Below are positions 1-64,000 of a stretch of DNA of 64,000 bases, one piece after another. The stretch's first letter is position 1. Each line of letters opens with the position of its first letter. A model generated the notes under the pieces. That model saw only the letters and a list, made by a program, of their open reading frames with translations. It did not search any database and was not told where the DNA came from. The stretch comes from an uncultured Acidobacteriota bacterium (GTDB taxonomy: Bacteria > Actinomycetota > Acidimicrobiia > Spongiisociales > ZC4RG35). The position numbers were made by a program, and so were the translations under genes. The stretch spans positions 78,125 to 142,124 of the forward strand of contig CAVVCY010000001.1 in assembly GCA_963746905.1 (NCBI GenBank). The letters are read 5' to 3'.

Positions 1-110
1 TCGAACAAATCGCTCAAGCCCCGCATTTGATCGGTACTCATTCGTTGACCCACGATGAGGACGGTAACGAGAGGTCGGCACAACTCCGAAGGCGACGGGA
101 TACTTGGGGG

Positions 111-1127
111 ATGCGAGCACTGGTTCTCCATGGCCCCAGAGTGGCTCGGGTCGAAGATGTAGCTCCGCCCACCGCGAAGGCAGGTCTCGTCGTAGTCGAG
201 GTCGAACGGGCTGGGATATGTGGAACCGATGTCGAGTTCTTCACAGGTGAGATGGACTATCTCCGTCAGGGTTATGAGTCCTATCCGCTTCGAATCGGTC
301 ACGAATGGGTTGGCCGGGTGACTGCTCTCGGCGAGGGAGTGGACCCAACCTGGTTGGGAAAGCGGGTCACTGGCGACACCATGCTCGGTTGCGGGGAATG
401 TGACCGGTGTCGCAGCGGACGACACCACATCTGCGAATTCCGTCATGAGATCGGGGTTCGCGGGGGCTGGCCGGGTGCTCTGGCTGAGCAACTGGCCGTT
501 CCTGCCTCGGCACTCTATGAGATTCCCGAGCAGGTCTCGTCCTCGGCAGCGGCCCTGGTCGAGCCCGGAGGTGGTGCGGTCCGGGCCGTGAACGCGACCG
601 GGCTCGAGGCGGGTCAACGCCTGCTGGTCTTCGGCCCGGGCACGATCGGGCTTCTCGTCGCTCAATTCGCGATGGCCCGAGGCGTCGAGGTCCACATCGT
701 GGGTATCGAGAATGCGGGCCTCGACCTGGCCCGGTCCTTGGGTGTGCGCTACACCTACCTGGGGACCGATGATCTGTCAGGGCTTTTCGATGGTGTTGTC
801 GACGCAACCATCGACGCTGGAATCCCAGCTTTGAGCCTCGGGCATGTCGAACCCGGAGGGCGGCTGGTCCTGATCGGCATCTCTACCGAGCCGAGCCTGC
901 TCGACAGCCGTCGGATCACCCTGGGTGACGTGACTGTCGTCGGAATCCTCGGAGGCTCGGCCGGGCTCGGCGAGGCGATCGCGGCCTACAGCGACGGCCG
1001 GGTTGTGCCCGACCCGTTGGTGTCCGAGGTGATTGGCCTCGAAGATGTCGCCGGACGGTTGGCGGGCGAGAGAGGTCCCGAAGCGGGGTCGGGCCCGAAA
1101 GTGCATGTTGACCCGAAGCTGGTCTGA
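111..1127 (+). CDS. Zn-dependent alcohol dehydrogenase, MDR superfamily (threonine/sorbitol dehydrogenase-like)
   Basis: ORF 27..1127. Likely start is ATG 111 (MRALVLHGP). Motifs GICGTDVEFF, GHEWVGRV, structural-Zn CGECDRC and Rossmann GPGTIGLL. Confidence 0.85.
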   Translation: MRALVLHGPRVARVEDVAPPTAKAGLVVVEVERAGICGTDVEFFTGEMDYLRQGYESYPLRIGHEWVGRVTALGEGVDPTWLGKRVTGDTMLGCGECDRCRSGRHHICEFRHEIGVRGGWPGALAEQLAVPASALYEIPEQVSSSAAALVEPGGGAVRAVNATGLEAGQRLLVFGPGTIGLLVAQFAMARGVEVHIVGIENAGLDLARSLGVRYTYLGTDDLSGLFDGVVDATIDAGIPALSLGHVEPGGRLVLIGISTEPSLLDSRRITLGDVTVVGILGGSAGLGEAIAAYSDGRVVPDPLVSEVIGLEDVAGRLAGERGPEAGSGPKVHVDPKLV

Positions 1128-1142
1128 GGGTGACCGCGGAGA

Positions 1143-1508
1143 TCAGGTGATGGTTCGCGGGAAGCCGCAACGCACCGCGGTCTCGGGATCCCGGAACGAA
1201 GTGATCCCCGAGATGGTCTTGCTGCCCTCGGCTACTTCGATCACCTGGATGCCACTGACAGTCATCACTCCGTCCGAGCCGGGCTCGTAGGTGGCAAAGG
1301 CCGGTTGCCCGTTGGCGCCGCCTGGCCGCATGGTGACTCCATTCGGCCGGACGTGGGCGAATATCGCCACTTCGATGAAGTCCGCCACCGTTTCCGAGCC
1401 TTGGTACCAGGTGGGGATCGGCGGCATCGAAATCCGGACGTCGTCAGTGACTGTGGCCAGGAACTCGGTGATGTCGGCTCGCTCCCAGGCCCTCATGTAT
1501 CTGTCCAA
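1143..1508 (-). CDS. SnoaL/NTF2-like domain fragment, probably the detached C-terminal domain of the upstream ECF sigma
   Basis: LLDRYMRAWERADITEFLATVTDDVRISMPPIPTWYQG is the typical linker plus SnoaL-like domain of SigG-type sigmas. It overlaps the sigma ORF by 16 nt in another frame and has no RBS of its own. Confidence 0.6.
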   Translation of the reverse strand: MDRYMRAWERADITEFLATVTDDVRISMPPIPTWYQGSETVADFIEVAIFAHVRPNGVTMRPGGANGQPAFATYEPGSDGVMTVSGIQVIEVAEGSKTISGITSFRDPETAVRCGFPRTIT

Positions 1509-2161
1509 TAGCTTCCTTCACTCCGGGATCCTTCGGATCGGCAGGCAGCGGTGTTGCGCGAGGCATTCATGGTCTCCCGGGCGCGGAAGAGCAAGCTGTT
1601 GACCGCTGACGGAGAACTGTCGAGCACCTCGGCTACCTCGTTCTGGGAGAAATCCAGGACGTCGTGGAGCAGCAAGGCGGCTCTTTGACGGGCCGAAAGC
1701 CTTTGCAGCGCAGCGATGAAGGCGAGGCTGATCCGTTCTCGTTGTTCGGCGGAATACGCTGGGTCTTGCTCGAGCCCGATGTTCGCATCACCGATCGGCT
1801 CGACCCATTCGATGGCGACATCGGCGCCCTCGGGGAAGGACCCAGGGGCGGCTGACGGACCGTGGTTGACCGGGTGGCTGCGTGGGCGGCGCCCTCTGAG
1901 CCGGTCGATGCAGAGGTTGGTGGCGATTCGATACATCCAGCCCTGAAAAGAGCCCCGGGCCTCGAAAGTATCGAGACGTTGCCAGGCACGCAGCAACGTG
2001 TCTTGCAGGGCCTCTTCTGCGTCGGGGCCCGAGCCCAACATCCGATAACAGTGACGGAGGAGACCCATTCGATGCCCGTCGACCAAGGAGGCGAACGCAA
2101 CAGTGTCGCCCGCCCGAGCGCGAGCCAGGGTCGGCCCTATTTCGGCGATTTGGCTCGTCAT
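1493..2161 (-). CDS. ECF sigma-70 family factor (regions 2 and 4), SigG/TIGR02960-like; C-terminal domain displaced into another frame
   Basis: Region 2 (DTLLRAWQRLDTFEARGSFQGWMYRIATNLCIDRLR) and region 4 (LSARQRAALLLHDVLDFSQNEVAEVLDSSPSAVNSLLFRARE). The tail NASRNTAACRSEGSRSEGSYWTDT looks off-frame. Confidence 0.8.
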   Translation of the reverse strand: MTSQIAEIGPTLARARAGDTVAFASLVDGHRMGLLRHCYRMLGSGPDAEEALQDTLLRAWQRLDTFEARGSFQGWMYRIATNLCIDRLRGRRPRSHPVNHGPSAAPGSFPEGADVAIEWVEPIGDANIGLEQDPAYSAEQRERISLAFIAALQRLSARQRAALLLHDVLDFSQNEVAEVLDSSPSAVNSLLFRARETMNASRNTAACRSEGSRSEGSYWTDT

Positions 2162-2272
2162 CTGTCACCCATCACGACTGTCACACACTGTATGACGAGA
2201 TCCGGGCTCGAAATCTTGCGGTTGATGCGTGGCGAGTAGCCTGCACCCGCTCGCCCGACCTGACCTCCGGGG

Positions 2273-3100
2273 ATGAAGGACATTAGGTTCCGCCGTGTGA
2301 CGGTTGATTCATTGCGGGCACGATTCGCTGCCCTTCACATGCAGGGCACCTTTCTGATGCCCAACGCCTGGGACGTCGGGTCGGCGAAGATCATCGAGTC
2401 GATGGGATTTCAGGCGACCGCAACAACCAGCTCAGGCTTTGCCGCATCACTGGGACGGATGGATCAGCAGACCACTCTCGATGAACTGGTAGGCCACGTG
2501 CACGCCCTGGCGTCAGCCGTCGAGATTCCGATCAGCGTCGACGCTGAGAACGGTTACGCGAACAGTCCTCAGGGTGTGGCCGGTACCGTGACGCGCTTGG
2601 CTAACGCTGGCGCCTCGGGGCTTTCGATCGAGGACTACGACCCAACAGGCGGCATCTACCCGATCGAAATGGCGGTGGAAAGGGTGGCGGCCGCCGTGAA
2701 AGCGGCAAGCCCGCTCGGCGTCACGCTTACGGCACGCGCCGAGAACCATCTCTACGACATCGAGGACATCGAAGACACCATCGCCCGGCTGCAGGCATTC
2801 CGTCAGGCGGGGGCGGATGTTCTCTATGCCCCTGGTCTGATCGACCCCGATCGCATTGGTCGGGTGGTCAGTGAGGCCGGAGCCCCGGTCAACGTGCTCC
2901 TCCTGCCGGGCGGCCCAACTGTGGGCCAGCTGAGCGAGCTCGGGGTGCGCCGGCTGTCGACGGGGGGTGCACTGACGTTCGCTGCTTATGGGGCAATTGC
3001 CATTGCCGCAACGGAGCTGCTCAACGCGGGAACCTCGACATATATGGAGCGGAACCTTTCGCGTGTGGACCGTGCCGCAGCTTTTGGGGATGACACGTAG
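2273..3100 (+). CDS. Isocitrate lyase/PEP mutase family protein (2-methylisocitrate lyase-like)
   Basis: MPNAWDVGSAKIIESMGFQATATTSSGFA and ISVDAENGY motifs; 275 aa. Confidence 0.8.
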   Translation: MKDIRFRRVTVDSLRARFAALHMQGTFLMPNAWDVGSAKIIESMGFQATATTSSGFAASLGRMDQQTTLDELVGHVHALASAVEIPISVDAENGYANSPQGVAGTVTRLANAGASGLSIEDYDPTGGIYPIEMAVERVAAAVKAASPLGVTLTARAENHLYDIEDIEDTIARLQAFRQAGADVLYAPGLIDPDRIGRVVSEAGAPVNVLLLPGGPTVGQLSELGVRRLSTGGALTFAAYGAIAIAATELLNAGTSTYMERNLSRVDRAAAFGDDT

Positions 3101-3136
3101 CTTGTTGTCGGTGCGTTCCGAACGAAGGGGTGAACG

Positions 3137-3550
3137 ATGATCTTCGACTATTTCGCAGACCTGAATTGGCTCGCCATCCTGGTGGCCGCGGTCGCCTGGT
3201 TCGTTTTCAGTGCGGTCTGGTATTCGATTCCCCCACTCAGCAACGCCTGGCAAAAAGCGGCCAAGGTGACTCCTGGCGAGGGTCCGCCTCTGGCGATGAT
3301 CCTGATACCCACCTTTATCGGCTACTTCGTGACCTCGATCGTCATCGCCTTGATCGCCACCGCGATCGCAGGTGATGAGGTCATCAATGGGGTCGCTCTC
3401 GGTGTTGCCCTGGGTGTCGGATTCGGCGTTGTGGGAGCCGTCGTGAACCAGATGTACGAGCAGAAGGGCAAGTCCTACTGGCTGATCAACGGGGCAAACT
3501 CAGTCATCGCGTACACCGTCGTTGCGGTGATCGTCACGATCTGGGACTGA
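3137..3550 (+). CDS. DUF1761-like small membrane protein
   Basis: 137 aa with 4 predicted TM segments. N-terminus NWLAILVAAVAWFVFSAVWYS. RBS AAGGGG upstream. Confidence 0.55.
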   Translation: MIFDYFADLNWLAILVAAVAWFVFSAVWYSIPPLSNAWQKAAKVTPGEGPPLAMILIPTFIGYFVTSIVIALIATAIAGDEVINGVALGVALGVGFGVVGAVVNQMYEQKGKSYWLINGANSVIAYTVVAVIVTIWD

Positions 3551-3577
3551 CCCCGCTCAGGAGGGCGGTTCGAGCAG

Positions 3578-4138
3578 TCAGGAAGACGCCTCGAAGTCGA
3601 CCTCTTTGCTCTCAACCGTCCCCGCTGTTCGCCCCGGCGCCTTCTGGTTGGACCAGTACATGTTGGTGTGTGCGATGACTTGATCTGGCGGCGGCGCCCC
3701 CCATTCGGAAAGGTCCTCAGTGGTGTGAGCGTCACTTACAAGAGTTGCGTCGTAGCCCCTGACCAACGCACCGTGCAGTGTCGAGCGAACGCACTCATCG
3801 GTTTGAGCCCCGACGACAAAGAGGCGACCGATGCCGAGACCGGAGAGGACACTTTCGAGGGTGGTTTCTTCAAATGAGTCGGCATAGTGCTTCTCAACAA
3901 GCGGCTCTGTGTCGCTCGGGTCGAGCTCGGGGACGATCAGCCACTCGTCGGTTCCCCTTTCCAGCCCTTCGTCGGAGTGTTGGACCCAAACCACAGGGAC
4001 CTGTTCCTTCCGGGCCTTTTCGACAAGGCTGCCGACGTTGGCGACGACCTCGTCACGCAGGTGAGCCCCGGCCACGACGCCGTTTTGCACATCGATGACG
4101 AGCAATGCGGTATTCGGTCTGTTCTCGAGGGTGCTCAT
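3578..4138 (-). CDS. Isochorismatase-family cysteine hydrolase
   Basis: ORF 3578..4174. Preferred start is ATG 4138 with AAGGGA RBS. Motifs ALLVIDVQNGVV and FVVGAQTDECV (catalytic Cys). Confidence 0.8.
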   Translation of the reverse strand: MSTLENRPNTALLVIDVQNGVVAGAHLRDEVVANVGSLVEKARKEQVPVVWVQHSDEGLERGTDEWLIVPELDPSDTEPLVEKHYADSFEETTLESVLSGLGIGRLFVVGAQTDECVRSTLHGALVRGYDATLVSDAHTTEDLSEWGAPPPDQVIAHTNMYWSNQKAPGRTAGTVESKEVDFEASS

Positions 4139-4225
4139 GGTTTTCCCTTGCTCAGGCTGGGCTCCGGTGAGCACTTACGGTAGACCCCTCCATCGGATTC
4201 GCGATCCGGGAGGTTGCCGCGATTT

Positions 4226-4618
4226 CTAGGCGACGGCTGCCGAAGGCCCTGGATGAAGCTCGTAACGGCTTCGAATGTGGAAGCGCTCCTGGGCGGCGAA
4301 GGCACGGGTCGCAGCTGCCTCCTCATCGAGATGAGGTGCATGGCTCACGGGTGTGAACCGTTCCAGCCAATCGGCATCAGGCTCGTGGACCGCCACCGGC
4401 TCCTCGATGTGGTCGGCGGGGCGGGCAAACCATCGTCTGTGCACCGGACCTGACAGAACTTCGGGAAAGCTAAAGCTGAGGTGTCCGCATGTCTCGCAGA
4501 CGGCCCGCTCGACTCCAGCCGTGATGGTGGTCAGTGTCTCCGAGTGCGGGCATACCTTTGCCACTTGTCGCTTGGTCACAACCGCGACGTGGATGCCTCC
4601 CATAGCAATCTCCGCCAT
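4226..4618 (-). CDS. Hypothetical protein with CxH...CxxC zinc-ribbon-like motif
   Basis: 130-aa ORF directly downstream of lon on the same strand. Contains VCPHSE...VCETCGH. No family recognised. Confidence 0.4.
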   Translation of the reverse strand: MAEIAMGGIHVAVVTKRQVAKVCPHSETLTTITAGVERAVCETCGHLSFSFPEVLSGPVHRRWFARPADHIEEPVAVHEPDADWLERFTPVSHAPHLDEEAAATRAFAAQERFHIRSRYELHPGPSAAVA

Positions 4619-4708
4619 AGCACAAGGTTTATCGAAACCTGCGGCAATCCACTATGGGTCATAAGACCCAATGGTGTGGATAAGTCTCCTGGCGGTTGTC
4701 GACAGGGT

Positions 4709-7009
4709 CTAGGTGGTCAGCGCCGCCGCGAGTACGTCGTCGACTGTGTCTGCGATGTGGAACGTCAAGGCTTCGCTGACCAATTCGGGCACATCATCGA
4801 GGTCGATCTCGTTGCGCCGGGGAACGACGACCTCGGTCAGCCCGGCACGATGCGCCGCCAGGATCTTCTGCTTCACCCCGCCGATCGGGAGCACCTTGCC
4901 CTGCAGGGTGATCTCGCCCGTCATCCCGACCGTGTTCTTCACTTTCCGACCCGTGAGGAGGGATACCAGTGCGGTGAGCATGGTCACCCCCGCCGACGGG
5001 CCGTCCTTGGGAATGGCGCCCGCCGGGACGTGGACATGGAAGCGCCGCTTGAGGAGGGCCGGGTCGATTCCCAGGTCGTCGGCGTGGGCCTGTACATAGG
5101 ACAAAGCGATCTTGGCCGACTCCTTCATCACGTCTCCCAGTTGACCGGTCAGTGTGAGGCCGGGCTCTCCATCCATTGCCGTGGCTTCGATGAACAACAC
5201 GTCTCCGCCCGCCCCGGTGACCGCTAGGCCGGTTGCCACGCCCGGGATATCGGTCCGATCCGACGCTTCGTCCTTCCACACCTTTGGCTTGCCCAGGTAG
5301 TCCCGCACCTGAGGCTCATCGACCACGATCGGATCCGACTCACTGTCCGGCCGCTTCGCGACCTCCGTCGCCACCTTTCTGGCGAGCTTGCCCAGTTCGC
5401 GTTCGAGGTTGCGGACCCCCGCCTCCCGCGTGTATCGATCAACGATGGCGGCCAGGGCAGGTTCGGTTACCTCCAGCTCCTCCGGCTCCAGGGCTGCGGC
5501 CCGAAGCTGGCGGGGGAGAAGGTGATCGCGTGCGATCTCCACCTTCTCGACATCGGTGTAGCCGTCGAGGGTGATCACTTCGGTCCGGTCGAGGAGTGGC
5601 CCGGGGATAGTTTCGATCACATTGGCCGTCGCAATGAAAAGCACGTCAGACAGATCGAGGTCGACCTCCAGGTAGTTGTCTCGGAACGTGTGGTTCTGTG
5701 CGGGGTCCAGCACCTCTAGTAACGCCGAGGAAGGGTCTCCCCTCCAGTCATTGCCCACCTTGTCCATTTCGTCGAGGAGGAAGACGGGGTTCATGGTCCC
5801 GGCCTCGGTCAGGGCACGAGCGATCCGCCCTGGCCGGGCGCCGACGTAGGTCCGGCGATGACCCCGGATCTCGGCCTCGTCGCGGACGCCACCGAGGGCG
5901 ACCCGGATGAACTTGCGTCCGAGAGCGCGGGCGACCGATTCGCCCAGCGAGGTCTTGCCGACACCGGGTGGGCCGACCAGGAGAAGGATTGCGCCGACGC
6001 TGCGCTCGCCCTCGTCGGAGAGCCCGCGCTCGGAACGGAGCTTTCGCACCGCCAGGTGCTCGATGATCCGCTCCTTGACATCTTCGAGTCCGGTGTGGTC
6101 GGCGTCGAGAACCGTCCACGCCTCTTCGAGGTCGAGCCTGTCATCGGAGCGCACACCCCAGGGCAGGTCGAACATCGTGTCGAGCCAGGTCCTGATCCAT
6201 GAGTGCTCGGGGGACTGCTCGCTCATCCGATCGAGTCGGTCGATCTCTCGTTCGACCGACTCACGGACCTTTTCAGGTAGTTCACGGGCGGCGAGCTTCT
6301 CTCGGTACTCGGAGGTTACGTCGCCGTCCTCGCCCAGTTCCTTGCGGATCGCCTCCATCTGCTGGCGGAGGATGTAATCCTTCTGGCCCTTTTCGATCCG
6401 TTCGGTGGCGTCCTCGCGCACCTTGCGACGGAGCTCGAGGTCGGCGAGGAGCTCACGCATCCATACCAGAAGCATGCCCAGCCGGCGTCGGATGTCGAGC
6501 GCCTCGAGGATCTCGACCTTCTGCTCCAGGGAGAGGTCGGGGGAGTAGACGGCGAGGTCGGCGAGCTGGGATGGGTTGTCGACGGCGAGGAGGCGCTCGG
6601 CGACTCCTGCCAGACCTCGGTTCTCGAGGACGGCGCTGACCACTGCCCGATACTCCGCGATCAACTCTTCCAGGTCATCATCGATGATGTCGATTTCGGG
6701 ATAGGCCTCGGCTTCGACCCACAGGGCTCCGCTGTCATCTACCGAGCCGGCGCCGACGCGGGCCCGGGCCATACCTGATACGACGACGCTGCCGTCGTCG
6801 TCGGATTGGATCTCGGCAATGGTGCCGACCGTCGAATAGCGACCTTCGAGTTTGGGGACCAACAGCAAGCGCCCGTCACTGCGAGAGGCAGCAGCGAGGG
6901 CAGTCTTGCCCTCTTCGGTCTCCACCCGGATGGTGACCACCATGTGGGGGAACACCACACCGTTGTGAAGGGGGAGGACGGGAAGAGTCAGTTGCGCTGT
7001 GTCAGGCAT
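4709..7009 (-). CDS. lon: ATP-dependent Lon protease
   Basis: Walker A GPPGVGKTS, DEMDK, catalytic PKDGPSAG. N-terminal LPVLPLHNGVVFPHM. Start chosen at ATG 7009 (MPDTAQL) with GAAGGAAA upstream; the ORF extends to 7057. Confidence 0.95.
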   Translation of the reverse strand: MPDTAQLTLPVLPLHNGVVFPHMVVTIRVETEEGKTALAAASRSDGRLLLVPKLEGRYSTVGTIAEIQSDDDGSVVVSGMARARVGAGSVDDSGALWVEAEAYPEIDIIDDDLEELIAEYRAVVSAVLENRGLAGVAERLLAVDNPSQLADLAVYSPDLSLEQKVEILEALDIRRRLGMLLVWMRELLADLELRRKVREDATERIEKGQKDYILRQQMEAIRKELGEDGDVTSEYREKLAARELPEKVRESVEREIDRLDRMSEQSPEHSWIRTWLDTMFDLPWGVRSDDRLDLEEAWTVLDADHTGLEDVKERIIEHLAVRKLRSERGLSDEGERSVGAILLLVGPPGVGKTSLGESVARALGRKFIRVALGGVRDEAEIRGHRRTYVGARPGRIARALTEAGTMNPVFLLDEMDKVGNDWRGDPSSALLEVLDPAQNHTFRDNYLEVDLDLSDVLFIATANVIETIPGPLLDRTEVITLDGYTDVEKVEIARDHLLPRQLRAAALEPEELEVTEPALAAIVDRYTREAGVRNLERELGKLARKVATEVAKRPDSESDPIVVDEPQVRDYLGKPKVWKDEASDRTDIPGVATGLAVTGAGGDVLFIEATAMDGEPGLTLTGQLGDVMKESAKIALSYVQAHADDLGIDPALLKRRFHVHVPAGAIPKDGPSAGVTMLTALVSLLTGRKVKNTVGMTGEITLQGKVLPIGGVKQKILAAHRAGLTEVVVPRRNEIDLDDVPELVSEALTFHIADTVDDVLAAALTT

Positions 7010-7143
7010 TGGGGGCCAGTTTCCTTCTTGAAATACGGCTGGTTGAGCCTCTTCCAACCACGTCGCAACCAGCCCTATTCCGGGAATCTGAGTCTTGATC
7101 GCTCAGGTTTGCTGGTCCTGAGTTCGCGAAGGTTTGAGACGCG

Positions 7144-9486
7144 TCACTCCCGCTTCATCATGGCGAGGGCTTCCATCTCCAGGTCGATGTATTGATCACC
7201 GGAGACGTCGACGATCACCTCTTTGATCGTGCCGCCGATGAATTGGTAGGGGTGTGGGCCCGAGTAGTCGGAGGTGACTGGCTCGCCACCATCCTTGCCT
7301 ACGTTGAGGCCCTCTCCGACGAGTGAGAAGTTCCCAGGCTGGGTCATGATTTCCCCTTCGCCCACTTTCTCGTCGTTGATGAACAACGACACGGTTCCCG
7401 TGGTGGGCATGGTGTCGCTCTCTTTGTCGAACGAGACACCCAGGATCAGGTCGCCGGTGGGAATCTCCTTGGTCGACTCGATCATCTGCTCATTGGAGCC
7501 GACAAAGTTGTAGACGTATTTGAGCTTGCCGTCCTTCACGTACAGCGAATGCCCGCCAAAACGGGCGCCATGTGAGAAGAGCACACCCGAGGCCTCCTTG
7601 GTGTCGACCCTGACCTCGACCGCAATCGAGTAGCTCCGGTTGCGGATGTTGACTGCCGCCGTCTCCGGCACCTCGGCCGTGCCCGGGTAGTACACATACC
7701 TGTCTCTCGGGGGCGCCACTTGGGGTCGAGTTGGGTCGGCCAGCACTTCGACGGCCGTCTTGTCCAGCAAGGGGAGGCCGTTGTAGAGGCCGGCTGCATG
7801 GAACCAGAGATTGATCATCTCCTGAACCTTGGCCGGGTTCTCCGGAGCCAGGTCGTTCATCTCGGTACGGTCTTTTTCGGTGTCGTAGAGCTCCCACCGG
7901 TCCTGATCGAAGTGGCCCCACCCAGAGATGGTCGGGTGGACAGAAACCGCTTTCCACCCCTTGTGCCAGATGGCCCTTGAGCCGAGCATCGAGAAGAACC
8001 CGGTCTCTTTAGGCGTGGGGGCATCTGCGTCCTCGAAGGTCGAGCGGATGCTCACCCCTTCCAGTGGGATCTGTTGGAAGCCTTTGACCTCCTCCGGAAG
8101 TTCGATCCCGAGGCAGTCATACATCGTGGCCACGATGTCGGTGGCGTGGCAGAACTGGTCGCGGACCTCACCACTCGCTTTGATCCCCTTCGGCCAGGAA
8201 ATGACCATGGGATCGGCGACCCCACCTTCGAAGTTGTATCGCTTCCACATCTTGAACGGTGTGTTGAACGCCCACGCCCAACCCACCGGATAGTGGTTGT
8301 AGGTCGCGGTCGAGCCCAACTCATCCAGGTACTGGAGGTTCTCCTCCATCGTGTCCGGGATCCCGTTGAAGAACTTGTTTTCGTTGACCGATCCGTTAGG
8401 CCCGCCTTCGCCGCTGGCGCCGTTGTCGGAGACCAACACGATGATCGTGTTCTCCAATTGGCCGGAGTCCTCGAGGTAGGCGAGGAGGCGCCCGATCTCA
8501 TGGTCGGTGTGACTTAGGAACCCTGCGTAGACCTCCGCCATCCGACGGAACAACGCCTTTTCGTCGTCTGACAATGAATCCCAGGGACGGACCACGTCGA
8601 CCGGGTTCCAGGGTTTGCCATCGACGCTCGTCTCCTCGGCGTAGGGGTTGAGCGGGGAGAGCACCGCGTCCTGGGGCATGACCCCCATCTTCTTCTGATT
8701 CTCGAACACGATCTCCCGGTACGCCTCGTAGCCCATGTCGAACTTGCCCTTGTACTTCTCGATCCACTCCTTGGGGGCGTGGTGCGGCGCGTGGGTCGCA
8801 CCGGGGCAGAAGTACATGAAGAACGGCTTGTCGGGCGCGATGGTCTTGGCGTCCTTGATGAACTCAATCGCCTTGTCGGTGAGGTCGACTGTGAGGTGGT
8901 AGCCGTCCTCGGGAAGTGATGGCTGCTCGACAGGGTGGTTGTCGTAGATCAGGTCCGGGTACCACTGGTTGGTCTCGCCTCCCAGGAACCCGTAGTAGCG
9001 CTCGAAACCACGGCCAACCGGCCAGTTTCTCTTGGTGGACGCCATGTTCATCTCGTCGGCCGCCACCAGGTGCCACTTGCCGAGCATGTAGGTGTTCCAA
9101 CCCTGATCGCCGAGCACTTCGGCGATGGTGGCGCACTCGAATGGGATGTGGCCGTTGGCGTTTGGGAACCCGGTGGTCGCCTCAGCGATGCAAGCCATGC
9201 CGTTGGTGGTGTGGTTGCGACCGGTGAGCAGTGAAGACCGGGTAGGCGAGCAGAGGGCTGTGGTGTGCCAGTTGGTGTAAGTGAGCCCGTTGGCCGCCAG
9301 CCTGTTGATATTGGGTGTATCGATCAACCCTCCCCAGGGCTGCATCGCCGAGAAGCCGACATCGTCGAGAACGATATAGAGAACGCTCGGGGATCCGGGA
9401 GGTGCCACCGGCTGTAAGTAGGGCGACCAGTCGGGTGTGGAATCCCGATCGTCGATGTTTATCACCCCTTGGAACGTCTTGCTCAC
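7144..9486 (-). CDS. atsA: Arylsulfatase, large AtsA type (780 aa)
   Basis: Sulfatase signature ALCSPTRSSLLTGRNH (formylglycine Cys codon at 9250..9252). GTG start with AAAGGAAG RBS. No signal peptide visible. Confidence 0.9.
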   Translation of the reverse strand: MSKTFQGVINIDDRDSTPDWSPYLQPVAPPGSPSVLYIVLDDVGFSAMQPWGGLIDTPNINRLAANGLTYTNWHTTALCSPTRSSLLTGRNHTTNGMACIAEATTGFPNANGHIPFECATIAEVLGDQGWNTYMLGKWHLVAADEMNMASTKRNWPVGRGFERYYGFLGGETNQWYPDLIYDNHPVEQPSLPEDGYHLTVDLTDKAIEFIKDAKTIAPDKPFFMYFCPGATHAPHHAPKEWIEKYKGKFDMGYEAYREIVFENQKKMGVMPQDAVLSPLNPYAEETSVDGKPWNPVDVVRPWDSLSDDEKALFRRMAEVYAGFLSHTDHEIGRLLAYLEDSGQLENTIIVLVSDNGASGEGGPNGSVNENKFFNGIPDTMEENLQYLDELGSTATYNHYPVGWAWAFNTPFKMWKRYNFEGGVADPMVISWPKGIKASGEVRDQFCHATDIVATMYDCLGIELPEEVKGFQQIPLEGVSIRSTFEDADAPTPKETGFFSMLGSRAIWHKGWKAVSVHPTISGWGHFDQDRWELYDTEKDRTEMNDLAPENPAKVQEMINLWFHAAGLYNGLPLLDKTAVEVLADPTRPQVAPPRDRYVYYPGTAEVPETAAVNIRNRSYSIAVEVRVDTKEASGVLFSHGARFGGHSLYVKDGKLKYVYNFVGSNEQMIESTKEIPTGDLILGVSFDKESDTMPTTGTVSLFINDEKVGEGEIMTQPGNFSLVGEGLNVGKDGGEPVTSDYSGPHPYQFIGGTIKEVIVDVSGDQYIDLEMEALAMMKRE

Positions 9487-9682
9487 TTTGGCTTCCTTTC
9501 GAATCGTGACCCCAACAAGGGAGCTCTCTCAACTTGGTTCAAGCCCCGGCGACCGAACCTACACCGTCGCGAACCATGGTCGAACAGGCCCCTGCATTGG
9601 CGTCGACCGATCCGCGTAGGATCGATTGCCGGTACGAACACGGCTCATGCGCCGGCTCCGAGCTGGGAAGGACGTAACTGAG

Positions 9683-10507
9683 GTGACCCCTGTGATCGAT
9701 GGAATCCACTTCGCCAGCACGGTGACGGTTGGCGGTTTTGAGTGGGTTGGAGACTTCACCACGATCGACCTGATCGCCGCCAGCACCAACGCTCTCAACG
9801 GTGCCCTGCTGGCGCGGCGGCCCGATCACTACAAGCAATTCACCGTCGTCGGGATCATCCTGATGGCAATCCTCGGTGGGCTCGGTGGCGGCATCACACG
9901 CGACGTGCTCGTCGGTGAGGTGCCAGGGGCGCTCACCAATCCGGCGTATCTATTACTCGCGATCGGATTCGGCTTCCTTGGGTATCGGCTGGCCTATTCG
10001 AAGGGCGAGCTCTTTCGGGAAGGGTGGTTCCAGTTCATGACCGCCTTCTCGCTTCCCTGGTACGCCATCGTCGGGGCGCAGAAGGGAGTCACGGTCGGTT
10101 TGCCAATACTCGGTTGCCTATTCCTCGCGGTCGTCGGCCCCACCGCCGGGCGTTATCTGATCGACGTGACGAGCGGGGTCACGCCGAAGCATTTCATTCG
10201 GGGCGAGTGGTTCGTAGTCACCGCGCTGCTGACCGGAGCCGTCTGGATCGTCGTCTATTGGGCCGGGGCGGGCACGTGGTGGGCCGCAGGGATTGCCTTC
10301 TCCGTGGGATTCCTATTCCGACTCCTTGCCCTCTACCGAGGCTGGGAGGAGCCGATGCCAGACGAGCCGACCGGCGTCCTCATCCACGCTGAGAAACGAC
10401 CTCTTTTCGGCCGCAAACTCCACGGCAAGTCGCATAAGGAGTTGGTCGACCTGGGTCTGGTTACAGAGGATCAGGGCCAGCCCCCATCGGCGGCACCGGC
10501 AAGCTGA
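9683..10507 (+). CDS. TRIC/UPF0126 (YadS-like) cation channel family membrane protein
   Basis: ORF 9626..10507. Two repeats with GGGITRDVL-type motif. Start uncertain; GTG 9683 preferred because of GGAAGGA upstream. Confidence 0.7.
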   Translation: MTPVIDGIHFASTVTVGGFEWVGDFTTIDLIAASTNALNGALLARRPDHYKQFTVVGIILMAILGGLGGGITRDVLVGEVPGALTNPAYLLLAIGFGFLGYRLAYSKGELFREGWFQFMTAFSLPWYAIVGAQKGVTVGLPILGCLFLAVVGPTAGRYLIDVTSGVTPKHFIRGEWFVVTALLTGAVWIVVYWAGAGTWWAAGIAFSVGFLFRLLALYRGWEEPMPDEPTGVLIHAEKRPLFGRKLHGKSHKELVDLGLVTEDQGQPPSAAPAS

Positions 10508-10519
10508 CCGGGAGGTGCG

Positions 10520-12109
10520 GTGAGCCATCCACAAGGTTCCGGCGAAGCCCCGGGCTCGACTGCCCCAGACGGGGGCAAGCGTGTCCTACTCACACTGATC
10601 CTGGTGGCGGCGGTGGCCAACCTGAACCTGTCGGTGGCGAACGTTGCGCTTCCATCGATCGGCGCCGCCTTCGACTCCTCGCAAACCGTGCTGAACCTGA
10701 TTGCTGTCGGATATTCGCTGGGCCTCGCCGCCTCCGTTCTCTACCTCGGTGCCGTTGGCGACCGGTATGGGCGCAAGATGCTGTTGCTGCTCGGGGTGTC
10801 GCTTGCGATCCCGGCGAGCTTGCTCGCCGCCTATGCCCCCAGTGACGAGATCCTGTTCGTCGCCCGTCTCATCGGGGGCATCTCGGCGGGAATGGCGTAC
10901 CCCACCACTCTCGCCTTGATCACCGCCCTTTGGTCGGGGCCGGCTCGGACCAAGTCAATTGCCCTCTGGTCGGGGAGCGGAGGCGCCATCGCCTCCATGG
11001 GTCCACTGGTGGCTGGTGCGCTCCTCCTCAACTTCTGGTGGGGCTCGGTATTCCTGATCACGCTGCCCCTGGCCGCGGTCGCCCTCTACATGGCCTTTCG
11101 CTTCGTCCCGAGCCATGTCAACGAGACCACAGAGCCCGTCGACAACTTCGGAGGGATCCTTTCGATCGTTCTGGTGTCGAGCATGATCCTTGCGATCAAC
11201 TTCGCACCGGTGCAGGGCGAGGCGACTCTCGTACTCTCTCTGGCCATCGTCGCCCTCGCCTCGGGTGTCGCCTTCGTCATCAGGCAGCGGCGCGCAGCCA
11301 GCCCTCTCTATGACCTGAAGATCGCAGGGCGTCGGATCTTCTGGGTCGCGGCAGTCGCCGGGATCATTGTGTTCGGTTCGTTGATGGGCGCCATGTTCAT
11401 CGGTCAGCAGTTTCTGCAAAATGTTCTTGGCTATTCCACACTCGAGGCGGGGGCAGCCATTCTGCCTGCGGCCTTGGCGATGGTGCTAGTGGCCCCTCGC
11501 TCGGCGAAACTCGTCGAGCGAAACGGTGCCCGAGCCACCCTGATGGTCGGCTACTTCTTCTGCCTCCTCGGATTTCTCACCATGTTGCTGATCTGGGAAG
11601 AGGGAGCCGCCTATTGGCAGGTCGGGCTGGGGTATGCGCTTTTGGGAATCGGAGTCGGATTTGCTGGTACCCCAGCTTCTCATTCACTCACCGGCTCGGT
11701 TCCGGTGAAGCGGGCCGGAATGGCTTCCGGTACCGCAGACCTGCAGCGCGACTTCGGCGGCGCCGTGATGCAGTCGATCTTCGGCGCCTTGCTCACCGCC
11801 GGGTATGCCGCGGCGGTGACAGTGGCGATCGGCTCGTCCCCGGAGCAAGCCCAGATCACTTCGAGCGTGCAGAGTCAGCTCACCAAGTCGTTCGCCAGCG
11901 CCGAGAGCGTGGCTCAGCAGTACCCCCAGTACGCCAGCGAGATCACGGCTGCAGCAAAGACAGCGTTTCTTCAAGGCGACGACTGGGCGTACATGGCCGG
12001 CATCATCGCTGTGCTGCTCGGAGCCGTCATCGTGTACTTCCTATTCCCGCGCAAGGACGGCGAGGCGCAACTACTCGCCGAGTACGCGGCCCAAGACGCC
12101 GCTGCCTAG
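10520..12109 (+). CDS. MFS transporter, 14-TMS DHA2 (EmrB/QacA-like) drug:H+ antiporter type
   Basis: 529 aa. GDRYGRKMLLL motif and about 14 hydrophobic segments. GTG start with GGGAGG RBS. Confidence 0.85.
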   Translation: MSHPQGSGEAPGSTAPDGGKRVLLTLILVAAVANLNLSVANVALPSIGAAFDSSQTVLNLIAVGYSLGLAASVLYLGAVGDRYGRKMLLLLGVSLAIPASLLAAYAPSDEILFVARLIGGISAGMAYPTTLALITALWSGPARTKSIALWSGSGGAIASMGPLVAGALLLNFWWGSVFLITLPLAAVALYMAFRFVPSHVNETTEPVDNFGGILSIVLVSSMILAINFAPVQGEATLVLSLAIVALASGVAFVIRQRRAASPLYDLKIAGRRIFWVAAVAGIIVFGSLMGAMFIGQQFLQNVLGYSTLEAGAAILPAALAMVLVAPRSAKLVERNGARATLMVGYFFCLLGFLTMLLIWEEGAAYWQVGLGYALLGIGVGFAGTPASHSLTGSVPVKRAGMASGTADLQRDFGGAVMQSIFGALLTAGYAAAVTVAIGSSPEQAQITSSVQSQLTKSFASAESVAQQYPQYASEITAAAKTAFLQGDDWAYMAGIIAVLLGAVIVYFLFPRKDGEAQLLAEYAAQDAAA

Positions 12110-12114
12110 CACGG

Positions 12115-12792
12115 TCAGAACAGGGCAGTCAGGCCCTTGAACAGGAAGATCCCGCCCAGCCCGAGTCCAACCACGATTTCAATGAGTCGGGTGCGTGCCA
12201 GGAGCCACTCGGTCATCCCGCCCAGAATGGCCTGTGAACGTTTCGGAGCGACAATCTGGAGGTCAATGGGAAGGTGATACGGGAGCAGCATGATGAAGAG
12301 GAAGGCGATGAGGACCACGACGACCGTGGCAACCCCGGGCGCAGGGTCGGCCAGTGGGATCTCCTTGAGCCCCGCGGCATAGACGACGAGTGCGTCTGAG
12401 TTGATCACCTGGACCGCTACGCCGAGCTTGAACAACGAGCCGAAGCCTGATGATGCGAATCCCTCCACGCGACGTCGCTGCGCCTCCTCCTTCTCGGGTG
12501 ATGGGTTGGAGAAGATCGCGACCAGTCCCAAGACCACGAACAGAGCACCGAGGATCGTGTCCACGATCGCCCCGAGGTCGTCACCGGCTGAATCCGCTCC
12601 GGCGGCCTCGGCGATAAGGAGGACAGCGATGGCAAACACCACGTCCAAGATCACTGCCCCTGAGACGAAGGCGAACCCGGCAGCGATCGGCCGCTTCGCC
12701 TTGGTGACGATCACCGCGGAGACCACCAACACGATCGGCGCAGCCGCCATCGCTCCCAACGCGTAGGGCAGCATCGAACTGAAGAGGCTCAT
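12115..12792 (-). CDS. GAP/Sap-like small multi-pass membrane protein
   Basis: ORF 12115..13002. The first 70 aa are R/P-rich junk. Start taken at ATG 12792 (MSLFSSMLPYALGAMAAAPIVLVV). 6 TM segments. Confidence 0.55.
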   Translation of the reverse strand: MSLFSSMLPYALGAMAAAPIVLVVSAVIVTKAKRPIAAGFAFVSGAVILDVVFAIAVLLIAEAAGADSAGDDLGAIVDTILGALFVVLGLVAIFSNPSPEKEEAQRRRVEGFASSGFGSLFKLGVAVQVINSDALVVYAAGLKEIPLADPAPGVATVVVVLIAFLFIMLLPYHLPIDLQIVAPKRSQAILGGMTEWLLARTRLIEIVVGLGLGGIFLFKGLTALF

Positions 12793-12958
12793 ACGGGAAA
12801 GCTTGTGGTGTTGTTCGGTGCGCTCATCGCATCTCGGTCCAAGGGCGAACCTACACGACGGGCTCTTGGGTGCCGTGACAGGGACCAGCGCCCACCGTTC
12901 GCCTCCGTAACCTAGATTCGCCACGCTCGCCCACGGTTTCGCTTCGACTCGGGAGGAA

Positions 12959-15334
12959 ATGATCAAATCGGTGACGGTCCAACGGGCCTCATATTTCGTC
13001 ACATCAGAGGGTCAGCCCCGCGTGCGAAGGACGAGCGACATCTTCAAGTCGGTTATCGGCCTGATCCTCGTCTTCTGGGCGGTAGTGAACTTAGACCAAG
13101 CGGCGGCATGGGATCTGGCCTTCGCGAAACTTGTTCAAGCAGGGCCAGCGTGGGTTAACACCCTGCTCGAGATCGGTTATGGGCTCAGCCTCATCTATCT
13201 GCTCCTCGTCATCGGAGCACTCGCGTTCGGGGGCAGAGAGAGGCGCCCCGCCCTCCGCGACCTTGCGATCGTGGCATTGGGCGCTGCGGTCCTGGTGACA
13301 CTCCTTTCGTTCCTGGTCAACGGGGAGTGGCCATATGTGTTACCAGAGATAGGTCTCGAAAGCCCCGCCCCTCGATTTCCTGTGCTCAGGGTGGCCATGG
13401 TCACGGCAGTTCTCCTTGTGGTCAGCCCACACGTCACCCGCCCGCTCCGTCGGTTCGGCTGGTTCGCGATTGTCACCACGGCCATCGCGTCGGTTGGCCT
13501 CAGCTATGGGACGCCCTCGCAAACGATCGGCTCGATCGGTGTTGGCCTGTTGTCGGCCGGTCTACTCCTTTGGATAGAGGGCTCCCCCCGTGGATACCCG
13601 GATCCCGACACGGTGAGGGCCGCGATGGAGAACCTCGGTGTGCCTGTTCGCTCACTCGAGATCGCGCCGTACCAGACCTGGGGGGTGATTCGATTTCTGG
13701 GCTTCGACGAGCTTGGGGATCGGGTCGAGATCAAGGCCCACGGGCGTGATGCCTTCGACTCGCAACTCGCAGCGAAGGTTTGGCATACGCTTTGGTACAG
13801 AGACTCGAGCCGCGCTGTCAGCTTCACCCGGCTTCAGGCCGTCGAGCACGAAGCCCTGATGACCCTGATGGCCGATCGGACTGGTGTGCCTGTGCCCCAA
13901 TTGGCTGCCGTGGGGAGCGCAACCTCGGAGATCGCCTTGATCTCGTTTCGATCTACCGGTACCACCCTTCGGGAGCTTGACCCTGAGGAGATCAGCGACG
14001 CCCTGCTGATCGAGGCCTGGTCGAATGTGGGCTCCCTGCATCAAGAGTCGATGAGCCACGGCTCGCTCGACACTTCGGCGATCGAGGTCAGAAATGACGA
14101 AGCAATCATCGCCAACTTTGCCCTCGGCTCCCTCGCGTCTGATGAAGGCGACCAGGCCAGCGACGTTGTCGAGCTTCTCTTTTCTCTCGCGGTCCTGGTT
14201 GGTGAGGATCGGGCGGTGGCGACGGCGCTCAGAGGTTTGGGCCGGGAACAACTCGTGGCAGCGCTGCCATATGTTCAGGTTCCAGCCGTGAGCCCGGCCA
14301 CGCGTCGGCTGGTTGAAAAGCCCAAGGACACCATCGCCTCGCTGAGCTCGAAGCTCGCGGAGGTGACCGGAGAGGAGATGCCAGATCCGGTCAAGCTGCG
14401 GCGGGTCACAGTGCGAAGCCTCGTCATGGGTGCTCTGGTGCTCTTGGTGGCATCGGCGCTGATCCCGCTGTTCACCAGTGTGGATTACGCCCAGATTTGG
14501 GACGTCTTGCAATCGGCGAATTGGTCCCTGCTAGTTGTGGCCCTGATATTCGGGCACAGTCAATTCTTCCCCCTCGCCACGGCAACCATGTTCGCCGTAT
14601 CGGTAAAGCTCCCTTTCTGGCCGGTACTCGTTCTTCAGACTGCGAGTCAATTCATAAGCCTCGCCATCCCAAGCGCCGCGGGGAGAGTTGCGATGAACAC
14701 CGCCTTTCTCCACAAGTTCGGCCTTTCGGTGACTGCGGCGGTGGTCCAGGGATCGATCGACGGCTTCACCGGGTTTCTGGTTCAGTCGGCCATCCTCATC
14801 GTGCTCTTGCTCTTCGGCGATGTCGACCTCGGACTCCAGATCGACGCCTCCGATTTGCCCTGGCTGGTGATCCTCGGGGTGGTGGCCCTGATCGCCGTTG
14901 GAACGGTGGTCGCCATACTCCGGATCAAGAAGCTTCACGATCGAGTCGTTCCAGTTGTCACGGAGGCGTGGCATGCCTTGGTGGTCGTACTCCGGCAGCC
15001 GTCACGGGCATTCGGGCTGTTGGGAAGCAACTTCGTCTACTGGAACGTGCTCGGGATCACGCTTTGGCTGATTCTTCGGGCGGTCGGCACCGATCTCGAC
15101 TACGGATCGGCTCTATTCGTCGCCACGGGCACCAGTCTGTTGGCCGGATTCATGCCTATCCCAGGTGGGGTTGGTGTCGCCGAAGCGACGATGGTTGCGC
15201 TTCTCGCTACTTTCGGTGTCGACCAGTCGACTGCTCTTGCAGTCACCGCCGTCTATCGGCTGATCACGTTCTACTTGCCGGCTTTGGAGGGCTTCTTCGG
15301 GACCCGCTGGCTCGAGCGCCACGGCTACGTGTGA
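12959..15334 (+). CDS. Large membrane protein: N-terminal TM bundle, central soluble domain, C-terminal flippase-like (LPG_synthase_TM/UPF0104) domain
   Basis: 791 aa; ATG with GGGAGGA RBS. The C-terminal ~330 aa are multi-pass with the GFMPIPGGVGVAEATMV motif typical of MprF-type flippase domains. Confidence 0.6.
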   Translation: MIKSVTVQRASYFVTSEGQPRVRRTSDIFKSVIGLILVFWAVVNLDQAAAWDLAFAKLVQAGPAWVNTLLEIGYGLSLIYLLLVIGALAFGGRERRPALRDLAIVALGAAVLVTLLSFLVNGEWPYVLPEIGLESPAPRFPVLRVAMVTAVLLVVSPHVTRPLRRFGWFAIVTTAIASVGLSYGTPSQTIGSIGVGLLSAGLLLWIEGSPRGYPDPDTVRAAMENLGVPVRSLEIAPYQTWGVIRFLGFDELGDRVEIKAHGRDAFDSQLAAKVWHTLWYRDSSRAVSFTRLQAVEHEALMTLMADRTGVPVPQLAAVGSATSEIALISFRSTGTTLRELDPEEISDALLIEAWSNVGSLHQESMSHGSLDTSAIEVRNDEAIIANFALGSLASDEGDQASDVVELLFSLAVLVGEDRAVATALRGLGREQLVAALPYVQVPAVSPATRRLVEKPKDTIASLSSKLAEVTGEEMPDPVKLRRVTVRSLVMGALVLLVASALIPLFTSVDYAQIWDVLQSANWSLLVVALIFGHSQFFPLATATMFAVSVKLPFWPVLVLQTASQFISLAIPSAAGRVAMNTAFLHKFGLSVTAAVVQGSIDGFTGFLVQSAILIVLLLFGDVDLGLQIDASDLPWLVILGVVALIAVGTVVAILRIKKLHDRVVPVVTEAWHALVVVLRQPSRAFGLLGSNFVYWNVLGITLWLILRAVGTDLDYGSALFVATGTSLLAGFMPIPGGVGVAEATMVALLATFGVDQSTALAVTAVYRLITFYLPALEGFFGTRWLERHGYV

Positions 15335-15371
15335 GGAGGCGAGAAATCGTGATCATCTTTGAGCGTTTGGA

Positions 15372-15650
15372 CTAAGGGCTTCGAGTCACTCCGTTGATCC
15401 GATCCAACAGCTCGTGGTCCACTATGGCCTCGTAGTCAGGGTGCCGTTTGATCCATGCTGCGATGAAAGGGCACAGCGGAACGATGGTCCCGCCTTGTGC
15501 CTTGACATCGTCCAATGCGAAACGAGCCAGGGCCGCTCCCACCCCTTTGCCTCCGTGGGCGGAGTTGACTTCGGTGTGGACAAAGATGTGACGCCCGGCC
15601 CGAAGTTGATAGACGGCGATCGCCACCACCTGCCCATCGACCTCGGCCAC
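15372..15650 (-). CDS. GNAT family N-acetyltransferase, small YjdJ type
   Basis: HTEVNSAHGGKGVGAALARFALDDVKAQGGTIVPLCPFIAAWIKRHPDY. The ORF-track start is GTG 15650 without RBS; an in-frame extension reaches an ATC at 15722 preceded by AGGAGA (see findings). Confidence 0.7.
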   Translation of the reverse strand: MAEVDGQVVAIAVYQLRAGRHIFVHTEVNSAHGGKGVGAALARFALDDVKAQGGTIVPLCPFIAAWIKRHPDYEAIVDHELLDRINGVTRSP

Positions 15651-15798
15651 ATAGCGGTGCTGATCGGGATCGTCCCGAAACTCAACTTCGAGCGATTCTT
15701 CATTCCTGGAATCAGTGGTGATGCTGAGTCTCCTGCCTCGACTTCATGGTGCGAACTTAAACAGGTCGTACGCTACGGGTCGTCGTTGCTTTCAATCT

Positions 15799-16287
15799 GT
15801 GTCAACACAGGAAGGCGACCTGGTTCAGGATCAGACCATTGCAGAGGGCTTCACGCAGTTCGTGGCCACCAACGAACAGAAGCTGCGCAACGCCTTAACC
15901 GCCTGTTTGGGAATCGACACCGGTAAGGATGCGGCGGCCGAGGCCCTGGCCCACGGTTGGGAACATTGGGAACGGGTCCAGGCGATGGAAAACCCCCTCG
16001 GTTATCTGTACGTAGTGGGTCGTAGCCGCGGGAGAAGGATGCGGCGCTCTCGACGCATCGTCTTTCCCAGCCCCACCGAAGAGCGCACTCCTTGGATCGA
16101 GCCCGGTCTGCCTCGAGCCTTGGCCACCCTGCCCGAACGGGAGCGGATCGTCGTGATCTTGCTTTACAGCTACGACTGGGCGATGAGTGAGGTTGCCACC
16201 ACCCTCGGGATTTCGAAGAGCACGGTGCAAACCCATGCCGATCGGGGCATGGGCAAGTTACGACGCAAGTTGGGGGTGAACCGATGA
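15799..16287 (+). CDS. ECF sigma-70 family factor
   Basis: ORF 15715..16287. Region 2 (AEALAHGWEHWERVQAMENPLGYLYVVG) and region 4 (LPERERIVVILLYSYDWAMSEVATTLGISKSTVQTHADRGMGKLR). Start uncertain; GTG 15799 preferred. Confidence 0.75.
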   Translation: MSTQEGDLVQDQTIAEGFTQFVATNEQKLRNALTACLGIDTGKDAAAEALAHGWEHWERVQAMENPLGYLYVVGRSRGRRMRRSRRIVFPSPTEERTPWIEPGLPRALATLPERERIVVILLYSYDWAMSEVATTLGISKSTVQTHADRGMGKLRRKLGVNR

Positions 16288-17546
16288 GCCTCGACCTGAG
16301 ACGTGATCTCCACGAGTACGGCGATTTCATGGAGGAAACTCAGGGCTCGCTCACCGTCGAGCAGATTCTGAAGCAGTCCGGTGCGATCCAGGTGATCCCC
16401 GACGACGAGATGGATCCACACCACGACCTGGTCCGGCGGAGATGGGCCGCGGTGCTCGCCGTGGCTGCGATCTTGCTCACCGTTGCTGTGGCTCTAGTCC
16501 TAGGTGCTCTGCGTAACGATGTTCCCCCGGTGGATTCGGTGACGACGGTCCCGACGTCCACACCGAGCAGTCTTCCGGAGAGCGCGAACGCAGGCACCCT
16601 GGACACGCCGATGGGCACCTTCGATTGGTGGCAGCTCACCGGAGTCGATCCCGAGGTGCCACCGCCGAGCTGGCTGGTGAAGGGCCCTTCCGGTTACTCC
16701 CTGATCCACGGTCCTTGGGGAACGGGTCTGGAGTATTGGCAATCGGCAGACGGGAAAGCGTGGACCCCTGCGCCGTTGCCGGGGTTCGAGGGGGATGCTG
16801 CCTGGGTTGAGAAAATCGCCGGTGACTACTGGCTGTCGACGAATTCCCCGTCTCTCTGGCGTTCCGAAGACGGAGGCACCTGGGTCCAAGTTCCGTTGCC
16901 ATCGGGGTACAGCCAGACGCCATACCAGGCGCTCCAGGAGGTGAACGGTGCTTTGTGGTTGACCAGCGACGACCCAGTGGGCGTCTGGCGTCTTGACGAG
17001 ACGAGTTGGACAGCCCTGGATACAGGTCCGATCGCGCCGGGGACGTCACGCAGCTCAATGGGTCGACTGGTGTGGAGGGAGGGCCGGCAGTTGCGGGCGA
17101 GATCACGGTCGTTCCATTGGATTTCGACACCCTCAGCGTGTTCGACTCGAATGGGCAGGGGGTGATGGTCACACGGCCATGGGACCAGTTACGCAACGAA
17201 TCGGCAGACGGGTTCGCTCCACAAGTAACCGTCCTTGCCGCCGGTGGCCAGTTCCTCGCCTATGTCGACAAGTTACGAGTGTCCCCCGCCCCCGTCCCCC
17301 GCCGGTTGTGACCCTAGTGATCGGCTCCAGCCGACAATCGAGATGTGGACCTCACCCGATGGCGTCAGCTGGGCCGGCCCGACCCGGCCCGGATTCCTTC
17401 CGGATGAGGGTGGCGGCTACGGGATGTTCCGGACCGATGGCGACCTGGTGATCGCCGAGGTGTACGAGCCGTTGGGCGGTTCGGGTCAAGTGTGGATTTC
17501 CGAGGACGGGATCAGCTGGTCAGCCACCGGGATCTCTGGTCATTGA
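16284..17546 (+). pseudogene. Single-pass anti-sigma candidate with extracytoplasmic BNR/Asp-box repeats, interrupted by two apparent frameshifts
   Basis: ATGA overlap with the sigma stop. TM helix WAAVLAVAAILLTVAVALVLGAL. Repeats SADGKAW, SEDGGTW, SPDGVSW, SEDGISW. The coding-like signal moves frame 0 (16284..~17038), frame 2 (~17038..~17290), frame 0 (~17290..17546). Confidence 0.55.
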
Positions 17547-17725
17547 TTGCGATTGACGCGACCCGACACGCGGATACGTGTGGATCTTGGGGCCAACGGG
17601 ATCGAGGCGCGGGTCGTGGAACTGAGGACTCGACGCAATCGGGACCAAGGATATGGGGGTGCGGAGCAGGCAGGGACTGAGACGTCATTGGAACGCGAGT
17701 CTACAGGTCCGACGCTGGGGACGGA

Positions 17726-18874
17726 TTGTGGGTATTGAGGGATGAGGTCCCCTGGTCTGGCACGATTTGCCGATCCTCACCCTGCTCTACCGCAGCTGTC
17801 CTTCCGCAACATCGTCAGGCGACGGATCGGCTGCCGAGGGGCATTGCCGGTGACACAGCCGGAGGCTGCCCGGTCCGGTGCCCGGGGCCAGTCGGCGCTT
17901 TGGGCTGGACGCAGGTCACACCACCGTCGGGTGTGGGGCAGGTGGAGGAGGTGTGGGCGATGACAGGCGGTGGCTACGCCCTGTGGACCAGGAGCGAGAT
18001 CTGGACGTCCGCGGATGGGATCGAGTGGGGGTTGTCGGCAACTACACCGGACCTGGTTGAGCTCTCGCCAGAACCACGCTCGGTGATCGACTTTGGCGAT
18101 GGATGGCTGGTCGTCGGTGGGGACTCGGAGCGCGACCCGGTGGTTGCGTACAGCACAGATGGTGCCACCTGGGAGACGACACCGCTGTCCGAAACCAGGG
18201 GACATCCCCTGATGATCGCGGCCTCGCCTTCCACGACGGTCGTGATTGGGCTCTCTTCTGTGTCGAATCGAGTTGCGGTGGTCTGGATCAGCCACGACGG
18301 CCGAACGTGGGATCGCGCTGCCGAGATCGCCGAATCGGATGGTGGGCCCCTGCACCCAGAACGGCTTGTCTTCACCGGGACCGAATTCGTGATGCAGGCG
18401 GCTCTCGCTGAAACATCCCACTTCCCCAAGATGTGGCGATCCACGGACGGTGAGAGTTGGGCCGAGGCCGAGGAGTGGAGGTACTCCCATGGCATGAACT
18501 ATGACGGTCGGGGCGGCGTGGTAGCACTGACGACTTTCGGTGGCGAGCCGCTTGTGCTGCAAAGAGACTCAAGTAGGGGGTTTGGGTACATGGACACCTT
18601 TGAGGATTCGACGTTCTCGGGTTGGCCCTCAGCCTTGCCCGAGGCAATTTCCGTCGAACCCATCGGGGGCGGGCTAGGTCTCATCGTGGCTTCGGCGACG
18701 GACCTCTGGTTCACCACGACCGGCGAAGTGTGGAGCAGCCAACGCCTCGACGACGTTTTTGGATCCGCCGGGGCAATGACGGGCGCCGCGGTGTCCGACG
18801 TTTCGGTGCTCGTTGCATTCTCGCCCAACAGTGGTGAGCCCTTCGAGCTTTGGCTGGGCGAGCCGGCCGAGTGA
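17726..18874 (+). CDS. BNR/Asp-box repeat (sialidase-like beta-propeller) protein; N-terminus uncertain
   Basis: Repeats SADGIEW, STDGATW, SHDGRTW, STDGESW. The first ~60 aa of the ORF are R/P/C-rich and may be off-frame. Confidence 0.6.
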   Translation: MWVLRDEVPWSGTICRSSPCSTAAVLPQHRQATDRLPRGIAGDTAGGCPVRCPGPVGALGWTQVTPPSGVGQVEEVWAMTGGGYALWTRSEIWTSADGIEWGLSATTPDLVELSPEPRSVIDFGDGWLVVGGDSERDPVVAYSTDGATWETTPLSETRGHPLMIAASPSTTVVIGLSSVSNRVAVVWISHDGRTWDRAAEIAESDGGPLHPERLVFTGTEFVMQAALAETSHFPKMWRSTDGESWAEAEEWRYSHGMNYDGRGGVVALTTFGGEPLVLQRDSSRGFGYMDTFEDSTFSGWPSALPEAISVEPIGGGLGLIVASATDLWFTTTGEVWSSQRLDDVFGSAGAMTGAAVSDVSVLVAFSPNSGEPFELWLGEPAE

Positions 18875-19021
18875 AAACCGACATGACTGCCGTGAGACCG
18901 TCTCGTATTCGGAGGGCACTCGTTGCTGTGGCCGTTTACCGCGATGTGCGACGAGGGATATGTGGGTCCTGGGACTCGAAAGGAATCAGATGGCGAAGCC
19001 AAGAGCAGGAGGTCTGACGTC

Positions 19022-20407
19022 GTGAAGAGAATCGGTCAAGTGGCGTTGGTATTCGCTGCGGTGGCTATCGGCGGTTGCGGGAGTGTGCAGGAGGCCTTGT
19101 CGACCGCGGCTGGGTCAACTACCACTATTGCGGCCACATCGACCACCACCGCGCTTCCGGTGGCTGTCGAGAACAGCCCCCGTTCCGACGAACCATGGGA
19201 CGGACGGGGTTTTCCAACCGGACCCAACAGTATGCCGCCGGGCCGATACTCGTGGACCGCGCCTGCCGCAGACCTCACGCTCAGCTTCGCGCTCCCTGCC
19301 GGTTGGGATGGCGAAGGACCAAACTGGATGCACAAGGCCCGTGAAGAAGCCGACGTTATGGTCGAGTTCGCGACTTCCAACATCGACCCCGACGATCTCG
19401 TACTCGATGCAACGTCCGGGTCGGGGAGTGTTGAGTCGACCGCGGTCACCGTCGCCGGATATGACGGCAGGTACCTTGAGCTCTCGTTAAGGGACGATCC
19501 TGTGTATGTAGAGGCGTATGGTGCCCACGGCTTGCGCACTCAGGTGTGGATCCTGGACATCGACGGAACGAGGGTCTTCATCAGCGTGGGTTCGTACCCC
19601 AACACAGTTCCGGCTGACCTGGCGGAGGCCGAGGCAATCGTCCATTCGATCCGCAGCGAGGCGACGGACCCGACGACCTTCGAAGACGAGCCGACGACCT
19701 TCGAAGGCGAGGTAGCTCCCAGCTCAGATGCGGCGCCACCCAACGGCTCCGTCATAGCTGTCGACGCTGACACGCGACGACTTCCATTGGGAGAACGCAC
19801 CGACCTACCGGACAACGCATGGTTCGATTTCCTCGCCGGGCTGTGTTGGGGGGACACTTGCTACCGAGACGCTCACGTCGTCGACCCGAGCAATGATCAG
19901 ATGGGTTTTGGACGTTGGGCCGCAGACCTCCCGTTCCACATCCGCGACGGCTTCGTCAATCAAGGAGAAGCTCCGCTTGGTGACGGATTCGAGGTCGTGG
20001 TGTACGTCACCAGACGAGTAGGTCCTCCGCTCGAAGGCGGTGTCTATGAGATCGACCAGACCTATCAATTCTCCTCCGATTACGTCCTAAAGGGCACAGC
20101 CGCCAAATGCGGACCCGGCTACTGGGACCAGACGGAGCCCCAGGCGTGCGAGTGGTTCGTCCACGACTTCAGCGCTGGGCTGCCGCCTGGGCGCTACGAC
20201 ATCTGGGCGAGGTGGTTCGCACCGTGCTCGGCGTGGCTAGACCTCGGACTCGCTGACAGCTGCGAAGCTTCGGACGAAGTCATGAGCCGATTTGAGTCGT
20301 CGGTGAACATGCCGTTCTACGGCGACGGGTTCACCGAAGGCGTCCAACTGCCGTTTGACCCCTACCTGTTCCCCGAGCCGATCACGAGGGGCGCCTCGAC
20401 CGGATAG
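19022..20407 (+). CDS. Secreted lipoprotein, function unknown
   Basis: ORF 18923..20407. GTG 19022 follows AGGAGG. Signal peptide plus lipobox VKRIGQVALVFAAVAIGGC. Confidence 0.65.
   Translation: MKRIGQVALVFAAVAIGGCGSVQEALSTAAGSTTTIAATSTTTALPVAVENSPRSDEPWDGRGFPTGPNSMPPGRYSWTAPAADLTLSFALPAGWDGEGPNWMHKAREEADVMVEFATSNIDPDDLVLDATSGSGSVESTAVTVAGYDGRYLELSLRDDPVYVEAYGAHGLRTQVWILDIDGTRVFISVGSYPNTVPADLAEAEAIVHSIRSEATDPTTFEDEPTTFEGEVAPSSDAAPPNGSVIAVDADTRRLPLGERTDLPDNAWFDFLAGLCWGDTCYRDAHVVDPSNDQMGFGRWAADLPFHIRDGFVNQGEAPLGDGFEVVVYVTRRVGPPLEGGVYEIDQTYQFSSDYVLKGTAAKCGPGYWDQTEPQACEWFVHDFSAGLPPGRYDIWARWFAPCSAWLDLGLADSCEASDEVMSRFESSVNMPFYGDGFTEGVQLPFDPYLFPEPITRGASTG
19670..19711 (+). repeat. 21-bp in-frame tandem duplication (2 copies, 1 mismatch) inside the lipoprotein gene
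   Basis: ccgacgaccttcgaagacgag followed by ccgacgaccttcgaaggcgag, encoding PTTFEDE/PTTFEGE. Confidence 0.85.
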
Positions 20408-20445
20408 CTGTAGCAGTGTTCTAGCTCGGGTGTCAGCTTCGACCG

Positions 20446-20838
20446 TCAGTGACCCTCAGCAGCCTCGGCCTCGGCCTTGGTCCGATGCACGGTTCCTGCC
20501 GGATGCTCTGGGGGCGAGTACAGCGAGTAGAGCTTCACGTCGTCGGTTCCGGTGTTGGTCACGTTGTGCCACACCCCGGCGGGCACGATGAATGCCCAAT
20601 CGTTCTCGACGTCGTGGCTCTCGTCCACGGTCTCCTCGGTCCGACCGAAGTCGACTCGAGCCTTGCCCTGTTCGAGGCGAAGGAACTGGTCGCGATTGTG
20701 GTGTGATTCCCAACCGATGTCCTCGCCGACCTTCAGGCTCATCATGGTGAGCTGGGCGTGCTCGCCGGTGTGAACCACGGTCCTAAAGGTCGTGTTGTCG
20801 AGGGTGAGTTGTTCGATGTCATCCAGCCATCCGAGCAT
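20446..20838 (-). CDS. Cupin domain protein
   Basis: 130 aa. GEDIGWESHHNRDQFLRLEQG ... VPAGVWHNVTN is a two-motif cupin signature. Confidence 0.8.
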   Translation of the reverse strand: MLGWLDDIEQLTLDNTTFRTVVHTGEHAQLTMMSLKVGEDIGWESHHNRDQFLRLEQGKARVDFGRTEETVDESHDVENDWAFIVPAGVWHNVTNTGTDDVKLYSLYSPPEHPAGTVHRTKAEAEAAEGH

Positions 20839-20865
20839 GGTTGTCTCCTCGTTCTTCCCGCCGAT

Positions 20866-21144
20866 CTAGAGACTGGAGGGAATGTTGTGTTCTTCTGCCG
20901 TCCTGGTGTCTTCTTCGGTACCCGACCAGCGCTCTTTGGCGGCGGCAACGCCCTGATCGATGACCTTGCCCAGGTCCGCGGCGGCCTGTTTTGCAGACTC
21001 CAGCGCTTCCATTCGGCTCTCTTTTGTCGAGTCCCAGGCCGATCTGATTGCCTCCACCGTGCGATCGAGGGCCGCCTGAGCGTCGTCGACCCACCGATTT
21101 CGGGCGGCATCCCCTGGTGGGGTGGATTGATTGCTCTCAGTCAT
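20866..21144 (-). CDS. Hypothetical small helical protein
   Basis: 92 aa, A/E/K-rich. Same strand and tight spacing with flanking genes. No family recognised. Confidence 0.45.
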   Translation of the reverse strand: MTESNQSTPPGDAARNRWVDDAQAALDRTVEAIRSAWDSTKESRMEALESAKQAAADLGKVIDQGVAAAKERWSGTEEDTRTAEEHNIPSSL

Positions 21145-21166
21145 TTGATCCTCCTGTGTTTTGACC

Positions 21167-21619
21167 TTATTCCTGTCCGACCGTCGCGAATCCGCGGGCC
21201 AATTTGACCATCTCGGTGACGATCGCGATCAGGGTCGCGATGAAGGTAAGGGCGATGACGAACCTGGCCAACGGCTCCCAGTTGAACTGTGAACTGGAGA
21301 AATCGAACGGGAACACCTGATACATCCGTACCGCCACCGCCAGGGTTATGCCCCCGAGCCCGATCTGGCATACCGACTTGAACCACGGCGGATCGTGAAT
21401 GAGATACGTTGCGTTCACCGCGATCGTGGCCAACAGCGAGAGATCGATCAGTGGCAACACCTGCGCGAAGTCGGTAGTCAGGAACGGCAACCATCCCCAT
21501 TCGAGGATGTTGTTGGCGATCACCAGCATTGCGATGTTGACGACGATCGCCACGACATAGCCGAAATGAGCCGCGGTCCGATTTCTGGGGCGTTCGAGTT
21601 GGCGCTGTGTTGTGCTCAT
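21167..21619 (-). CDS. Hypothetical 4-TM membrane protein
   Basis: 150 aa with hydrophobic segments FGYVVAIVVNIAMLVIA, LPLIDLSLLATIAV, IGLGGITLAVAV and FVIALTFIATLIAIV. Confidence 0.6.
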   Translation of the reverse strand: MSTTQRQLERPRNRTAAHFGYVVAIVVNIAMLVIANNILEWGWLPFLTTDFAQVLPLIDLSLLATIAVNATYLIHDPPWFKSVCQIGLGGITLAVAVRMYQVFPFDFSSSQFNWEPLARFVIALTFIATLIAIVTEMVKLARGFATVGQE

Positions 21620-21716
21620 GAGGCTTTCGTCGTCCCCTCTCGATCAGATAGTCGCTCAAGATCGAGATGAGCAGCCAGAGGAGAAGGTCCATTGTTGCCC
21701 CGCCTATCGTCGGCAC

Positions 21717-22187
21717 ATGGCGAATCATCCCGTGCGCCCGGTCAAGGTGTCAGCCCGCATCCCGGTGCCTCCAGACGAGCTCTTCGCCTTCGTTTCCGAC
21801 ACTCGAAACGACCCGCTGTGGTGCCCCAACGTCGAAACCGTGGAGTTGGTCGATGGTTCCGGTGTCGAGTTAGGCGCCCGCTTTCAGTTCCACCAGCATC
21901 TCGACCGCCCGCGGTCCGATCGAATCGAGTTCGACGCCGAGGTCGAGATCGTCGACGTCGGCCCGGGAACGATCACCTGGCACGTCACCGACAAATTCCA
22001 GGATCGGTCGATCCGTTTGAGCGTGGAGCCGGACGGTGGGGGTTCGAAGATCACGCAGGTCACCGAGGCTTCCTTCCAAAGGCCGCCCGGACTGGCCAAG
22101 TGGGCCTATCCGTTGCTGGCGCGTCGCACCTTCAAGGGGCAGTTCGAACAGCTGGCGGCCTATTTCGAGAGGCCCGAGGCGAAGTAG
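21717..22187 (+). CDS. SRPBCC (polyketide cyclase/START-like) family protein
   Basis: ORF 21612..22187; start at ATG 21717 (MANHPVRPVKVSARIPVPPDELFAFVSDTRNDPLWCP). Confidence 0.75.
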   Translation: MANHPVRPVKVSARIPVPPDELFAFVSDTRNDPLWCPNVETVELVDGSGVELGARFQFHQHLDRPRSDRIEFDAEVEIVDVGPGTITWHVTDKFQDRSIRLSVEPDGGGSKITQVTEASFQRPPGLAKWAYPLLARRTFKGQFEQLAAYFERPEAK

Positions 22188-22233
22188 CCGCCGGGAATAT
22201 CCCGCCCCCGCCGACCGCTGAACAGACCTCACC

Positions 22234-23259
22234 ATGGAACTTGGGATCACAACCTTCGCCGAGGCCTACCCGGATCCGCTCACCGGCGAGAAGATCAGCC
22301 ATGGGGACAGGCTGCGCCAGGTCCTCGAGGAGATCGTCCTCGCCGAGCAGGTAGGACTGGATGTCTACGGAGTCGGGGAGCACCATCGTCCCGACTTCGC
22401 CGCATCGGCGCCGGCCGTGGTGTTGGCCGCCGCGGCCGGAAGGACGAACAGGATTCGCCTCAGCCCGGCTGTGATCATCCTCAGTTCCGCAGATCCGGTC
22501 CGGACGTTTCAGGACTTCGCCACCCTGGACCTCGTCTCATCGGGTCGGGCTGAGCTGTTGGTGGGCCGGGGCTCCTTTATCGAGTCATTCCCACTGTTCG
22601 GCTATTCGTTGTCCGACTACGACGAATTGTTCAGCGAGAAGCTGGACCTGCTGCTCGCGATCCGTGACAACGACAAGGTCACCTGGTCGGGCAAGCATCG
22701 CCCCCCGCTTCAGGACCAGAGGATCTTTCCCAGGCCCGAGCAGGATCCGCTGCCAGTTTGGGTTGGCGTCGGGGGCACCCCGGAGTCGATCGTCCGAGCC
22801 GCCACCCGCGGGCTCCCCGTCGCCCTGGCCATCATCGGCGGCAACCCGGACCGCTTCGCCTTCTTCGCCGATCTCCACCGGCAAACCTTGGTCGAGTCCG
22901 GGTACGACCCAGCGAACGTGCCGCTTGCGGTTCACGCCCACGGCTACATCGGCGATGACCCCGATCAGGCAGCGGACGAGTACTACCCGTCCTACGCCAT
23001 TGCGATGTCGACGATCGGACGGGAGCGGGGCTGGGGGCCTATGACGCGGGGGCAGTTCGACATGATGCGATCCCCCGAAGGTTCTCTGGTGCTCGGTGAT
23101 GTCGACGCGGCCGCGGCCAAGATCATCCGGATGCGCGAAGTCCTCGGCATCCAGCGGTTCATGCTTCACATCAGCGTCGGGACCCTTCCCCACGACAAGG
23201 TGATGCGGACCATCGAGTTGTTGGGGACCAAAGTGGCGCCCCTCGTCAATGCGTCCTAG
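22234..23259 (+). CDS. LLM-class (luciferase-like) flavin-dependent oxidoreductase
   Basis: 341 aa. MELGITTFAE ... GLDVYGVGEHH ... LLVGRGSFIESF is a typical LLM N-terminal barrel. Confidence 0.85.
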   Translation: MELGITTFAEAYPDPLTGEKISHGDRLRQVLEEIVLAEQVGLDVYGVGEHHRPDFAASAPAVVLAAAAGRTNRIRLSPAVIILSSADPVRTFQDFATLDLVSSGRAELLVGRGSFIESFPLFGYSLSDYDELFSEKLDLLLAIRDNDKVTWSGKHRPPLQDQRIFPRPEQDPLPVWVGVGGTPESIVRAATRGLPVALAIIGGNPDRFAFFADLHRQTLVESGYDPANVPLAVHAHGYIGDDPDQAADEYYPSYAIAMSTIGRERGWGPMTRGQFDMMRSPEGSLVLGDVDAAAAKIIRMREVLGIQRFMLHISVGTLPHDKVMRTIELLGTKVAPLVNAS

Positions 23260-23280
23260 AGCCGAGCTAACTTCGGATGC

Positions 23281-24495
23281 GTGACCGGACGACTCAGCTT
23301 CCGCCGCTGGTGGCAGCCCCCGGCGCGCTACGAAGACCGTCGCACAGATCGACGGGTGACCTTTCTCGAGCTCTTCTTCGATCTGGTCTTCGTTGTCCTT
23401 GTGTCCCAGTTGGCCCACCACCTGGCCGCGAACCCAACTTGGGCCGGTGTGGGCTGGTTCGCCTTCATGTTCTACGCGGTGTGGACCTCGTGGATCAACG
23501 GCACCTTTTACTACGACGCCCACGGCACCAACGACATCTCTGTTCGGGTGTTCACCTTCGCCCAGATGCTCACGGTGGCTTTGATGGCGGTGTTCGCCGG
23601 AGACGTCCCTGGCTCCGGGGCCGCCGGATTCGCCGTCGCTTACGGGCTCAACAGCCTGCTGCTAGCGATCATTTGGTTTCGGACCGGTCTTCACGACCCG
23701 TCGCACCGGTCGGCGTCTAACCCTTACTCGGCGGCCTATCTGCTGGGTGGGGCCTTGTTCATTGCCAGCGCTGCCGTTCGTGAGCCGGTCGCCTACTGGA
23801 TGTGGGGCCTCGCTCTGCTCATCGAATCGTTGGGCTACGTCTTTTCCACCAACCGGTGGCAGCCTCCGGAGAGTCAGCAAGGCGAGGCAACGATCGCAAC
23901 CACCCCGTCACTCATCGAGCGGATGGGACTCTTCGTGATCATCGTTCTCGGCGAAGTCATCGTCGACGCAATCGACGGGATTGCCGACATCCAGCCTTTG
24001 GAGATCGACGGCGTGATCATCGGTCTGCTCGGGGTCCTGGTGGCGATCGGATTGTGGTGGATCTACTTCGACCTCGTCTCCCACAACGCACCGGTCTCCC
24101 GATTGACCCAAACCTGGCTCTTCCTCCATTTCCCACTTTTGGTTGCGGTCGCAGCGGGGGGCGCCGGCGTCCTCAACACTGTTGAGCACTTCGCTGAGCC
24201 CGTGCCGGCGTCGGTGCGATGGTTGCTCGTCGGCTCACTGGCTCTGGCGGTCATCTCGGTTACCGCCCTGACCCTCACCCTGGAGGTGCGAGCGAAGCAC
24301 CCGGAGGTGTACCGGATGTCAGGCTGGACCTTGCTGGCCAGTGCGGGGCTGATGCTGGTGGTGGGCACTACCGAATGGGGCGCGAAGAGCACACTCGAAG
24401 CGCTCGTGGTTCTTCTCCTGGCTCCTGTCATCGTGGGGACGGTGGTCTGGCTGCGCCACACCGACCCCGAGGCGGCTGTCGTCGCGGTCAGTTGA
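23281..24495 (+). CDS. Low-temperature-requirement protein A (LtrA) family membrane protein
   Basis: RRVTFLELFFDLVFVVLVSQLAHHL signature; about 10 TM segments; GTG start. Confidence 0.8.
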   Translation: MTGRLSFRRWWQPPARYEDRRTDRRVTFLELFFDLVFVVLVSQLAHHLAANPTWAGVGWFAFMFYAVWTSWINGTFYYDAHGTNDISVRVFTFAQMLTVALMAVFAGDVPGSGAAGFAVAYGLNSLLLAIIWFRTGLHDPSHRSASNPYSAAYLLGGALFIASAAVREPVAYWMWGLALLIESLGYVFSTNRWQPPESQQGEATIATTPSLIERMGLFVIIVLGEVIVDAIDGIADIQPLEIDGVIIGLLGVLVAIGLWWIYFDLVSHNAPVSRLTQTWLFLHFPLLVAVAAGGAGVLNTVEHFAEPVPASVRWLLVGSLALAVISVTALTLTLEVRAKHPEVYRMSGWTLLASAGLMLVVGTTEWGAKSTLEALVVLLLAPVIVGTVVWLRHTDPEAAVVAVS

Positions 24496-24506
24496 GAGCC
24501 GATCGG

Positions 24507-25601
24507 CTAGATCGGCTCCGGTCCTTCTGACATGAAGGTCAGGACCCGGCTCCTTTGGTCGATCGAAAGATCGATTATCGACGGGCCGGAATGCTGCAGG
24601 CCGGATACGCCCGCGGCCCCAGAAGTGGTGGTGGCCAATCCGTGTCCACTGAGGAAATCGACCGTGCTCGTCGCTTCCTGGTCGCTGATGGTGAGGAAGA
24701 AGTCAGCGTCTCTTGCCAGGGAAATGAGCGCAATGTGGGACGGCTCTTTGGTGTCGAGACGCCCCATGTTCGACACCGGCCCATCGGCCCGGACCGCCCT
24801 TCCGGCTCTGATGCTCTCGGTCAGACACGGCGCCCGGTCCGGCTCCACGACGACGATGATCGGATAGTCGCCCCACTGTTGGCGTGAGAACGCGGCGATC
24901 GAGGCAGCAAGACCTCCCACCCCCGCCTGAAGAAAGATATGTGTCGGGGGGTTGGCGATGGCTTCTACCTGGGCGGCAGCCTCGGCTCCCATCACCAGAT
25001 ACCCCTCCATGACGAGACGCGGGATCTCGGTGTATCCAGGCCATGAGGAGTCCGTGAGCAGCACCCATCCTTCCGCCGATGCCATGTCCCGCGTGGCGGC
25101 CATGCTCTCCTCGTAGTCGAAGCCAGCGCGAATCACCGTTGCTCCGAACCGTTCGAGACGGGTGGCGAAGCCCTCCGAGACGTTGTGGCTGAGGAAGATG
25201 ACGGCCTTCGCTCCGAACACCCGGGCTCCTGCGGCAACGGATAGGCCATGGTTCCCGGCGCTGGCCGTGACGTAGGTGACGTCGCTGAGGGTGCTTGCCA
25301 GCTCGTCGGAAGGCCGATCCCAGTCGCCACCCAGGCGCTGCTCGGCGTCTCGAGCGATCGCATAGGCAGCGCCAAGCGCCTTGAAACTCCCCAACCCCAT
25401 ACGGTCCCGCTCGTCCTTGATCCAGAGGTGGTCGATTCCGAGGTCCTGGGCAATTGCGGGCGAATCGATCAGCGGGGTGGCCCTCGCCGCGGGGCAATGC
25501 GTCAGGAGTCTGGTGGGGGACGTGGCGTCGACACTCACGTCTGGTTCAGGCGCTCCAGGGAGACCCGTCGATCTCCACTGGTTGGTTAACAACGATGCCA
25601 C
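24507..25601 (-). CDS. PLP-dependent fold-type II enzyme, diaminopropionate ammonia-lyase-like
   Basis: GLGSFKALGAAYA (PLP lysine) and TASAGNHG; 364 aa. Confidence 0.7.
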   Translation of the reverse strand: MASLLTNQWRSTGLPGAPEPDVSVDATSPTRLLTHCPAARATPLIDSPAIAQDLGIDHLWIKDERDRMGLGSFKALGAAYAIARDAEQRLGGDWDRPSDELASTLSDVTYVTASAGNHGLSVAAGARVFGAKAVIFLSHNVSEGFATRLERFGATVIRAGFDYEESMAATRDMASAEGWVLLTDSSWPGYTEIPRLVMEGYLVMGAEAAAQVEAIANPPTHIFLQAGVGGLAASIAAFSRQQWGDYPIIVVVEPDRAPCLTESIRAGRAVRADGPVSNMGRLDTKEPSHIALISLARDADFFLTISDQEATSTVDFLSGHGLATTTSGAAGVSGLQHSGPSIIDLSIDQRSRVLTFMSEGPEPI

Positions 25602-25666
25602 GGGCCGAAGCTACAGCCATCAGGATCGCCGTCACGCTTCCGCTGCCATCGCAATACTGATCGCAT

Positions 25667-26158
25667 ATGAACGTCTACGTGATTGTGTTGCGGATTCTCC
25701 ACATTGGTGCCGGCATTTTCTGGGCCGGAAGCATCCTGGTCCTCCTTCGATTTCTCATCCCAACTGCTCGGGCCGTCGGTCCAGCCGCAGGCCCGTTCAT
25801 GGGTCGCCTCACCGGGGAGGAGAAGTTCGGAGAGATAGCTGGTGCCGCTGGCGTCCTCACCATCCTCAGCGGGACCCTTCTCTACTGGCATGACTTCGGC
25901 GAGATCATCCCGTTCAACGCGGCGATGACGGGCTTTGCGGTCGGTGGGGTGGCGGCGATCGCGCTGTGGATCGTTGGAGTGTTCATGCTCCGCCCGGCAA
26001 ACGAGAAGTTGGCCGCACTTGGCGCCCGAGCGGCGCAGGGTGAAGACGTCGGGGCAGAAATGGGCGAGGCCGCGGCGGCTCGGGATCGTTTGATCCCGAT
26101 TATGACGATCCTGGTCATCGTCGCCATCCTGGCGATGGCCATCTCACGCTATCTCTGA
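25667..26158 (+). CDS. Hypothetical 4-TM membrane protein
   Basis: 163 aa; begins MNVYVIVLRILHIGAGIFWAGSILVLL. No family recognised. Confidence 0.55.
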   Translation: MNVYVIVLRILHIGAGIFWAGSILVLLRFLIPTARAVGPAAGPFMGRLTGEEKFGEIAGAAGVLTILSGTLLYWHDFGEIIPFNAAMTGFAVGGVAAIALWIVGVFMLRPANEKLAALGARAAQGEDVGAEMGEAAAARDRLIPIMTILVIVAILAMAISRYL

Positions 26159-26238
26159 GCATGCTCGTCGACCTCGAACCATGCGATGGTCCTGCACGTA
26201 GAATTGGCAGTTGGAATCGCTTGGCGAGGTGAAGTCTG

Positions 26239-28188
26239 ATGATGACCGTCGAGACCGGCCGCAAGGCCGTCGAACGCCGCGAGTGGGGCGATGCGGTAGC
26301 CGCCTTCCACGAGGCGGATGAGACTGAACCGCTCTCGCCCGAGGACCTGGAGCTGCTCGCCGATGCCTCCTGGTGGGCCGGTGAGCCCGACGAATCTGTC
26401 GAAGTGCTGGAGCGGGCCTATGCAGGCCATGTCGAGAAGGGGTCGGAGACCGGAGCGGCTCGGGTCGCGGTGGCCCTCGCATACCTTGCCGCGCGTCGTC
26501 AAGCCTTTTCGATTGCTGGAGGATGGCTGGCGCGGGCGCATCGACTCCTCGATGGGCATCCCGAATCGGTGGTGAACGCCCAGATCAAGGTCATCGATAT
26601 CATCGAGACCCTCTACTTCAAGGGAGATATCCCCGGGGGCATCGAGGCCGCCGACGAGACCGTAACGCTGGCCCGTCGACTGGGGAGCCGGGAAGCCGAG
26701 TCCCAGGCCCTCGCCCTCAAAGGTATCGCCCTGATCATGATCGGGCAATGGAAAGAAGGCATGGTCCTGCTCGATGAGGCCACTGCCGCCGCGGTATCCG
26801 GCGAGATCAGCCTGAGAGCGGCCAGTGACATCTATTGCCAAACGATATCCGCCTGCCGGGCCATGGCCGATTTTCGCCGGGCCGGCGAATGGACCGAAGA
26901 GGCCGACAGATGGATGAACCGTTACTCGGTCACCGGTTACACCGGCGTCTGCTCGGTCCACCGGGCGGAATTGAAGAGACTGCACGGAAACTGGACCGAG
27001 GCCCAAGAAGAGGCCCGCGCCGCCTGCATCGACCTCGAGCGCTATCACATTCTCGACGCGGTCGGCTACGCCTACCACGAGATCGGGGAGGTCCTATTCC
27101 GGACCGGCGATCTGGTCGGAGCCGAGAAGGCCTTCCTGATGGCTTACGAGAACGGAGAGAGCCCACAGCCCGGTCTTGCGCTGCTGATGCTGGCCAGAGG
27201 TGAAGGCGTCGAGGCGGCCTCGTCGCTCGCCAATGCCCTCGCTCACACTGACAAGAGCATCCTGTTAGCTAGGGCCACGATGCTGCCAGCCCAGGTCGAG
27301 ATCGCCTTGACTCAGGACGATGTCGAGACCGCACGCGCCGCGATCGAGGAGCTTGAGATGATCACGGCCGAGTTCGAGCGGCCGGCGTTCGAAGCGGCAA
27401 CTCTCACGGCCAAAGGTGATCTGGCTCTTCACTTGGGAGATCCTGAGGAAGCAACGCTGCACCTGGAGAAGGCCTGGAGGCTGTGGAAGGAAGTCGAGTT
27501 TCCCTACGAGACTGCGCGGGCCAGGGTGCTGCTCGGCCAGGCAAGAGCCAACCTCGGCGATGCCGGTTCTGCCCGGATGGAGCTGGGTGCCGCCCGCTCC
27601 ACTTTCGAGAGGCTGGGAGCGACCCTCGATCTGAAGCGAGTCGACGAGCTCCTCTACGAATCCCGGGTGCCAGACGCCGATCGCGACCGGGTGGTGAAGA
27701 CTCTGATGTTCACCGACATCGTTGTTTCGACCGATCTCGTCCGAACCTTGGGCGAAGACCGTTGGGAGAACCTTCTTCGCTGGCATGACAACGAGCTTCG
27801 TTCGCTGTTCGGCGGGCATCAGGGTGTCGAGGTCAGCCATACCGGCGATGGGTTCTTTGTCACCTTCGATCGCCCATGGGACGCGGTCGAAGCGGCGGTC
27901 GCCATTCAGCGTCGGATGACCGAGCATCGACGCGAGTCCGGATTCGCCCCCTGGGTGAGGATTGGAATCCACCATGCCGAGGTGACCAAAGAAGGTGGGG
28001 ACTACCGGGGTCAGGGTGTGCATGTTGCCGCCCGGGTAGGTGCGGTGGCGGGGGAGGAGGAGATCGTGATCTCAGGTGCAGCCCTGGCCGCAGTCGGGGA
28101 GATCAAGTTCCCACTGTCGGAGCCCCGCATGGTTGAGCTCAAAGGAGTGCTCGAGCCGGTCGAGGTTTCGACGATCGACTGGCGGTAG
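26239..28188 (+). CDS. Class III adenylate/guanylate cyclase with long N-terminal TPR-like helical-repeat region
   Basis: C-terminal TLMFTDIVVSTDL ... HTGDGFFVTF ... RIGIHHAEV ... GQGVHVAARV. The N-terminal ~430 aa are helical repeats. GAGGTGAAG RBS. Confidence 0.85.
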   Translation: MMTVETGRKAVERREWGDAVAAFHEADETEPLSPEDLELLADASWWAGEPDESVEVLERAYAGHVEKGSETGAARVAVALAYLAARRQAFSIAGGWLARAHRLLDGHPESVVNAQIKVIDIIETLYFKGDIPGGIEAADETVTLARRLGSREAESQALALKGIALIMIGQWKEGMVLLDEATAAAVSGEISLRAASDIYCQTISACRAMADFRRAGEWTEEADRWMNRYSVTGYTGVCSVHRAELKRLHGNWTEAQEEARAACIDLERYHILDAVGYAYHEIGEVLFRTGDLVGAEKAFLMAYENGESPQPGLALLMLARGEGVEAASSLANALAHTDKSILLARATMLPAQVEIALTQDDVETARAAIEELEMITAEFERPAFEAATLTAKGDLALHLGDPEEATLHLEKAWRLWKEVEFPYETARARVLLGQARANLGDAGSARMELGAARSTFERLGATLDLKRVDELLYESRVPDADRDRVVKTLMFTDIVVSTDLVRTLGEDRWENLLRWHDNELRSLFGGHQGVEVSHTGDGFFVTFDRPWDAVEAAVAIQRRMTEHRRESGFAPWVRIGIHHAEVTKEGGDYRGQGVHVAARVGAVAGEEEIVISGAALAAVGEIKFPLSEPRMVELKGVLEPVEVSTIDWR

Positions 28189-28250
28189 GCCTCGGTCGTT
28201 TCCTCGGAGGTGTAGTTTCCGGGAACGCTCTTCGTCCCAAAGGAGGAATC

Positions 28251-28634
28251 ATGAGCGAGCATCCAAACGCCGCGATGTACCGCGATGTCATGGAGAAGTT
28301 CAACGCCGGGGACACGACTGCCATGGTCGACTCGATTGCTGACGACGTCGTCTGGTGGCAGATCGGCTCGCCCGAGCCGCTGCGGGGAAAAGCCGCCTTG
28401 ATGGAGTCGATGGCGGGTCTCGACGAGGTGCCGATCACGGTCGACCTCACTGACGTGATCGCCAACGACGACATGGTGGTGGGCCTGGTCACGGCTACGG
28501 TGGGCTCGGGTCCCGAGGCCTTTAGCTATCGCACCGCCGAAGTTGCCTGGCTCAAGGACGGCAAGGTCACCGAGCGGCGCGCCTACTCAGACGACACGGA
28601 AGCGATCAACAACTTCTTCAGCCAGTTCGGCTGA
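28251..28634 (+). CDS. SnoaL-like/NTF2 family protein
   Basis: 127 aa with motif FNAGDTTAMVDSIADDVVWW. Strong AAAGGAGG RBS. Confidence 0.75.
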   Translation: MSEHPNAAMYRDVMEKFNAGDTTAMVDSIADDVVWWQIGSPEPLRGKAALMESMAGLDEVPITVDLTDVIANDDMVVGLVTATVGSGPEAFSYRTAEVAWLKDGKVTERRAYSDDTEAINNFFSQFG

Positions 28635-28636
28635 TC

Positions 28637-29125
28637 TCAGGCGAGGAGATCGTCGGCGTACCAGCGCAACGAGCGCTGATATGCCTCGAGCGGCCCGGGG
28701 TTGGTGAGCAGAAGGTCCAGCAACTCTGACACTGCTTCGGGTGCACGGTCGGCGCTGGTCAGCGCCAAGGCGAGGAAAGCTCGCGCCGCTCGGTGTCGAG
28801 GGTTCTCCTCACACACCGCGGTCAGGATTTCCACCGCCTCCTGGTTCTGGCCGAGGTTGCGAAGGGTGCTCGCGAGTTGGATGCGGGCTCTCAGCCGCTC
28901 GTCCTCGTCCAAACCAGCGGCAAGGGCGGCCCGGTAAGGCGCGACCGCCTCTTCTTCCCTTCCCGCCGAGTCATAGGCGCCCGCCAGGTGAAGGGTCACC
29001 CTCGGGTTCTCGGGATGTCGATCAGCCAGGTCGATGAAGTGATCGATGGCGTCCTGGTACCGCTCTTCGTCGAGCAACCGGTCGCCGGCTTCGAGGGAGG
29101 CCTCCAATGCTTGCGGATCGACCAT
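28637..29125 (-). CDS. Small tetratricopeptide-repeat protein
   Basis: ORF 28637..29455; only the part from ATG 29125 (MVDPQALEASLEAGDRLLDEERYQDAIDHF) looks coding. 3-4 TPR units. Confidence 0.7.
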   Translation of the reverse strand: MVDPQALEASLEAGDRLLDEERYQDAIDHFIDLADRHPENPRVTLHLAGAYDSAGREEEAVAPYRAALAAGLDEDERLRARIQLASTLRNLGQNQEAVEILTAVCEENPRHRAARAFLALALTSADRAPEAVSELLDLLLTNPGPLEAYQRSLRWYADDLLA

Positions 29126-29172
29126 GGATCGACTGTACCGCTGACGTGCGGGGCCTTTGAATAGGGCTGCCC

Positions 29173-29475
29173 TCAGCTGCGGTGGATCGAACCGTCGAAC
29201 GGGGTAGATCTCAGGGCCAGTTCGGCTCGATGCTCGGTGATGGCCTGGAGCCGGTGGGCGCGTTGCTCCGCAGTCATTTGAAGACGCCTTGCATGGATCG
29301 ACGGCTCGAGTCTGGTGATGTTCGAGTCGACGACTCGTGCTGGATCCGCGCGATCGGCGCTTAGCCCGAGCCCGATGCCGAGGGCCAGGACCAGAGCGGC
29401 AACTCCGGCTCCGATGGCCCGCGACCGGCCTCTGGATTGGGGTGCCCTCGGCCAACCAACGACACTCGTGGACAT
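29173..29475 (-). CDS. Small membrane-anchored hypothetical protein
   Basis: 100 aa. Strong GAGGAGGAAG RBS. Basic N-terminus followed by TM helix IGAGVAALVLALGIGLGL. Confidence 0.5.
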   Translation of the reverse strand: MSTSVVGWPRAPQSRGRSRAIGAGVAALVLALGIGLGLSADRADPARVVDSNITRLEPSIHARRLQMTAEQRAHRLQAITEHRAELALRSTPFDGSIHRS

Positions 29476-29565
29476 GACTTCCTCCTCACGATCACGTCGT
29501 GGCCTCCATGCTCACGACATCAACGAAGAGGTCATCGCTCATGCGCTGATACGTAGTTTCAGATC

Positions 29566-30834
29566 GTGAGACGCACCACGGGCCAGATCGCAGGCGCCGC
29601 AGTCACTGGTGGGGTGTTGGGTGCGGTAGGTGGTGCCGCTCTCGGGTCGTCGAGTGGCAAAGCGGCCTTGGGAGCTGTCCTCGGGGGCATCGCCCTCGCG
29701 GTCGTCTCAGGGTGGGCGGACGCCACCAGGCAGCCGGGGGAGCCCCAAGCTCTTGCAGCTCGAATCTTCGGATCTGTCTTCATCGCCGCGACGATCGGAT
29801 GGGCTCTTGCGTGGCTACTGCCCGACTGGCCGGTTTGGGTGGTGACCGTCTTGGCCGGAGTAGGCACAGGCCTCACCGGGCTCAGGCCGTTGAAGGCATT
29901 GCTTGGGCTGGCGGTGGGGGTGGTCATCGGTTTCGCCCTCTACCTGGTGAGCCCTGACATTGGCTGGCCGGTGGCCAGCGCCTTGACCGTGGTCACTTAT
30001 CGCCTCCTCGCTGCCCTTCTCTGGCGGGGCAAGGAACAGCTCAGGGTCATGGGGGAGCGAGCCCCAGAAGCCGACCTTCCGTTCGTGGTTCCCTTCTCCG
30101 AGGCGACCAAGCATGTGGGTGTGAACTATCTCGAGCGCTATGCCCGCACCTCCGGTGCCAATTTCACCCACAGCCCTGCCGATGTGGGCATCGTGAGCGA
30201 TTTCGACGAGCTGGAGGGGCCGACCTTCGACCCGAGCCTGGTTCACCCATTGATCCACGAGTTCTACGAGCACACCAGTCGCTTCAAACTGTCGATCGTG
30301 CCCGAGTGGAAACGCTGGATGCGCCTGCCCTATCGGATCTATCGGGAGACCGTCGCCAAGCCTCTGGGACAGGCAAACGCCCCGTTCGAGATCGAGGAGG
30401 TGCAGCGCGGAGTCATCTCTTGGATCGACACCATCGATGTCGACAATGACGGGACCGCTGACTTTCGGGCATGGATTCGGGCGTACGAGGACGGCGAGCC
30501 GATCTATGTCGGCATCTACACGGTGATCCACGTTGAGGACATGGCGTATGTGGCCGTCGGGTTCCCTCTGCCGTCCGGCAATTTCAGCGCGACCCTCCAG
30601 CCGTTCAACAACCGGGGCGACGGCCTCTTGCTCCGGTCGCACACCGACCGATCCTTGCCCGGGCACTACCTGTCATTCGTCGACGAGGGTGGCTTGCTCA
30701 CCACACTCCAACTCGTCGCGTTTGGGGAGGAGATCGATGTGTTTGTGGAAGGAGACGCCTTCAAGACTGAACATCGGTTCTCACTGGGCAAAGTCGGTTT
30801 CATGACCTTGCACTACGACATCACCCAGCGCTAG
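29566..30834 (+). CDS. Membrane protein: G/A-rich N-terminal TM region plus ~250-aa soluble C-terminal domain, unknown function
   Basis: 422 aa. Start codon uncertain (GTG 29566, no clear RBS). The C-terminal domain is rich in aromatic/acidic residues (possibly DUF4166-like, unverified). Confidence 0.5.
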   Translation: MRRTTGQIAGAAVTGGVLGAVGGAALGSSSGKAALGAVLGGIALAVVSGWADATRQPGEPQALAARIFGSVFIAATIGWALAWLLPDWPVWVVTVLAGVGTGLTGLRPLKALLGLAVGVVIGFALYLVSPDIGWPVASALTVVTYRLLAALLWRGKEQLRVMGERAPEADLPFVVPFSEATKHVGVNYLERYARTSGANFTHSPADVGIVSDFDELEGPTFDPSLVHPLIHEFYEHTSRFKLSIVPEWKRWMRLPYRIYRETVAKPLGQANAPFEIEEVQRGVISWIDTIDVDNDGTADFRAWIRAYEDGEPIYVGIYTVIHVEDMAYVAVGFPLPSGNFSATLQPFNNRGDGLLLRSHTDRSLPGHYLSFVDEGGLLTTLQLVAFGEEIDVFVEGDAFKTEHRFSLGKVGFMTLHYDITQR

Positions 30835-30838
30835 TCGC

Positions 30839-31789
30839 CTAGGCGGCTTCTTCCATGGGTGCATTGGGAAGCGGTCTTGTCTCACCCACCGCTGCTGGCC
30901 GCTGCGCGGTGGCCACGAGGGCGACGCTGACGAGGATCAATGGCAAGGCGATGAAGATCGGCCCGGTCACCACCTCTCCGCCGAGGGTCACCCCCAGGGC
31001 GACCGCCACCATCGGGTTCACATAGGGATAACTGAGAGCCAGAGCCGGTCGCACGGTCCGGATCAGATAGAAGTACGACGTGTAGGCGATGATCGAGCCG
31101 AAGACGATCAGGTAGGCGAGGGCAAGCCAAGCCGATGTCGGCGGCGCTTCGACGATCCGCTCACCTCGGACCAGGCCGATAGCCAGGAGAAGGAACCCGC
31201 CGGAGAACAGTTGGGCCGCAGGAGCCATCAGGCCATCAGGCAGATCGAGTCGGGGCCCCCAAATCGAGCCGAACGCCCAGAAAATGGGCGAGATGATGAC
31301 CAGCAGGGTGCCGACGGCGCTAGCGCGGAAGTCGCCCTCCTGGGCGAGGACGAGAACACCCAGGAGGCCGACGATCAGCCCGACCCACTCACGGCGGACC
31401 GGCCATTTTCCGAACAAGCCGCTCCAGAGCGCGGCCCACACCGGGGTCATTGCGATCGCCGTGGCGGTCAGGCCTGATCCCACTCCGAGGCTTTCGGCGA
31501 CGGTCACCAGGCTGAGCCCACCCACGAACAGCGGAATCCCCATGAGGACGAGATTCCGCCACTGGCGGGGGGTGGGGGAGCCGTGGCCACGGACCCGGAG
31601 GACGAAGAACATGATGCTGCCGGCGATGACGAATCGGATCCCGTTGAGGAGGAACGGGGGAAACCCTTCGAGGCCGAACCGCAGACCGAGATAGGTCGAT
31701 CCCCAGATGAAGTACACGGCGACCAGGGCGGCCGCGATCTTGCCCCGGGATGGCTTGGGTGAGGATGTGGTGAGCGCTGACTCGGCCAT
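30839..31789 (-). CDS. EamA/DMT family transporter
   Basis: 316 aa, 10 TM segments, duplicated EamA pattern (IWGSTYLGLRF...). Confidence 0.85.
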   Translation of the reverse strand: MAESALTTSSPKPSRGKIAAALVAVYFIWGSTYLGLRFGLEGFPPFLLNGIRFVIAGSIMFFVLRVRGHGSPTPRQWRNLVLMGIPLFVGGLSLVTVAESLGVGSGLTATAIAMTPVWAALWSGLFGKWPVRREWVGLIVGLLGVLVLAQEGDFRASAVGTLLVIISPIFWAFGSIWGPRLDLPDGLMAPAAQLFSGGFLLLAIGLVRGERIVEAPPTSAWLALAYLIVFGSIIAYTSYFYLIRTVRPALALSYPYVNPMVAVALGVTLGGEVVTGPIFIALPLILVSVALVATAQRPAAVGETRPLPNAPMEEAA

Positions 31790-31867
31790 GTCGTTCTATC
31801 GGTCTCGGATGTAGCTGGCTATACTGAGTTGGTACCTTACACTAAACCTGAAGGGGTAAGGGCTCAA

Positions 31868-32428
31868 ATGGATTTTTCGCATTACAGCGGGCAACCCGTC
31901 GATATGGCAGTCGATCTGGTGAACACACTCGACGCCGCCAGCGGCGAAGAGAAGATGGTTACTCCGACCGACGTCGCCCGGTTCATCGAGGGCTATGACA
32001 ACGCCGACTGGTGCCGGCCTGGCTGGGAGCCGACCGAGCGCGACCTCCACGAAGTTCGGGCCCTTCGATCACGGCTCCGAGATGCGTTCGAAACCGATGA
32101 CCAGGAAGTGGCGGCTGCCGTACTCAATGGAATCCTCTCAGACGTGCATGCGGTGCCGAGACTCAGCGTTCACGGAGTTGGCCCTCATCTCCATTTCGAG
32201 TCCGAGGACGGAAGCCCGGCCCGCTGGCTCGGGGCGATCACGGCGATGGGTCTCTCCGTGGCCATGATCGAAGGCGGCTTTGAGCGGTTTGGGACCTGCG
32301 CTTCCGTCACCTGTGATGACGTCTTCGTAGACACCTCGCGCAATCACTCGAGACTTCATTGTTCGGGTAAATGCACCACCCGGGAGAACGTGGCTGCCCA
32401 CCGCGCTCGACAGCGCGAACAGGACTGA
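31868..32428 (+). CDS. CGNR zinc-finger (ABATE) domain protein
   Basis: C-terminal CASVTCDDVFVDTSRNHSRLHCSGKCTTRENVAAHRARQ. Start at ATG 31868. Divergent from the EamA gene, a common pairing. Confidence 0.85.
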   Translation: MDFSHYSGQPVDMAVDLVNTLDAASGEEKMVTPTDVARFIEGYDNADWCRPGWEPTERDLHEVRALRSRLRDAFETDDQEVAAAVLNGILSDVHAVPRLSVHGVGPHLHFESEDGSPARWLGAITAMGLSVAMIEGGFERFGTCASVTCDDVFVDTSRNHSRLHCSGKCTTRENVAAHRARQREQD

Positions 32429-32488
32429 CCTCGAGCAGACGTCTCGTGTTCGACAAGGCTCTTAAGATCTGAGCCTCCCTGTTGGGAG

Positions 32489-33817
32489 TCAGGGCAGCGT
32501 CACCGAGTTGCCCGTAGCGGTGTCGACTACTTGTCCTCCCGCTTCGACGTGAAGTGAATCCTCGTTTGCGCCAGGTGTGATCTGGAAGGTCAGACCCGGC
32601 GCATTTGTGTACTGAGGGGTGAGAGACTTTCCCGAAACATAGAGCGAACTTGCCACCGCGGTGGCAAACGACGAGCCGCTCCAGACAAATGCCTGGCTTG
32701 GATTGCCGACGTTGACAATGTTGGAACCCGGCACGACATTTCCATTGGTCCAATCTCTTGGCGGCGCCGCCTTTGGATTGTTCGACGTGTCCCACACCGT
32801 CTCCACGCCAGCCAAATCGGCCGCTCCGACCCCCGTCACTTCGTCGAAGGCTGCTGGAAAGAACGTCTGTGTGACTTCGTCGTTGCCCCCGGCTGCGAAC
32901 ACCGGAGCATTTGGGAACTTGGTGAGCCACTGACTGATGGCGAGTTGCATCGTGAGCATGTTGGCCTCGCAGTCGTAGCCACCCAGCGAGATGTTGAGAG
33001 CATGTATCGGGATTCCGGTTTCCTCATGACGAGTAATCAGCCGGGCGATGGCTTCGAAGACGTGGAGCTCGCTGGTCGGTTGGATCGTCTGGTCGAGATC
33101 TCCGTGACCGGCTTCCACTCTCATCTTGCCAACGTCTGCCTCACGGGCTTTGACCATGGAAACCCTGTAACTAGGGGCGACTTGGCGGATGATGCCTGCG
33201 ACAAATGTCCCGTGACTTGGAGGATCTTCTCCGGTCTGCTGCTCCACGTCGATGGTGTCATGGACCACTCCGTCGCTTAGCCACTCTGGACCCTCTGCGA
33301 TGATTCCCGTGTCGACGACTCCGACGGTGTTGTCATCTCCAGGTTCGACATCACTCATTGGGTTGGTGGTTAGAGCAATCGCATCGGTGCCAGGGGCGAA
33401 CTTGATGTGGTTGGCGAGACCAATGGTTTGGATCGGCGCCGCAGTGAATCCGGCATCCACCAAGTCGGTGGCCCGCGCCAATGGGTCATCTTCTCCGACG
33501 TCGACGAAGCCGAGTATTTCATCGATGGCAGCGCCGGCATTCAACATTGATTGGAAGTCAGGCTGGTCGTCTGTGACATGCTCGATCGAAGTTGCGTCGA
33601 GAATCGAAGCGGCTCCGATGTTTGCGCCTGGAATTCCGAGCTGATTTGCAGCCTGGTCGGCCGTTTCGGCCGCTGTTGACCCCTCCTGAGGAGCGACGGC
33701 TACAAAGTTACTGAGGTAGAAGCATGGGAAATCTTCGAGTAACGAACTCGATGTGGTTGACGAGTCTGCACTACCTCCACAGCTGGCAATCGACAAAGAG
33801 ACCGAAAGAAAGATCAA
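32489..33817 (-). CDS. S8 (subtilisin) family serine peptidase, lipoprotein
   Basis: Catalytic triad contexts VGVVDTGI (Asp), SHGTFVAGII (His), SGSSFATAVAS (Ser). Lipobox SIASCGG. The n-region of the signal peptide appears to sit in another frame from ATG 33852. Confidence 0.85.
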   Translation of the reverse strand: MIFLSVSLSIASCGGSADSSTTSSSLLEDFPCFYLSNFVAVAPQEGSTAAETADQAANQLGIPGANIGAASILDATSIEHVTDDQPDFQSMLNAGAAIDEILGFVDVGEDDPLARATDLVDAGFTAAPIQTIGLANHIKFAPGTDAIALTTNPMSDVEPGDDNTVGVVDTGIIAEGPEWLSDGVVHDTIDVEQQTGEDPPSHGTFVAGIIRQVAPSYRVSMVKAREADVGKMRVEAGHGDLDQTIQPTSELHVFEAIARLITRHEETGIPIHALNISLGGYDCEANMLTMQLAISQWLTKFPNAPVFAAGGNDEVTQTFFPAAFDEVTGVGAADLAGVETVWDTSNNPKAAPPRDWTNGNVVPGSNIVNVGNPSQAFVWSGSSFATAVASSLYVSGKSLTPQYTNAPGLTFQITPGANEDSLHVEAGGQVVDTATGNSVTLP

Positions 33818-33910
33818 GACCAGTCGACGCGTGCTCGATGATTCACTCCCATGGCGATCCGGACCCCGACGACGAGAACACCGCTCCGCTTAAGTTCTGA
33901 AACATAATCT

Positions 33911-36524
33911 TTGGGAGAGAGGGGTGTGGGCTTGAGTTCCAGCGATTCTGAGAGGGGTCTCGTTGAGTTGGCCAGGACCGACCCGCGCTCGGCACTGACC
34001 GCAGGGGCAGAACTTCTCGGCAGCATAAGTCATGACGAGCACGCGGATCGATCGCTGGTCCTGCGGGCCCTTGGAATTGCGGCGCGAGGTGGGTCGACCC
34101 TGAGCGAAGCAATCAGCTTTGGCAGCGAAGCCGTTACGGAAGCGGAGCTGAGTGGCGAGAACGACCTGATTGCTGAGGCCTTGATGACCCTCGCTGGATC
34201 TATGGCCCTTTCGGGCGACAATGACCGCGCCCTGGCATTGTTGGAACGAGCGGGCAGGGTCGCATCAGGCCGCGTGGCTGCCCAGATCGCTTTCCAAAAG
34301 GGCTCGGTCTTACTTCGTCTGGGAGAAGCAGGCCCAGCGTTGGACTGCTACGACCTTTCTCTCAGGTTTTTCAAGCGGCATCCTGATCCTGTATTCGAAG
34401 CGATGATTCTCAACAATCGGGGGATGATTCATCTTCGGGGCGGCAAGACCTCAAGAGCGACCGATGATCTGACTAGAGCTCGGACCACATACGACAATCT
34501 TGGCTACTGGTTTGAGGTCGCCGCCGTCGATCACAACCTTGGCCTAGCCGCTGCCATGGTGGGCGACATTCCGCAAGCGCTGAATCTGCTCGACGACAGT
34601 GAGCAACGCCTGAGTGATCTCTTGGGATCGGCCGCCGAGATCCAGGTGAGCCGGATCGAAGTGTTGTTGTCGGCTGGTCTCTTTCGCGAAGCGTTCGGCC
34701 TCGCTGCCGAGATCGGCCCGACATCTGCACGCGGCAGGGCTGGGAGAGGATGAGGCTGAGGCCCGCTCGCTGGCGCCCAGGCGGCCTTGCTCGCCGGGGA
34801 TCTCGATTCCGCCCTGCGATGGGGCGACATCGCCGCCGAGATGTTCGAGCAACAGCGGCGTGAAGTCTGGGCAGCCATTGCTCGGCTCGTGGGGATTCGA
34901 GCCCAGCACGAGGCAGGGCTGATCAACGCTGAATTGATGTTCGAGGCGAGACGGATTGCCGAGGTTCTCGAGTCCGAGACAACAGATGATCCCGGCCTTC
35001 AACGCTCGGCTTGACGCGGGTCGAATGGGGTTGGAGATGGGTCTGGACCGATCGGGCCGTGAGGACTTGACGCGGGTGGCTGGACAACGAACCGGCACCG
35101 GTGGAGATCCGGCTTCAAGCGTGGCTGGCGGCCGCGTTGCTTCGACTGTCCACGGGAGATCGACACAGGCGCGGACGCTGCGGCTCGCGCCGGCATGCGC
35201 CTACTCGACGACTACCAAGCCGCCATGGGTGCGACCGACATCCGGAACGGGGTCGAGAGACACGGAGCTGCCTTGGGAGAACTCGGCCTCCGGCTCGCCT
35301 TGGAGTCGGCCACTCCGCGATCGTGCATTCGCGTGGATGGAGCGGACCAGGGCACGGGCCCTCCGTCATCGACCGGTGACACCGTCGGACGACCGTGCGC
35401 AGGCGGACGATCTCGCCGAGTTACGCCGGGTGTCCGCCGAGCTGAGATCGGCAGAGGGCGACGCGGCCCGGGACTTGAGGCGGCACGAGCGCGATCTCCA
35501 GGATTCGGTCCGCAATCGGGGACGGCTTGCTCGAGGTGAAGGCTCAAGGGCTTCGATGACCGTCAACGACTTGGTCAAAGCGCTTGGGGATCGGACTCTG
35601 GTCGAGTTCGCCTCATTGGATGACCGTCTGTGGGCACTCACCGTGAGAAACGGTCGATTCTCGATTAGGCGGAGCTGGCGTCGGAACCAGCCGTTCTCGG
35701 CGAGTTGGAGAGCCTTCGATTCACGATGCGCCGTCTCGCCCGGGGACGGGGGAGTGCGTCCACCGATCTGGCTCGGCAGGTGTCGGCTCACCTCGACGAG
35801 ATGCTCTTTGGCAAGCTCAATGTCGGATCGGGACCTTTGGTGATCGTTCCCACACCCGTTCTCCATTCAATGCCCTGGGCGGCATTGCCCACCAGCCAGG
35901 GGCGAGCCTTCACGGTCGCTCCCTCAGCCGAGCTTTGGTGGCGCGCCGCACGACGAAGACGGCGATCAGGATCCGTTGTGGTTGCCGCCGGGCCCGACCT
36001 GGCTCACGCAGGTCTCGAGGCTTCGGAGGTGGCCGACATCTATTCGGACGTGGAGCCGATCGACTCCGACGGTGCGACGGTCGAGCGGCTCAGAACGGTC
36101 TTGGAACGCGCCACGACAGGACACATCGCTTGTCATGCCAGGTTCGAGGTCGACAACCCCATGTTCTCGTCGTTGCGCCTGGCAGATGGCGATCTCAACG
36201 TGTACGACTTGGAAAGGATGAGTCGGGTGCCCGACGTGGTTGTGCTGTCGGCCTGTGACTCGGGCTTCAGCGAGGCCCATCCTGGCGAAGAGTTGATGGG
36301 TCTGAGCTCAGCGCTGCTCAGCCTTGGGGCGAAATCGTTGGTCGCCAGCGTGGGACTGGTGCCCGACTCGGAGGCGACCCGAGAGCTCATGGTTGGCCTC
36401 CATCGAGGGCTCATCTCCGGTCTTGGACCAGCGGAAGCTCTTAAACCGAGCCCGAGGGGCGATCAGGGACACCAAAGCGGGGTACGTCGCGGCGGCGTCG
36501 TTTGTCTGCATCGGAGCAGGCTGA
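33911..36524 (+). pseudogene. TPR-CHAT (caspase-like) protease gene broken by about 8 apparent frameshifts
   Basis: N-terminal TPR-like repeats (33911..34715). CHAT His/Cys dyad contexts GHIACHARF and VVVLSACDSG (ORF 35705..36571). Typical C-terminus AASFVCIGAG stops at 36524 in another frame. Fragments appear as ORFs 33911..34753, 34787..35014, 34956..35843, 35101..35379, 35195..35539, 35705..36571 and 36324..36524. Confidence 0.7.
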
Positions 36525-36579
36525 AGAAACATTCAAATCTGATGTATCACGGGCTCAGGTCGGCCCTCTGATCCTTACC

Positions 36580-37173
36580 ATGACCACGATGGCTGAAGCC
36601 ACTACACACGGCGAGCTCTTGGCTCGTGCGGCCCGTGGCGACCAGGCCGCCTGGAATGCTCTGGTCGAGACCTTCGGGCAGATGGTGTGGTCGATCGCGA
36701 GGAGCTTCCGACTCGACGATGCCTCGGCCAAGGACGTCACGCAGACGGTCTGGCTCAAGCTGGTCGAGAATTGCGATCGCATCCAGGATCCCGAGCGTCT
36801 CCCCGGATGGTTGGCCACGACCTGCCGCCGCGAGGCGCTTCGAGTCGCCCGATTGCGTGAGCGCACCATTCCCACCGAGTTCGAGTACGACCTGGAGGAC
36901 CCGTCGCCTTCTCTCGAGTCCCTCCTCGTCGAGGATGAAGAGGTGCGTGGAGTGGTGACGGCTTTCTCATCGCTGGGCGAGGATTGCCAGCAGCTCTTGC
37001 GCCTCCTGGCGACCGATCCACCACTCAGCTACGAGGAAATCTCTGAAATCACCGGTCGACCGGTGGGGAGCCTCGGTCCAACCCGTGCCCGGTGCATCGG
37101 AAGACTCAAGTCGGCAATGGGTATCAGCGTCGACGGTGGCGGCTCTATTGACCAAGGAGGAGATGCAAAGTGA
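36580..37173 (+). CDS. ECF sigma-70 family factor
   Basis: ORF 36502..37173; start at ATG 36580. Region 2 (AWNALVETFGQMVWSIARSFRLDDASAKDVTQTVWLKLVE) and region 4 (LSYEEISEITGRPVGSLGPTRARCIGRLK). Confidence 0.8.
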   Translation: MTTMAEATTHGELLARAARGDQAAWNALVETFGQMVWSIARSFRLDDASAKDVTQTVWLKLVENCDRIQDPERLPGWLATTCRREALRVARLRERTIPTEFEYDLEDPSPSLESLLVEDEEVRGVVTAFSSLGEDCQQLLRLLATDPPLSYEEISEITGRPVGSLGPTRARCIGRLKSAMGISVDGGGSIDQGGDAK

Positions 37174-37650
37174 GCGAAAACAGGGATTACACCGAAGCTC
37201 AGCTCATCGAGCTGCTCCGACAAGGTCTCGATTCGACCGACCCCGTGCCGACCGACGTGACCGACTTCGCCATGGCAGCACTCAGCTGGCGCACTATCGA
37301 TGCCGAGCTCGCTGCGATCGCTTTCGATTCTGCAAGTGAAGAGATGCCGGCCGGGGTTCGCGGGTCGGTGACCGATCGAATGCTCTCCTACGAAACGGAA
37401 AGGCTCAGCATCGACATCGAGTATCGCCCCGCCACTCGCGGCTCATCGGCCAGGTCGCACCACCCCAGCCCGCAACAGTCGAGCTTCATCACTCGAAGGG
37501 CACCTCGACCACCGTGACCGACGATCTAGGTCGCTTCAGCTTCGAAGACGTCGAGCCCGGCCCGGTGAGCATCGTGTGCACATCGCAGGGCGTAGACCCC
37601 GATGTCATCAAGACCGAGTGGACCGATTCTCTGACCTCAACCATGCGGTC
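37170..37650 (+). pseudogene. Sigma-coupled soluble partner protein (C-terminal Ig-like/CarboxypepD_reg-like segment), frameshifted; true 3' end unclear
   Basis: GTGA overlap with the sigma stop. Frame 0 reads to IEYRPATR. Coding-like sequence then continues in frame 2 (RLIGQVAPPQPATVELHHSKGTSTTVTDDLGRFSFEDVEPGPVSIVC...IKTEW). No TM segment and no ZAS motif. Confidence 0.5.
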
Positions 37651-37938
37651 TAGCTGGTATCTAGCCTGTCCTTCGGACTCTCTCCCTCCTAGGAGTCGTC
37701 ACAGTGACGACGAGGAGAAAGAGGCAGATGATGACCGACATGTCCCCGCACCAGAGCCCGAAATGTGGCATGGCGCCGGGCATGGACCAGGAGACCGATC
37801 GCAATGGTCGACCACCCGGTCGATAGGTGGCTGGGCTCCCGGTCGAAGGAACCGGGAATCAAGCAGAGCCACCGCCGTCGACGGCAATCCCCCTGGCTCA
37901 CCGCCCGCCCCGCCATCTAGCTCTCGAGGCTCGAAAGC

Positions 37939-37967
37939 AGAAGGCCCCCGTTCGACGGGGGCCTTCT
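37939..37967. terminator. GC-rich 12-bp stem-loop (agaaggcccccg ttcga cgggggccttct), terminator-like
   Basis: Perfect 12-bp stem with a 5-nt loop. T-tracts are weak on both strands. Confidence 0.45.
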
Positions 37968-38192
37968 CTGTTGTCCGGATCGGTGGCCATTGAGGCCTCG
38001 ACCCATCACCTTGGTGACGTCCCGCTGGGAATCATTGAGACCAACCCCAGCTCCGGGACCTACGACGAACACCAGGAGTTCGTCAGGACTGACGGTGATG
38101 ACCTGGGAGGCTGGGCCTTTGATGGAGGCCGTCCTGAGTTCGCTGGTGCGGTAGTGCACATCGTGCGAACTCGTCCCGAATCGGCTGGCACC

Positions 38193-38234
38193 AAACGAAA
38201 AACACCGGGATCACCTTTCGGCGATCCCGGTGTT
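38193..38234 (-). terminator. Intrinsic terminator downstream of the 38279..38923 gene
   Basis: 12-bp stem aacaccgggatc/gatcccggtgtt, followed on the minus strand by TTTTTCGTTT. Confidence 0.6.
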
Positions 38235-38278
38235 GTGCTCCCCGGGTTGTTATCGGATTATTGGTCAGAATCCTGAAA

Positions 38279-38923
38279 CTACCTGGGTCGCTTTTCACGC
38301 AGGGGCAGACGGTCTCGTCCGGGGTCAGGCAGCCTGGCGGCCTGGTCCATCATGTCGACCCTGAAGGACTCGAGGCTTTGAGCCGGCTCCGAGATCCTTG
38401 CGGCCTCGGGGCTGAAGACCGCGTGGCCACTCGGCACCGTCAGGTGCTCGAACCGGTCGATCAGGTCCTGGTAGCGCTGGGACCACATCGCCTCGAGGCT
38501 GGTGGAGTTCGCTGCCTGGATACGGGCCAACTCGGGGCTGGTGACCAGGATGTTGGGGTTGACTTGAGCCACACTGGCCTGCTGTTGCAGGACCTTGTAG
38601 GCCTCAGGGCTGGTCGATGGGGTGATGGCCCCGATGAGCCCTGCCTTCTCCATCCGGTACCGCTCGATGTTCACGGTGGGCTGTGAGGCCTGCCGCATGT
38701 GGTACTGCTGGGTCAGGAAGTCGACCCTCGAGTTCCAGGCATTCTTCTCAGCCTGGCTGACTCGGGACTCGGTCACGGACTGGGTGGATTCGTTTCCCTG
38801 ATTTGCAGCGAACACGAAACCGAGGGCGATGACTGCAGCCAGAGCGGCGGCGGCCAACCCAACAAAACGACCGGAGGGTCCGGCCGACCGGGTGGTACCC
38901 GGATTGATGACACTCGTAGACAT
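38279..38923 (-). CDS. Membrane-anchored (N-terminal TM) extracytoplasmic hypothetical protein
   Basis: 214 aa. Strong AGAGGAGGAA RBS. TM helix FVGLAAAALAAVIALGFVFAA. No family recognised. Confidence 0.6.
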   Translation of the reverse strand: MSTSVINPGTTRSAGPSGRFVGLAAAALAAVIALGFVFAANQGNESTQSVTESRVSQAEKNAWNSRVDFLTQQYHMRQASQPTVNIERYRMEKAGLIGAITPSTSPEAYKVLQQQASVAQVNPNILVTSPELARIQAANSTSLEAMWSQRYQDLIDRFEHLTVPSGHAVFSPEAARISEPAQSLESFRVDMMDQAARLPDPGRDRLPLREKRPR

Positions 38924-39004
38924 TGTTCCTCCTCTGTGTCCAACGTGGACGATTTGTTCACGTCGGCGGAGGAGAGCGCCGAAGAGGGTGCCTGATACGC
39001 GGTT

Positions 39005-40409
39005 CTAGGAAGATCCGTACGAGGTGTCGACGAGTACCCCGGCCTCAGCGAAAAATTGGATGTCGCCGCCGCTCTTCGATGCCACGATCGACCCGACGTC
39101 GAGGTTGACCACCTCGATAGTCGTCGCTTGTTCCCAGGATTGGACATATCCGATAGGCATGCCGGGATTCATCGAGAATCCTCCGTAATAGCGATCCGGC
39201 TCATCGGCGCCGTGATGGGCAATCACGTCGAGGTTTCCGGCATCGAGGACGTAGACGCCTGAGGACTGTGACAGCTGGGTCTCTTTGCTGTCCTCATAGG
39301 TCTGACCCGTGGCCAGCAGACGATTGCCCTCGGCTGAGAGATAGACGTCGGTAATTGGGGCGTCGAGACGGTCGATGACCTCCCAGGTCTCAGTGTCGAT
39401 GGTTTCGATTCCCATCGGGTCGAATCTCGTTGTCAGGTAGCCGTCAACGAGCTCGAAGGTCTGGACCCCCGAGGCCACATAGAGCACACGTCCGTCGGGA
39501 CGCCCCAGTGTTCCCGACCGTTGACCGATCTGGAATGGCCCGCTCTCTGTCGGAGTCGAGTTCAAGGTGTCAAGGCCGAAGCGGTGCTCTTCGACCTGGC
39601 CGGTTATCAGATCGACCTCGACTACGACGTCCTGATTGGTGTTGAGGATTAGGGCGCGGGATCCGACGTCGTCCCAGACCACCCGTGGGTAGGCGGCAAA
39701 GTCGGATCCTCCGGGGGAGGCGATGTCCAAATACCCGAGCGTCCCGATTACGACTTGGGGAAGAGGGATTTCCGTGACGGCCCCGGTCCCCAGATCGACT
39801 GTCACCAGGACGAGCTGCCCCGAGTGTTGTCGTCGCTGTCGGACACGAGTCCGAAGATCGACGCCATCCCATCGACGAAATGAGCGTCGTACCACCAGAA
39901 ATGGGGTGGTAGATCGGCAATCGGACTTGGGCCTGGTCTCACCAGAAACCATACGGCTCAGTTGGGATGCTGGAGAACCATGGATGGCGTACACCGTTCC
40001 GTCGTCTGCCACGTGGATCGGGTTGTCGATCGAGGGCAGCCAGCTGGTCGCGACCACCCAGTTGTCAACATCGATGAGCCGCAACTCTGTGCGAATTCCG
40101 ATCGTCGTAGCCGACAGTCATGGCCAACCAGGAGCCATTGTCCGAGGACACTCCCCAGGCCCAATCTCCCATCGGGATCGGTTCGACGCCGGCGACCGCC
40201 TCCAGCGTGATCGGGTCGACCGGGTAGATCTTCGCCCGATCGATGTGCACGGTGGTGGTGGTCTGAGGCCGGGTTGATGTCGTGGTGAGAGGCGTCAGAG
40301 TGTCCGGCGGAGCCAGAGGCTGGGTGTCGGCGGTTACGTCGGGGCGGGTACAGGCGACGGAGAGCGCAAAGATCGCAACCACACCGAGCACGATTCTTGC
40401 TTGCGTCAT
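39005..40409 (-). pseudogene. Lipoprotein with beta-propeller-like body, interrupted by about 3 apparent frameshifts
   Basis: ATG 40409 follows GGGAGGA. Signal peptide plus lipobox MTQARIVLGVVAIFALSVAC. Frame changes near 40084-40090, 39950-39962 and 39816-39824. Fragments are ORFs 40065..40439 and 39005..40084. Confidence 0.6.
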
Positions 40410-40469
40410 GGGAGATCCTCCCGAGTACAACGCTATCAACGAGGCTCCGAAAGGAGGCGTTCCCCCGGG

Positions 40470-42065
40470 TTACTTCTTCTTGGCGAGGTCCCCGATGATC
40501 TGCTGAGAAGCGAAGCGGCCCGGAGCGCCCATCACGCACCCACCGGGATGGGTCCCCGAGCCACACTGGTAGTAGCCCTCGATGGGAGTCCGGTATTGGT
40601 TCCAGCCGGGTGCTGGTCGGAAGAAGAACATCTGCGGCGCGAGGAACTCGCCGGCAAAGATGTTCCCCTCGGTGAGACCAACGGTGCGCTCGATGTCGAG
40701 CGGAGTGACCACCTCTCGATGCAGAACCAGATCGCCGAAGCCGGGGAAGAAGGACTCCAAGGTGGCCTGAACGGTGTCACCGAATCGATCCTTCTCCGTA
40801 TCCCAGTCGCTCTCCTTGAGGTGATAGGGGGCGTACTGGATGAAACAGGACATCACCGCCTTGCCCGGAGGCGCCATGTCCGGATCCACGTTGGATTGGA
40901 TGCACCCGTCGATGTAGGGCTTTTGTGAGTACCACCCGTACTTGGCGTCGTCGAAGGCCCGCTCCAGGTAGTCCAGCGACGGCCCCATGTTGATGAAGCC
41001 CCGGTACTGGTCCGAACGTCCGGGAAGAGCTGGATAGGTGGGGTTGGCGTCGAGGGCGAAGTTCACCTTGGCTGACGTTCCCTGGAACTTGAAGCGACGG
41101 ATGTTGTCCACCAGGTCGGTGGGCAACTCGCGAGGATCGACCAACTCCATGAAGGTGCGACGGGGGTCGACGGCACTGACCACCGTCTTCGCCTCCAATT
41201 CGGTGCCATCCACCAGCATGACCCCGATCGCCCGGCCGTTCTTGGTGATGACGTGATCGACGGGCGACTCGAGGCGGATCTCGGCGCCAAACGATTGAGC
41301 AGCGCGTGCCAGGACCTGAGTGAAGCCCCCGTTGCCGCCCTTGTGGAACGCCCATGCTCCGTAAGCCCCATCGTGCTCACCGAACGAGTGATAGAGGAGC
41401 ACCAGGCCCGAGCCCTGGGATCGGGGACCTACCTTGGTGCCGATGATCCCCGATGAGGCGTGCAGGCCCTGCATGATGTCGGACTCGAAGTAGTCCTCGA
41501 GGATGTCGGCGGCGCTTCCCGTCAGGAGCCGGATCAAGCTGTGCATGACATCGGGGGGCAGATCGGCGAGGTATGAGCCCATCGCCGCCAAGCGTGCCCG
41601 CTCTTCAGGGTCTTTGGAGGTGATGTCCGGCGGGATCGAGTCCATCAGCGGCCGGATGGCGTGCACCGCCTGCTCCATCATGTGGGCGTATGCGTCATAG
41701 GCGTCGGCGTCATGAGGCGAGTGCCTGGCGATCTCGTGATGGTTCTCGTTCTTGTCCTGACCCAGATAGAGGTAGTCGCCGTTCTCCATGGGTGCGAAGG
41801 TCGAAGGCATGAGAAGGGGCATGAACCCGTGCTTGGTCAGCTCCAGTTCGTGGATGATCTCTGGACGCAGAAGGCTGAGGGCGTAGGAGAAGGTGGTGAA
41901 GCTGAACCCAGGGTGGAGCTCCTCGGTGATCGCCGCCCCACCAACCAAATGCCGGCGCTCCAAGATGACGGTGTCGAGCCCCGCCTTCGCCAGGTAGGAC
42001 CCATTGACCAGGCCGTTGTGGCCACCACCGATGACGATGGCGTCGTATTTCCGTTTGTCAGCCAT
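40470..42065 (-). CDS. FAD/NAD(P)-dependent oxidoreductase, phytoene-desaturase (CrtI/COG1233)-like
   Basis: YDAIVIGGGHNGLVNGSYLAKAGLDTVILERRHLVGG dinucleotide fold; 531 aa; GAGGAA RBS. Lies 7 nt downstream of the GcvT-like gene. Confidence 0.85.
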   Translation of the reverse strand: MADKRKYDAIVIGGGHNGLVNGSYLAKAGLDTVILERRHLVGGAAITEELHPGFSFTTFSYALSLLRPEIIHELELTKHGFMPLLMPSTFAPMENGDYLYLGQDKNENHHEIARHSPHDADAYDAYAHMMEQAVHAIRPLMDSIPPDITSKDPEERARLAAMGSYLADLPPDVMHSLIRLLTGSAADILEDYFESDIMQGLHASSGIIGTKVGPRSQGSGLVLLYHSFGEHDGAYGAWAFHKGGNGGFTQVLARAAQSFGAEIRLESPVDHVITKNGRAIGVMLVDGTELEAKTVVSAVDPRRTFMELVDPRELPTDLVDNIRRFKFQGTSAKVNFALDANPTYPALPGRSDQYRGFINMGPSLDYLERAFDDAKYGWYSQKPYIDGCIQSNVDPDMAPPGKAVMSCFIQYAPYHLKESDWDTEKDRFGDTVQATLESFFPGFGDLVLHREVVTPLDIERTVGLTEGNIFAGEFLAPQMFFFRPAPGWNQYRTPIEGYYQCGSGTHPGGCVMGAPGRFASQQIIGDLAKKK

Positions 42066-42072
42066 CAGTTCC

Positions 42073-43272
42073 TCACGCAGTCTTTCTCGGCGGGTTGTAG
42101 AAGGGCATCCGAGCCACCTCGGCGTCCACCATGTCGTAGCGGTGGTCGATGGTGACTTCGAGGCTGACCTTGGTCCCCAGTTTCGAATGCTCTGGCTCGA
42201 CCCTGGCGATTCCGATGTGCCTCTGCATCATCGGGGAGTAAACGAAGCTCGGGGTGTAGCCAATCCGCTTCACCTCGGCGTCGTAGAGCATCATCCCCCC
42301 GTGCTCCGGGGTGTGGTCCTTGGGTGGCACCAAGCCCCGCTCGTTGTAGACCCGGTTCCAGTCCTCCCAATCGACCATGACCCCCACGGTCCGCCAGCGA
42401 GACGTCCCTTCTCTTAGCTCCTTCTCGATGGCGCGACGGCCTATGAAGGCTCGGTCGTCGGTCTCCAGGTCACGCAGCATCCAGCCCATCCCCAGCTCGA
42501 TGGGCGTCGTTCGCTGATCGTCATTCCAGGCATAGCGGGACGAATAGAAGTCGACGTCGATCAAGACCAGACCGGCCTCGATCCGGCTGATGAGGAGGGC
42601 GATTTGCCCGGCGGGGACCACCCCCATCGGGGCGCCTACCTCTTCGACGGCGTCCCAGACATCGAGTGCGTCGCCTCGATCCACCCAGATCTCATAGCCG
42701 AGATCGCCGGTGTATCCGGTTCGGGAGATGGTGACCGAGGCATCTCCGACCTTGGCCGGTGTCAGATGAAAATAACCGATGCCCTCCATCTCCGGGGCGA
42801 GGGTCTTGAGTATCTCCCGGGCGTATGGACCCTGGAGGGCGAGGGCCCCGTAGTCGTCAGAGACATCTGTGATCTCCACCGAATCGTGCCCGATCAGGTC
42901 CCGGAAATATGCGAGGTTGGGCTCGGCTGCGGTGAGCAGAAACTCGTCCTCGGAGAGGCGGAGGATGACGCCATCCTCGATCACATTGCCTGCGTCGTCG
43001 CACCAGATTGTGTAGTGGGCCTGACCCGGACGGCATTTTCGGATGTCGCGGGCCAGAACTCCGGACAGGAAATGCTCAGCGTCACGACCGATGATCCGGT
43101 ACTTGTATAACGGAGACGTGTCGATCATCGCCGCCGCATTGCGTATGGCGAAATACTCGAATTTCTCAGACGATTGGTACTTCTCAGTTGCCAGGTAACC
43201 CGACCAGTGACTCCACAAACCGGTTTGGTTGGCGGCACTGGTTCGCGGGTGAAAGGGCGTCTCCCGGATCAA
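42073..43272 (-). CDS. Aminomethyltransferase (GcvT/DmdA) family, folate-dependent
   Basis: 399 aa. FAIRNAAAMIDTSPLYKYRIIGRDAEHFL and ALALQGPYAREIL fit the GcvT fold. TTG start. Confidence 0.85.
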   Translation of the reverse strand: MIRETPFHPRTSAANQTGLWSHWSGYLATEKYQSSEKFEYFAIRNAAAMIDTSPLYKYRIIGRDAEHFLSGVLARDIRKCRPGQAHYTIWCDDAGNVIEDGVILRLSEDEFLLTAAEPNLAYFRDLIGHDSVEITDVSDDYGALALQGPYAREILKTLAPEMEGIGYFHLTPAKVGDASVTISRTGYTGDLGYEIWVDRGDALDVWDAVEEVGAPMGVVPAGQIALLISRIEAGLVLIDVDFYSSRYAWNDDQRTTPIELGMGWMLRDLETDDRAFIGRRAIEKELREGTSRWRTVGVMVDWEDWNRVYNERGLVPPKDHTPEHGGMMLYDAEVKRIGYTPSFVYSPMMQRHIGIARVEPEHSKLGTKVSLEVTIDHRYDMVDAEVARMPFYNPPRKTA

Positions 43273-43343
43273 ATTGCTACCTCGGGTCGGTGGGGCAGGA
43301 TAACCCGTCGTCTGAGGCTCCTAGCCGGGAATCGAGGGGTTTT

Positions 43344-43359
43344 CTGAACGGCCGTTCAG
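43344..43359. promoter_or_regulatory. Perfect 16-bp palindrome CTGAACGGCCGTTCAG, candidate operator
   Basis: Lies in the divergent GcvT-like/ACAD intergenic region, 27 nt upstream of the ACAD start. Related sites at 46244, 53878 and 54579. Confidence 0.5.
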
Positions 43360-43385
43360 GGTTCCGCTGCTACATTCGGTAGGTC

Positions 43386-44558
43386 GTGTCGACTTTTCTC
43401 ACCTCCGCGGAGCGCCTCCTACAGACCCGCGCTCGTGAGTTCATCGACGAACTGATTCCTTATGAGGTCGAGGCCGAGATGAACCGCGGCGAGCTCCCCC
43501 CTGAGGTGTTCAAAGCTCATCATGACAAGGCTCGATCCCTCGGATTTGTCTCGATCAACATGCCTCAGAGCATGGGAGGGCCCGGGTACGGGATGTTGGA
43601 GCAGGCGCTCATCCAGGAGCAGAGCGGCAGGGTCACCAATGCTCTCGGATGGGTGGTCTCCACCGGGCCCTCCTGGATCGCCGACGTGGTCACCGACTAT
43701 CAGATGGAGCGCTGGATCCGGCCCACGGTCGACGGTGACATTCACGAGTGTTATGCGATTACCGAGGAGGGGGCAGGCTCGGATGTCGACGGGATAGTGG
43801 CCACAGCGCGTCCTGAAGGCGATGGCTACGTGCTCAACGGGACGAAATGGCATGTGACTTCGGCCAATCTCGCCGCCTATGTCTTCTTTCAGGCCAAACT
43901 GACCGATGGTCCCAACGCCGGACAACATGTCCTCTTCTTTGTGGACATGGATGCGTCTGGCGTGGAATGCGTTCGGGTGCCCGAATACAGCCACACCTAC
44001 GGCCATCACCATTGGGAGATGAAGTTCACCGACGTGGCGGTTCCCAAGGAGAACCTGGTGGGATCCGAGGGGGACGGGATGGGCTTCTCCCACGCCTGGT
44101 TTCGATACGAGCGGCTGATGATTGCTGCGCGCTGCTGCGGGGCGGCCGAGCGTTTGATCGATGAGGCGACCGCCTTTGCCGAGGAGCGCCAGGCCTACGG
44201 GTCGAGCATCGCCGAGTATCAGGCCATCCAGTTCATGTTGGCCGACTCCCTAACCGAGTTGTGGGCGGCCCGGCTGATGACCTACGAAACGGCGCGGGGT
44301 ATCGACGCGGGAGTGGATCTCAAGGTGCAGCACGCACAGTGCTCGATGTCCAAGCTCTACGCATCGGAGATGGCCAACCGGGTTGCGGACCGTGCGGTGC
44401 AGATCTTCGGGGGGCGTGGCTTCATGCGAGAGAACGTCGCCGAGCGGTTCTATCGCGAGCTACGAGTCGACCGGATCTGGGAAGGCACTTCCGAGATCCA
44501 GCGCATCATCATCGCCGACCAGCTCCGCAAGCGTGGAGCCCGGTCGCTGGTCAGCTGA
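43386..44558 (+). CDS. Acyl-CoA dehydrogenase family protein
   Basis: 390 aa. ITEEGAGSDV, YERLMIAARCCG, IFGGRGF and IWEGTSEIQR motifs. Confidence 0.9.
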   Translation: MSTFLTSAERLLQTRAREFIDELIPYEVEAEMNRGELPPEVFKAHHDKARSLGFVSINMPQSMGGPGYGMLEQALIQEQSGRVTNALGWVVSTGPSWIADVVTDYQMERWIRPTVDGDIHECYAITEEGAGSDVDGIVATARPEGDGYVLNGTKWHVTSANLAAYVFFQAKLTDGPNAGQHVLFFVDMDASGVECVRVPEYSHTYGHHHWEMKFTDVAVPKENLVGSEGDGMGFSHAWFRYERLMIAARCCGAAERLIDEATAFAEERQAYGSSIAEYQAIQFMLADSLTELWAARLMTYETARGIDAGVDLKVQHAQCSMSKLYASEMANRVADRAVQIFGGRGFMRENVAERFYRELRVDRIWEGTSEIQRIIIADQLRKRGARSLVS

Positions 44559-44958
44559 CGTAGTCAAGCGCCTTGTCGATCAGCTCCTCGAGAACGTGCT
44601 CGTCGACGTCCTCGAGCCTCTTGATGTAGAGGCAGGACTTGCCGGTGCTGTGCTTGCCCAACCGACCGAGCAAAGCCTCCTGACCGGCGAGGTCGAGCAA
44701 CGCCAGGTAGAGGGTCAGGTTTTGCTTGCGGGGCGAGAAGCCCACCTTGAACCAGTCACCCTCACGGCCCGACGGGGATCGGTAGTGGAGGTCACCGAAC
44801 CCGACGATGCTGGTCCCCCACATCGTGGGCTGCTCCCCAGTGACCTTCTCCAACAGCTTGACCAGCGCTGTTGAGTCATCCCGCTTGCGAGGGTCGTCGA
44901 TGGCGTCGATGAAGTCACTCACGCTGGCAGCAGTCTTCTGCGTTTTGTTCTCGGCCAT
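44551..44958 (-). CDS. DUF1801 (YdhG-like) domain protein
   Basis: 135 aa with TAASVSDFIDAIDDPRKRDDSTALVKLLEKVTGEQPTMWGTSIVGFG. Confidence 0.75.
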   Translation of the reverse strand: MAENKTQKTAASVSDFIDAIDDPRKRDDSTALVKLLEKVTGEQPTMWGTSIVGFGDLHYRSPSGREGDWFKVGFSPRKQNLTLYLALLDLAGQEALLGRLGKHSTGKSCLYIKRLEDVDEHVLEELIDKALDYVS

Positions 44959-44973
44959 CGGGCCAACCTACCG

Positions 44974-46152
44974 CTAGTGGAGCTCTCGCTGGGGGACGGT
45001 GGGGACGACCATGCCCTCGCCGAGGTAGACGCGGGCCATGACACCCAGGAACTGATAGACGGTTCCTTCCCAGCGGCTGAGCGGTCCCGGCCGGTAGCCA
45101 CGATTGCGCATCCCGCGTTGCACACCTTCACAGGCTGACCAGTCCTCGCGGTTCGTGATGTCCCAGAAGTCGGTGGCATAGGAGGGGTCGAAGTCAGGCA
45201 GGTCGAAGGCCTCCGGCGGGAAGAGCCAGGAGCATTCGATGAAGGTGCGATCCACGTCGATCGGTGTCAATCGATGGGTCATGACATAGTCAGGGTGGAG
45301 CGAAAGAAGCAGGTTGGGAGCAACGGTCACGTACCAGATATGGCGTGCCTGCTCGTCCCCGATCTTGCGAAAGTTGACTCCTTGCGAACTGCCGTCGAGG
45401 GACATGGTCACCGCGTGTTCCTTGAGATCCATGGTCCCGCCGAGCCACATGCCGGTTGGGATGTGGTCATACCCACTATCGGGGGGAGTGACCTCGCACA
45501 GCTCGGGATGGATGTTGGAGCAGTGGTAGCACTCGTTGTAATTCTCGACGATGACCTTCCAGTTGGCCTTCACCTCGTAGGAATGAGACGCCGCGGTTAC
45601 CAGGCGCTCGGGCTCGTAGTCGGAGATGATCTCAGCGAGGTTGCCGAAGTGGCTGGCAAGGGAGGGCGCCGAACCAGAGAGGTCGACAAACACCCAACCT
45701 CCCAAGACGTCCACGCCTATAGAGATCAAAGGGAACTCGCCCATGTCGAAGGCCGGGCTTTGGGTGAAGGTCGGCGCCGCCCGGAGACTGCCATCAAGTC
45801 GATAAGTCCAGGCGTGATAGGGGCAGCGAATCAGTCGCACATCGATGGCATCGCCAACCGGGGCCAGTTCGTGGCCGCGGTGTCGGCACACGTTGGAGAA
45901 GGCGCGCAGATCTCCCGCCTCGTCCCGGACCAGCAGGACGCTTTCCTCGCCGAGTTCGACGGCTCGTACCTGACGTGGAGCCACCAGCTCTTCGAGACGG
46001 CCGACGCAGATCCACGTGCTCTGCCAGAGGTTGGCGTTCTCCCAGGCGAGCACTTCGGGAGAGGTGTAAGCGGCTGAAGGGAGGGTGAGATTCTGTCCGA
46101 AGTCGTCAATCACTTTTCGGAGCTGGGCCTGGTCTAGCGGCGCAGGATTCAT
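44974..46152 (-). CDS. Rieske [2Fe-2S] non-heme-iron oxygenase alpha subunit
   Basis: Rieske CRHRGHEL...CPYHAW. Iron site NYNECYHCSNIHPE. Start at ATG 46152 with AAGGGGAAG RBS (ORF to 46191). No reductase or beta subunit adjacent. Confidence 0.85.
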   Translation of the reverse strand: MNPAPLDQAQLRKVIDDFGQNLTLPSAAYTSPEVLAWENANLWQSTWICVGRLEELVAPRQVRAVELGEESVLLVRDEAGDLRAFSNVCRHRGHELAPVGDAIDVRLIRCPYHAWTYRLDGSLRAAPTFTQSPAFDMGEFPLISIGVDVLGGWVFVDLSGSAPSLASHFGNLAEIISDYEPERLVTAASHSYEVKANWKVIVENYNECYHCSNIHPELCEVTPPDSGYDHIPTGMWLGGTMDLKEHAVTMSLDGSSQGVNFRKIGDEQARHIWYVTVAPNLLLSLHPDYVMTHRLTPIDVDRTFIECSWLFPPEAFDLPDFDPSYATDFWDITNREDWSACEGVQRGMRNRGYRPGPLSRWEGTVYQFLGVMARVYLGEGMVVPTVPQRELH

Positions 46153-46243
46153 CGCTTCTTCCCCTTCGTCGTCCTCATGGAGCCCTGGCAACGGTTGCCG
46201 ATGTTCACGAATCGGCGGGCACGCTGAGAGGCGTCAGTGTATC

Positions 46244-46259
46244 CTGAACAGCGAGTCAG
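46244..46259. promoter_or_regulatory. CTGAACAGCGAGTCAG, degenerate copy of the 43344 palindrome
   Basis: Lies in the divergent Rieske/aminotransferase intergenic region and shares CTGAAC...TCAG ends. Confidence 0.3.
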
Positions 46260-46282
46260 GTTACCCGAAAGGAAGGTGACTC

Positions 46283-47650
46283 ATGCTCGCCGCCGAGGAT
46301 CGGATGTCCACAATCTTGGATGATCTGATCGAAAAGGAAGAGCGGACATTCATCGAGCGGGCTCCGGAAGCCACACGTTTGGACGCTGTGGCAAGGGGAT
46401 CTCTGGCGGGGGGAGTCACATCCAGCTGGCAGATCTCACGCCCGCAGCCGATCTGGATCGATCGGGGCCTCGGATCACGGGTTTGGGACGTCGACGGCAA
46501 CGAATACGTCGACTTCCACGGTGGGTACGGCGCCATGCTCGCCGGCCACGCCAATCCTGCCGTGGTGGCAGCGGTTTCCGAAAGGGTTCGCAAAGGGACC
46601 CATTTCGCCCAACCAACCGAAGACGCCATCGTCGTCGCCGAGGAGCTCGCCAGACGTTATGGGCAGCCTTTATGGCGTTTCGGGAATTCAGGTACCGAGG
46701 CAACCATGGATGCGGTCCACCTGATGCGCGCGGTAAAGGGCCGCGACCTGATCGTCAAGTTCGAAGGCGCCTATCACGGCCACCACGACTCGGTCATGGT
46801 CTCGGTGTGGAATGAGGAGGACCTGGGCCCCGAGAAGCGCCCAGCCAGCATGCCGGCCGGGACCGGCATCCCGAAAGCGATCGTCGACCTGGCCTTGGTG
46901 GCCACCTTCAACGATCTCGATGTTGTCTCGATGTTGTTCGATGAGCATCCGGGGCAGATCGCCGGGGTAATCGTCGAGCCGATCCTCCAGAACTGCGGCG
47001 TTCTTTTGCCTGAGGAGGGCTTCCTCCAGGGTTTGAGGGAGCTAACCCGAGAACATGATGCGTTGCTCACGTTCGACGAAGTCAAGACCGGGCTGACTGT
47101 CGGCAAGGGAGGAGCCACCAGAAGGTTCGGGGTACAGCCCGACATCGTGTGCCTGGCGAAGGCGCTCGGCGGCGGACTCCCGATCGCGGCGATCGGTGGG
47201 ACCGAGGAGGTCATGGGGCGCATCGTCGATGGCACCTACGACCAGGTGGGAACCTTCAATGGCAACCCGCTGAGCATGGCGGCGGCGAGGGCGATGCTGA
47301 CCGAGGTCATGGTCGAGGAGACCTACCGCCATCTCGCCCACATTCAGGAGCGCATGGAGAAGGGTGCCAACGAGGTCATCGGGCGGCATCAACTGCCGGC
47401 TCACGTGGCCACCGCCGGTGCCAAGGGGAGCGTCATCTACTCGCCCGAGCCGTTACGGACCTATCGAGACTTCCTGAATGTCGACGGGCGCTACGCCCAG
47501 GCGGCGTGGCTCTATCAGTACAACCGCGGCGTGTTCTTGCCTCCATGGGGCAAGGGGGAGCAGTGGCTCGTTTCGGTGGCTCATGACGATGAGGACATCG
47601 ATCGTTATCTCGAGACTTTGGATTCGTTCGCGGCGCTCATCACCACATGA
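46283..47650 (+). CDS. Class-III (GSA/omega) aminotransferase family protein
   Basis: 455 aa. YVDFHGGYGAMLAGHANP, NSGTEA, LLTFDEVKTG and GTFNGNP motifs. GGAAGG RBS. Confidence 0.85.
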   Translation: MLAAEDRMSTILDDLIEKEERTFIERAPEATRLDAVARGSLAGGVTSSWQISRPQPIWIDRGLGSRVWDVDGNEYVDFHGGYGAMLAGHANPAVVAAVSERVRKGTHFAQPTEDAIVVAEELARRYGQPLWRFGNSGTEATMDAVHLMRAVKGRDLIVKFEGAYHGHHDSVMVSVWNEEDLGPEKRPASMPAGTGIPKAIVDLALVATFNDLDVVSMLFDEHPGQIAGVIVEPILQNCGVLLPEEGFLQGLRELTREHDALLTFDEVKTGLTVGKGGATRRFGVQPDIVCLAKALGGGLPIAAIGGTEEVMGRIVDGTYDQVGTFNGNPLSMAAARAMLTEVMVEETYRHLAHIQERMEKGANEVIGRHQLPAHVATAGAKGSVIYSPEPLRTYRDFLNVDGRYAQAAWLYQYNRGVFLPPWGKGEQWLVSVAHDDEDIDRYLETLDSFAALITT

Positions 47651-47674
47651 GTCGGTCATAGACTCGCACCCCTC

Positions 47675-48769
47675 ATGAGCGGTGTAGTCGAACTGGTTGA
47701 TCTGGAGAAGAAGTTCGGGGAAGTTCCCGCAGTCGACCGGATCAACCTCAAAATCGCCGACGGTGAGTTCTTCTCGTTACTCGGCCCGTCGGGATGCGGG
47801 AAGACCACAACGCTCCGTCTCGTCGCCGGATTCGAGCGGCCTGACGGTGGAGCCATCCTGATCGACGGCGTCGACCAGTCGGGGACCCCGCCGCACAAAC
47901 GCCCCGTCAACACTGTCTTTCAGAGCTATGCCCTCTTCCCACACATGGATGTTGCCGCCAACGTCGGATTCGGTTTGCGCTACCAGAACGTAGGTAAAGC
48001 AGAGCAGAAGAAGCGGGTCGGCGAGGCCTTGGAAAAGGTCCGGCTCACCGGAATGGAGTCACGCAAGCCGACGCAGCTCTCCGGTGGGCAACAGCAGCGG
48101 GTGGCCCTGGCGAGGTCGCTGGTCCTCAACCCGTCGGTGCTGTTGCTCGACGAGCCGTTGGGCGCCCTCGACGCCAAGTTGAGAAAGGCCCTTCAGGTCG
48201 AGTTGAAGAGCCTCCAGGAGGAGCTGGAGATCACATTTATCTATGTCACTCACGACCAGGAAGAGGCGCTGACGATGTCGGACCGCATGGCTGTGATGAC
48301 GGAAGGCAGGGTGGAGCAGCTCGGCACTCCATCCGAGGTCTACGAAACGCCCACTTCCAGTTACATCGCTGACTTCCTGGGAATCTCGAATCTCATGTAT
48401 GCCACTGCCGCGGGAGAAGGCCAGGTGACCCTGGGTGGTCGTCAACTGGCTTGCGTCTCCAAAGGCGGGGCGACAGGAGACGTGACCGTGAGTATTCGCC
48501 CAGAGCGAATCGAGCTTCACGCGCCGGACTTCAATGGCGACAACGTCCTCAACGGCGAGATCGAGAGAGTCGTCTTCGCTGGCCCTCTCCTCAACGTCCT
48601 GGTCAACATTGCCGATGTCGGCATGATCCAGGTGACCGTCCCGAATCAGGGAGCAGCGTTTACCTGGGACTGGCCTGATCCGGTTGCGCTTCGCTTTCCA
48701 CCCGAAGCACTACGCGTTGTCTCCGAGACGGGAACGGCCACCGAGGAGCTCGACGGCGATCAGGAGTGA
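47675..48769 (+). CDS. ABC transporter ATP-binding protein, PotA/spermidine-putrescine type
   Basis: Walker A GPSGCGKTT, signature LSGGQQQRVALAR, Walker B LLLDEP, C-terminal TOBE-like domain. Confidence 0.9.
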   Translation: MSGVVELVDLEKKFGEVPAVDRINLKIADGEFFSLLGPSGCGKTTTLRLVAGFERPDGGAILIDGVDQSGTPPHKRPVNTVFQSYALFPHMDVAANVGFGLRYQNVGKAEQKKRVGEALEKVRLTGMESRKPTQLSGGQQQRVALARSLVLNPSVLLLDEPLGALDAKLRKALQVELKSLQEELEITFIYVTHDQEEALTMSDRMAVMTEGRVEQLGTPSEVYETPTSSYIADFLGISNLMYATAAGEGQVTLGGRQLACVSKGGATGDVTVSIRPERIELHAPDFNGDNVLNGEIERVVFAGPLLNVLVNIADVGMIQVTVPNQGAAFTWDWPDPVALRFPPEALRVVSETGTATEELDGDQE

Positions 48770-49707
48770 TCGGCTATCAGCCTCTGGCCGAACGCACGCA
48801 GTTCATCAATCAGTGCTGGTGGCTCTTCGACTACGAATTTCCAGGGCAGGCCTACCAGGAAACGAGCCAGCCAACTCAGTTCATCGGCTCCGATTATCAG
48901 GCGACAATGGCTCTCATCGACAACCTGTAGAACGCCGACCGTGGTCGCCACCAGTTGGCGGGCCCGTTCGATTGTGGTCTCCAGAAGGACCACGCCGCGG
49001 TACCTGTAGACATCGACGGCGACCCCTCGTGCCACCAATTCCACCGGGTCGGGCTCGGGACGGCGGGACGATCGCATCCCCGTTGCTTTGAGTCCTGACG
49101 CTCGATCTAGCCGAAACGTGCGCCAGTCGTCGCGGTCGAGATCGAAGGCCACTAGATACCAGCGTCGACCGGTGTGGACGAGGCGAAATGGCTCGGTGTG
49201 TCGTTCCGTAGACCGGCCCTCACTATCGGTGTACGAGAATCTAAGGCGTTCCCGGGTGCGAGCAGCAGCGGCGGCGGCGGCAAGGTCGTTGTGATCGGCC
49301 CGGGCAGAAGAGGACGAGACCGTCGAGACAGTCGCAACCGAGATGTCCTCGAGTCGGGTGCGGAGCCGAGGCGGCAGCACGTGTTCAAGTTTGGACAGAG
49401 CCGAAAGTGAAGCGTCCTCGAGCCCGCCGACTGCGGTCGCGGTAGCGACTCGGAGGCCGAGGGCCACCGCCAGCGCTTCTTCGTCGTCGAGGAGAAGAGG
49501 CGGGAGCTTGCCCCCGGCACCGAGCCGATATCCGCCTCCAGGGCCGGCCACTGCCTCGACCGGGTATCCAAGGACGCGCAGTCTGGAGATGTCGCGCCGC
49601 ACCGTGCGCGGGGTGACCTCGAGCCGTCGTGCCAAATCGTTAGCGGTCCAATCGATCCGGCCTTCCAGCAAGCCAAGCAATTTGAGGAGGCGCTCCGCGC
49701 TGTCCAT
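48760..49707 (-). CDS. HTH-WYL (YafY-like) transcriptional regulator
   Basis: N-terminal HTH (LARRLEVTPRTVRRDISRL), WYL core (GRRWYLVAFD), C-terminal extension; 315 aa. Confidence 0.8.
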   Translation of the reverse strand: MDSAERLLKLLGLLEGRIDWTANDLARRLEVTPRTVRRDISRLRVLGYPVEAVAGPGGGYRLGAGGKLPPLLLDDEEALAVALGLRVATATAVGGLEDASLSALSKLEHVLPPRLRTRLEDISVATVSTVSSSSARADHNDLAAAAAAARTRERLRFSYTDSEGRSTERHTEPFRLVHTGRRWYLVAFDLDRDDWRTFRLDRASGLKATGMRSSRRPEPDPVELVARGVAVDVYRYRGVVLLETTIERARQLVATTVGVLQVVDESHCRLIIGADELSWLARFLVGLPWKFVVEEPPALIDELRAFGQRLIADHS

Positions 49708-49728
49708 CTGTCAGCCATTTTATCGATT

Positions 49729-49751
49729 ATGCGGACAGATACTGTCCGCAT
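49729..49751. promoter_or_regulatory. Perfect 23-bp palindrome ATGCGGACAG-ATA-CTGTCCGCAT, candidate WYL-regulator operator
   Basis: Lies 22 nt upstream of the WYL regulator start, in the divergent region toward the small ORF and GNAT gene. Confidence 0.55.
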
Positions 49752-49791
49752 TGTCAGATACGGTGACGCCAGCACGAAGAGAGGCAAGTAG

Positions 49792-49980
49792 GTGAATCCG
49801 TTCCTGAGTTATGAGGTGGCAAAAGGCATCGTCGAAGAGACACGCGTCGTCGCCGAGCGGAGGGCCTGGTGGCGTCGGTCAGTGAAGGAAGTCGAGCCGG
49901 CGTTGCCCTCGTGGGACACCGGAGTGGTTCAATTGTTGGCCAGCGAGTGCGAAGGCGAACAAGAAATGGTCGACGCCTAG
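49792..49980 (+). CDS. Small hypothetical protein (62 aa), translationally coupled to the downstream GNAT gene
   Basis: GTG start after GAGAGG. High third-position GC. Its TAG stop shares one base with the GTG 49980 of the GNAT gene (taGTG). Confidence 0.4.
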   Translation: MNPFLSYEVAKGIVEETRVVAERRAWWRRSVKEVEPALPSWDTGVVQLLASECEGEQEMVDA

Positions 49981-50561
49981 TGGAGTGGTCGATATCGGTC
50001 ACGTCCGGATCGGATGACCTGGTGGTCAGGCCATTGACCCCGGAACGGTTTGGGGACATCGAAGCGGTGTTCGGTGAGAAGTCGGTCGCCCGGAGATGCT
50101 TCTGCATGCATTGGCGTCGCCCCGACGGCGGTTATCCCGATCGCCGCTCGACCCGTGATCGTTTCGCCGACCGCGTGAGCGAGGGCAGGCCGCCGGGCCT
50201 GATCGGCTACTTGGAAGCGGTCCCGGTGGGATGGGTGCAGGTCGGCCCCCGTGACGAGTTTCCGACGATCTGGCGGTCGCGTCTGCTCAAGCCGGTCGAT
50301 GACGTCGAGACCTGGTCGGTCAACTGCTTCGTCACCCGGGTGGGGTACCGCCGTCGCGGTGTTGCCAGTGCGTTGCTGACCGCCGCCAAGGCTTTTGCCG
50401 TCGCACACGGGGCCACCCTGATCGAGGGTTATCCGGTGGATGGCGAGCGGTCCTCAGTGGTCGACTACTTCACCGGGACGTTCGGGATGTTCCAGGAGGA
50501 GGGCTTTGTGGAGATCCTCCGCCGTGATCCGACGAGGCCGATCGTGAGGATGGAGGTCTGA
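49980..50561 (+). CDS. GNAT family N-acetyltransferase
   Basis: ORF 49869..50561; the N-terminal 37 aa are R-rich, so GTG 49980 is preferred. Motifs RRCFCMHWRR and GYRRRGVASALL (acetyl-CoA loop). Confidence 0.7.
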   Translation: MEWSISVTSGSDDLVVRPLTPERFGDIEAVFGEKSVARRCFCMHWRRPDGGYPDRRSTRDRFADRVSEGRPPGLIGYLEAVPVGWVQVGPRDEFPTIWRSRLLKPVDDVETWSVNCFVTRVGYRRRGVASALLTAAKAFAVAHGATLIEGYPVDGERSSVVDYFTGTFGMFQEEGFVEILRRDPTRPIVRMEV

Positions 50562-50570
50562 CGCGGGTTG

Positions 50571-50700
50571 GGGTGCCCCCCTCCCCGCCTGTGGCGGTAC
50601 TCCCCCCTCGCCTGCGGCGCCCCCCTCCGGCTTCGGGCTCTCCCCCCAACGCTCACTTTGTTCGCTGGGGGGAGTCCGCTTCGCTCACTGGGGGGAGAAA
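50571..50700. repeat. Cluster of four C6 tracts followed by two G6 tracts in a convergent intergenic spacer
   Basis: C6 at 50576, 50602, 50620 and 50642; G6 at 50667 and 50690. ctcccccca (50640-50648) can pair with tggggggag (50666-50674). Confidence 0.7.
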
Positions 50701-50702
50701 CA

Positions 50703-51608
50703 TCACATCTCAAAGCCGGCGACCGATTCCAGCGCCGAGCCTCCCTGACCACCGCGTTTGTTCAACGCCCGGAACAGGAGCCCGGCCGCCGCCACCGCCC
50801 CGATGGTGATCACCATGAGCACTGTCGCCAGAGCATTTAGAGATGGGGGTGGCGCGGCCCGAGCGCCCGCATAGAGCTGGACCGGGATGGTTACTGTGTC
50901 GGCCCCTCCCAGCAGGAACTGGCTGATCACGAAGTCGTCGATGGAAATCGCGAAAACGATGGCGAAGCTGGCCAACAGCGCCGGGGCGAGCAGTGGCAAT
51001 AGAACGCGCCGCATCGCCTGAAACTGGGAGGCGCCCAGGTCCATGGCGGCCTCCTCGTAGTCCCTGCCGATGGCGAACAGCCTTCCTCGCACGATGATGA
51101 CCACGAACGAGATCGAAAACGTGACGTGGCCCAAGGCCTGAGTCCAGGTTCCGAAGGGGACGAAGTCGTAAACCTTGTCGAACACCAAGAACAAGGCGAC
51201 GCCCATCACGATCTCGGGAGTCACCAGTGGGATGAGCATGAGCAGATTGGAGGCCCTCACTCCGCGCCCGCGCCATCTGGCCAGGCCGATGGCAAGGGCG
51301 ACTCCGATCGGGGTGGCCACCAGCATGGTTATGAGGGCCAGGCGAACGCTCTGCGCCAGAGCGAATCGCAGCGACTGGTCGTAAAGCACTGATTCGGCGG
51401 CGGCGGGGTCGCCGACGTACCAGCGTGTGGAGAATCCCTGCCATGTGCTCCTCGAGCGACCGGAGTTGAAGGAGAAGAGCACAGCGATCGCCACCGGGAT
51501 CGTCGACCAGAGGACATAGAGCATGGTCACCAACGGCAGGAACCTCGACTTGCCCCACGGGTTGCTGACAGCCGACCTGATCGACCTGGTGGCACCTCGT
51601 GTGCTCAT
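50703..51608 (-). CDS. ABC transporter permease (PotC-like)
   Basis: ORF 50703..51881. Start at ATG 51608 (MSTRGATRS) gives an ATGA overlap with the upstream permease. 6 TM segments and an EAA-like loop (YEEAAMDLGASQFQAMRRVLLP). Confidence 0.85.
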   Translation of the reverse strand: MSTRGATRSIRSAVSNPWGKSRFLPLVTMLYVLWSTIPVAIAVLFSFNSGRSRSTWQGFSTRWYVGDPAAAESVLYDQSLRFALAQSVRLALITMLVATPIGVALAIGLARWRGRGVRASNLLMLIPLVTPEIVMGVALFLVFDKVYDFVPFGTWTQALGHVTFSISFVVIIVRGRLFAIGRDYEEAAMDLGASQFQAMRRVLLPLLAPALLASFAIVFAISIDDFVISQFLLGGADTVTIPVQLYAGARAAPPPSLNALATVLMVITIGAVAAAGLLFRALNKRGGQGGSALESVAGFEM

Positions 51609-52534
51609 TCCCGGGCTGCCTCGGAGGAGCGGTTGATCGACCGCAGGTAGTACAGCATCAGGCCTCCGACGAAGATCATCAAGACGATGGTCAACGCTGC
51701 TCCGATCGCTCCACCGCCGGTGGTTTGATTTATGAACTGATCGATCGTGTTTCCGTACATGCGAGTGCGTGGGGAGCCCGAGAGGAGGTTCGGCGTGTAG
51801 TAGTCGCCGAACATCGGGAGCATGATGATCACCAGGCCTCCGAGCACTCCGTTCCGTGACATTGGCCAGGTGACCCGCCAAAAGGTTTGCGACGGTCTTG
51901 CCCCGAGGTCGCGCGCAGCCTCGAGGGTGGCGTCATCGATCCGATCCAGGGCGGCAAACAAAGGGAGGATGAAGAACGGGATGTATCCGTAGACCAGCCC
52001 GAGGATGACCACGAAATGATTTCCCGCGAGCCAGTCGGGCGGGTTGGTGATGCCGAACGCCTCGAGCCATTTGTTGATCTGGCCGTCTGGGCTCAGAAGG
52101 TTCACCCAGGACATCATCCTCATCAGGTAGTTGATCCAGAAGGGGGCCAGAATGAGCAAGAGCCACAGCCAGCGCCAACGACCTGATTTGCGTGACACGA
52201 AGTAGGCCACCGGATAGCCGATCATCAGGCAAAGAAGCGAAGAAATGAACACATAGGCCAGGGTCCTGAGAGCGATGACCCCCAACTGGCCGCCGAACAG
52301 GTCGGAGAACACCTTCGTGAAAACGGTGGGGTCCCAGTAGATCGGGTTCCACTCGGGGTTGGCTCGTTGCAACACCGGGTCGAGTTGGCCCATTGCCACG
52401 GCGAATATGGCGTAGAACGGAATCAGGAAGAACAGCACCAGCCAGCCGACTCCGGGGAGAGCGAAGCCGGGCCACACCCAACGTCTCTGCCCGACGGTGT
52501 CGTACTCGGCGCCTGAGGCGAGGTTGGTGGGCAT
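51605..52534 (-). CDS. ABC transporter permease (PotB-like)
   Basis: 309 aa, 6 TM segments, EAA loop LEAARDLGARPSQTFWRVTWP. Confidence 0.85.
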   Translation of the reverse strand: MPTNLASGAEYDTVGQRRWVWPGFALPGVGWLVLFFLIPFYAIFAVAMGQLDPVLQRANPEWNPIYWDPTVFTKVFSDLFGGQLGVIALRTLAYVFISSLLCLMIGYPVAYFVSRKSGRWRWLWLLLILAPFWINYLMRMMSWVNLLSPDGQINKWLEAFGITNPPDWLAGNHFVVILGLVYGYIPFFILPLFAALDRIDDATLEAARDLGARPSQTFWRVTWPMSRNGVLGGLVIIMLPMFGDYYTPNLLSGSPRTRMYGNTIDQFINQTTGGGAIGAALTIVLMIFVGGLMLYYLRSINRSSEAARE

Positions 52535-52553
52535 CTATGGCTAAGCCTCCGGC

Positions 52554-53846
52554 TCAGCCACCCGAGTTGGCCCTATCCCACTGCTCGACCCACAACGCCT
52601 CGGTCGCCGCATCGAGCGGACCTTGGACCCAGGCCGTGTCAAGCTCGAAATCTTCGGGCAGCACCAGTGCCGGTGCGAGGTGCGGCAGCAGCCACCCCTC
52701 GCTGATCAAAAAGTCGGAGGTGAGACCATTCTGCGGTGGCTGATATCCGACGAACTCGAAGTTCTTGAGCGCATTGTCTTGATCCAGCATGAAGTTCAGA
52801 AACTGATGGGCGAGGACCGGGTGCTGGGCACCTTTGAGGACGGTCATGGTGTCGTTGGAGATTGCCCCGTAGGTAGTCGATCCTTCCGACTTGGCCGGCC
52901 ATAGATATCGGGTTGTGCCGAGGTCTTCCCCTCCTGGCCAGTAGTACTGGGAGTTGACCAGGTCCCCGGACCATGCCTGGTGGATTGCATATCGACCTTC
53001 CGGGAGACCGGCGTAGGAGCCGTCGATCTTGTATCGGATGTCGACCAGATCGATCAATTCGACGAGCGCATCACCGGCGGCGACGAGTTCGGCTTCAGTG
53101 GCTTGGGATGGATCCGCGACACCGTTGTGGAATAGACCGACCGGTATGACATCGGTGAAGGAGTCGAGCATCCCGATCACCCCGTTGTATTTCGGGTTCC
53201 AGAAGACATCCCAGGGGTTCGACTGACCCTCGATGTCCGCGCTGTCCGCCAGGTCGATCCGCCATCCGATGCCCGTCGTGTATGTCACGTAAGGGACCGA
53301 GTATCGGGAGCCCTTGTCGTAGTAGGGATCGGCCAGTTGCGGCCAGACATTGACGTCGAGGTTCGGCAGGTAGTCGCGGTTCAGCGGCTGGATGAGGCTG
53401 GCGCCGACGGCAACCGGGATCCGTTGCGAGGTGGGGAACCAGACGTCGAAGTTGGTCTCACCAGACGCGAGCCGGCTCAGCGCCTCTTCCTCATTGTTGA
53501 AGGTCGTCTCCTCGATTTCGACCCCTAGGGCCTCCGCAGCCAGGGGGATGAGTTCGGGATTCATGTATGCATCCCAGTTGTAGAGGAGAAGGGGACCGGC
53601 CTCGGGTTCGAGGTCGGAGGCGATCGCCGGGTTATCGTCGAACAAGGGTTGCTGGACGGGGCTGGCAGGGGTGCCGATCGCGAGGTCGGCCGCGGATCCT
53701 GCGTCCCGCTTGGCGCATGCCGCCAGAAGGGAGGGAAGCACCGGAACCGTGATCCCGAGCACCGCGGCGCGCTGCAGGAAGTCACGACGGGTGAAGACCC
53801 GCTTCCCGGTCGGTGGGCTCCAGTTTTCCCGTGGGTGGTAGACCAT
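52554..53846 (-). CDS. ABC substrate-binding lipoprotein (PotD/PotF-like) with Tat signal
   Basis: TRRDFLQRAAVLGITVPVLPSLLAAC (twin-arginine plus lipobox); 430 aa. Confidence 0.85.
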   Translation of the reverse strand: MVYHPRENWSPPTGKRVFTRRDFLQRAAVLGITVPVLPSLLAACAKRDAGSAADLAIGTPASPVQQPLFDDNPAIASDLEPEAGPLLLYNWDAYMNPELIPLAAEALGVEIEETTFNNEEEALSRLASGETNFDVWFPTSQRIPVAVGASLIQPLNRDYLPNLDVNVWPQLADPYYDKGSRYSVPYVTYTTGIGWRIDLADSADIEGQSNPWDVFWNPKYNGVIGMLDSFTDVIPVGLFHNGVADPSQATEAELVAAGDALVELIDLVDIRYKIDGSYAGLPEGRYAIHQAWSGDLVNSQYYWPGGEDLGTTRYLWPAKSEGSTTYGAISNDTMTVLKGAQHPVLAHQFLNFMLDQDNALKNFEFVGYQPPQNGLTSDFLISEGWLLPHLAPALVLPEDFELDTAWVQGPLDAATEALWVEQWDRANSGG

Positions 53847-53877
53847 GTTCTATCCCTCGCTCAGCCGGAGGTCGATC

Positions 53878-53893
53878 CTAAACGGTCGTTCAA
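53878..53893. promoter_or_regulatory. CTAAACGGTCGTTCAA, 13/16 match to the 43344 palindrome
   Basis: Lies 32 nt upstream of the binding-protein start, between it and the TetR stop. Core AACGnnCGTT is retained. Confidence 0.35.
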
Positions 53894-54517
53894 TCATGTT
53901 GGCTCGGAAACCGGAGTTTTGAGGGCGAGATCGAGGAACCCATTGGCAAGATCTCGCATGCGGTCGGCGTCGACAGTGGGATCGCCGAGCATCACCTCGA
54001 TGGCGAGACCGTCGAGCATTGCCGCCAGTTGGATGGCGAACTCGGCCGAGTTCAGCGGTCGGAACTCCCCGCTGGCGATGCCCTCATCGACGATGGCTGC
54101 GATCTGGGCCCGCCAGGCCTCGTCGAGACGGGCTCGGGCCGAGGCGAGTGAAGGGTCATGGCGCGACATCTCCCATGCCGCCGGCCAGAGAGTCCATCCG
54201 TCGGTGGCGCCGCCACTGCGAGAAGGTCGTGGGCAACTGGCGTCGATGAGGATTGCGAATTTCTCGACCGCCGATGAGGCATTCTCCAAGGCCCCTTTCA
54301 CCGATTCGTGGAACAACCGGTCCTGATAGACCAGTGCCTCGGTGAGGAGAGCCGCTTTGGAGGGGAAGTAGTAGAGGATTAGCGCCGGGCTGGCGCCGAT
54401 GTTGTCGGCGATGTCGGCGATCCTCGTTTCGCAAAGTCCGCGCTCTGCGATTGCGGCGCTCGCAGCAGCGAGAATGTCTTGGCGCCGACTCTCGGTGAGG
54501 GAAGGTCTCGGGCTCAC
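53894..54517 (-). CDS. TetR/AcrR family transcriptional regulator
   Basis: N-terminal HTH ILAAASAAIAERGLCETRIADIADNIGASPALILYYFPSKAALL; 207 aa; GTG start. Confidence 0.85.
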   Translation of the reverse strand: MSPRPSLTESRRQDILAAASAAIAERGLCETRIADIADNIGASPALILYYFPSKAALLTEALVYQDRLFHESVKGALENASSAVEKFAILIDASCPRPSRSGGATDGWTLWPAAWEMSRHDPSLASARARLDEAWRAQIAAIVDEGIASGEFRPLNSAEFAIQLAAMLDGLAIEVMLGDPTVDADRMRDLANGFLDLALKTPVSEPT

Positions 54518-54578
54518 GAAGGGGATATTGGCACAATGGGGAAAGTTCCGTTGCCACCATTTGCCACCCGTCGGTACG

Positions 54579-54594
54579 CTGAATCACCGTTCAG
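54579..54594. promoter_or_regulatory. CTGAATCACCGTTCAG (CTGAA-N6-TTCAG), operator-like site
   Basis: Lies in the divergent TetR/acyl-CoA synthetase intergenic region and shares the CCGTTCAG octamer with the 43344 palindrome. Confidence 0.4.
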
Positions 54595-54597
54595 GAT

Positions 54598-56652
54598 GTG
54601 TCACCCATGAACTCACTCGATCCGATGCTCGTTGCCCGTTCGGTGGCCGTCGTTGGTGCGAGCGAACGGCCGGGATCGGTGGGTGATCAGGTGGTGCGTC
54701 AGCTGATCACCGGAGGGTTCAAAGGCCCGATCCACCTTGTGAATCCGAAATATCAGGCACTTCACGGCCTCGAATGTGTTCCCGACCTCGAGAGCATCGG
54801 AGGACCGGTCGATCTCGTGGTCCTGGCCGTGGCCAACGCCTATCTGGAAGACGGCCTCACCCGGGCGGCGAAGATTGGAGCTGGCTCGGCGGCGATTTTT
54901 GCCAGTTGCCACGGTAAGGCGTACGACGGCAGCCCTTTGCGAGCGCGACTTCAACAGATCGCCGAGGACGCCGCCATTCCGATCTGCGGTGGCAACGGGA
55001 TGGGTTTTCTCAACCTGGAGGCAGGCCTACGGGTTTGTGGTTTCTATCAACCTCCTGATCTGGCACCGGGTGGGGTGACTTTTCTCAGCCACTCCGGATC
55101 CTTGTTCTCAGCCCTACTCCACAACCGGCGAGGCATCCGCTTCAACCTCGTCGTCTCCACCGGGCTCGAGATCAACACTTCGATGGATCGTTATCTGACC
55201 TGGTCCCTGGAGCGACAGAGCACCCGGGTGGTGGCACTGTTCCTGGAGACCATTCGGGACCCCGTCGGATTCAGGGCATCTTTGGAGGCGGCTGCCGCCG
55301 TCGACATCCCGGTTGTGGCGCTCAAGGTCGGGGTCAGCGCGACGGGTCAGACAGCAGTCGCCACCCACAGCGAGGCACTCGCCGGTGATGACGCCGTGTA
55401 CGAGGCTCTTTTCGACGCCTGTGGCGTGCATCGGGTGGCGAGCATGGACGAGATGGCCGACACCCTCGAATTGCTCTCGGCGGGACGACGGGCAACCGCC
55501 TTCGGGCTGGGAGCGGTTCACGATTCCGGAGGAGAGCGAGCCATGCTGATCGACACCGCCGATCGGGTCGGGGTCCCTCTTCCCCAACTCGGGCAAGCCT
55601 CGCGTGATCGGGTATCGGCGGTCCTCGATCCGGGCCTGGAGCCTGCCAACCCCGTCGATGCATGGGGCACCGGTCGTGACGCAGAGGATGTGTTTGTCGA
55701 ATGTCTCCAAGCGCTGGCCGACGATCCTGGAATCGGCGCTGTCGCCTTTTGCGTCGACCTCACGCCCGAGGAGCACGAGGACGGGGCCTATTCAAATTCA
55801 GCAATCGAAGTGGCCCAGAAGACCACGAAGCCGGTCATGGTCCTCGGCAACCTCACTTCGACCATCGATTCCTATCAGGCCGGCCTTCTGCGCGAGGCCG
55901 GAATACCGGTCCTGGAAGGCACGGTGACCGGATTGCAGGCGGTTCGTCACCTGCTCGACGGTTATCAGAGGAGCTCCGTTCCGGACCTGGCTCATCGATT
56001 GACGTCCGAGGCCGACCCATCGTCCGGTGTCGACGGCCAAATGGCCGCCTTCGGGGTCCTCGCCTCGTACGGCATTCCGATTCCTGCATCGCAGCCGGTG
56101 GGGTCTGAAGCTGAGGCCCTCTCAGCGGCGTCGGGCATTGGGTACCCGGTGGTCGTCAAGACGGCAGCCTCGGTCGATCACAAGACCGAATTGGGTGGCG
56201 TTGTGGTCGGGATCGGCAATGAGGTCGCACTCCGGGCCGCCTACCGCGAGTTGTCCGAAGCCCATGGGCCCGAGGCCATTGTGTTCGAATCGATCCCGGC
56301 GGGGGTAGAAGTAGGGCTGGGGATGGTCAATGATCCCCAGTTCGGCCCGGTGGTGATTCTCTCTGCAGGGGGAACAATGATCGAGCTGATCGCCGATCGT
56401 GTGGCCGTGATGCCCCCGATCGATTCGCAACGCTCACGAAGTGCCATCGACCGTCTCGCGATCCGACCCATTTTCGATGGGGTTCGTGGCAGGCCGGCGA
56501 CCGATATCGAAGCTCTCGCTGACCTGGTGACCCGTTTCTCCGAGCTGGCTACCGATGCAGCTCCCTCCATGGCTGCGATCGACGTCAATCCGGTGATTGT
56601 CGGGCCGGACCGAGCAGTCGCCGTCGATGTCTTGTTCAAAGGCAGGACATGA
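54598..56652 (+). CDS. ADP-forming acyl-CoA synthetase (acetate--CoA ligase family; CoA-binding plus ATP-grasp)
   Basis: 684 aa. N-terminal SVAVVGASERPGSVG CoA-binding fold; C-terminal ATP-grasp (GYPVVVKTAAS...HKTELGGV). Start is GTG 54598 or ATG 54607. Confidence 0.85.
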   Translation: MSPMNSLDPMLVARSVAVVGASERPGSVGDQVVRQLITGGFKGPIHLVNPKYQALHGLECVPDLESIGGPVDLVVLAVANAYLEDGLTRAAKIGAGSAAIFASCHGKAYDGSPLRARLQQIAEDAAIPICGGNGMGFLNLEAGLRVCGFYQPPDLAPGGVTFLSHSGSLFSALLHNRRGIRFNLVVSTGLEINTSMDRYLTWSLERQSTRVVALFLETIRDPVGFRASLEAAAAVDIPVVALKVGVSATGQTAVATHSEALAGDDAVYEALFDACGVHRVASMDEMADTLELLSAGRRATAFGLGAVHDSGGERAMLIDTADRVGVPLPQLGQASRDRVSAVLDPGLEPANPVDAWGTGRDAEDVFVECLQALADDPGIGAVAFCVDLTPEEHEDGAYSNSAIEVAQKTTKPVMVLGNLTSTIDSYQAGLLREAGIPVLEGTVTGLQAVRHLLDGYQRSSVPDLAHRLTSEADPSSGVDGQMAAFGVLASYGIPIPASQPVGSEAEALSAASGIGYPVVVKTAASVDHKTELGGVVVGIGNEVALRAAYRELSEAHGPEAIVFESIPAGVEVGLGMVNDPQFGPVVILSAGGTMIELIADRVAVMPPIDSQRSRSAIDRLAIRPIFDGVRGRPATDIEALADLVTRFSELATDAAPSMAAIDVNPVIVGPDRAVAVDVLFKGRT

Positions 56653-57443
56653 CCGATCTGGTGTTAATCGAGGATCGGGGCCCGGTTCGCGTCTTGACGA
56701 TGAATCGTCCCGAGAAGCTCAACGCGCTGTCGAGTGCCCTCATCGAGTCGTTGTCTGTGGCGCTGGCTGAAGCTGCTGGGAGAGCAGAGACGCGGGTTGT
56801 GGTCCTTGCCGGCGCCGGCCGTTCCTTCTGTGCCGGGTATGACCTGTCCGAGGAGGGGGGTGAGTCCGACATCGAGGTCGGGTTGGGACGCAACCTCGAC
56901 CGGCTTCTCGAGCTGTTCGACCACCCGAAGCCGATCATCGCCCAGGTCCAGGGGCATTGCCTGGCCGGTGGATGTGACCTGATGATGATGTGCGACCTCG
57001 CGGTCGCCGCAGAAGATGCTGTGTTCGGGCAGCCGGAGATCCGGTTCGGTGCAGGCGTGGTTGCCTATGTGATGCCCTGGTTGATTGGGGCACGTCGGGC
57101 AAAAGAGTTGTTGTTCACCGGCGTCGACAAGCTCCCCGCCGCCGAGGCGGAGCGAATCGGCCTGGTGAACAGGGTGGTCCCCAAGGACCAGCTCGAAGAC
57201 GAGACGATGCGTCTGGCCGAGGCCCTGGCCGTCGTCGACCCCTTTGCCATGCAGATGACGAAGCGGGCAATCAATTGGGCCTGGGAGGCGGCGGGATTTC
57301 GCGACGCGCTCCGCGGCGGTCTCGAACTGGGTGCGATGATCGAGACGACGAAGGTGCCGGAGCGGGAAGAGTTCGAGAGAATCGCCGCCGAGCGGGGCTT
57401 GGCCGAGGCGATTCGATGGCGAGATGAGAGGTTCGAGAGTTGA
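56649..57443 (+). CDS. Enoyl-CoA hydratase/isomerase (crotonase) family
   Basis: VVLAGAGRSFCAGYDL and IAQVQGHCLAGGCDL motifs. ATGA overlap with the upstream gene. Confidence 0.9.
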   Translation: MTDLVLIEDRGPVRVLTMNRPEKLNALSSALIESLSVALAEAAGRAETRVVVLAGAGRSFCAGYDLSEEGGESDIEVGLGRNLDRLLELFDHPKPIIAQVQGHCLAGGCDLMMMCDLAVAAEDAVFGQPEIRFGAGVVAYVMPWLIGARRAKELLFTGVDKLPAAEAERIGLVNRVVPKDQLEDETMRLAEALAVVDPFAMQMTKRAINWAWEAAGFRDALRGGLELGAMIETTKVPEREEFERIAAERGLAEAIRWRDERFES

Positions 57444-58285
57444 GGCGTTACGTGTTGACCCTGAGCTGTCCTGACCGACCCGGGATCGTGAACGCCGTCA
57501 CCGGTGCCCTACTCGAGATTCAGGCCAACATTCTCGAGAGCGCTCAGTTCGGCGATGTCGACAGCGCCACATTCGCCCTGCGCATCGTTTTCGAAACGGA
57601 GGAAGAAGATACGGCCATCGTCTCGGCACCATTGGTCGAAGTCGCCGACGAGCTATCCGGAGCGCTCAAGCTGAGGGCGATGGATGCCAGACCGAGGGCT
57701 TTGGTGATGGTCTCCAAGTACGACCATTGTCTGCTCGATCTCCTCCACCGCCACCGACATGGCGAGTTGGCCATCGAGATCCCGGTGATCGTGTCCAATC
57801 ACGGAGACTGCGCCGAGCTCGCCGGCCGCTACGGGATCCCCTACGAGCACATCCCGGTCACCGAGGAGACCAAGACACACGCTGAGGCTCGGTTGATGGG
57901 GCTCATCGACGAGCATTCCATCGACTTCGTGGTCCTCGCCCGCTACATGCAGATCCTGTCGCCGGAGACATGCAAGGCCCTGGAGGGGCGCGCCATCAAC
58001 ATCCACCACTCGTTCCTGCCTGGCTTCAAAGGATCACGCCCCTATCACCAGGCCCATCAGCGAGGAGTCAAGCTGATTGGGGCCACCGCCCACTACGTGA
58101 CCGTCGACCTCGACGAGGGGCCGATCATCGAACAGGACGTGGCCAGGGTCACCCACGCCCACAGCGCCGAAGACCTGGTTTCGATCGGTCGTGATGTCGA
58201 GCGGATCGTGCTGGCCCGAGCAGTCCGCTATCACGCCGAAGAGCGTGTGATCCTCATCGGGTCGAAGACCGTCGTCTTTTCCTGA
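57440..58285 (+). CDS. purU: Formyltetrahydrofolate deformylase
   Basis: N-terminal ACT (LTLSCPDRPGIVNAVTGAL) and formyltransferase core (INIHHSFLPGFKGSRPYHQA, HYVTVDLDEGPII); 281 aa. Confidence 0.9.
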   Translation: MRRYVLTLSCPDRPGIVNAVTGALLEIQANILESAQFGDVDSATFALRIVFETEEEDTAIVSAPLVEVADELSGALKLRAMDARPRALVMVSKYDHCLLDLLHRHRHGELAIEIPVIVSNHGDCAELAGRYGIPYEHIPVTEETKTHAEARLMGLIDEHSIDFVVLARYMQILSPETCKALEGRAINIHHSFLPGFKGSRPYHQAHQRGVKLIGATAHYVTVDLDEGPIIEQDVARVTHAHSAEDLVSIGRDVERIVLARAVRYHAEERVILIGSKTVVFS

Positions 58286-58306
58286 AGATTCGGCGCCTGC
58301 GGAACC

Positions 58307-59095
58307 TCAACTCTCCTCGGCCCGCTGGGCGTAGCGCTGGGCGAGGATGATGGGGATGAAGGTGATGAGGATCACGAATACTGCCACCACATTCGTGACC
58401 GGGCGGTTCCGGGGGCGAACCAACGAGGAAAAGATCCAGATAGGCAGCGTCTGCTGATTCCCCGCCGTGAATGTGGTGACGATGATCTCGTCGAAGGAAA
58501 GGGCAAAGGCCAGCATCCCGCCCACCAGCATCGCGGGGACTAGTTGAGGGAACAGGACATGCCGAAAGGTCTGCCATCCTCGCGCCCCCAGGTCCATCGA
58601 AGCCTCGAGGATGTTGGGTGACGTCCTCCTCATCCGGGCGATGACGTTATTGAATGCCACCGCCACGCAGAAGGTGGCGTGGCCGATCACCAGCGTCCAG
58701 AAGGAGAATTTGAGATCACCCAGATTGATCGCCGAGCGGAGGGCGATTCCGGTGATGATCCCGGGGAGTGCGATGGGGAGGATGATGAACAGACTCAATG
58801 TGTTCTTTCCGAAGAAATTGGTTCTCCACACCGCGGCCGCCGCCAGTGTTCCCACCACCAGGGCAACCAGGGTCGACACCAACGCAACCCGCAACGAGAG
58901 GCCCAGCGCAGCTCGGATGTCGGAGTTCTGCCAGGCAACCCCGAACCAGTCTGTCGTGAAACCGGGCGGGGGGAAGCGGAAGCTCGCCGACTCCGTGGTG
59001 AAGGCGTACAAGAAGACGAAGAGGATTGGGATATGCAGATAGGCAATTGTGAAGCCTGCAGCCAGCTTCAAGCCGAGGCTTGCTTTGTTCCTCAC
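58307..59095 (-). CDS. ABC transporter permease (PotC-like)
   Basis: 262 aa, 6 TM segments, EAA loop [22 protein letters not shown]. Confidence 0.85.
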
Positions 59096-60024
59096 AACGC
59101 CTCGAAGGCGCCGAAGCGACGAGCCATCGTCAGATAGATCGCCATGACCGCGATCGGGATGAACGAGAAAGCCGCAGCCAAGGGAAGGTTCCCGGCAACA
59201 CCCTGATAGGAGTAGATGGCGAGCCCGATGAACGGGCTGGAGTCCCCGATGATGGTGGGGATGATGTAGTCGCCGAGGGTCAGAGAGAAGGTGAAGATCG
59301 ACCCCGCGGCCACGCCGGGGATGGCCATCGGCCAGGTTACCTTTCGAAACGTCGTGGCCGGTTGGGCGCCGAGGTCAGCTGAGGCTTCGAGCAGGGAACC
59401 GGGCACTCGCTCCAACGACGCGTGGATGGGGAGGATCATGTACGGCAGCCAGATGTAAACGAAGACCATGAACTGGCCGAAGAGGGAGATCGAGAGTGAT
59501 GGTCCGCCGAGCAGTGGGGTGTCGAGCAGGAACTGGAGTGCGCCCCCCAGACCCAGTCTCTCTACGAACCAGTTGATGATCCCGTCAGCGGCCAGGATCA
59601 GCTTCCAGGAGTAGACCCGAACCAGGTATGAGGACCAAAGCGGCACCAGCACCGCCAGCACGAGGACGGCTTTGACCTGCTTGCGGGCATATCTCGCCAT
59701 GTAGTAGGCGAGAGGGAAGGCGATGATCACCGACGCCACCGTGACCGCGGCAGCCATGCCCACGGTCCGCACCATCACCGCGACGTTGGCCTCGGTGAAC
59801 AGCTGTCTCCAGGAGTCGAGCGTCAGGCTGTCGCCGATCGCCCCGCTGAACGTGTCCAGGGCGTAGAAGCTCTGGATGAGAAGGGCGCCGAGACTCCCAC
59901 CGTATACCCCCACCATCCAGATCAGCGGCAGGGCGAGCAGCAAGAGGACCTTCAGCCAAGGTCGTCGGTGAAGCCCTCTCGCGATCCGATGAGTCAGCGG
60001 AGGCGGTTTGGTGTCCGTAGCCAT
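59092..60024 (-). CDS. ABC transporter permease (PotB-like)
   Basis: 310 aa, EAA loop [22 protein letters not shown]. 4-nt overlap with the downstream permease. Confidence 0.85.
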
Positions 60025-60082
60025 TGGTGGTGCCTGGATGTGGGCGGCGCCCCGGCGCCACCCACATCAACAGGCCTATCGC

Positions 60083-61270
60083 TCAGCGACCGCCGATCAC
60101 GGCCAGATAGTCGGTGACCCAGCGGTAGTAGGGGACGCAGTCCCCAATTGACCCGGTCCCGTTGCAATCGTCGGTCGGGGTCTTCCAGAACTTGATCTCG
60201 TTGAAGGACTCGCTCCCGTTGTTGGCGCAACCGTCGGGGCCGAGCAGCTCGTTCCCTTCACAGGCCGCCGGGACCGCCGGCACCGTGCCGAACCATGCCG
60301 ACACATCGCCCTGGACCTTTGGATCGAGCGAGTGCTCCATCCACATGTAGGAGCAGTTGGGGTGCGGCGCGTTCGAGCTCAGCATGGTGGTGTCCGCCCA
60401 TCCGGTTGCTCCCTCGACAGGAACCACTTTGTCGATCGGCTCCCCGGCGAACTGCAATACGTTGGTCTGGAACGGCCAAGTCGATGAGGCAGCCACGCCC
60501 TCGTTGGTGAAGTCGTCGATCTGGATGAAGGCGTCATGCCAGTACCTACCCACCAGCGTGCGCTGGACTCGCAGGAGATCGAGAGCAGCTTGGTACTGAT
60601 CTTCGTTGAGCTGATAGGGGTCTTCGATCCCGAGGTCGGGCTGGGTGACGCTCAGATAGAGCGCAGCGTCCGCGATGTAGATCGGGCCGTCGTAGGCCTG
60701 AACTCGTCCCTTGTTCGAGACGTCATCGGGCAGAATCGTCTCCTCGAAGACAACACTCCACGAATCCGGCGGGGTGTCCCCGAACACCTCTTTGTTGTAG
60801 CCGAGGACATTGAATCCCTCGACATAAGGCGTCCCGTAGTGCTTGCCGTCAACGGTGTGCCATTCGGCGTCCTGGAGACGAGGGTCGATCGTGTCCCAAC
60901 TTTCGATCAGGTCGGGGTTGATCTCCTGAACCGCTCCACCTGCGACGAGGCGGAGACTGGCGTCGCCGGAGGCGGTTACCAGGTCGTACTCCTCGGAGCC
61001 CGTCATCAGCGCCACCATCTCGTCCGAGGTTCCCGCGACCTTGTTCTCGACCATGCAGCCGGTCTCCTCTTCGAAGTCCGTGACCCAGTCGTAGGCGGGA
61101 TCCGTCTCGCCTCGCTCGATATAGCCGGCCCAGGAGACAATGACCACCTTGCCCTCACCGTCACCGATTTCGGTGGGAAGCTCCGCGCCCTCTTCGTCAC
61201 CTGAATCAGTACAGGCAGTGGCAAGCACTGCCATCGCCGTGATCAGGAAAAGAAACTTCCTTGATCTCAT
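60083..61270 (-). CDS. ABC substrate-binding lipoprotein (PotD-like)
   Basis: Signal peptide plus lipobox MRSRKFLFLITAMAVLATAC; 395 aa. Confidence 0.85.
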   Translation of the reverse strand: MRSRKFLFLITAMAVLATACTDSGDEEGAELPTEIGDGEGKVVIVSWAGYIERGETDPAYDWVTDFEEETGCMVENKVAGTSDEMVALMTGSEEYDLVTASGDASLRLVAGGAVQEINPDLIESWDTIDPRLQDAEWHTVDGKHYGTPYVEGFNVLGYNKEVFGDTPPDSWSVVFEETILPDDVSNKGRVQAYDGPIYIADAALYLSVTQPDLGIEDPYQLNEDQYQAALDLLRVQRTLVGRYWHDAFIQIDDFTNEGVAASSTWPFQTNVLQFAGEPIDKVVPVEGATGWADTTMLSSNAPHPNCSYMWMEHSLDPKVQGDVSAWFGTVPAVPAACEGNELLGPDGCANNGSESFNEIKFWKTPTDDCNGTGSIGDCVPYYRWVTDYLAVIGGR

Positions 61271-62367
61271 TCGATTGTTTCCTCCTCTGAGGTGTCGTTT
61301 CCGGCTCCGGCCAGGGCCGGGGCCATTTCATCCGCTCCAGCCTCTCGAGGGTTCTCCTCGAGAGGCCGGCACGAATCCTTTGTCCATGTCAGCCGCACCG
61401 ACCGGCCAATCTGGCGCTGGGCATCACTGTGATCGGCTGCCGTGTTCTGGGCAGCGACCTCGACCATCGAGCCGCCGACATCCACGCGATACCTGGTGTA
61501 CATGCCGAGGTAGACAGCCTCGGTGATTGTCCCGTCGACGGCAGCCATTCCGTCAGGCACCGGGCTCGCCGGCTCGTCGATGCTGATCTTCTCGGGGCGG
61601 ACGGTGAACGGGGAGGACGACCCCATGATCCGTTCCGCCGACGGCCCCGACATGACATTCGAAGTCCCGACGAATCCGGCGACGAAGGCGTTGCGGGGAT
61701 TCTCGTAGACATCCGATGGAGTGCCCACCTGCTCGACGAGGCCGTGGTTGAAGACAGCGAGGCGGTCACTCATGGTCAGGGCCTCCTCCTGGTCGTGGGT
61801 CACATAGATGAAGGTGATCCCCACCTCGCGCTGCAGGGTTTTCAACTCCAACTGCATCGCCTGACGCAGCTTGAGATCCAGGGCACCGAGCGGTTCGTCG
61901 AGGAGAAGCACGGAAGGCCGATTGATGAGGGCTCTGGCCAGAGCAACACGTTGGCGCTGCCCGCCCGAGAGCTGACTCGGTTTCCGGTCGGCGAAACCGT
62001 CGAGGTGGACCATGGCCAGGGCTTTGCCAACCCGGTCCGCCTGATCAGGCTCTTTGCGAACCATCGGCCCGTAGCCGACGTTCTCGGCAACGGTCATGTG
62101 GGGGAAAAGTGCGTAGTCCTGAAAGACGGTGTTCACGTCACGGTCATAGGGCGGCACACCGGTCACGTCGTTGCCGTGGAGGGAAACGCGACCCGAGCTC
62201 GGAATTTCGAATCCGGCGATCATGCGCAAGCAGGTGGTCTTCCCGCTTCCGGATGGGCCGAGCATCGAAAAGAATTCCCCGTCGGCTATGTCGAGGGTCA
62301 CACCGTTGACCGCACTCACGTCGCCGAACACCTTGGTCACTTTGTCGAGACTTACAGCCACGGCCAA
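61267..62367 (-). CDS. ABC transporter ATP-binding protein (PotA-like)
   Basis: Walker A GPSGSGKTT, signature LSGGQRQRVALAR, Walker B LLLDEP. Confidence 0.9.
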   Translation of the reverse strand: MAVAVSLDKVTKVFGDVSAVNGVTLDIADGEFFSMLGPSGSGKTTCLRMIAGFEIPSSGRVSLHGNDVTGVPPYDRDVNTVFQDYALFPHMTVAENVGYGPMVRKEPDQADRVGKALAMVHLDGFADRKPSQLSGGQRQRVALARALINRPSVLLLDEPLGALDLKLRQAMQLELKTLQREVGITFIYVTHDQEEALTMSDRLAVFNHGLVEQVGTPSDVYENPRNAFVAGFVGTSNVMSGPSAERIMGSSSPFTVRPEKISIDEPASPVPDGMAAVDGTITEAVYLGMYTRYRVDVGGSMVEVAAQNTAADHSDAQRQIGRSVRLTWTKDSCRPLEENPREAGADEMAPALAGAGNDTSEEETIE

Positions 62368-62465
62368 TTGGATCCTGACCTCCCAATGGTCGACGGAGCC
62401 TATCGGGACCGGAGCCGGCCTGCCGGGGGAGTAGGTTCGATGGGTTGGCTGACAAAAGGAGCGAT

Positions 62466-62759
62466 ATGGCCAAATTCATCATCCTCGGCAACTACACGAC
62501 GCAGGGGATCGGAGCGATAAAGGAGGCTCCAGGACGACTCGACGCTACGAGAGACCGTCTTGCGGCCTTCGGTGTGACAATCGAGGACTTCTACCTGACA
62601 TTTGGCCAGTACGACATCGTGTCTGTGGTCGACGCTCCGGACATGGCGAGTGCGGCCAAGGCGTTGATGACTCTCGGGATGGCCGGGAATGTGGGCACCG
62701 TAACGATGGCGGCCCTCAGCGAGGCTGAGTTCAGGAAGGTCGTCTCCGAGCTCCCCTGA
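62466..62759 (+). CDS. GYD domain protein
   Basis: ATG 62466 follows AAAGGAG. Sequence MAKFIILGNYTTQGIGAIKE...FGQYDIVSVVDAPD. Confidence 0.8.
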   Translation: MAKFIILGNYTTQGIGAIKEAPGRLDATRDRLAAFGVTIEDFYLTFGQYDIVSVVDAPDMASAAKALMTLGMAGNVGTVTMAALSEAEFRKVVSELP

Positions 62760-62827
62760 ATCTGAAAGCCCTTACCTGAGGTACGTGGCGCCAAATACGG
62801 CGCTGAGCCGACAGAGAATCAGAAAGC

Positions 62828-62860
62828 GAAATGGGCCACCGCTGGGCGGTGGCCCATTTC
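62828..62860. terminator. Bidirectional terminator hairpin between convergent genes
   Basis: gaaatgggccaccg ctgg cggtggcccatttc: 14-bp stem, 4-nt loop. Confidence 0.6.
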
Positions 62861-62878
62861 AACATCGCGATCGGTTGC

Positions 62879-64000
62879 TCAGGACGTGGTGTCGGCCACA
62901 GAGGTAGTGCCGTATCCCTCTTCCTCGGGATGGCCATGCTCGCCCATGGTCATGGCGAATTCCTCCTCCGGGGAAAGAACAAGCTTGTTCCGGCCTGACA
63001 ACCCGAAGTAGAGGATTCCCAGAACGAACCAGACGGCGACTCCATAGACGCCGGGGAGGTAGGCGTCGTTGAGGAACAGCGCCACGAGGGAGATCAGGGC
63101 AATGACGGCGGCCAAACCGGCGCCGAAAACCCCTACCGGGCTCCGGTATGGCCTCTCGATGTCGGGCATTTTCCGACGAAGCATGATGAACGAGAACATC
63201 TGCATCGAGTAGGAGATGACCGCACCGAAAACCGCCATGCTCAACAGGGCGGCACCGGCAGTTCCGGCGGACTGGCTGTCGAGCAGCCAGGCCAACCCGT
63301 AACCGACGACGCCACCGAGCAGGAGCGCCACATACGGCGTCTTCCGCGTCCCATGGGTGACCGACATCCAGTGTGGGAAGTATCCAGCCCTTGACAGGGA
63401 GTAGATGTTCCTACCGTACGCATAGATGATGGTGTGGAAGCTGGCGATCAGCCCGGTCAACGCGAACAGGCCCAGGATTGCGGCATTGGTGTCACTCCCA
63501 AGCACCACTCGGAACCCGTCGAGCAGCGGCTCGCCGGCCGTCCGGATCTCCTCTGCCCCGGTGACACCGGTGTTGAGGAAGAGGACTCCCACGGCACAAA
63601 TAACCAGGGTCCACAAACCCCACATCGTGCCTCGTGGCACGTCCCGCTTCGGGTCCATCGATTCTTCCGCCGCCAGTGGTAATTCCTCGATGGCTAGGTA
63701 GAACCAGATCGCGAACGGCAGGGCGGCGAAGATCCCAGCCCAGCCGAATGGCAGGAACGAGGTCCCGCCGGTGTCAGCGGCGATGTTGGTCAGGTTGGAG
63801 GCGTCGAAATGCGAGATGGAGAACGCGAAGAAGATCGCGAGCACAGCCAGCGAGATCACGGCTATCGCAACCGAGAATCGCATCGTGGCCTCGATCCCGA
63901 GGATGTTGAGCCCGACGAAGATCACGTAGAAAATCAGCCACCACCATCGGGGAGCGATGTCGACCCCGAACAACTCGTTGAAGACCGGCTGGGCGTAGGC
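62879..64000 (-). CDS. APC-family amino acid/ethanolamine-type permease (partial; N-terminus lies beyond the window)
   Basis: Multi-pass membrane protein with C-terminal tail EEEFAMTMGEHGHPEEEGYG. The ORF is open to the window edge. Confidence 0.75.
   Translation of the reverse strand, partial: AYAQPVFNELFGVDIAPRWWWLIFYVIFVGLNILGIEATMRFSVAIAVISLAVLAIFFAFSISHFDASNLTNIAADTGGTSFLPFGWAGIFAALPFAIWFYLAIEELPLAAEESMDPKRDVPRGTMWGLWTLVICAVGVLFLNTGVTGAEEIRTAGEPLLDGFRVVLGSDTNAAILGLFALTGLIASFHTIIYAYGRNIYSLSRAGYFPHWMSVTHGTRKTPYVALLLGGVVGYGLAWLLDSQSAGTAGAALLSMAVFGAVISYSMQMFSFIMLRRKMPDIERPYRSPVGVFGAGLAAVIALISLVALFLNDAYLPGVYGVAVWFVLGILYFGLSGRNKLVLSPEEEFAMTMGEHGHPEEEGYGTTSVADTTS

Follow-up and report, generated by a model that had tools for sequence, protein, structure and literature searches.

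To our knowledge, control of an ECF sigma factor by a TPR-CHAT protein is known only from the accessory module of type III-E CRISPR systems and from one myxobacterial membrane anti-sigma factor. In the CRISPR-associated case, Csx29 cleaves Csx30 within a linker, and the cleavage relieves the inhibition that Csx30 exerts by binding the ECF-like CASP-sigma (PMC10028731). In Myxococcus xanthus, DdvA is itself the TPR-CHAT anti-sigma factor of the ECF sigma DdvS, a single TM protein whose zinc-bound N-terminal domain lies in the cytoplasm and whose TPR-CHAT part is periplasmic, and the release of DdvS has been proposed to proceed by CHAT-mediated proteolysis and then RseP cleavage (PMC11506125).

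The 64-kb stretch of DNA analysed here, referred to as the window, contains a real and previously undescribed Actinomycetota module in which an ECF-type sigma factor and a co-translated partner lie beside a TPR-CHAT and an S8 protease (Table 1). The positions and motifs that the initial annotation had given for the four adjacent genes were reproduced by ORF, Pfam and NCBIfam checks. Its statement that no mechanistic description of such a module exists overlooked both Csx29-Csx30-CASP-sigma (PMC10028731) and DdvA-DdvS (PMC11506125); the papers on Craspase and DdvA were the only literature found to bear on the module.

Among described systems, the module is most like the sigma switches that are released by a protease in some CRISPR systems. 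As in Craspase, a cytoplasmic TPR-CHAT protein lies beside an ECF-like sigma and a soluble, here putative, sigma-binding protein without a TM segment or zinc motif, and Csx29 is the best structural match of the modelled CHAT domain. Unlike in Craspase, there is no Cas7-11, CRISPR array or csx31, the module additionally has an S8 protease and a small basic protein, and target RNA on Cas7-11 is excluded as the signal. The Csx29 model NF041237 gives only 19 bits against a cut-off of 300, no cas genes are present in any of the neighbourhoods, and Rfam and tandem-repeat scans of the whole window returned nothing, so that there is no CRISPR in the window. The DdvA-DdvS pair likewise links an ECF sigma to a TPR-CHAT module, and DdvA is the second-best structural match; here, however, the TPR-CHAT protein is separate, cytoplasmic and free of TM segments and does not qualify as DdvA-type, whereas the candidate anti-sigma, 154 aa long and without a zinc motif, is a protein of its own.

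A more distant parallel is classical anti-sigma proteolysis, exemplified by the DegS/RseP-RseA-RpoE pathway and by mycobacterial RseA or RsdA, which are degraded by Clp, and Actinobacteria are known to degrade soluble anti-sigma factors in their cytoplasm. The common principle would be that a protease removing an anti-sigma factor frees an ECF sigma, but the protease families at this locus are different, a membrane signal relay is absent and the partner has no class I four-helix domain.

Table 1 Features of the module, with positions in the window.
Feature	Position	Strand	Basis or remark
S8 subtilase gene, lipoprotein type	32489..33852	-	Pfam S8, conserved triad, orthologue N-termini
Conserved motif GAAAC(C)TA(G/A)TC	33899..33909	+	Between the divergent S8 and CHAT genes, just 5′ of the start of CHAT
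TPR-CHAT caspase-like protease gene	33911..36524	+	~870 codons; Pfam, orthologues
Conserved 48-nt element GTAT[CT]..CCCTCT..TCC(G/T)TAC[CG]ATG	36535..36582	+	Immediately 5′ of sigma
ECF-type sigma gene, intact	36580..37173	+	TIGR02937 above cut-off
Partner gene, ~154 aa in relatives	37170..37634	+	Family alignment, AF2
Small basic ORF, 61-66 aa in relatives	37731..37920	+	Conservation, codon-position pattern

The proteases and the conservation of the module

The S8 gene is open as a 442-aa ORF with a TTG start (32489-33817, reverse strand) and belongs to the S8 family by its match to Peptidase_S8 (PF00082; E=1.7e-10, 41 bits against a cut-off of 21.8). The full D/H/S triad reported initially is present as VVDTGI, HGTFVAG and GSSFATA, together with a GGN motif, and the D, H, N and S residues are invariant in 15 orthologues. 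The window copy has the lipobox IASC, and the orthologues share an N-terminus composed of M-R-x-R, an h-region, [AS]C and a T/S-rich linker; judging from the reading frames, the probable original start is ATG 33852 or GTG 33846 (MGVNHRARV...), both in a frame other than that of the h-region, and the 5′ end of the gene is probably frame-shifted. The description of the protease as exported holds for the lipoprotein type of module but not for a second type, the S8 of which has no signal peptide. The predicted location of S8 therefore differs between module types, which, like its unexplained role, does not sit easily with a cleavage of the partner by CHAT as considered below. A mycosin assignment (TIGR03921) is not supported, the score being 51 bits against a cut-off of 279, and ESX genes are absent nearby. 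The gene has a GC content of 57.3% against a mean of 62.2% in the window (sd 1.6, gene-size windows), which falls into the lowest 0.2% of the window; the initial annotation had thus seen the right direction, although its value of ~65% elsewhere was too high. Low GC was rejected as a general trait of the S8 genes, which are below their flanks in only 10 of 16 loci.

In the TPR-CHAT gene, the TPR part occupies approximately 33911-35600 and the CHAT domain approximately 35700-36521, with Pfam matches to TPR_12 at 33911-34753 and to CHAT (PF12770, E=7e-32) at 35705-36571; intact orthologues are 853-912 aa long. Both annotated His/Cys dyad contexts, GHIACHA and LSACDSG, are found in the gene, and the CHAT-family catalytic residues H140/H144 and C184 are invariant among 52 sequences. 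The PF12770 match, the His-Cys dyad and the modelled CHAT fold place the protein among the clan CD caspase-like proteases. For the AF2 model of the CHAT domain (pLDDT 91.7) the top PDB matches are Craspase Csx29 (E=2e-7, TMq 0.65-0.68), DdvA (E=2e-5) and then separase, and since the first two are both sigma-linked TPR-CHAT proteins, a mechanistic precedent exists. Hydropathy of the CHAT proteins peaks at KD(19) values of 1.3-1.9 inside the CHAT domain, and no N-terminal TM segment or signal peptide is present. On the strength of their residues both proteases look active, as the His/Cys of CHAT and the Asp/His/Asn/Ser of S8 are invariant despite a mean identity of 33-43%. The motif preceding the CHAT gene recurs in at least 12 loci with differing gene orders, at distances of 12-58 nt before the start of CHAT.

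All four genes lie within 10 kb of each other in ~33 of ~41 informative loci, arranged in at least five gene orders and distributed over the Acidimicrobiia, Thermoleophilia and Actinomycetes. Lack of synteny in other genomes, named at the outset as the observation that would overturn the proposed linkage, is therefore not what is seen; the genes stay together in varied contexts, and their persistence across at least five orders and three classes supports a functional linkage. Intact orthologues are present in Illumina MAGs and in the cultured Nonomuraea gerenzanensis, where the locus lies at about 7,905,000-7,910,343 of NZ_LT559118.1. It is true that the loci were gathered by seeding with the partner alone, which yielded 39 loci, and that most come from the Acidimicrobiia, so that they are not independent, and each sub-unit of the module also occurs alone. 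That the adjacency is a merely inherited neighbourhood with no functional coupling is nevertheless very improbable, as the genes remain associated where the sub-units are inverted or transposed relative to each other (orders A-D, L038) and the association recurs with unrelated flanks in L049, Trebonia L043, the Mycobacteriales MAG L047 and Nonomuraea L050.

The module is built of two sub-units, a sigma-partner core and an accessory pair of proteases formed by TPR-CHAT and S8. The core, which in Acidimicrobiia includes a newly noticed basic protein of 61-66 aa, is found also without the proteases: L027, L035, L042 and Vallicoccus soli L048 have sigma and partner and lack CHAT and S8, so CHAT is not needed for the pair to work. 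In Dactylosporangium roseum the S8/CHAT pair is present and sigma is absent. Such separations of core and proteases, in either direction, are awkward for a CHAT-cleavage mechanism. The chromosomal position of the module is conserved and adjoins housekeeping genes. The partner has no match in the phage collection and a single match in the plasmid collection, an 11.85-Mb Nonomuraea replicon; within these collections, no association with mobile elements was found.

The copy in the window may be non-functional. The reading frame of TPR-CHAT is shifted five times (~34990, ~35080, 35320, ~35670, 36445) and interrupted by in-frame TGA codons at 34751 and 34757. In the partner gene one base is missing at 37439 and one is inserted at 37626, so that its corrected end is 37634 and not 37650, and the small basic ORF has a frameshift near 37765. 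Together with the probable shift at the 5′ end of S8 the disruptions number ~11, while sigma is intact, and they represent either a local consensus artefact of the long-read metagenome assembly or recent decay. Decay would mean that the module of this genome is a remnant, with true pseudogenes in place of CHAT, partner and small ORF, and that only sigma, perhaps also S8, still functions, which is quite possible though on balance doubtful. The disruptions are confined to 33.8-37.8 kb while ~50 other genes in the window are open, only two gaps relative to relatives are found in the flanking 2.5 kb, and loss of an anti-sigma would leave its protease dispensable, all as expected for decay. However, both the source and its nearest relatives come from metagenomes assembled from long reads (contig_N, 'MFD'), different genes are broken in near-identical contigs, among them an amine oxidase in L008 and, in L017, sigma itself, and the Illumina MAG copies are all intact. 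The shifts moreover come in compensating pairs, each shifted segment still gives a strong score with the family profile, and no catalytic residue is lost, a pattern consistent with a consensus of mixed strains across a hypervariable region. A search of metagenome contigs for the exact pattern at the 36445 frameshift gave no match; gene call P0001 is the window's own and not an independent copy.

The sigma factor, its partner and the small basic protein

The sigma gene encodes 197 aa from ATG 36580, although ATG 36589, giving 194 aa, is more likely the conserved start. The product is an ECF (group 4) sigma-70 factor that scores 70-73 bits over positions 1-165 of the TIGR02937 sigma70-ECF model (cut-off 42.9); in Pfam it matches Sigma70_r2 only (E=9e-11), with no match to the region 4 models. 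It is 98.5% identical to the sigma of L003, and identities of 70-98% extend across hundreds of Acidimicrobiia proteins. The NCBIfam models of SigK, SigE, SigC, ShbA, BldN, RpoE and SigW give 24-51 bits against cut-offs of 126-290, and the closest solved structure, E. coli RpoE, is matched with E=7e-5 only. In the main text of the 2021 ECF classification by Casas-Pastor (PMC7826278), CHAT, S8 and CarboxypepD are not mentioned.

The 48-nt element occurs once per locus and stands upstream of sigma in every gene order; no consensus RNA fold was found for it. Its interpretation as a shared ECF promoter was rejected, given the single copy per locus and, by eye, a misfit to the standard -35/-10 spacing. 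The element was not found upstream of S8 or CHAT, and hence no shared regulon signal was detected. This bears on the possibility that the proteases are outputs, that is, that sigma and partner form an ordinary sigma/anti-sigma switch inactivated in some other way, with S8 and TPR-CHAT as sigma-regulated effectors of envelope remodelling, nutrient scavenging or death/defence. Such an arrangement is unlikely, although it would agree with the existence of sigma and partner alone, with gene order C, where S8 lies directly upstream of sigma in the same operon as expected under autoregulation, and with the predicted secretion of S8 as a lipoprotein in many loci. Besides the missing repeats of the element, it is disfavoured by the different conserved motif that CHAT has upstream of its own, by the nearest structural relatives of the CHAT domain, which act on anti-sigma factors or are such factors themselves, and by the cassette swapping described below, which it leaves unexplained.

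The partner starts, as first annotated, with a GTG (37170, within AAGTGA) that overlaps the sigma stop, is preceded by AAGGAGG 9 nt upstream, and forms a 4-nt start/stop overlap that is kept in most loci. With this overlap and with relative rates of the typical kind, the mean pairwise identities being 0.71 for sigma and 0.55 for the partner, the pair looks like a sigma/anti-sigma pair. The initial annotation was also right that the partner has neither a TM helix, as no hydrophobic stretch is present (max KD19 ≤ 1.25), nor the HxxxCxxC zinc anti-sigma motif. The AF2 model predicts helices at 9-22 and 28-55, disorder at 49-67 and a confident β-sandwich at 70-153; the linker (pLDDT <50) holds the invariant D53, S54, V63 and R64, the last of which is still invariant in a wider set of 29 sequences. 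The family is large, with 2463 cluster representatives at E≤1e-10 (clusters at 50% identity). No match to the Pfam or NCBIfam anti-sigma families was obtained, and features of the class I and zinc anti-sigma factors (ASD, ZAS) are lacking, since there are only two N-terminal helices, no H/C motif and no hydrophobic span. Similarity to Csx30 is not detectable, and fold and sequence searches gave only generic matches to Ig/FN3-like β-sandwiches, none of them significant; this unlikeness to Csx30 and to all anti-sigma families, and the missing regulon signal, are not what a CHAT-cleavage mechanism would lead one to expect. From the coupling and the universal adjacency to sigma, we infer that the partner is a putative new kind of soluble, cytoplasmic anti-sigma factor. 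The hydropathy scan found no membrane span in the sigma, partner or CHAT proteins, and any control of sigma must therefore be cytoplasmic.

The small basic ORF is the fifth conserved member of the module and belongs to its core. All Acidimicrobiia loci have it ~95 nt after the partner, even L027, where CHAT and S8 are missing; it carries the motif PV.RWLG.R...HR...RPA[IV] and shows codon-position differences of 4709/3707/5661. It has no Pfam or NCBIfam match.

A swapped hypervariable S8-TPR cassette

A further new finding is that S8 and the TPR half of the CHAT protein form a hypervariable cassette that is swapped. The flanks of L005 and L006 share 97-98% nucleotide identity, and identity reaches 100% for sigma and partner and 98% for the CHAT domain, whereas it falls to 51% in the TPR part and 35% in S8, with the breakpoints located at the TPR/CHAT junction and the S8 stop. 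The S8 of L005 is closer to that of L016 (67%) than to that of L006, and the partial rank correlation between TPR and S8, given sigma, is 0.70. Between the identical flanks of L007 and L027 the whole CHAT/S8 pair is present in one and absent in the other. The allele swapping suggests that the sensor side is under strong diversifying or balancing selection, which is unusual for a regulatory locus of housekeeping appearance.

In RRNPP-type peptide signalling, a TPR receptor recognizes a secreted peptide that is matured by subtilisin-like proteases. As a lead only, the cassette recalls this arrangement in that a TPR sensor in the cytoplasm diversifies together with an exported neighbour, giving allele ('pherotype')-like cassettes; the receptor is here, however, fused to a protease in place of a DNA-binding or phosphatase domain, a propeptide gene was not identified, and the S8 of one module type is without a signal peptide.

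The same swapping could be read as the mark of a stand-alone conflict or recognition system, either anti-phage or for kin or pherotype, in which the S8-TPR cassette would be the specificity determinant and sigma the alarm of a CRISPR-less, Craspase-like switch. The divergence of TPR and S8 between near-identical flanks, the breakpoints, the relation to L016 with the TPR-S8 correlation, and the presence or absence of CHAT/S8 between L007 and L027 are all in its favour, as are the weak BovA and Csx29 matches of the CHAT domain. Yet no system of PADLOC-DB v2 was matched: sigma, partner and S8 had no matches there, and the CHAT protein only weak ones to BovA (21 bits) and TPR. The lack of partner matches in phages and the single one, on the Nonomuraea replicon, in the plasmid collection, the conserved position beside housekeeping genes, the very conserved sigma and the lack of an evident toxin-like effector also argue against a conflict system, which is accordingly improbable.

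A possible proteolytic sigma switch

The best explanation of these observations, to be held tentatively, is a conserved sigma-partner-CHAT-S8 module in which CHAT would cut the partner and thereby free sigma. The partner would hold sigma through its two N-terminal helices, with the β-sandwich acting as a handle. The hypervariable TPR domain would read a signal that is somehow matched to the co-inherited S8 allele, CHAT would then cut the partner in the conserved disordered linker (...YDS...GVR, with the invariant Arg64), predictably after Arg64 or Asp53, and the freed sigma would transcribe its regulon. Proteolysis-gated control of sigma, which was suggested at the outset, is thus plausible by structure, given the similarity of the CHAT model to Csx29 and DdvA. 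What the loci show is the gene content, the catalytic residues, the synteny, the relative evolutionary rates, the swapping of the cassette and the similarity of fold; the binding of sigma by the partner, its cleavage by CHAT, the part played by S8 and the nature of the signal are what we infer from the locus. A bolder and rather speculative extension is that the S8-TPR cassette defines interchangeable 'types', for self/non-self recognition, as a pherotype or for phage sensing, which would gate sigma through CHAT cleavage of a new two-helix/β-sandwich class of anti-sigma factors.

If true, the module would be related to the Craspase sigma switch but stand on its own and be independent of CRISPR, would be widespread in soil Actinomycetota and would have a dedicated second protease, and the large uncharacterised partner family of ~2,500 clusters (50% identity, E≤1e-10) would be defined as anti-sigma factors. 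As a cultured carrier exists in Nonomuraea gerenzanensis, the hypothesis is directly testable. A CRISPR-free, chromosomal version of the switch in soil Actinomycetota would make caspase-like proteases a general means of sigma switching.

Organization and conservation of the module

The four-gene module is present in the window (GC content 62.2%) with every feature listed in the initial annotation, although the copy is frame-disrupted. The S8 subtilase shows the contexts VVDTGI, HGTFVAG, GGN and GSSFATA along with an IASC lipobox, and the His/Cys contexts of the CHAT protease are present as well. The ECF-type sigma exceeds the TIGR02937 cut-off, and the GTG of the partner lies within AAGTGA, where it overlaps the sigma stop, with an AAGGAGG 9 nt upstream. 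As proposed from the first reading, neither a hydrophobic span nor a zinc motif is found in the partner.

Loci were collected through sigma-side and CHAT-side look-ups and by searching one genome per species with the partner as seed; the partner search gave 39 loci. Of about 41 informative loci, about 33 have the S8, TPR-CHAT, sigma and partner genes at most 10 kb apart, and this grouping is conserved across gene orders and carriers, so the four families are syntenic; the module is real and conserved. In order A, exemplified by the window, S8 is divergent from a CHAT, sigma and partner run, while in A′ (locus L025) all four genes are co-directional. Order B has sigma and partner converging on a CHAT gene that is itself divergent from S8, order C has CHAT divergent from S8, sigma and partner, order D runs S8, sigma, partner, CHAT (Trebonia), and in an order without a letter the partner precedes the sigma (locus L038). 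Complete modules outside Acidimicrobiia occur in Trebonia, a Mycobacteriales MAG, locus L049 with unrelated flanks, and cultured Nonomuraea gerenzanensis, which has order C. In Allorhizocola (L037) S8, sigma and partner are seen and the locus stops at a contig edge; Thermoleophilia and Gaiellaceae loci hold partial sets only, in which sigma and partner are accompanied by either S8 or a CHAT fragment.

The sub-units also occur apart. Sigma and partner stand without proteases in L027, L035, L042 and Vallicoccus soli (partner WP_119950003.1), and L027 shares its flanks with L007 but lacks exactly the CHAT/S8 pair. Dactylosporangium roseum carries a divergent truncated S8 (208 aa) and short CHAT (488 aa) with sigma and partner absent, which resembles either a remnant or a case in which the two proteases are used independently. 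A small ORF of 61–66 aa follows about 95 nt 3′ of the partner in every Acidimicrobiia locus, including L027. Its very basic product matches no known family; the ORF is free of internal stops in 21 loci, and its substitutions favour codon position 3 (4709/3707/5661). Sigma, partner and small protein therefore make up the core, to which CHAT/S8 is an accessory pair.

Upstream of the sigma in every gene order there is a 48-nt element, one per locus, containing a conserved ATG which in several loci is not in frame with the sigma; the element shows no consensus RNA fold and no standard −35/−10 spacing. The different GAAAC(C)TAGTC motif upstream of CHAT is also found in the S8/CHAT intergenic regions of L006, L013, L015, L016, L020, L022, L029, L031 and L034, and may represent an operator or the −10 region of the CHAT promoter. 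A sigma-type promoter shared within the module could not be shown.

Several features of the surroundings differ between loci. Relatives carry a Phage_holin_4_2 family gene (120–124 aa) between an ABATE/zf-CGNR gene and S8; in the window a gap of only 60 bp takes its place. Some relatives have a second, canonical ECF sigma (r2 and r4_2) 2–3 kb from the module, adjoined in L005 by a 248-aa protein of no known family; it is absent from the window. The closest relatives of the window are metagenome-assembled genomes named Acidimicrobiia, and long-read ‘MFD’ MAGs among the relatives (L009, L010, L012, L016, L017, L024, L028, L029) are titled ‘uncultured Acidobacteriota bacterium’. This title is probably a labelling inconsistency, as the remaining relatives of these proteins all carry the Acidimicrobiia (Actinomycetota) label. 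The 11.85-Mb replicon of N. gerenzanensis is filed as a ‘plasmid’ and is almost without annotation in the collection, and its CHAT gene also reads as two overlapping frames.

Coordinates of the module and associated features (window positions unless a locus of a relative, L, is named)
Feature	Position	Strand	Remarks
S8 subtilase ORF	32489-33817	(-)	Pfam E=1.7e-10
GAAAC(C)TAGTC motif	33899-33909	(+)	12-58 nt upstream of CHAT start
TPR-CHAT	from 33911	(+)	strand opposite S8; TPR repeats and CHAT domain; GHIACHA, LSACDSG
48-nt element	36535-36582	(+)	directly upstream of sigma; GTAT[CT]..CCCTCT..TCCGTAC[CG]ATG
Small basic ORF	37731-37920; e.g. L003 8147-8335, L007 8318-8503	(+) in window	PV.RWLG.R...HR...RPA[IV]
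Swapped S8 and TPR block	32489-35167		versus L002/L003
Swapped S8 and TPR block	L005 9301-12544; L006 9301-12438		L005 versus L006
CHAT frame changes	near 34990, 35080, 35320, 35670, 36445		by comparison with L006, L002-L004
CHAT in-frame TGA codons	34751, 34757
Partner, missing base	37439
Partner, extra base	37626		destroys the stop
Partner, corrected end	37634
Small ORF frameshift	near 37765
Gap at Phage_holin_4_2 site	32428-32489		60 bp
Phage_holin_4_2 family gene	L002 2476-2838; L006 12466-12840
Second canonical ECF sigma	L001 12346-12927; L005 4413-5737; L010 13209-13802; L011 7009-7599		Sigma70_ECF match
Overlapping ORFs, different frames	28637-29455 with 29173-29475	(-)	span 28637-29475
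Overlapping ORFs, different frames	50703-51881 with 51605-52534	(-)	span 50703-52534
N. gerenzanensis locus L050	NZ_LT559118.1 7,900,897-7,919,343		whole module at about L050 4099-9447
D. roseum S8 and CHAT pair	CP073721.1 (L051 6391-8467)

Block exchange of S8 and the TPR region

The components diverge to very different extents, the mean pairwise identities over 15 intact loci being 0.71 for sigma, 0.55 for the partner, 0.50 for the CHAT domain, 0.39 for TPR and 0.33 for S8. Loci L005 and L006 have flanking DNA that is 97–98% identical, identical sigma and partner, and CHAT domains at 98%, yet TPR is only 51% and S8 only 35% identical; DNA homology is lost at the TPR/CHAT junction and returns after the S8 stop. 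The S8 of L005 is nearer to that of L016 (67%) than to that of L006. L002 and L003 show the converse, with S8 and TPR nearly identical and the CHAT domain diverged. Between the window and L003, identity is 89% in flanking DNA, 98% in sigma, about 87% in the partner, 63% in the C-terminal part of CHAT, 45% in TPR and 34% in S8. With sigma controlled, TPR divergence correlates with S8 divergence (partial rank r=0.70). S8 and the TPR half of the CHAT gene are thus replaced as a block between genomes otherwise 97–98% identical, which is a new observation. The low GC noted earlier for S8 holds in the window, where it is the lowest-GC gene-sized stretch, but is not a general feature, as only 10 of 16 loci have an S8 gene with less GC than the DNA around it.

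Frame disruptions in the window copy

Mapping against intact orthologues (L006, with a CHAT of 857 aa and a partner of 154 aa) and the near relatives L002–L004 placed the damage in the CHAT gene, the partner gene and the small ORF downstream; the canonical S8 start (MGVNHRARV...) and the h-region of its signal peptide also lie in different frames, and no defect was found in the sigma. A consensus artefact appears to be the somewhat likelier cause. Long-read assembly underlies both the source and its relatives, contigs that are nearly identical to one another are broken in different genes, including sigma (L017) and an amine oxidase (L008), and copies in Illumina MAGs are all intact; furthermore, the shifts come as compensating pairs, and each shifted segment still scores strongly against family profiles. 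Decay of this copy keeps a substantial though lesser probability, since the disruptions cluster within the module, which a codon-usage frame scan marks as the window's hot spot for intragenic frame switches; about 50 other genes in the window are open. Two pairs of same-strand overlapping ORFs could reflect further frameshifts outside the module.

Proteases, partner and a possible mode of action

The catalytic residues are invariant in both proteases, though overall identity is very low. The window CHAT-domain model (pLDDT 91.7) has as its best PDB matches the Craspase TPR-CHAT protein Csx29 (E=1.8e-7, TMq up to 0.68), then the anti-sigma DdvA (E=2.4e-5) and, third, separase. In Craspase the soluble Csx30 binds and inhibits an ECF-like sigma and is cleaved by Csx29 (PMC10028731), so the initial statement that no such module had been described mechanistically was too strong. 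The module would work like the Csx29-Csx30-sigma and DdvA-DdvS systems but belongs to neither: cas genes and arrays are both absent, its CHAT protein falls far under the Csx29 cut-off, and that protein has no transmembrane segment or zinc domain.

The suggestion that S8 is exported applies to orders A and B, where a textbook lipoprotein signal is followed by a Thr/Ser-rich linker, but not to order C, L049 and Nonomuraea, where S8 lacks both a signal peptide and a hydrophobic N-terminus. This second type, without signal peptide or lipobox (L008, L028, L029, L031, L034, L049 and L050), is found mostly where S8 is directly upstream of sigma and is predicted from its sequence to be cytoplasmic. 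Since the signal differs between orders, any model has to accommodate an S8 protease lying inside the membrane as well as one lying outside it.

The partner family is large: a profile search recovers 2463 cluster representatives at E<=1e-10, of which 293 reach E<=1e-30. Among the top 150 matches listed, almost every one has a length of 145–170 aa, and the members looked up are unnamed or ‘hypothetical’. The only Pfam match, to CarboxypepD_reg, is sub-threshold, and no PDB relative was found by fold or sequence. The partner belongs to neither the class I nor the zinc anti-sigmas. The AF2 model (mean pLDDT 77.5) contains helices 9–22 and 28–55, a disordered stretch 49–67 and a confident beta-sandwich 70–153. 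The partner is translationally coupled to sigma and always adjacent to it, evolves about 1.5 times as fast and has a two-helix N-terminus, four observations that fit a putative anti-sigma. D53, S54, V63 and R64 are invariant within the disordered stretch, R64 also in the broader paired set. Because clan CD proteases have known Arg or Asp specificity, this arginine is a plausible candidate P1 site.

The initial interpretation finds partial support; protease gating of the sigma, one of its two readings, is the best explanation. TPR-CHAT would cut the partner, a soluble anti-sigma of a new type, and thereby gate the sigma, and the swapped TPR/S8 cassette would carry the sensor specificity. We put this forward tentatively, at somewhat less than even confidence, for the module as a possible protease-gated sigma switch.

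Follow-up and report, generated by a model that had tools for sequence, protein, structure and literature searches.

A 16-bp palindrome recurs between the operons of an amine catabolic island in an uncultured member of the Acidimicrobiia, and comparative sequence analysis indicates that it is a genuine regulatory DNA site. Its four locations are conserved in dozens of uncultured soil Acidimicrobiia species. The four copies in the window, the 64,000-nucleotide (64-kb) stretch of DNA that was analysed, are most likely operators at which a BetI-like TetR repressor, whose gene lies within the island, would bind as a dimer. A local TetR regulon is a known and ordinary kind of bacterial gene regulation. 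If the proposal is true, the separate operons for amine breakdown are tied into one jointly controlled island.

Operator sites and gene content of the island

All four sites listed in the earlier note are present at exactly the coordinates given there (Table 1). O1 is the perfect palindrome CTGAACGGCCGTTCAG, O2 is CTGAATCACCGTTCAG, O3 is CTAAACGGTCGTTCAA (TTGAACGACCGTTTAG when read on the gene strand) and O4 is CTGAACAGCGAGTCAG, which has four mismatches over the 16 positions and only two in the 6+6 half-sites. The consensus of the four is YTGAAY-NGCN-RTTCAG, a 6-4-6 palindrome.

Pfam and NCBIfam served to check the gene assignments. PurU of operon 1 is a formyl-THF deformylase, and the synthetase that heads this operon, earlier given a GTG start at 54598, is revised to ATG 54607 because of the conserved N-terminus M-x-S-L-D-P-M-L. 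The solute-binding protein of operon 2 is a PotF/PotD-like Tat-lipoprotein with a TRRDFL motif and an LLAAC lipobox. The GcvT-like protein is a THF-dependent aminomethyltransferase, and its unit is a probable member of the regulon. The proposed regulon extends over about 17.8 kb (40470-58285) and not only over the 11 kb that the earlier note gave as a minimum. The only NCBIfam matches of the TetR protein are to the two BetI models, with 72.7 bits (cutoff 201.3) and 68.9 bits (cutoff 118), and its full-length identity to E. coli BetI is 26%.

Table 1. Candidate operators, genes and predicted -10-like boxes of the island
Feature	Position	Strand	Remarks
O1	43344..43359	.	GcvT (-) / acyl-CoA dehydrogenase (+) spacer; 11 nt upstream of dehydrogenase -10
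O2	54579..54594	.	TetR / acyl-CoA synthetase divergent region; end 12 nt before ATG 54607
O3	53878..53893	.	directly after TetR stop codon, upstream of binding-protein operon
O4	46244..46259	.	spacer between Rieske oxygenase (-) and aminotransferase (+)
TetR-family regulator	53894..54517	-	207 aa; N-terminal HTH and BetI-type C-terminal domain (PF00440, PF13977)
Operon 1	54607..58285	+	ADP-forming acyl-CoA synthetase (ACS) 54607-56652; enoyl-CoA hydratase 56649-57443; PurU 57440-58285
Operon 2	50703..53846	-	binding protein 52554-53846; permeases 51605-52534 and 50703 to about 51600
Operon 3	46283..48769	+	class-III aminotransferase 46283-47650; PotA-like ABC ATPase 47675-48769
Operon 4	44551..46191	-	GbcA-like Rieske oxygenase alpha subunit 44974-46191; DUF1801 protein 44551-44958
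Acyl-CoA dehydrogenase (ACAD)	43386..44558	+	
GcvT-FADox unit	40470..43272	-	GcvT-like 42073-43272; FAD amine-oxidase/CrtI-like oxidoreductase 40470-42065
WYL-domain regulator	48760-49707		second regulator of the island
TACATT, acyl-CoA dehydrogenase	43371..43376	+	-10-like; 9 nt before GTG start 43386; predicted
TATCCT, aminotransferase-ABC ATPase operon	46240..46245	+	-10-like; overlaps first 2 nt of O4
TAACCT, Rieske operon	46258..46263	-	-10-like; overlaps other end of O4
TACACT, Rieske operon	46236-46241	-	alternative -10
TAGGAT, binding-protein/permease operon	53875..53880	-	-10-like; last 3 nt of O3 plus GAT
TACGCT, synthetase-hydratase-PurU operon	54575..54580	+	-10-like; overlaps first 2 nt of O2
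TGcCAATAT, TetR gene	54525..54533	-	extended -10-like; 7 nt before GTG start 54515-54517; predicted

Conservation of the sites and their linkage to TetR

Phylogenetic footprinting, which the earlier note had proposed as a check, finds all four sites kept at orthologous promoters in more than 50 species. The sample consists of 80 loci anchored on the TetR gene, from a collection with one genome per species. In Acidimicrobiia species with a TetR protein 61-97% identical, the intergenic DNA around the sites has drifted, but each site remains at the orthologous place. The TetR-anchored loci contain 56 sites in the TetR/synthetase spacer, 48 after the TetR stop codon, 38 in the aminotransferase/Rieske spacer and 10 upstream of the dehydrogenase gene. 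O2 is found in 56 of the 56 orthologous loci with enough sequence, O3 is kept as YTGAAYNNNNGTTTAG in 48 loci and O4, degenerate half-site included, as CCTGACTCRCYGTTCAGGATACACTG in 38. Upstream of dehydrogenase orthologs O1 is kept as CTGAACNGCNGTTCAG (loci L033, L035, L036, L040, L041 and L043), and an O1-type site also occurs in distant loci (L058, L059, L067 and L071) and in L081-84, L096 and L103. Within the operator, variation is absent or almost absent at positions 2-4, 12, 13 and 15, positions 5 and 14 differ by site class, and the flanks carry almost no information. Even the asymmetries of individual sites are conserved, with CTGACT at the Rieske/aminotransferase site and GTTTAG at the binding-protein gene; position 14 is T in 38 of the 48 binding-protein sites and an invariant C in the other classes.

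The window by itself shows weak enrichment, with three matches at up to three mismatches against 0.56 expected, a number that 2 of 100 shuffles reach. Scanning the window for the half-sites at up to two mismatches gives five matches, O1-O4 and one inside a coding ORF at 30767. When the window is scanned with a weight matrix built from 157 orthologous sites, taken from other genomes only, O1-O4 alone exceed 8 bits, with 26.5, 23.8, 20.5 and 19.9 bits respectively, scores at which 0.009 sites per 64 kb are expected by chance (analytic); the training sites were initially chosen with a pattern taken from the palindrome of the window, and therefore the independent evidence is the raw positional conservation. 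The pattern has 201 matches in 1.23 Mb of loci, about 165 at the four positions and about 36 outside, several of which adjoin rearranged regulon genes. An estimate from a uniform-composition model (hand arithmetic) gives about 46 chance matches for this length, and matches away from the four positions occur at about the chance rate.

In 68 of 79 species loci the 200 nt upstream of the TetR gene contain a site of at least 12 bits, the other 11 having no site there; the loci were located via the TetR gene, so that the sampling accounts in part for its presence near the sites. The upstream site is present even for TetR homologs that are 43-55% identical and have other neighbours (FADox, SBP, Rieske, GcvT). 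Sites occur on both sides of the gene, no regulator other than TetR is found in every syntenic locus, and the TetR HTH region does not vary among 20 orthologs. With an anchor independent of TetR, most of the 60 metagenome loci found via GcvT have a site directly upstream of GcvT; in two GcvT-anchored loci (L085 and L086) the site is decayed and the dehydrogenase gene is absent. The idea of one TetR-linked regulon over separate operons is supported by the shared conserved sites and by a motif that follows TetR into rearranged contexts.

Promoter geometry and proposed mechanism of repression

A scan of the island for E. coli-type sigma-70 promoters found none, and therefore all promoter positions rest on conserved TANNNT hexamers. 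Judged by these predicted positions, the sites overlap -10-like boxes or occupy the -35/spacer region, which is the geometry of a repressor. The hexamer stands at operator offset -4 in 93% of 56 sites on the synthetase side and in 95% of 40 sites on the aminotransferase side; on the binding-protein side 79% of 48 sites have it at offset +13. In the Rieske orientation (40 sites) a hexamer occupies offset -4 in 72% and offset +18 in 68%. The half-site of O3 reads GTTTAG, not GTTCAG, because its last three nucleotides form part of the -10 box.

The earlier note places the 43344 site between the divergent GcvT-like/CrtI-like operon and the acyl-CoA dehydrogenase gene, and the promoter geometry differs on the two sides. 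O1 occupies the -35/spacer region of the predicted acyl-CoA dehydrogenase promoter, whose -10-like box is so close to the start codon that the mRNA would be leaderless or near-leaderless. Among the dehydrogenase orthologs the box reads TAGCGT, TACCGT or TAGCTT; at most loci it precedes the start codon by 6-9 nt (the leader is longer in L033) and follows the operator by 8-11 nt (3 nt in L043). On the other side, the GcvT -10-like TATCCT and O1 are some 50 nt apart in this clade, and control of the GcvT-FADox unit via O1 is therefore uncertain here; in other clades a site directly abuts the GcvT promoter. The TetR-adjacent site, to which the earlier note gave an autoregulatory position at the TetR gene's own promoter, overlaps the -10-like box of the divergent acyl-CoA synthetase operon. 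There is no TANNNT within 40 nt on the TetR side of O2, and TGTGCCAAKAT / GGCATGAT is conserved at the TetR -10 position in all orthologs, 7 nt before the start codon in the window, so that this mRNA would also be leaderless. In this clade O2 lies upstream of the TetR -10 by about 48 nt and its position here therefore does not imply autoregulation, whereas the gap is about 21 nt in more distant relatives. On the predicted promoter positions, occlusion does not explain control of the TetR and GcvT units in this clade.

In the absence of inducer, TetR would occupy core elements of the promoters of five or more transcription units. It would cover the -10/start regions of the synthetase-hydratase-PurU and aminotransferase-ABC ATPase operons, the -10-like box of the Rieske operon, either at one end of the site or just past the other, and the -10 of the binding-protein/permease operon, inside which the last three nucleotides of the operator fall. 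At the acyl-CoA dehydrogenase promoter it would sit in the -35/spacer region. RNA polymerase would be blocked by the bound repressor. An effector, probably an imported amine or quaternary-amine-type substrate or a pathway intermediate, would bind the BetI-type C-terminal domain and release TetR, and uptake, N-demethylation with THF recycling, transamination and the CoA-dependent steps would be induced together.

Alternative readings and comparison with known systems

The operator may be real and yet bound by another protein, either the WYL regulator or an unlinked transcription factor, with TetR a mere member of the regulon. Anchoring of the loci on the TetR gene inflates the apparent linkage, and many site-bearing GcvT-anchored contigs have no TetR gene within up to 10 kb. 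However, this reading is unlikely, as the WYL and GNAT gene pair is absent from L033, L035, L036, L038 and L040-L043, where all sites are kept, and the spacer between WYL and GNAT contains a different palindrome, ATGCGGACAG-N3-CTGTCCGCAT, which is likewise conserved. Sites on both flanks of TetR that accompany it into rearranged contexts at 43-55% identity also argue for TetR as the binder. A 16-bp palindrome of the 6-4-6 type is what a TetR dimer classically covers, and a TetR-type site of the form TGAAC-N4-GTTCA has been reported (PMC9210681).

It is very improbable that the palindrome works at the RNA level, as a 6-bp hairpin in 5' UTRs for stability, attenuation or processing. Some variants on the transcribed strand are compatible with wobble pairing, for instance U-G (pair 6/11, leader of the synthetase) and G-U (pair 3/14, leader of the binding protein), but a pair-keeping double substitution is found in only one of 157 sites (T-A, pair 1/16). 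Pair 2/15 is invariant in sequence and pair 4/13 nearly so (156 of 157), while C-T mismatches at pair 5/12 occur in 24 sites and C-A at pair 6/11 in 25; what is conserved is the sequence, not the pairing. At the dehydrogenase and type-1 GcvT promoters the site is upstream of the -10 and is therefore not part of that mRNA. The least probable reading is that the sites are alike by chance or are simple promoter elements, such as an ECF-sigma -35 box of the GGAAC type, and that no regulator is dedicated to them. TGAAC does resemble ECF -35 boxes, and the modest enrichment in the window, equalled by two shuffles, would agree with chance. The comparative sequence data already contradict this reading: the 0.009 sites expected at the observed scores and the positional conservation in more than 50 species speak against chance, and a -35 element is incompatible with two-fold symmetry and with the short distance, only 11-13 nt, between site and start codon at the synthetase and type-2 GcvT promoters.

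The TetR protein proposed here as the repressor has the same TetR_N and PF13977 architecture as BetI, the choline-responsive TetR-family repressor of the bet genes (E. coli, S. meliloti, R. pomeroyi BetI1), and like BetI it is a local regulator at a divergent promoter beside genes of quaternary-amine type (GbcA-like Rieske, THF-dependent demethylation). The E. coli betI-betT spacer holds TTGATTGGACGTTCAA, which we take to be the BetI operator and which is identical to O1 at 11 of 16 positions. The two systems differ in that the island TetR scores far below both BetI cutoffs and is proposed for four or more promoters of a catabolic island, whereas BetI controls a single divergon; unlike in bet systems, no betA, betB or betT is found near the island. 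In R. pomeroyi the bet box (ATTGACG*CGTCAAT) is spaced differently from the island motif (PMC12442346). The core and spacing of the island motif are those reported for REP1 (TGAAC-N4-GTTCA), bound by C. glutamicum RolR (PMC9210681). RolR is likewise an actinobacterial TetR-type repressor of a catabolic cluster, that for resorcinol, but its regulated genes are unrelated to those of the island. Its 29-bp operator has two overlapping palindromes, REP1 and TTCAT-N2-ATGAA, bound by a pair of dimers, whereas no second palindrome adjoins O1-O4. PDB matches to the island TetR at E<=0.001 include no RolR-named chain. Multi-operon local TetR regulons of actinobacterial catabolism are represented by KstR and KstR2 of cholesterol breakdown. 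These differ in motif (that of KstR, TnnAACnnGTTnnA, has a 2-nt gap), in pathway and in phylum-level lineage, the island belonging to uncultured Acidimicrobiia. The overall arrangement proposed for the island is nevertheless alike, with one TetR repressor and a 14-16-bp palindrome at many promoters of a catabolic island, found by comparative genomics.

The four sites and the genes around them

The four 16-bp operator-like sites of the island, O1 to O4, were found exactly where the earlier note had placed them when the window sequence was checked (table). O4 differs from O1 at four positions, two of which fall within the 6+6 half-sites. A half-site scan that allows up to two mismatches gives five hits in the window, namely the four intergenic sites and one inside a coding ORF at 30767.

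The gene map was checked with Pfam and NCBIfam. The orthologs of the ADP-forming acyl-CoA synthetase (ACS) share an N-terminus of M-x-S-L-D-P-M-L, so that the real start is taken to be the ATG at 54607 rather than the GTG at 54598, where the mechanical ORF begins. The two permease ORFs (50703-51881 and 51605-52534) overlap by 277 nt; alternative frames tend to stay open in GC-rich DNA, which probably accounts for the overlap, and the second permease is likely to start near 51.6 kb. Downstream of the FAD-dependent oxidoreductase (FADox), two ORFs of 359 and 214 aa without a Pfam match occupy 38279-40084 on the minus strand. Since the 359-aa ORF is kept after FADox in three other loci (L081, L083 and L085, 49-54% identity), it may share the FADox operon. 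The block upstream of the island (32489-37173) is unrelated and encodes an S8 subtilase, a TPR protein, a CHAT-domain protein and an ECF-like protein with sigma-70 region 2. Directly downstream of purU, a second PotD-like ABC transporter (two permeases, a binding protein and an ATPase) and an amino-acid permease occupy 58307-62367 and 62879-63973, both on the minus strand; they are probably outside the regulon because no copy of the motif is present there.

Operator-like sites and genes of the island (window positions)
Feature	Position	Strand	Sequence or remark
O1	43344-43359		CTGAACGGCCGTTCAG, perfect palindrome
O2	54579-54594		CTGAATCACCGTTCAG
O3	53878-53893		CTAAACGGTCGTTCAA
O4	46244-46259		CTGAACAGCGAGTCAG
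FADox, FAD amine-oxidase/CrtI-like oxidoreductase	40470-42065	-	
GcvT-like aminomethyltransferase	42073-43272	-	
ACAD, acyl-CoA dehydrogenase	43386-44558	+	
DUF1801 protein	44551-44958	-	
GbcA-like Rieske oxygenase alpha subunit	44974-46191	-	
Class-III aminotransferase	46283-47650	+	
PotA-like ABC ATPase	47675-48769	+	
WYL regulator	48760-49707	-	
GNAT acetyltransferase	49869-50561	+	
Two permeases	50703-52534	-	
Tat-lipoprotein PotF-like binding protein (SBP)	52554-53846	-	
TetR regulator	53894-54517	-	207 aa
ACS, ADP-forming acyl-CoA synthetase	54607-56652	+	
Enoyl-CoA hydratase	56649-57443	+	
PurU	57440-58285	+	

Conservation of the motif in related genomes

Within the window alone the enrichment of the motif is modest: three matches at up to three mismatches are present against 0.56 expected, a count reached in two of 100 shuffles. 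The decisive evidence for the putative operator comes from relatives. Homologs of the island TetR are abundant in metagenome-assembled genomes of Acidimicrobiia, and a scan of one genome per species provided 80 TetR-anchored loci with 10-kb flanks, among which the synteny of the island is well conserved. An exact-sequence search of public assemblies with the TetR protein gave no match, and the assignment to Acidimicrobiia is based on the names of homologs and the titles of the loci. The phylogenetic footprinting called for in the earlier note shows conservation of all four sites at orthologous promoters. The TetR/ACS spacer carries CTGAAY-N4-RTTCAG in every ortholog (61-97% TetR identity) while the rest of the spacer drifts. 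In 48 loci YTGAAY-N4-GTTTAG is found between the TetR stop codon and the binding-protein gene, and the aminotransferase/Rieske spacer conserves CCTGACTCRCYGTTCAGGATACACTG in 38 loci, the "defective" half-site CTGACT included. Upstream of ACAD, every locus that extends there has CTGAACNGCNGTTCAG, as do distant loci in which the TetR identity is 43-52%.

The 157 sites from the relatives' loci show no or almost no variation at operator positions 2-4, 12, 13 and 15; position 6 varies as Y and position 11 as R, and the spacer prefers GGCN. Conservation falls to background within ~6 nt of the 16-mer, with the exception of the -10-like hexamers. The pattern has 201 hits in 1.23 Mb, ~165 of them at the four positions; the ~36 elsewhere compare with ~46 by chance (our own arithmetic under a uniform-composition model), and several of the ~36 adjoin rearranged regulon genes. 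A GcvT-anchored scan, independent of TetR, finds the site directly upstream of GcvT in most of 60 metagenome loci. In one locus (L088), sites are located near a Rieske paralog and a DAO oxidase, and also in the interval that separates an Opp-type transporter from GcvT. Trained on the 157 sites, with the window excluded, a weight matrix scores O1 to O4 at 26.5, 23.8, 20.5 and 19.9 bits and everything else in the window at 8 bits or less; by analytic calculation, 0.009 sites of ≥19.9 bits would be expected in 64 kb. This matrix is only partly independent, because its training sites were chosen with the pattern of the earlier note, and it is the raw alignments that carry the evidential weight.

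Two features of the relatives' records deserve mention. In short contigs of close relatives (L003, 1175-1411; L084, 1119-1205), the ACAD-side flank, O1 and GcvT are fused to other operator-bearing junctions, the partner being the TetR stop plus an SBP-type site in L003 and the aminotransferase gene in L084; these joins either reflect genuine rearrangement at copies of the operator or are chimeras that arose in assembly through the repeated 16-mer. Many records of the closest genomes, among them L001, L005, L006 and further MFD loci, bear the title 'uncultured Acidobacteriota bacterium' while homologous proteins are named Acidimicrobiia, which looks like a label inconsistency in public records.

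The candidate regulator and the promoters

The motif almost certainly functions as a cis-regulatory DNA site, and the adjacent TetR is most likely the repressor that binds it. The protein has an N-terminal HTH (PF00440, residues 15-60, 44.1 bits against a cutoff of 24) and a C-terminal all-helical ligand-binding and dimerisation domain of the BetI type (PF13977, TetR_C_6, 73 bits against 27), and the nearest solved structures are TetR-family regulators (4kwa, 4jnn and 4nel, E ~1e-24). Operators of this family are inverted repeats of 14-17 bp, and here a 6-4-6 palindrome of 16 bp is present on either side of the gene (O2 and O3) and recurs at two further promoters. TetR is the sole regulator found in all syntenic loci, and its HTH region is invariant in an alignment of 20 sequences. 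A site of at least 12 bits lies within 200 nt upstream of the TetR gene in 68 of 79 loci; at this threshold ~0.35 sites are expected per 64 kb, that is ~0.001 per 200 nt. Some of the 68 loci, in Rubrobacter and other Actinomycetota, have a homolog with 43-55% identity and different neighbours.

A reading of the motif as an RNA hairpin was rejected, since a pair-preserving double substitution occurs in only one of the 157 sites and conserved mismatches occur in dozens. Binding by the WYL regulator encoded within the island was also rejected: the WYL and GNAT genes are absent from L033, L035, L036, L038 and L040-43, which nevertheless retain all the sites, and the WYL/GNAT spacer has a distinct palindrome of its own. 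This second palindrome, the perfect ATGCGGACAGATACTGTCCGCAT at 49729-49751, is kept as ATGCGGACAG-N3-CTGTCCGCAT in most of the 22 loci with the gene pair and is probably the WYL regulator's own operator, in which case the WYL/GNAT pair would be a separate two-gene module inserted in the island. With TetR as the likely binder, the proposal that one motif ties the operons of the island into a TetR regulon is supported by the conserved sites and by the TetR linkage, with two corrections of position, which concern the promoters of TetR and GcvT.

An E. coli-type sigma-70 scan of 43000-55000 gave zero promoters, as expected for a 62% G+C actinobacterial host, for which this consensus is uninformative; a terminator scan of the same interval gave fewer terminator-like hairpins than shuffles. 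Promoter positions were instead predicted from conserved TANNNT hexamers, which overlap the operator at fixed offsets in 72-95% of loci. The -10-like TACGCT of the ACS operon overlaps the first 2 nt of O2 (93% of 56 loci), and that of the aminotransferase, TATCCT, overlaps the first 2 nt of O4 (95% of 40 loci). The hexamer of the Rieske oxygenase, TAACCT/TATCCT, overlaps the opposite end of O4 (72% of loci), with an alternative TACACT just past the site (68%). The hexamer of the binding protein, TAGGAT/TAGTGT, incorporates the last 3 nt of O3 in 79% of 48 loci. The O3-class sites have T at operator position 14 in 38 of 48, and they alone read GTTTAG rather than GTTCAG, presumably because their last 3 nt are part of the hexamer; operator and -10 box would be fused here, with the GTTTAG half-site creating TAGGAT. 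At ACAD the operator ends 8-11 nt before the TANNNT box in most loci (3 nt in L043) and, again in most, 6-9 nt separate this box from the start codon (with a longer leader in L033), so that the operator would cover the -35/spacer region of an apparently leaderless gene. The arrangement of operators and predicted promoters would be that of a repressor.

For the TetR gene and GcvT, simple occlusion does not appear to fit in the window's clade. The TetR gene has a conserved extended -10-like TGcCAATAT at a distance of 7 nt from its GTG, so that its mRNA may be leaderless. O2 does lie in the TetR/ACS spacer, but the divergent, autoregulatory position given to it in the earlier note is less exact, as the site is ~48 nt further upstream of the TetR -10 in the window against ~21 nt in more distant relatives. 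A GCAAYGG element, conserved ~18 nt upstream of the TetR -10-like box (region 54515-54560), may be a -35 box or a second protein site. Likewise, O1 is indeed located between GcvT and ACAD, but the GcvT -10-like TATCCT is ~50 nt away in the window's clade. Other clades show two arrangements at GcvT: a TACAGT box follows the site at 9 nt, or the site itself immediately follows a TACCTT box, with the ATG 11 nt further on. In L085 and L086, GcvT follows the Rieske gene without an adjacent ACAD; ~80-95 nt upstream of GcvT the O1 equivalent has decayed to CTGACCGGCGGTTCAC, while its flanks can still be aligned with those of the window clade. These observations suggest that O1 in the window's clade mainly serves ACAD.

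The pathway and its relation to known systems

The NCBIfam matches of the pathway proteins are all below the equivalog cutoffs. At this sub-threshold level the Rieske protein is GbcA-like, GcvT resembles GcvT and the THF-binding part of TMAO demethylase (Tdm), the CoA ligase resembles ADP-forming 3-hydroxypropionate/4-hydroxybutyrate-CoA ligases and the transporter is PotFGHI-like. Together with PurU, these resemblances suggest that the pathway imports and breaks down an N-methylated amine, omega-amino acid or polyamine-type compound and handles the methyl groups through THF, and a methylated-amine-type compound is the most that the sequence would allow for the substrate. A single BetI-like sensor would govern a PotF-type importer, a GbcA-like Rieske N-demethylase, a stand-alone GcvT/FAD-oxidase pair, PurU for THF recycling, a HemL-like aminotransferase and a module of ADP-forming CoA ligase, acyl-CoA dehydrogenase and hydratase. 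Tentatively, this may be a catabolic regulon that has not been described before, is widespread among the uncultured Acidimicrobiia of soil and degrades a compound of one of these three types; if so, the effector of the sensor would reveal the pathway substrate.

The alignments support a well-conserved local regulon in uncultured Acidimicrobiia, presumably under TetR. The motif unites separately transcribed genes for uptake, demethylation, transamination and CoA-dependent steps as one unit and is the strongest available clue to a single pathway. The TetR protein and its 16-bp operator can be used as a biosensor or in a binding assay toward the substrate, and the position matrix can annotate the same regulon in genomes of Acidimicrobiia and related Actinomycetota.

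The island TetR resembles BetI in carrying PF13977, and its NCBIfam matches are to BetI models only. However, it scores far below the equivalogs TIGR03384 and NF001978 (72.7 bits against a cutoff of 201.3, and 68.9 against 118) and shares 26% identity with E. coli BetI. No linkage to betA, betB, betT or betC was found nearby, and neither choline dehydrogenase nor betaine-aldehyde dehydrogenase was seen among the genes examined; as the bet genes are absent nearby, the island TetR is not BetI. The E. coli betI-betT spacer holds TTGATTGGACGTTCAA, which we take to be the BetI operator and which is identical to O1 at 11 of 16 positions. The BetI1 box of R. pomeroyi, ATTGACG*CGTCAAT (PMC12442346), has a spacing unlike that of O1. 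Searches of the literature by gene combination, PDB codes of the nearest structures and motif string found no description of the motif or regulon. The only motif-level precedent in the literature searched is REP1 of RolR, a TetR-type regulator of C. glutamicum, reported as TGAAC-N4-GTTCA in a 29-bp operator of two overlapping palindromes that binds two dimers (PMC9210681). Neither TTCAT-N2-ATGAA nor another adjoining second palindrome, as in the RolR composite, was found at O1 to O4. The single palindrome is closely alike, with TGAAC-GGCC-GTTCA in O1 and TGAAY-N4-RTTCA as the consensus of the 157 sites. The regulon extends rather than changes present understanding, because its mechanism would be textbook TetR logic.
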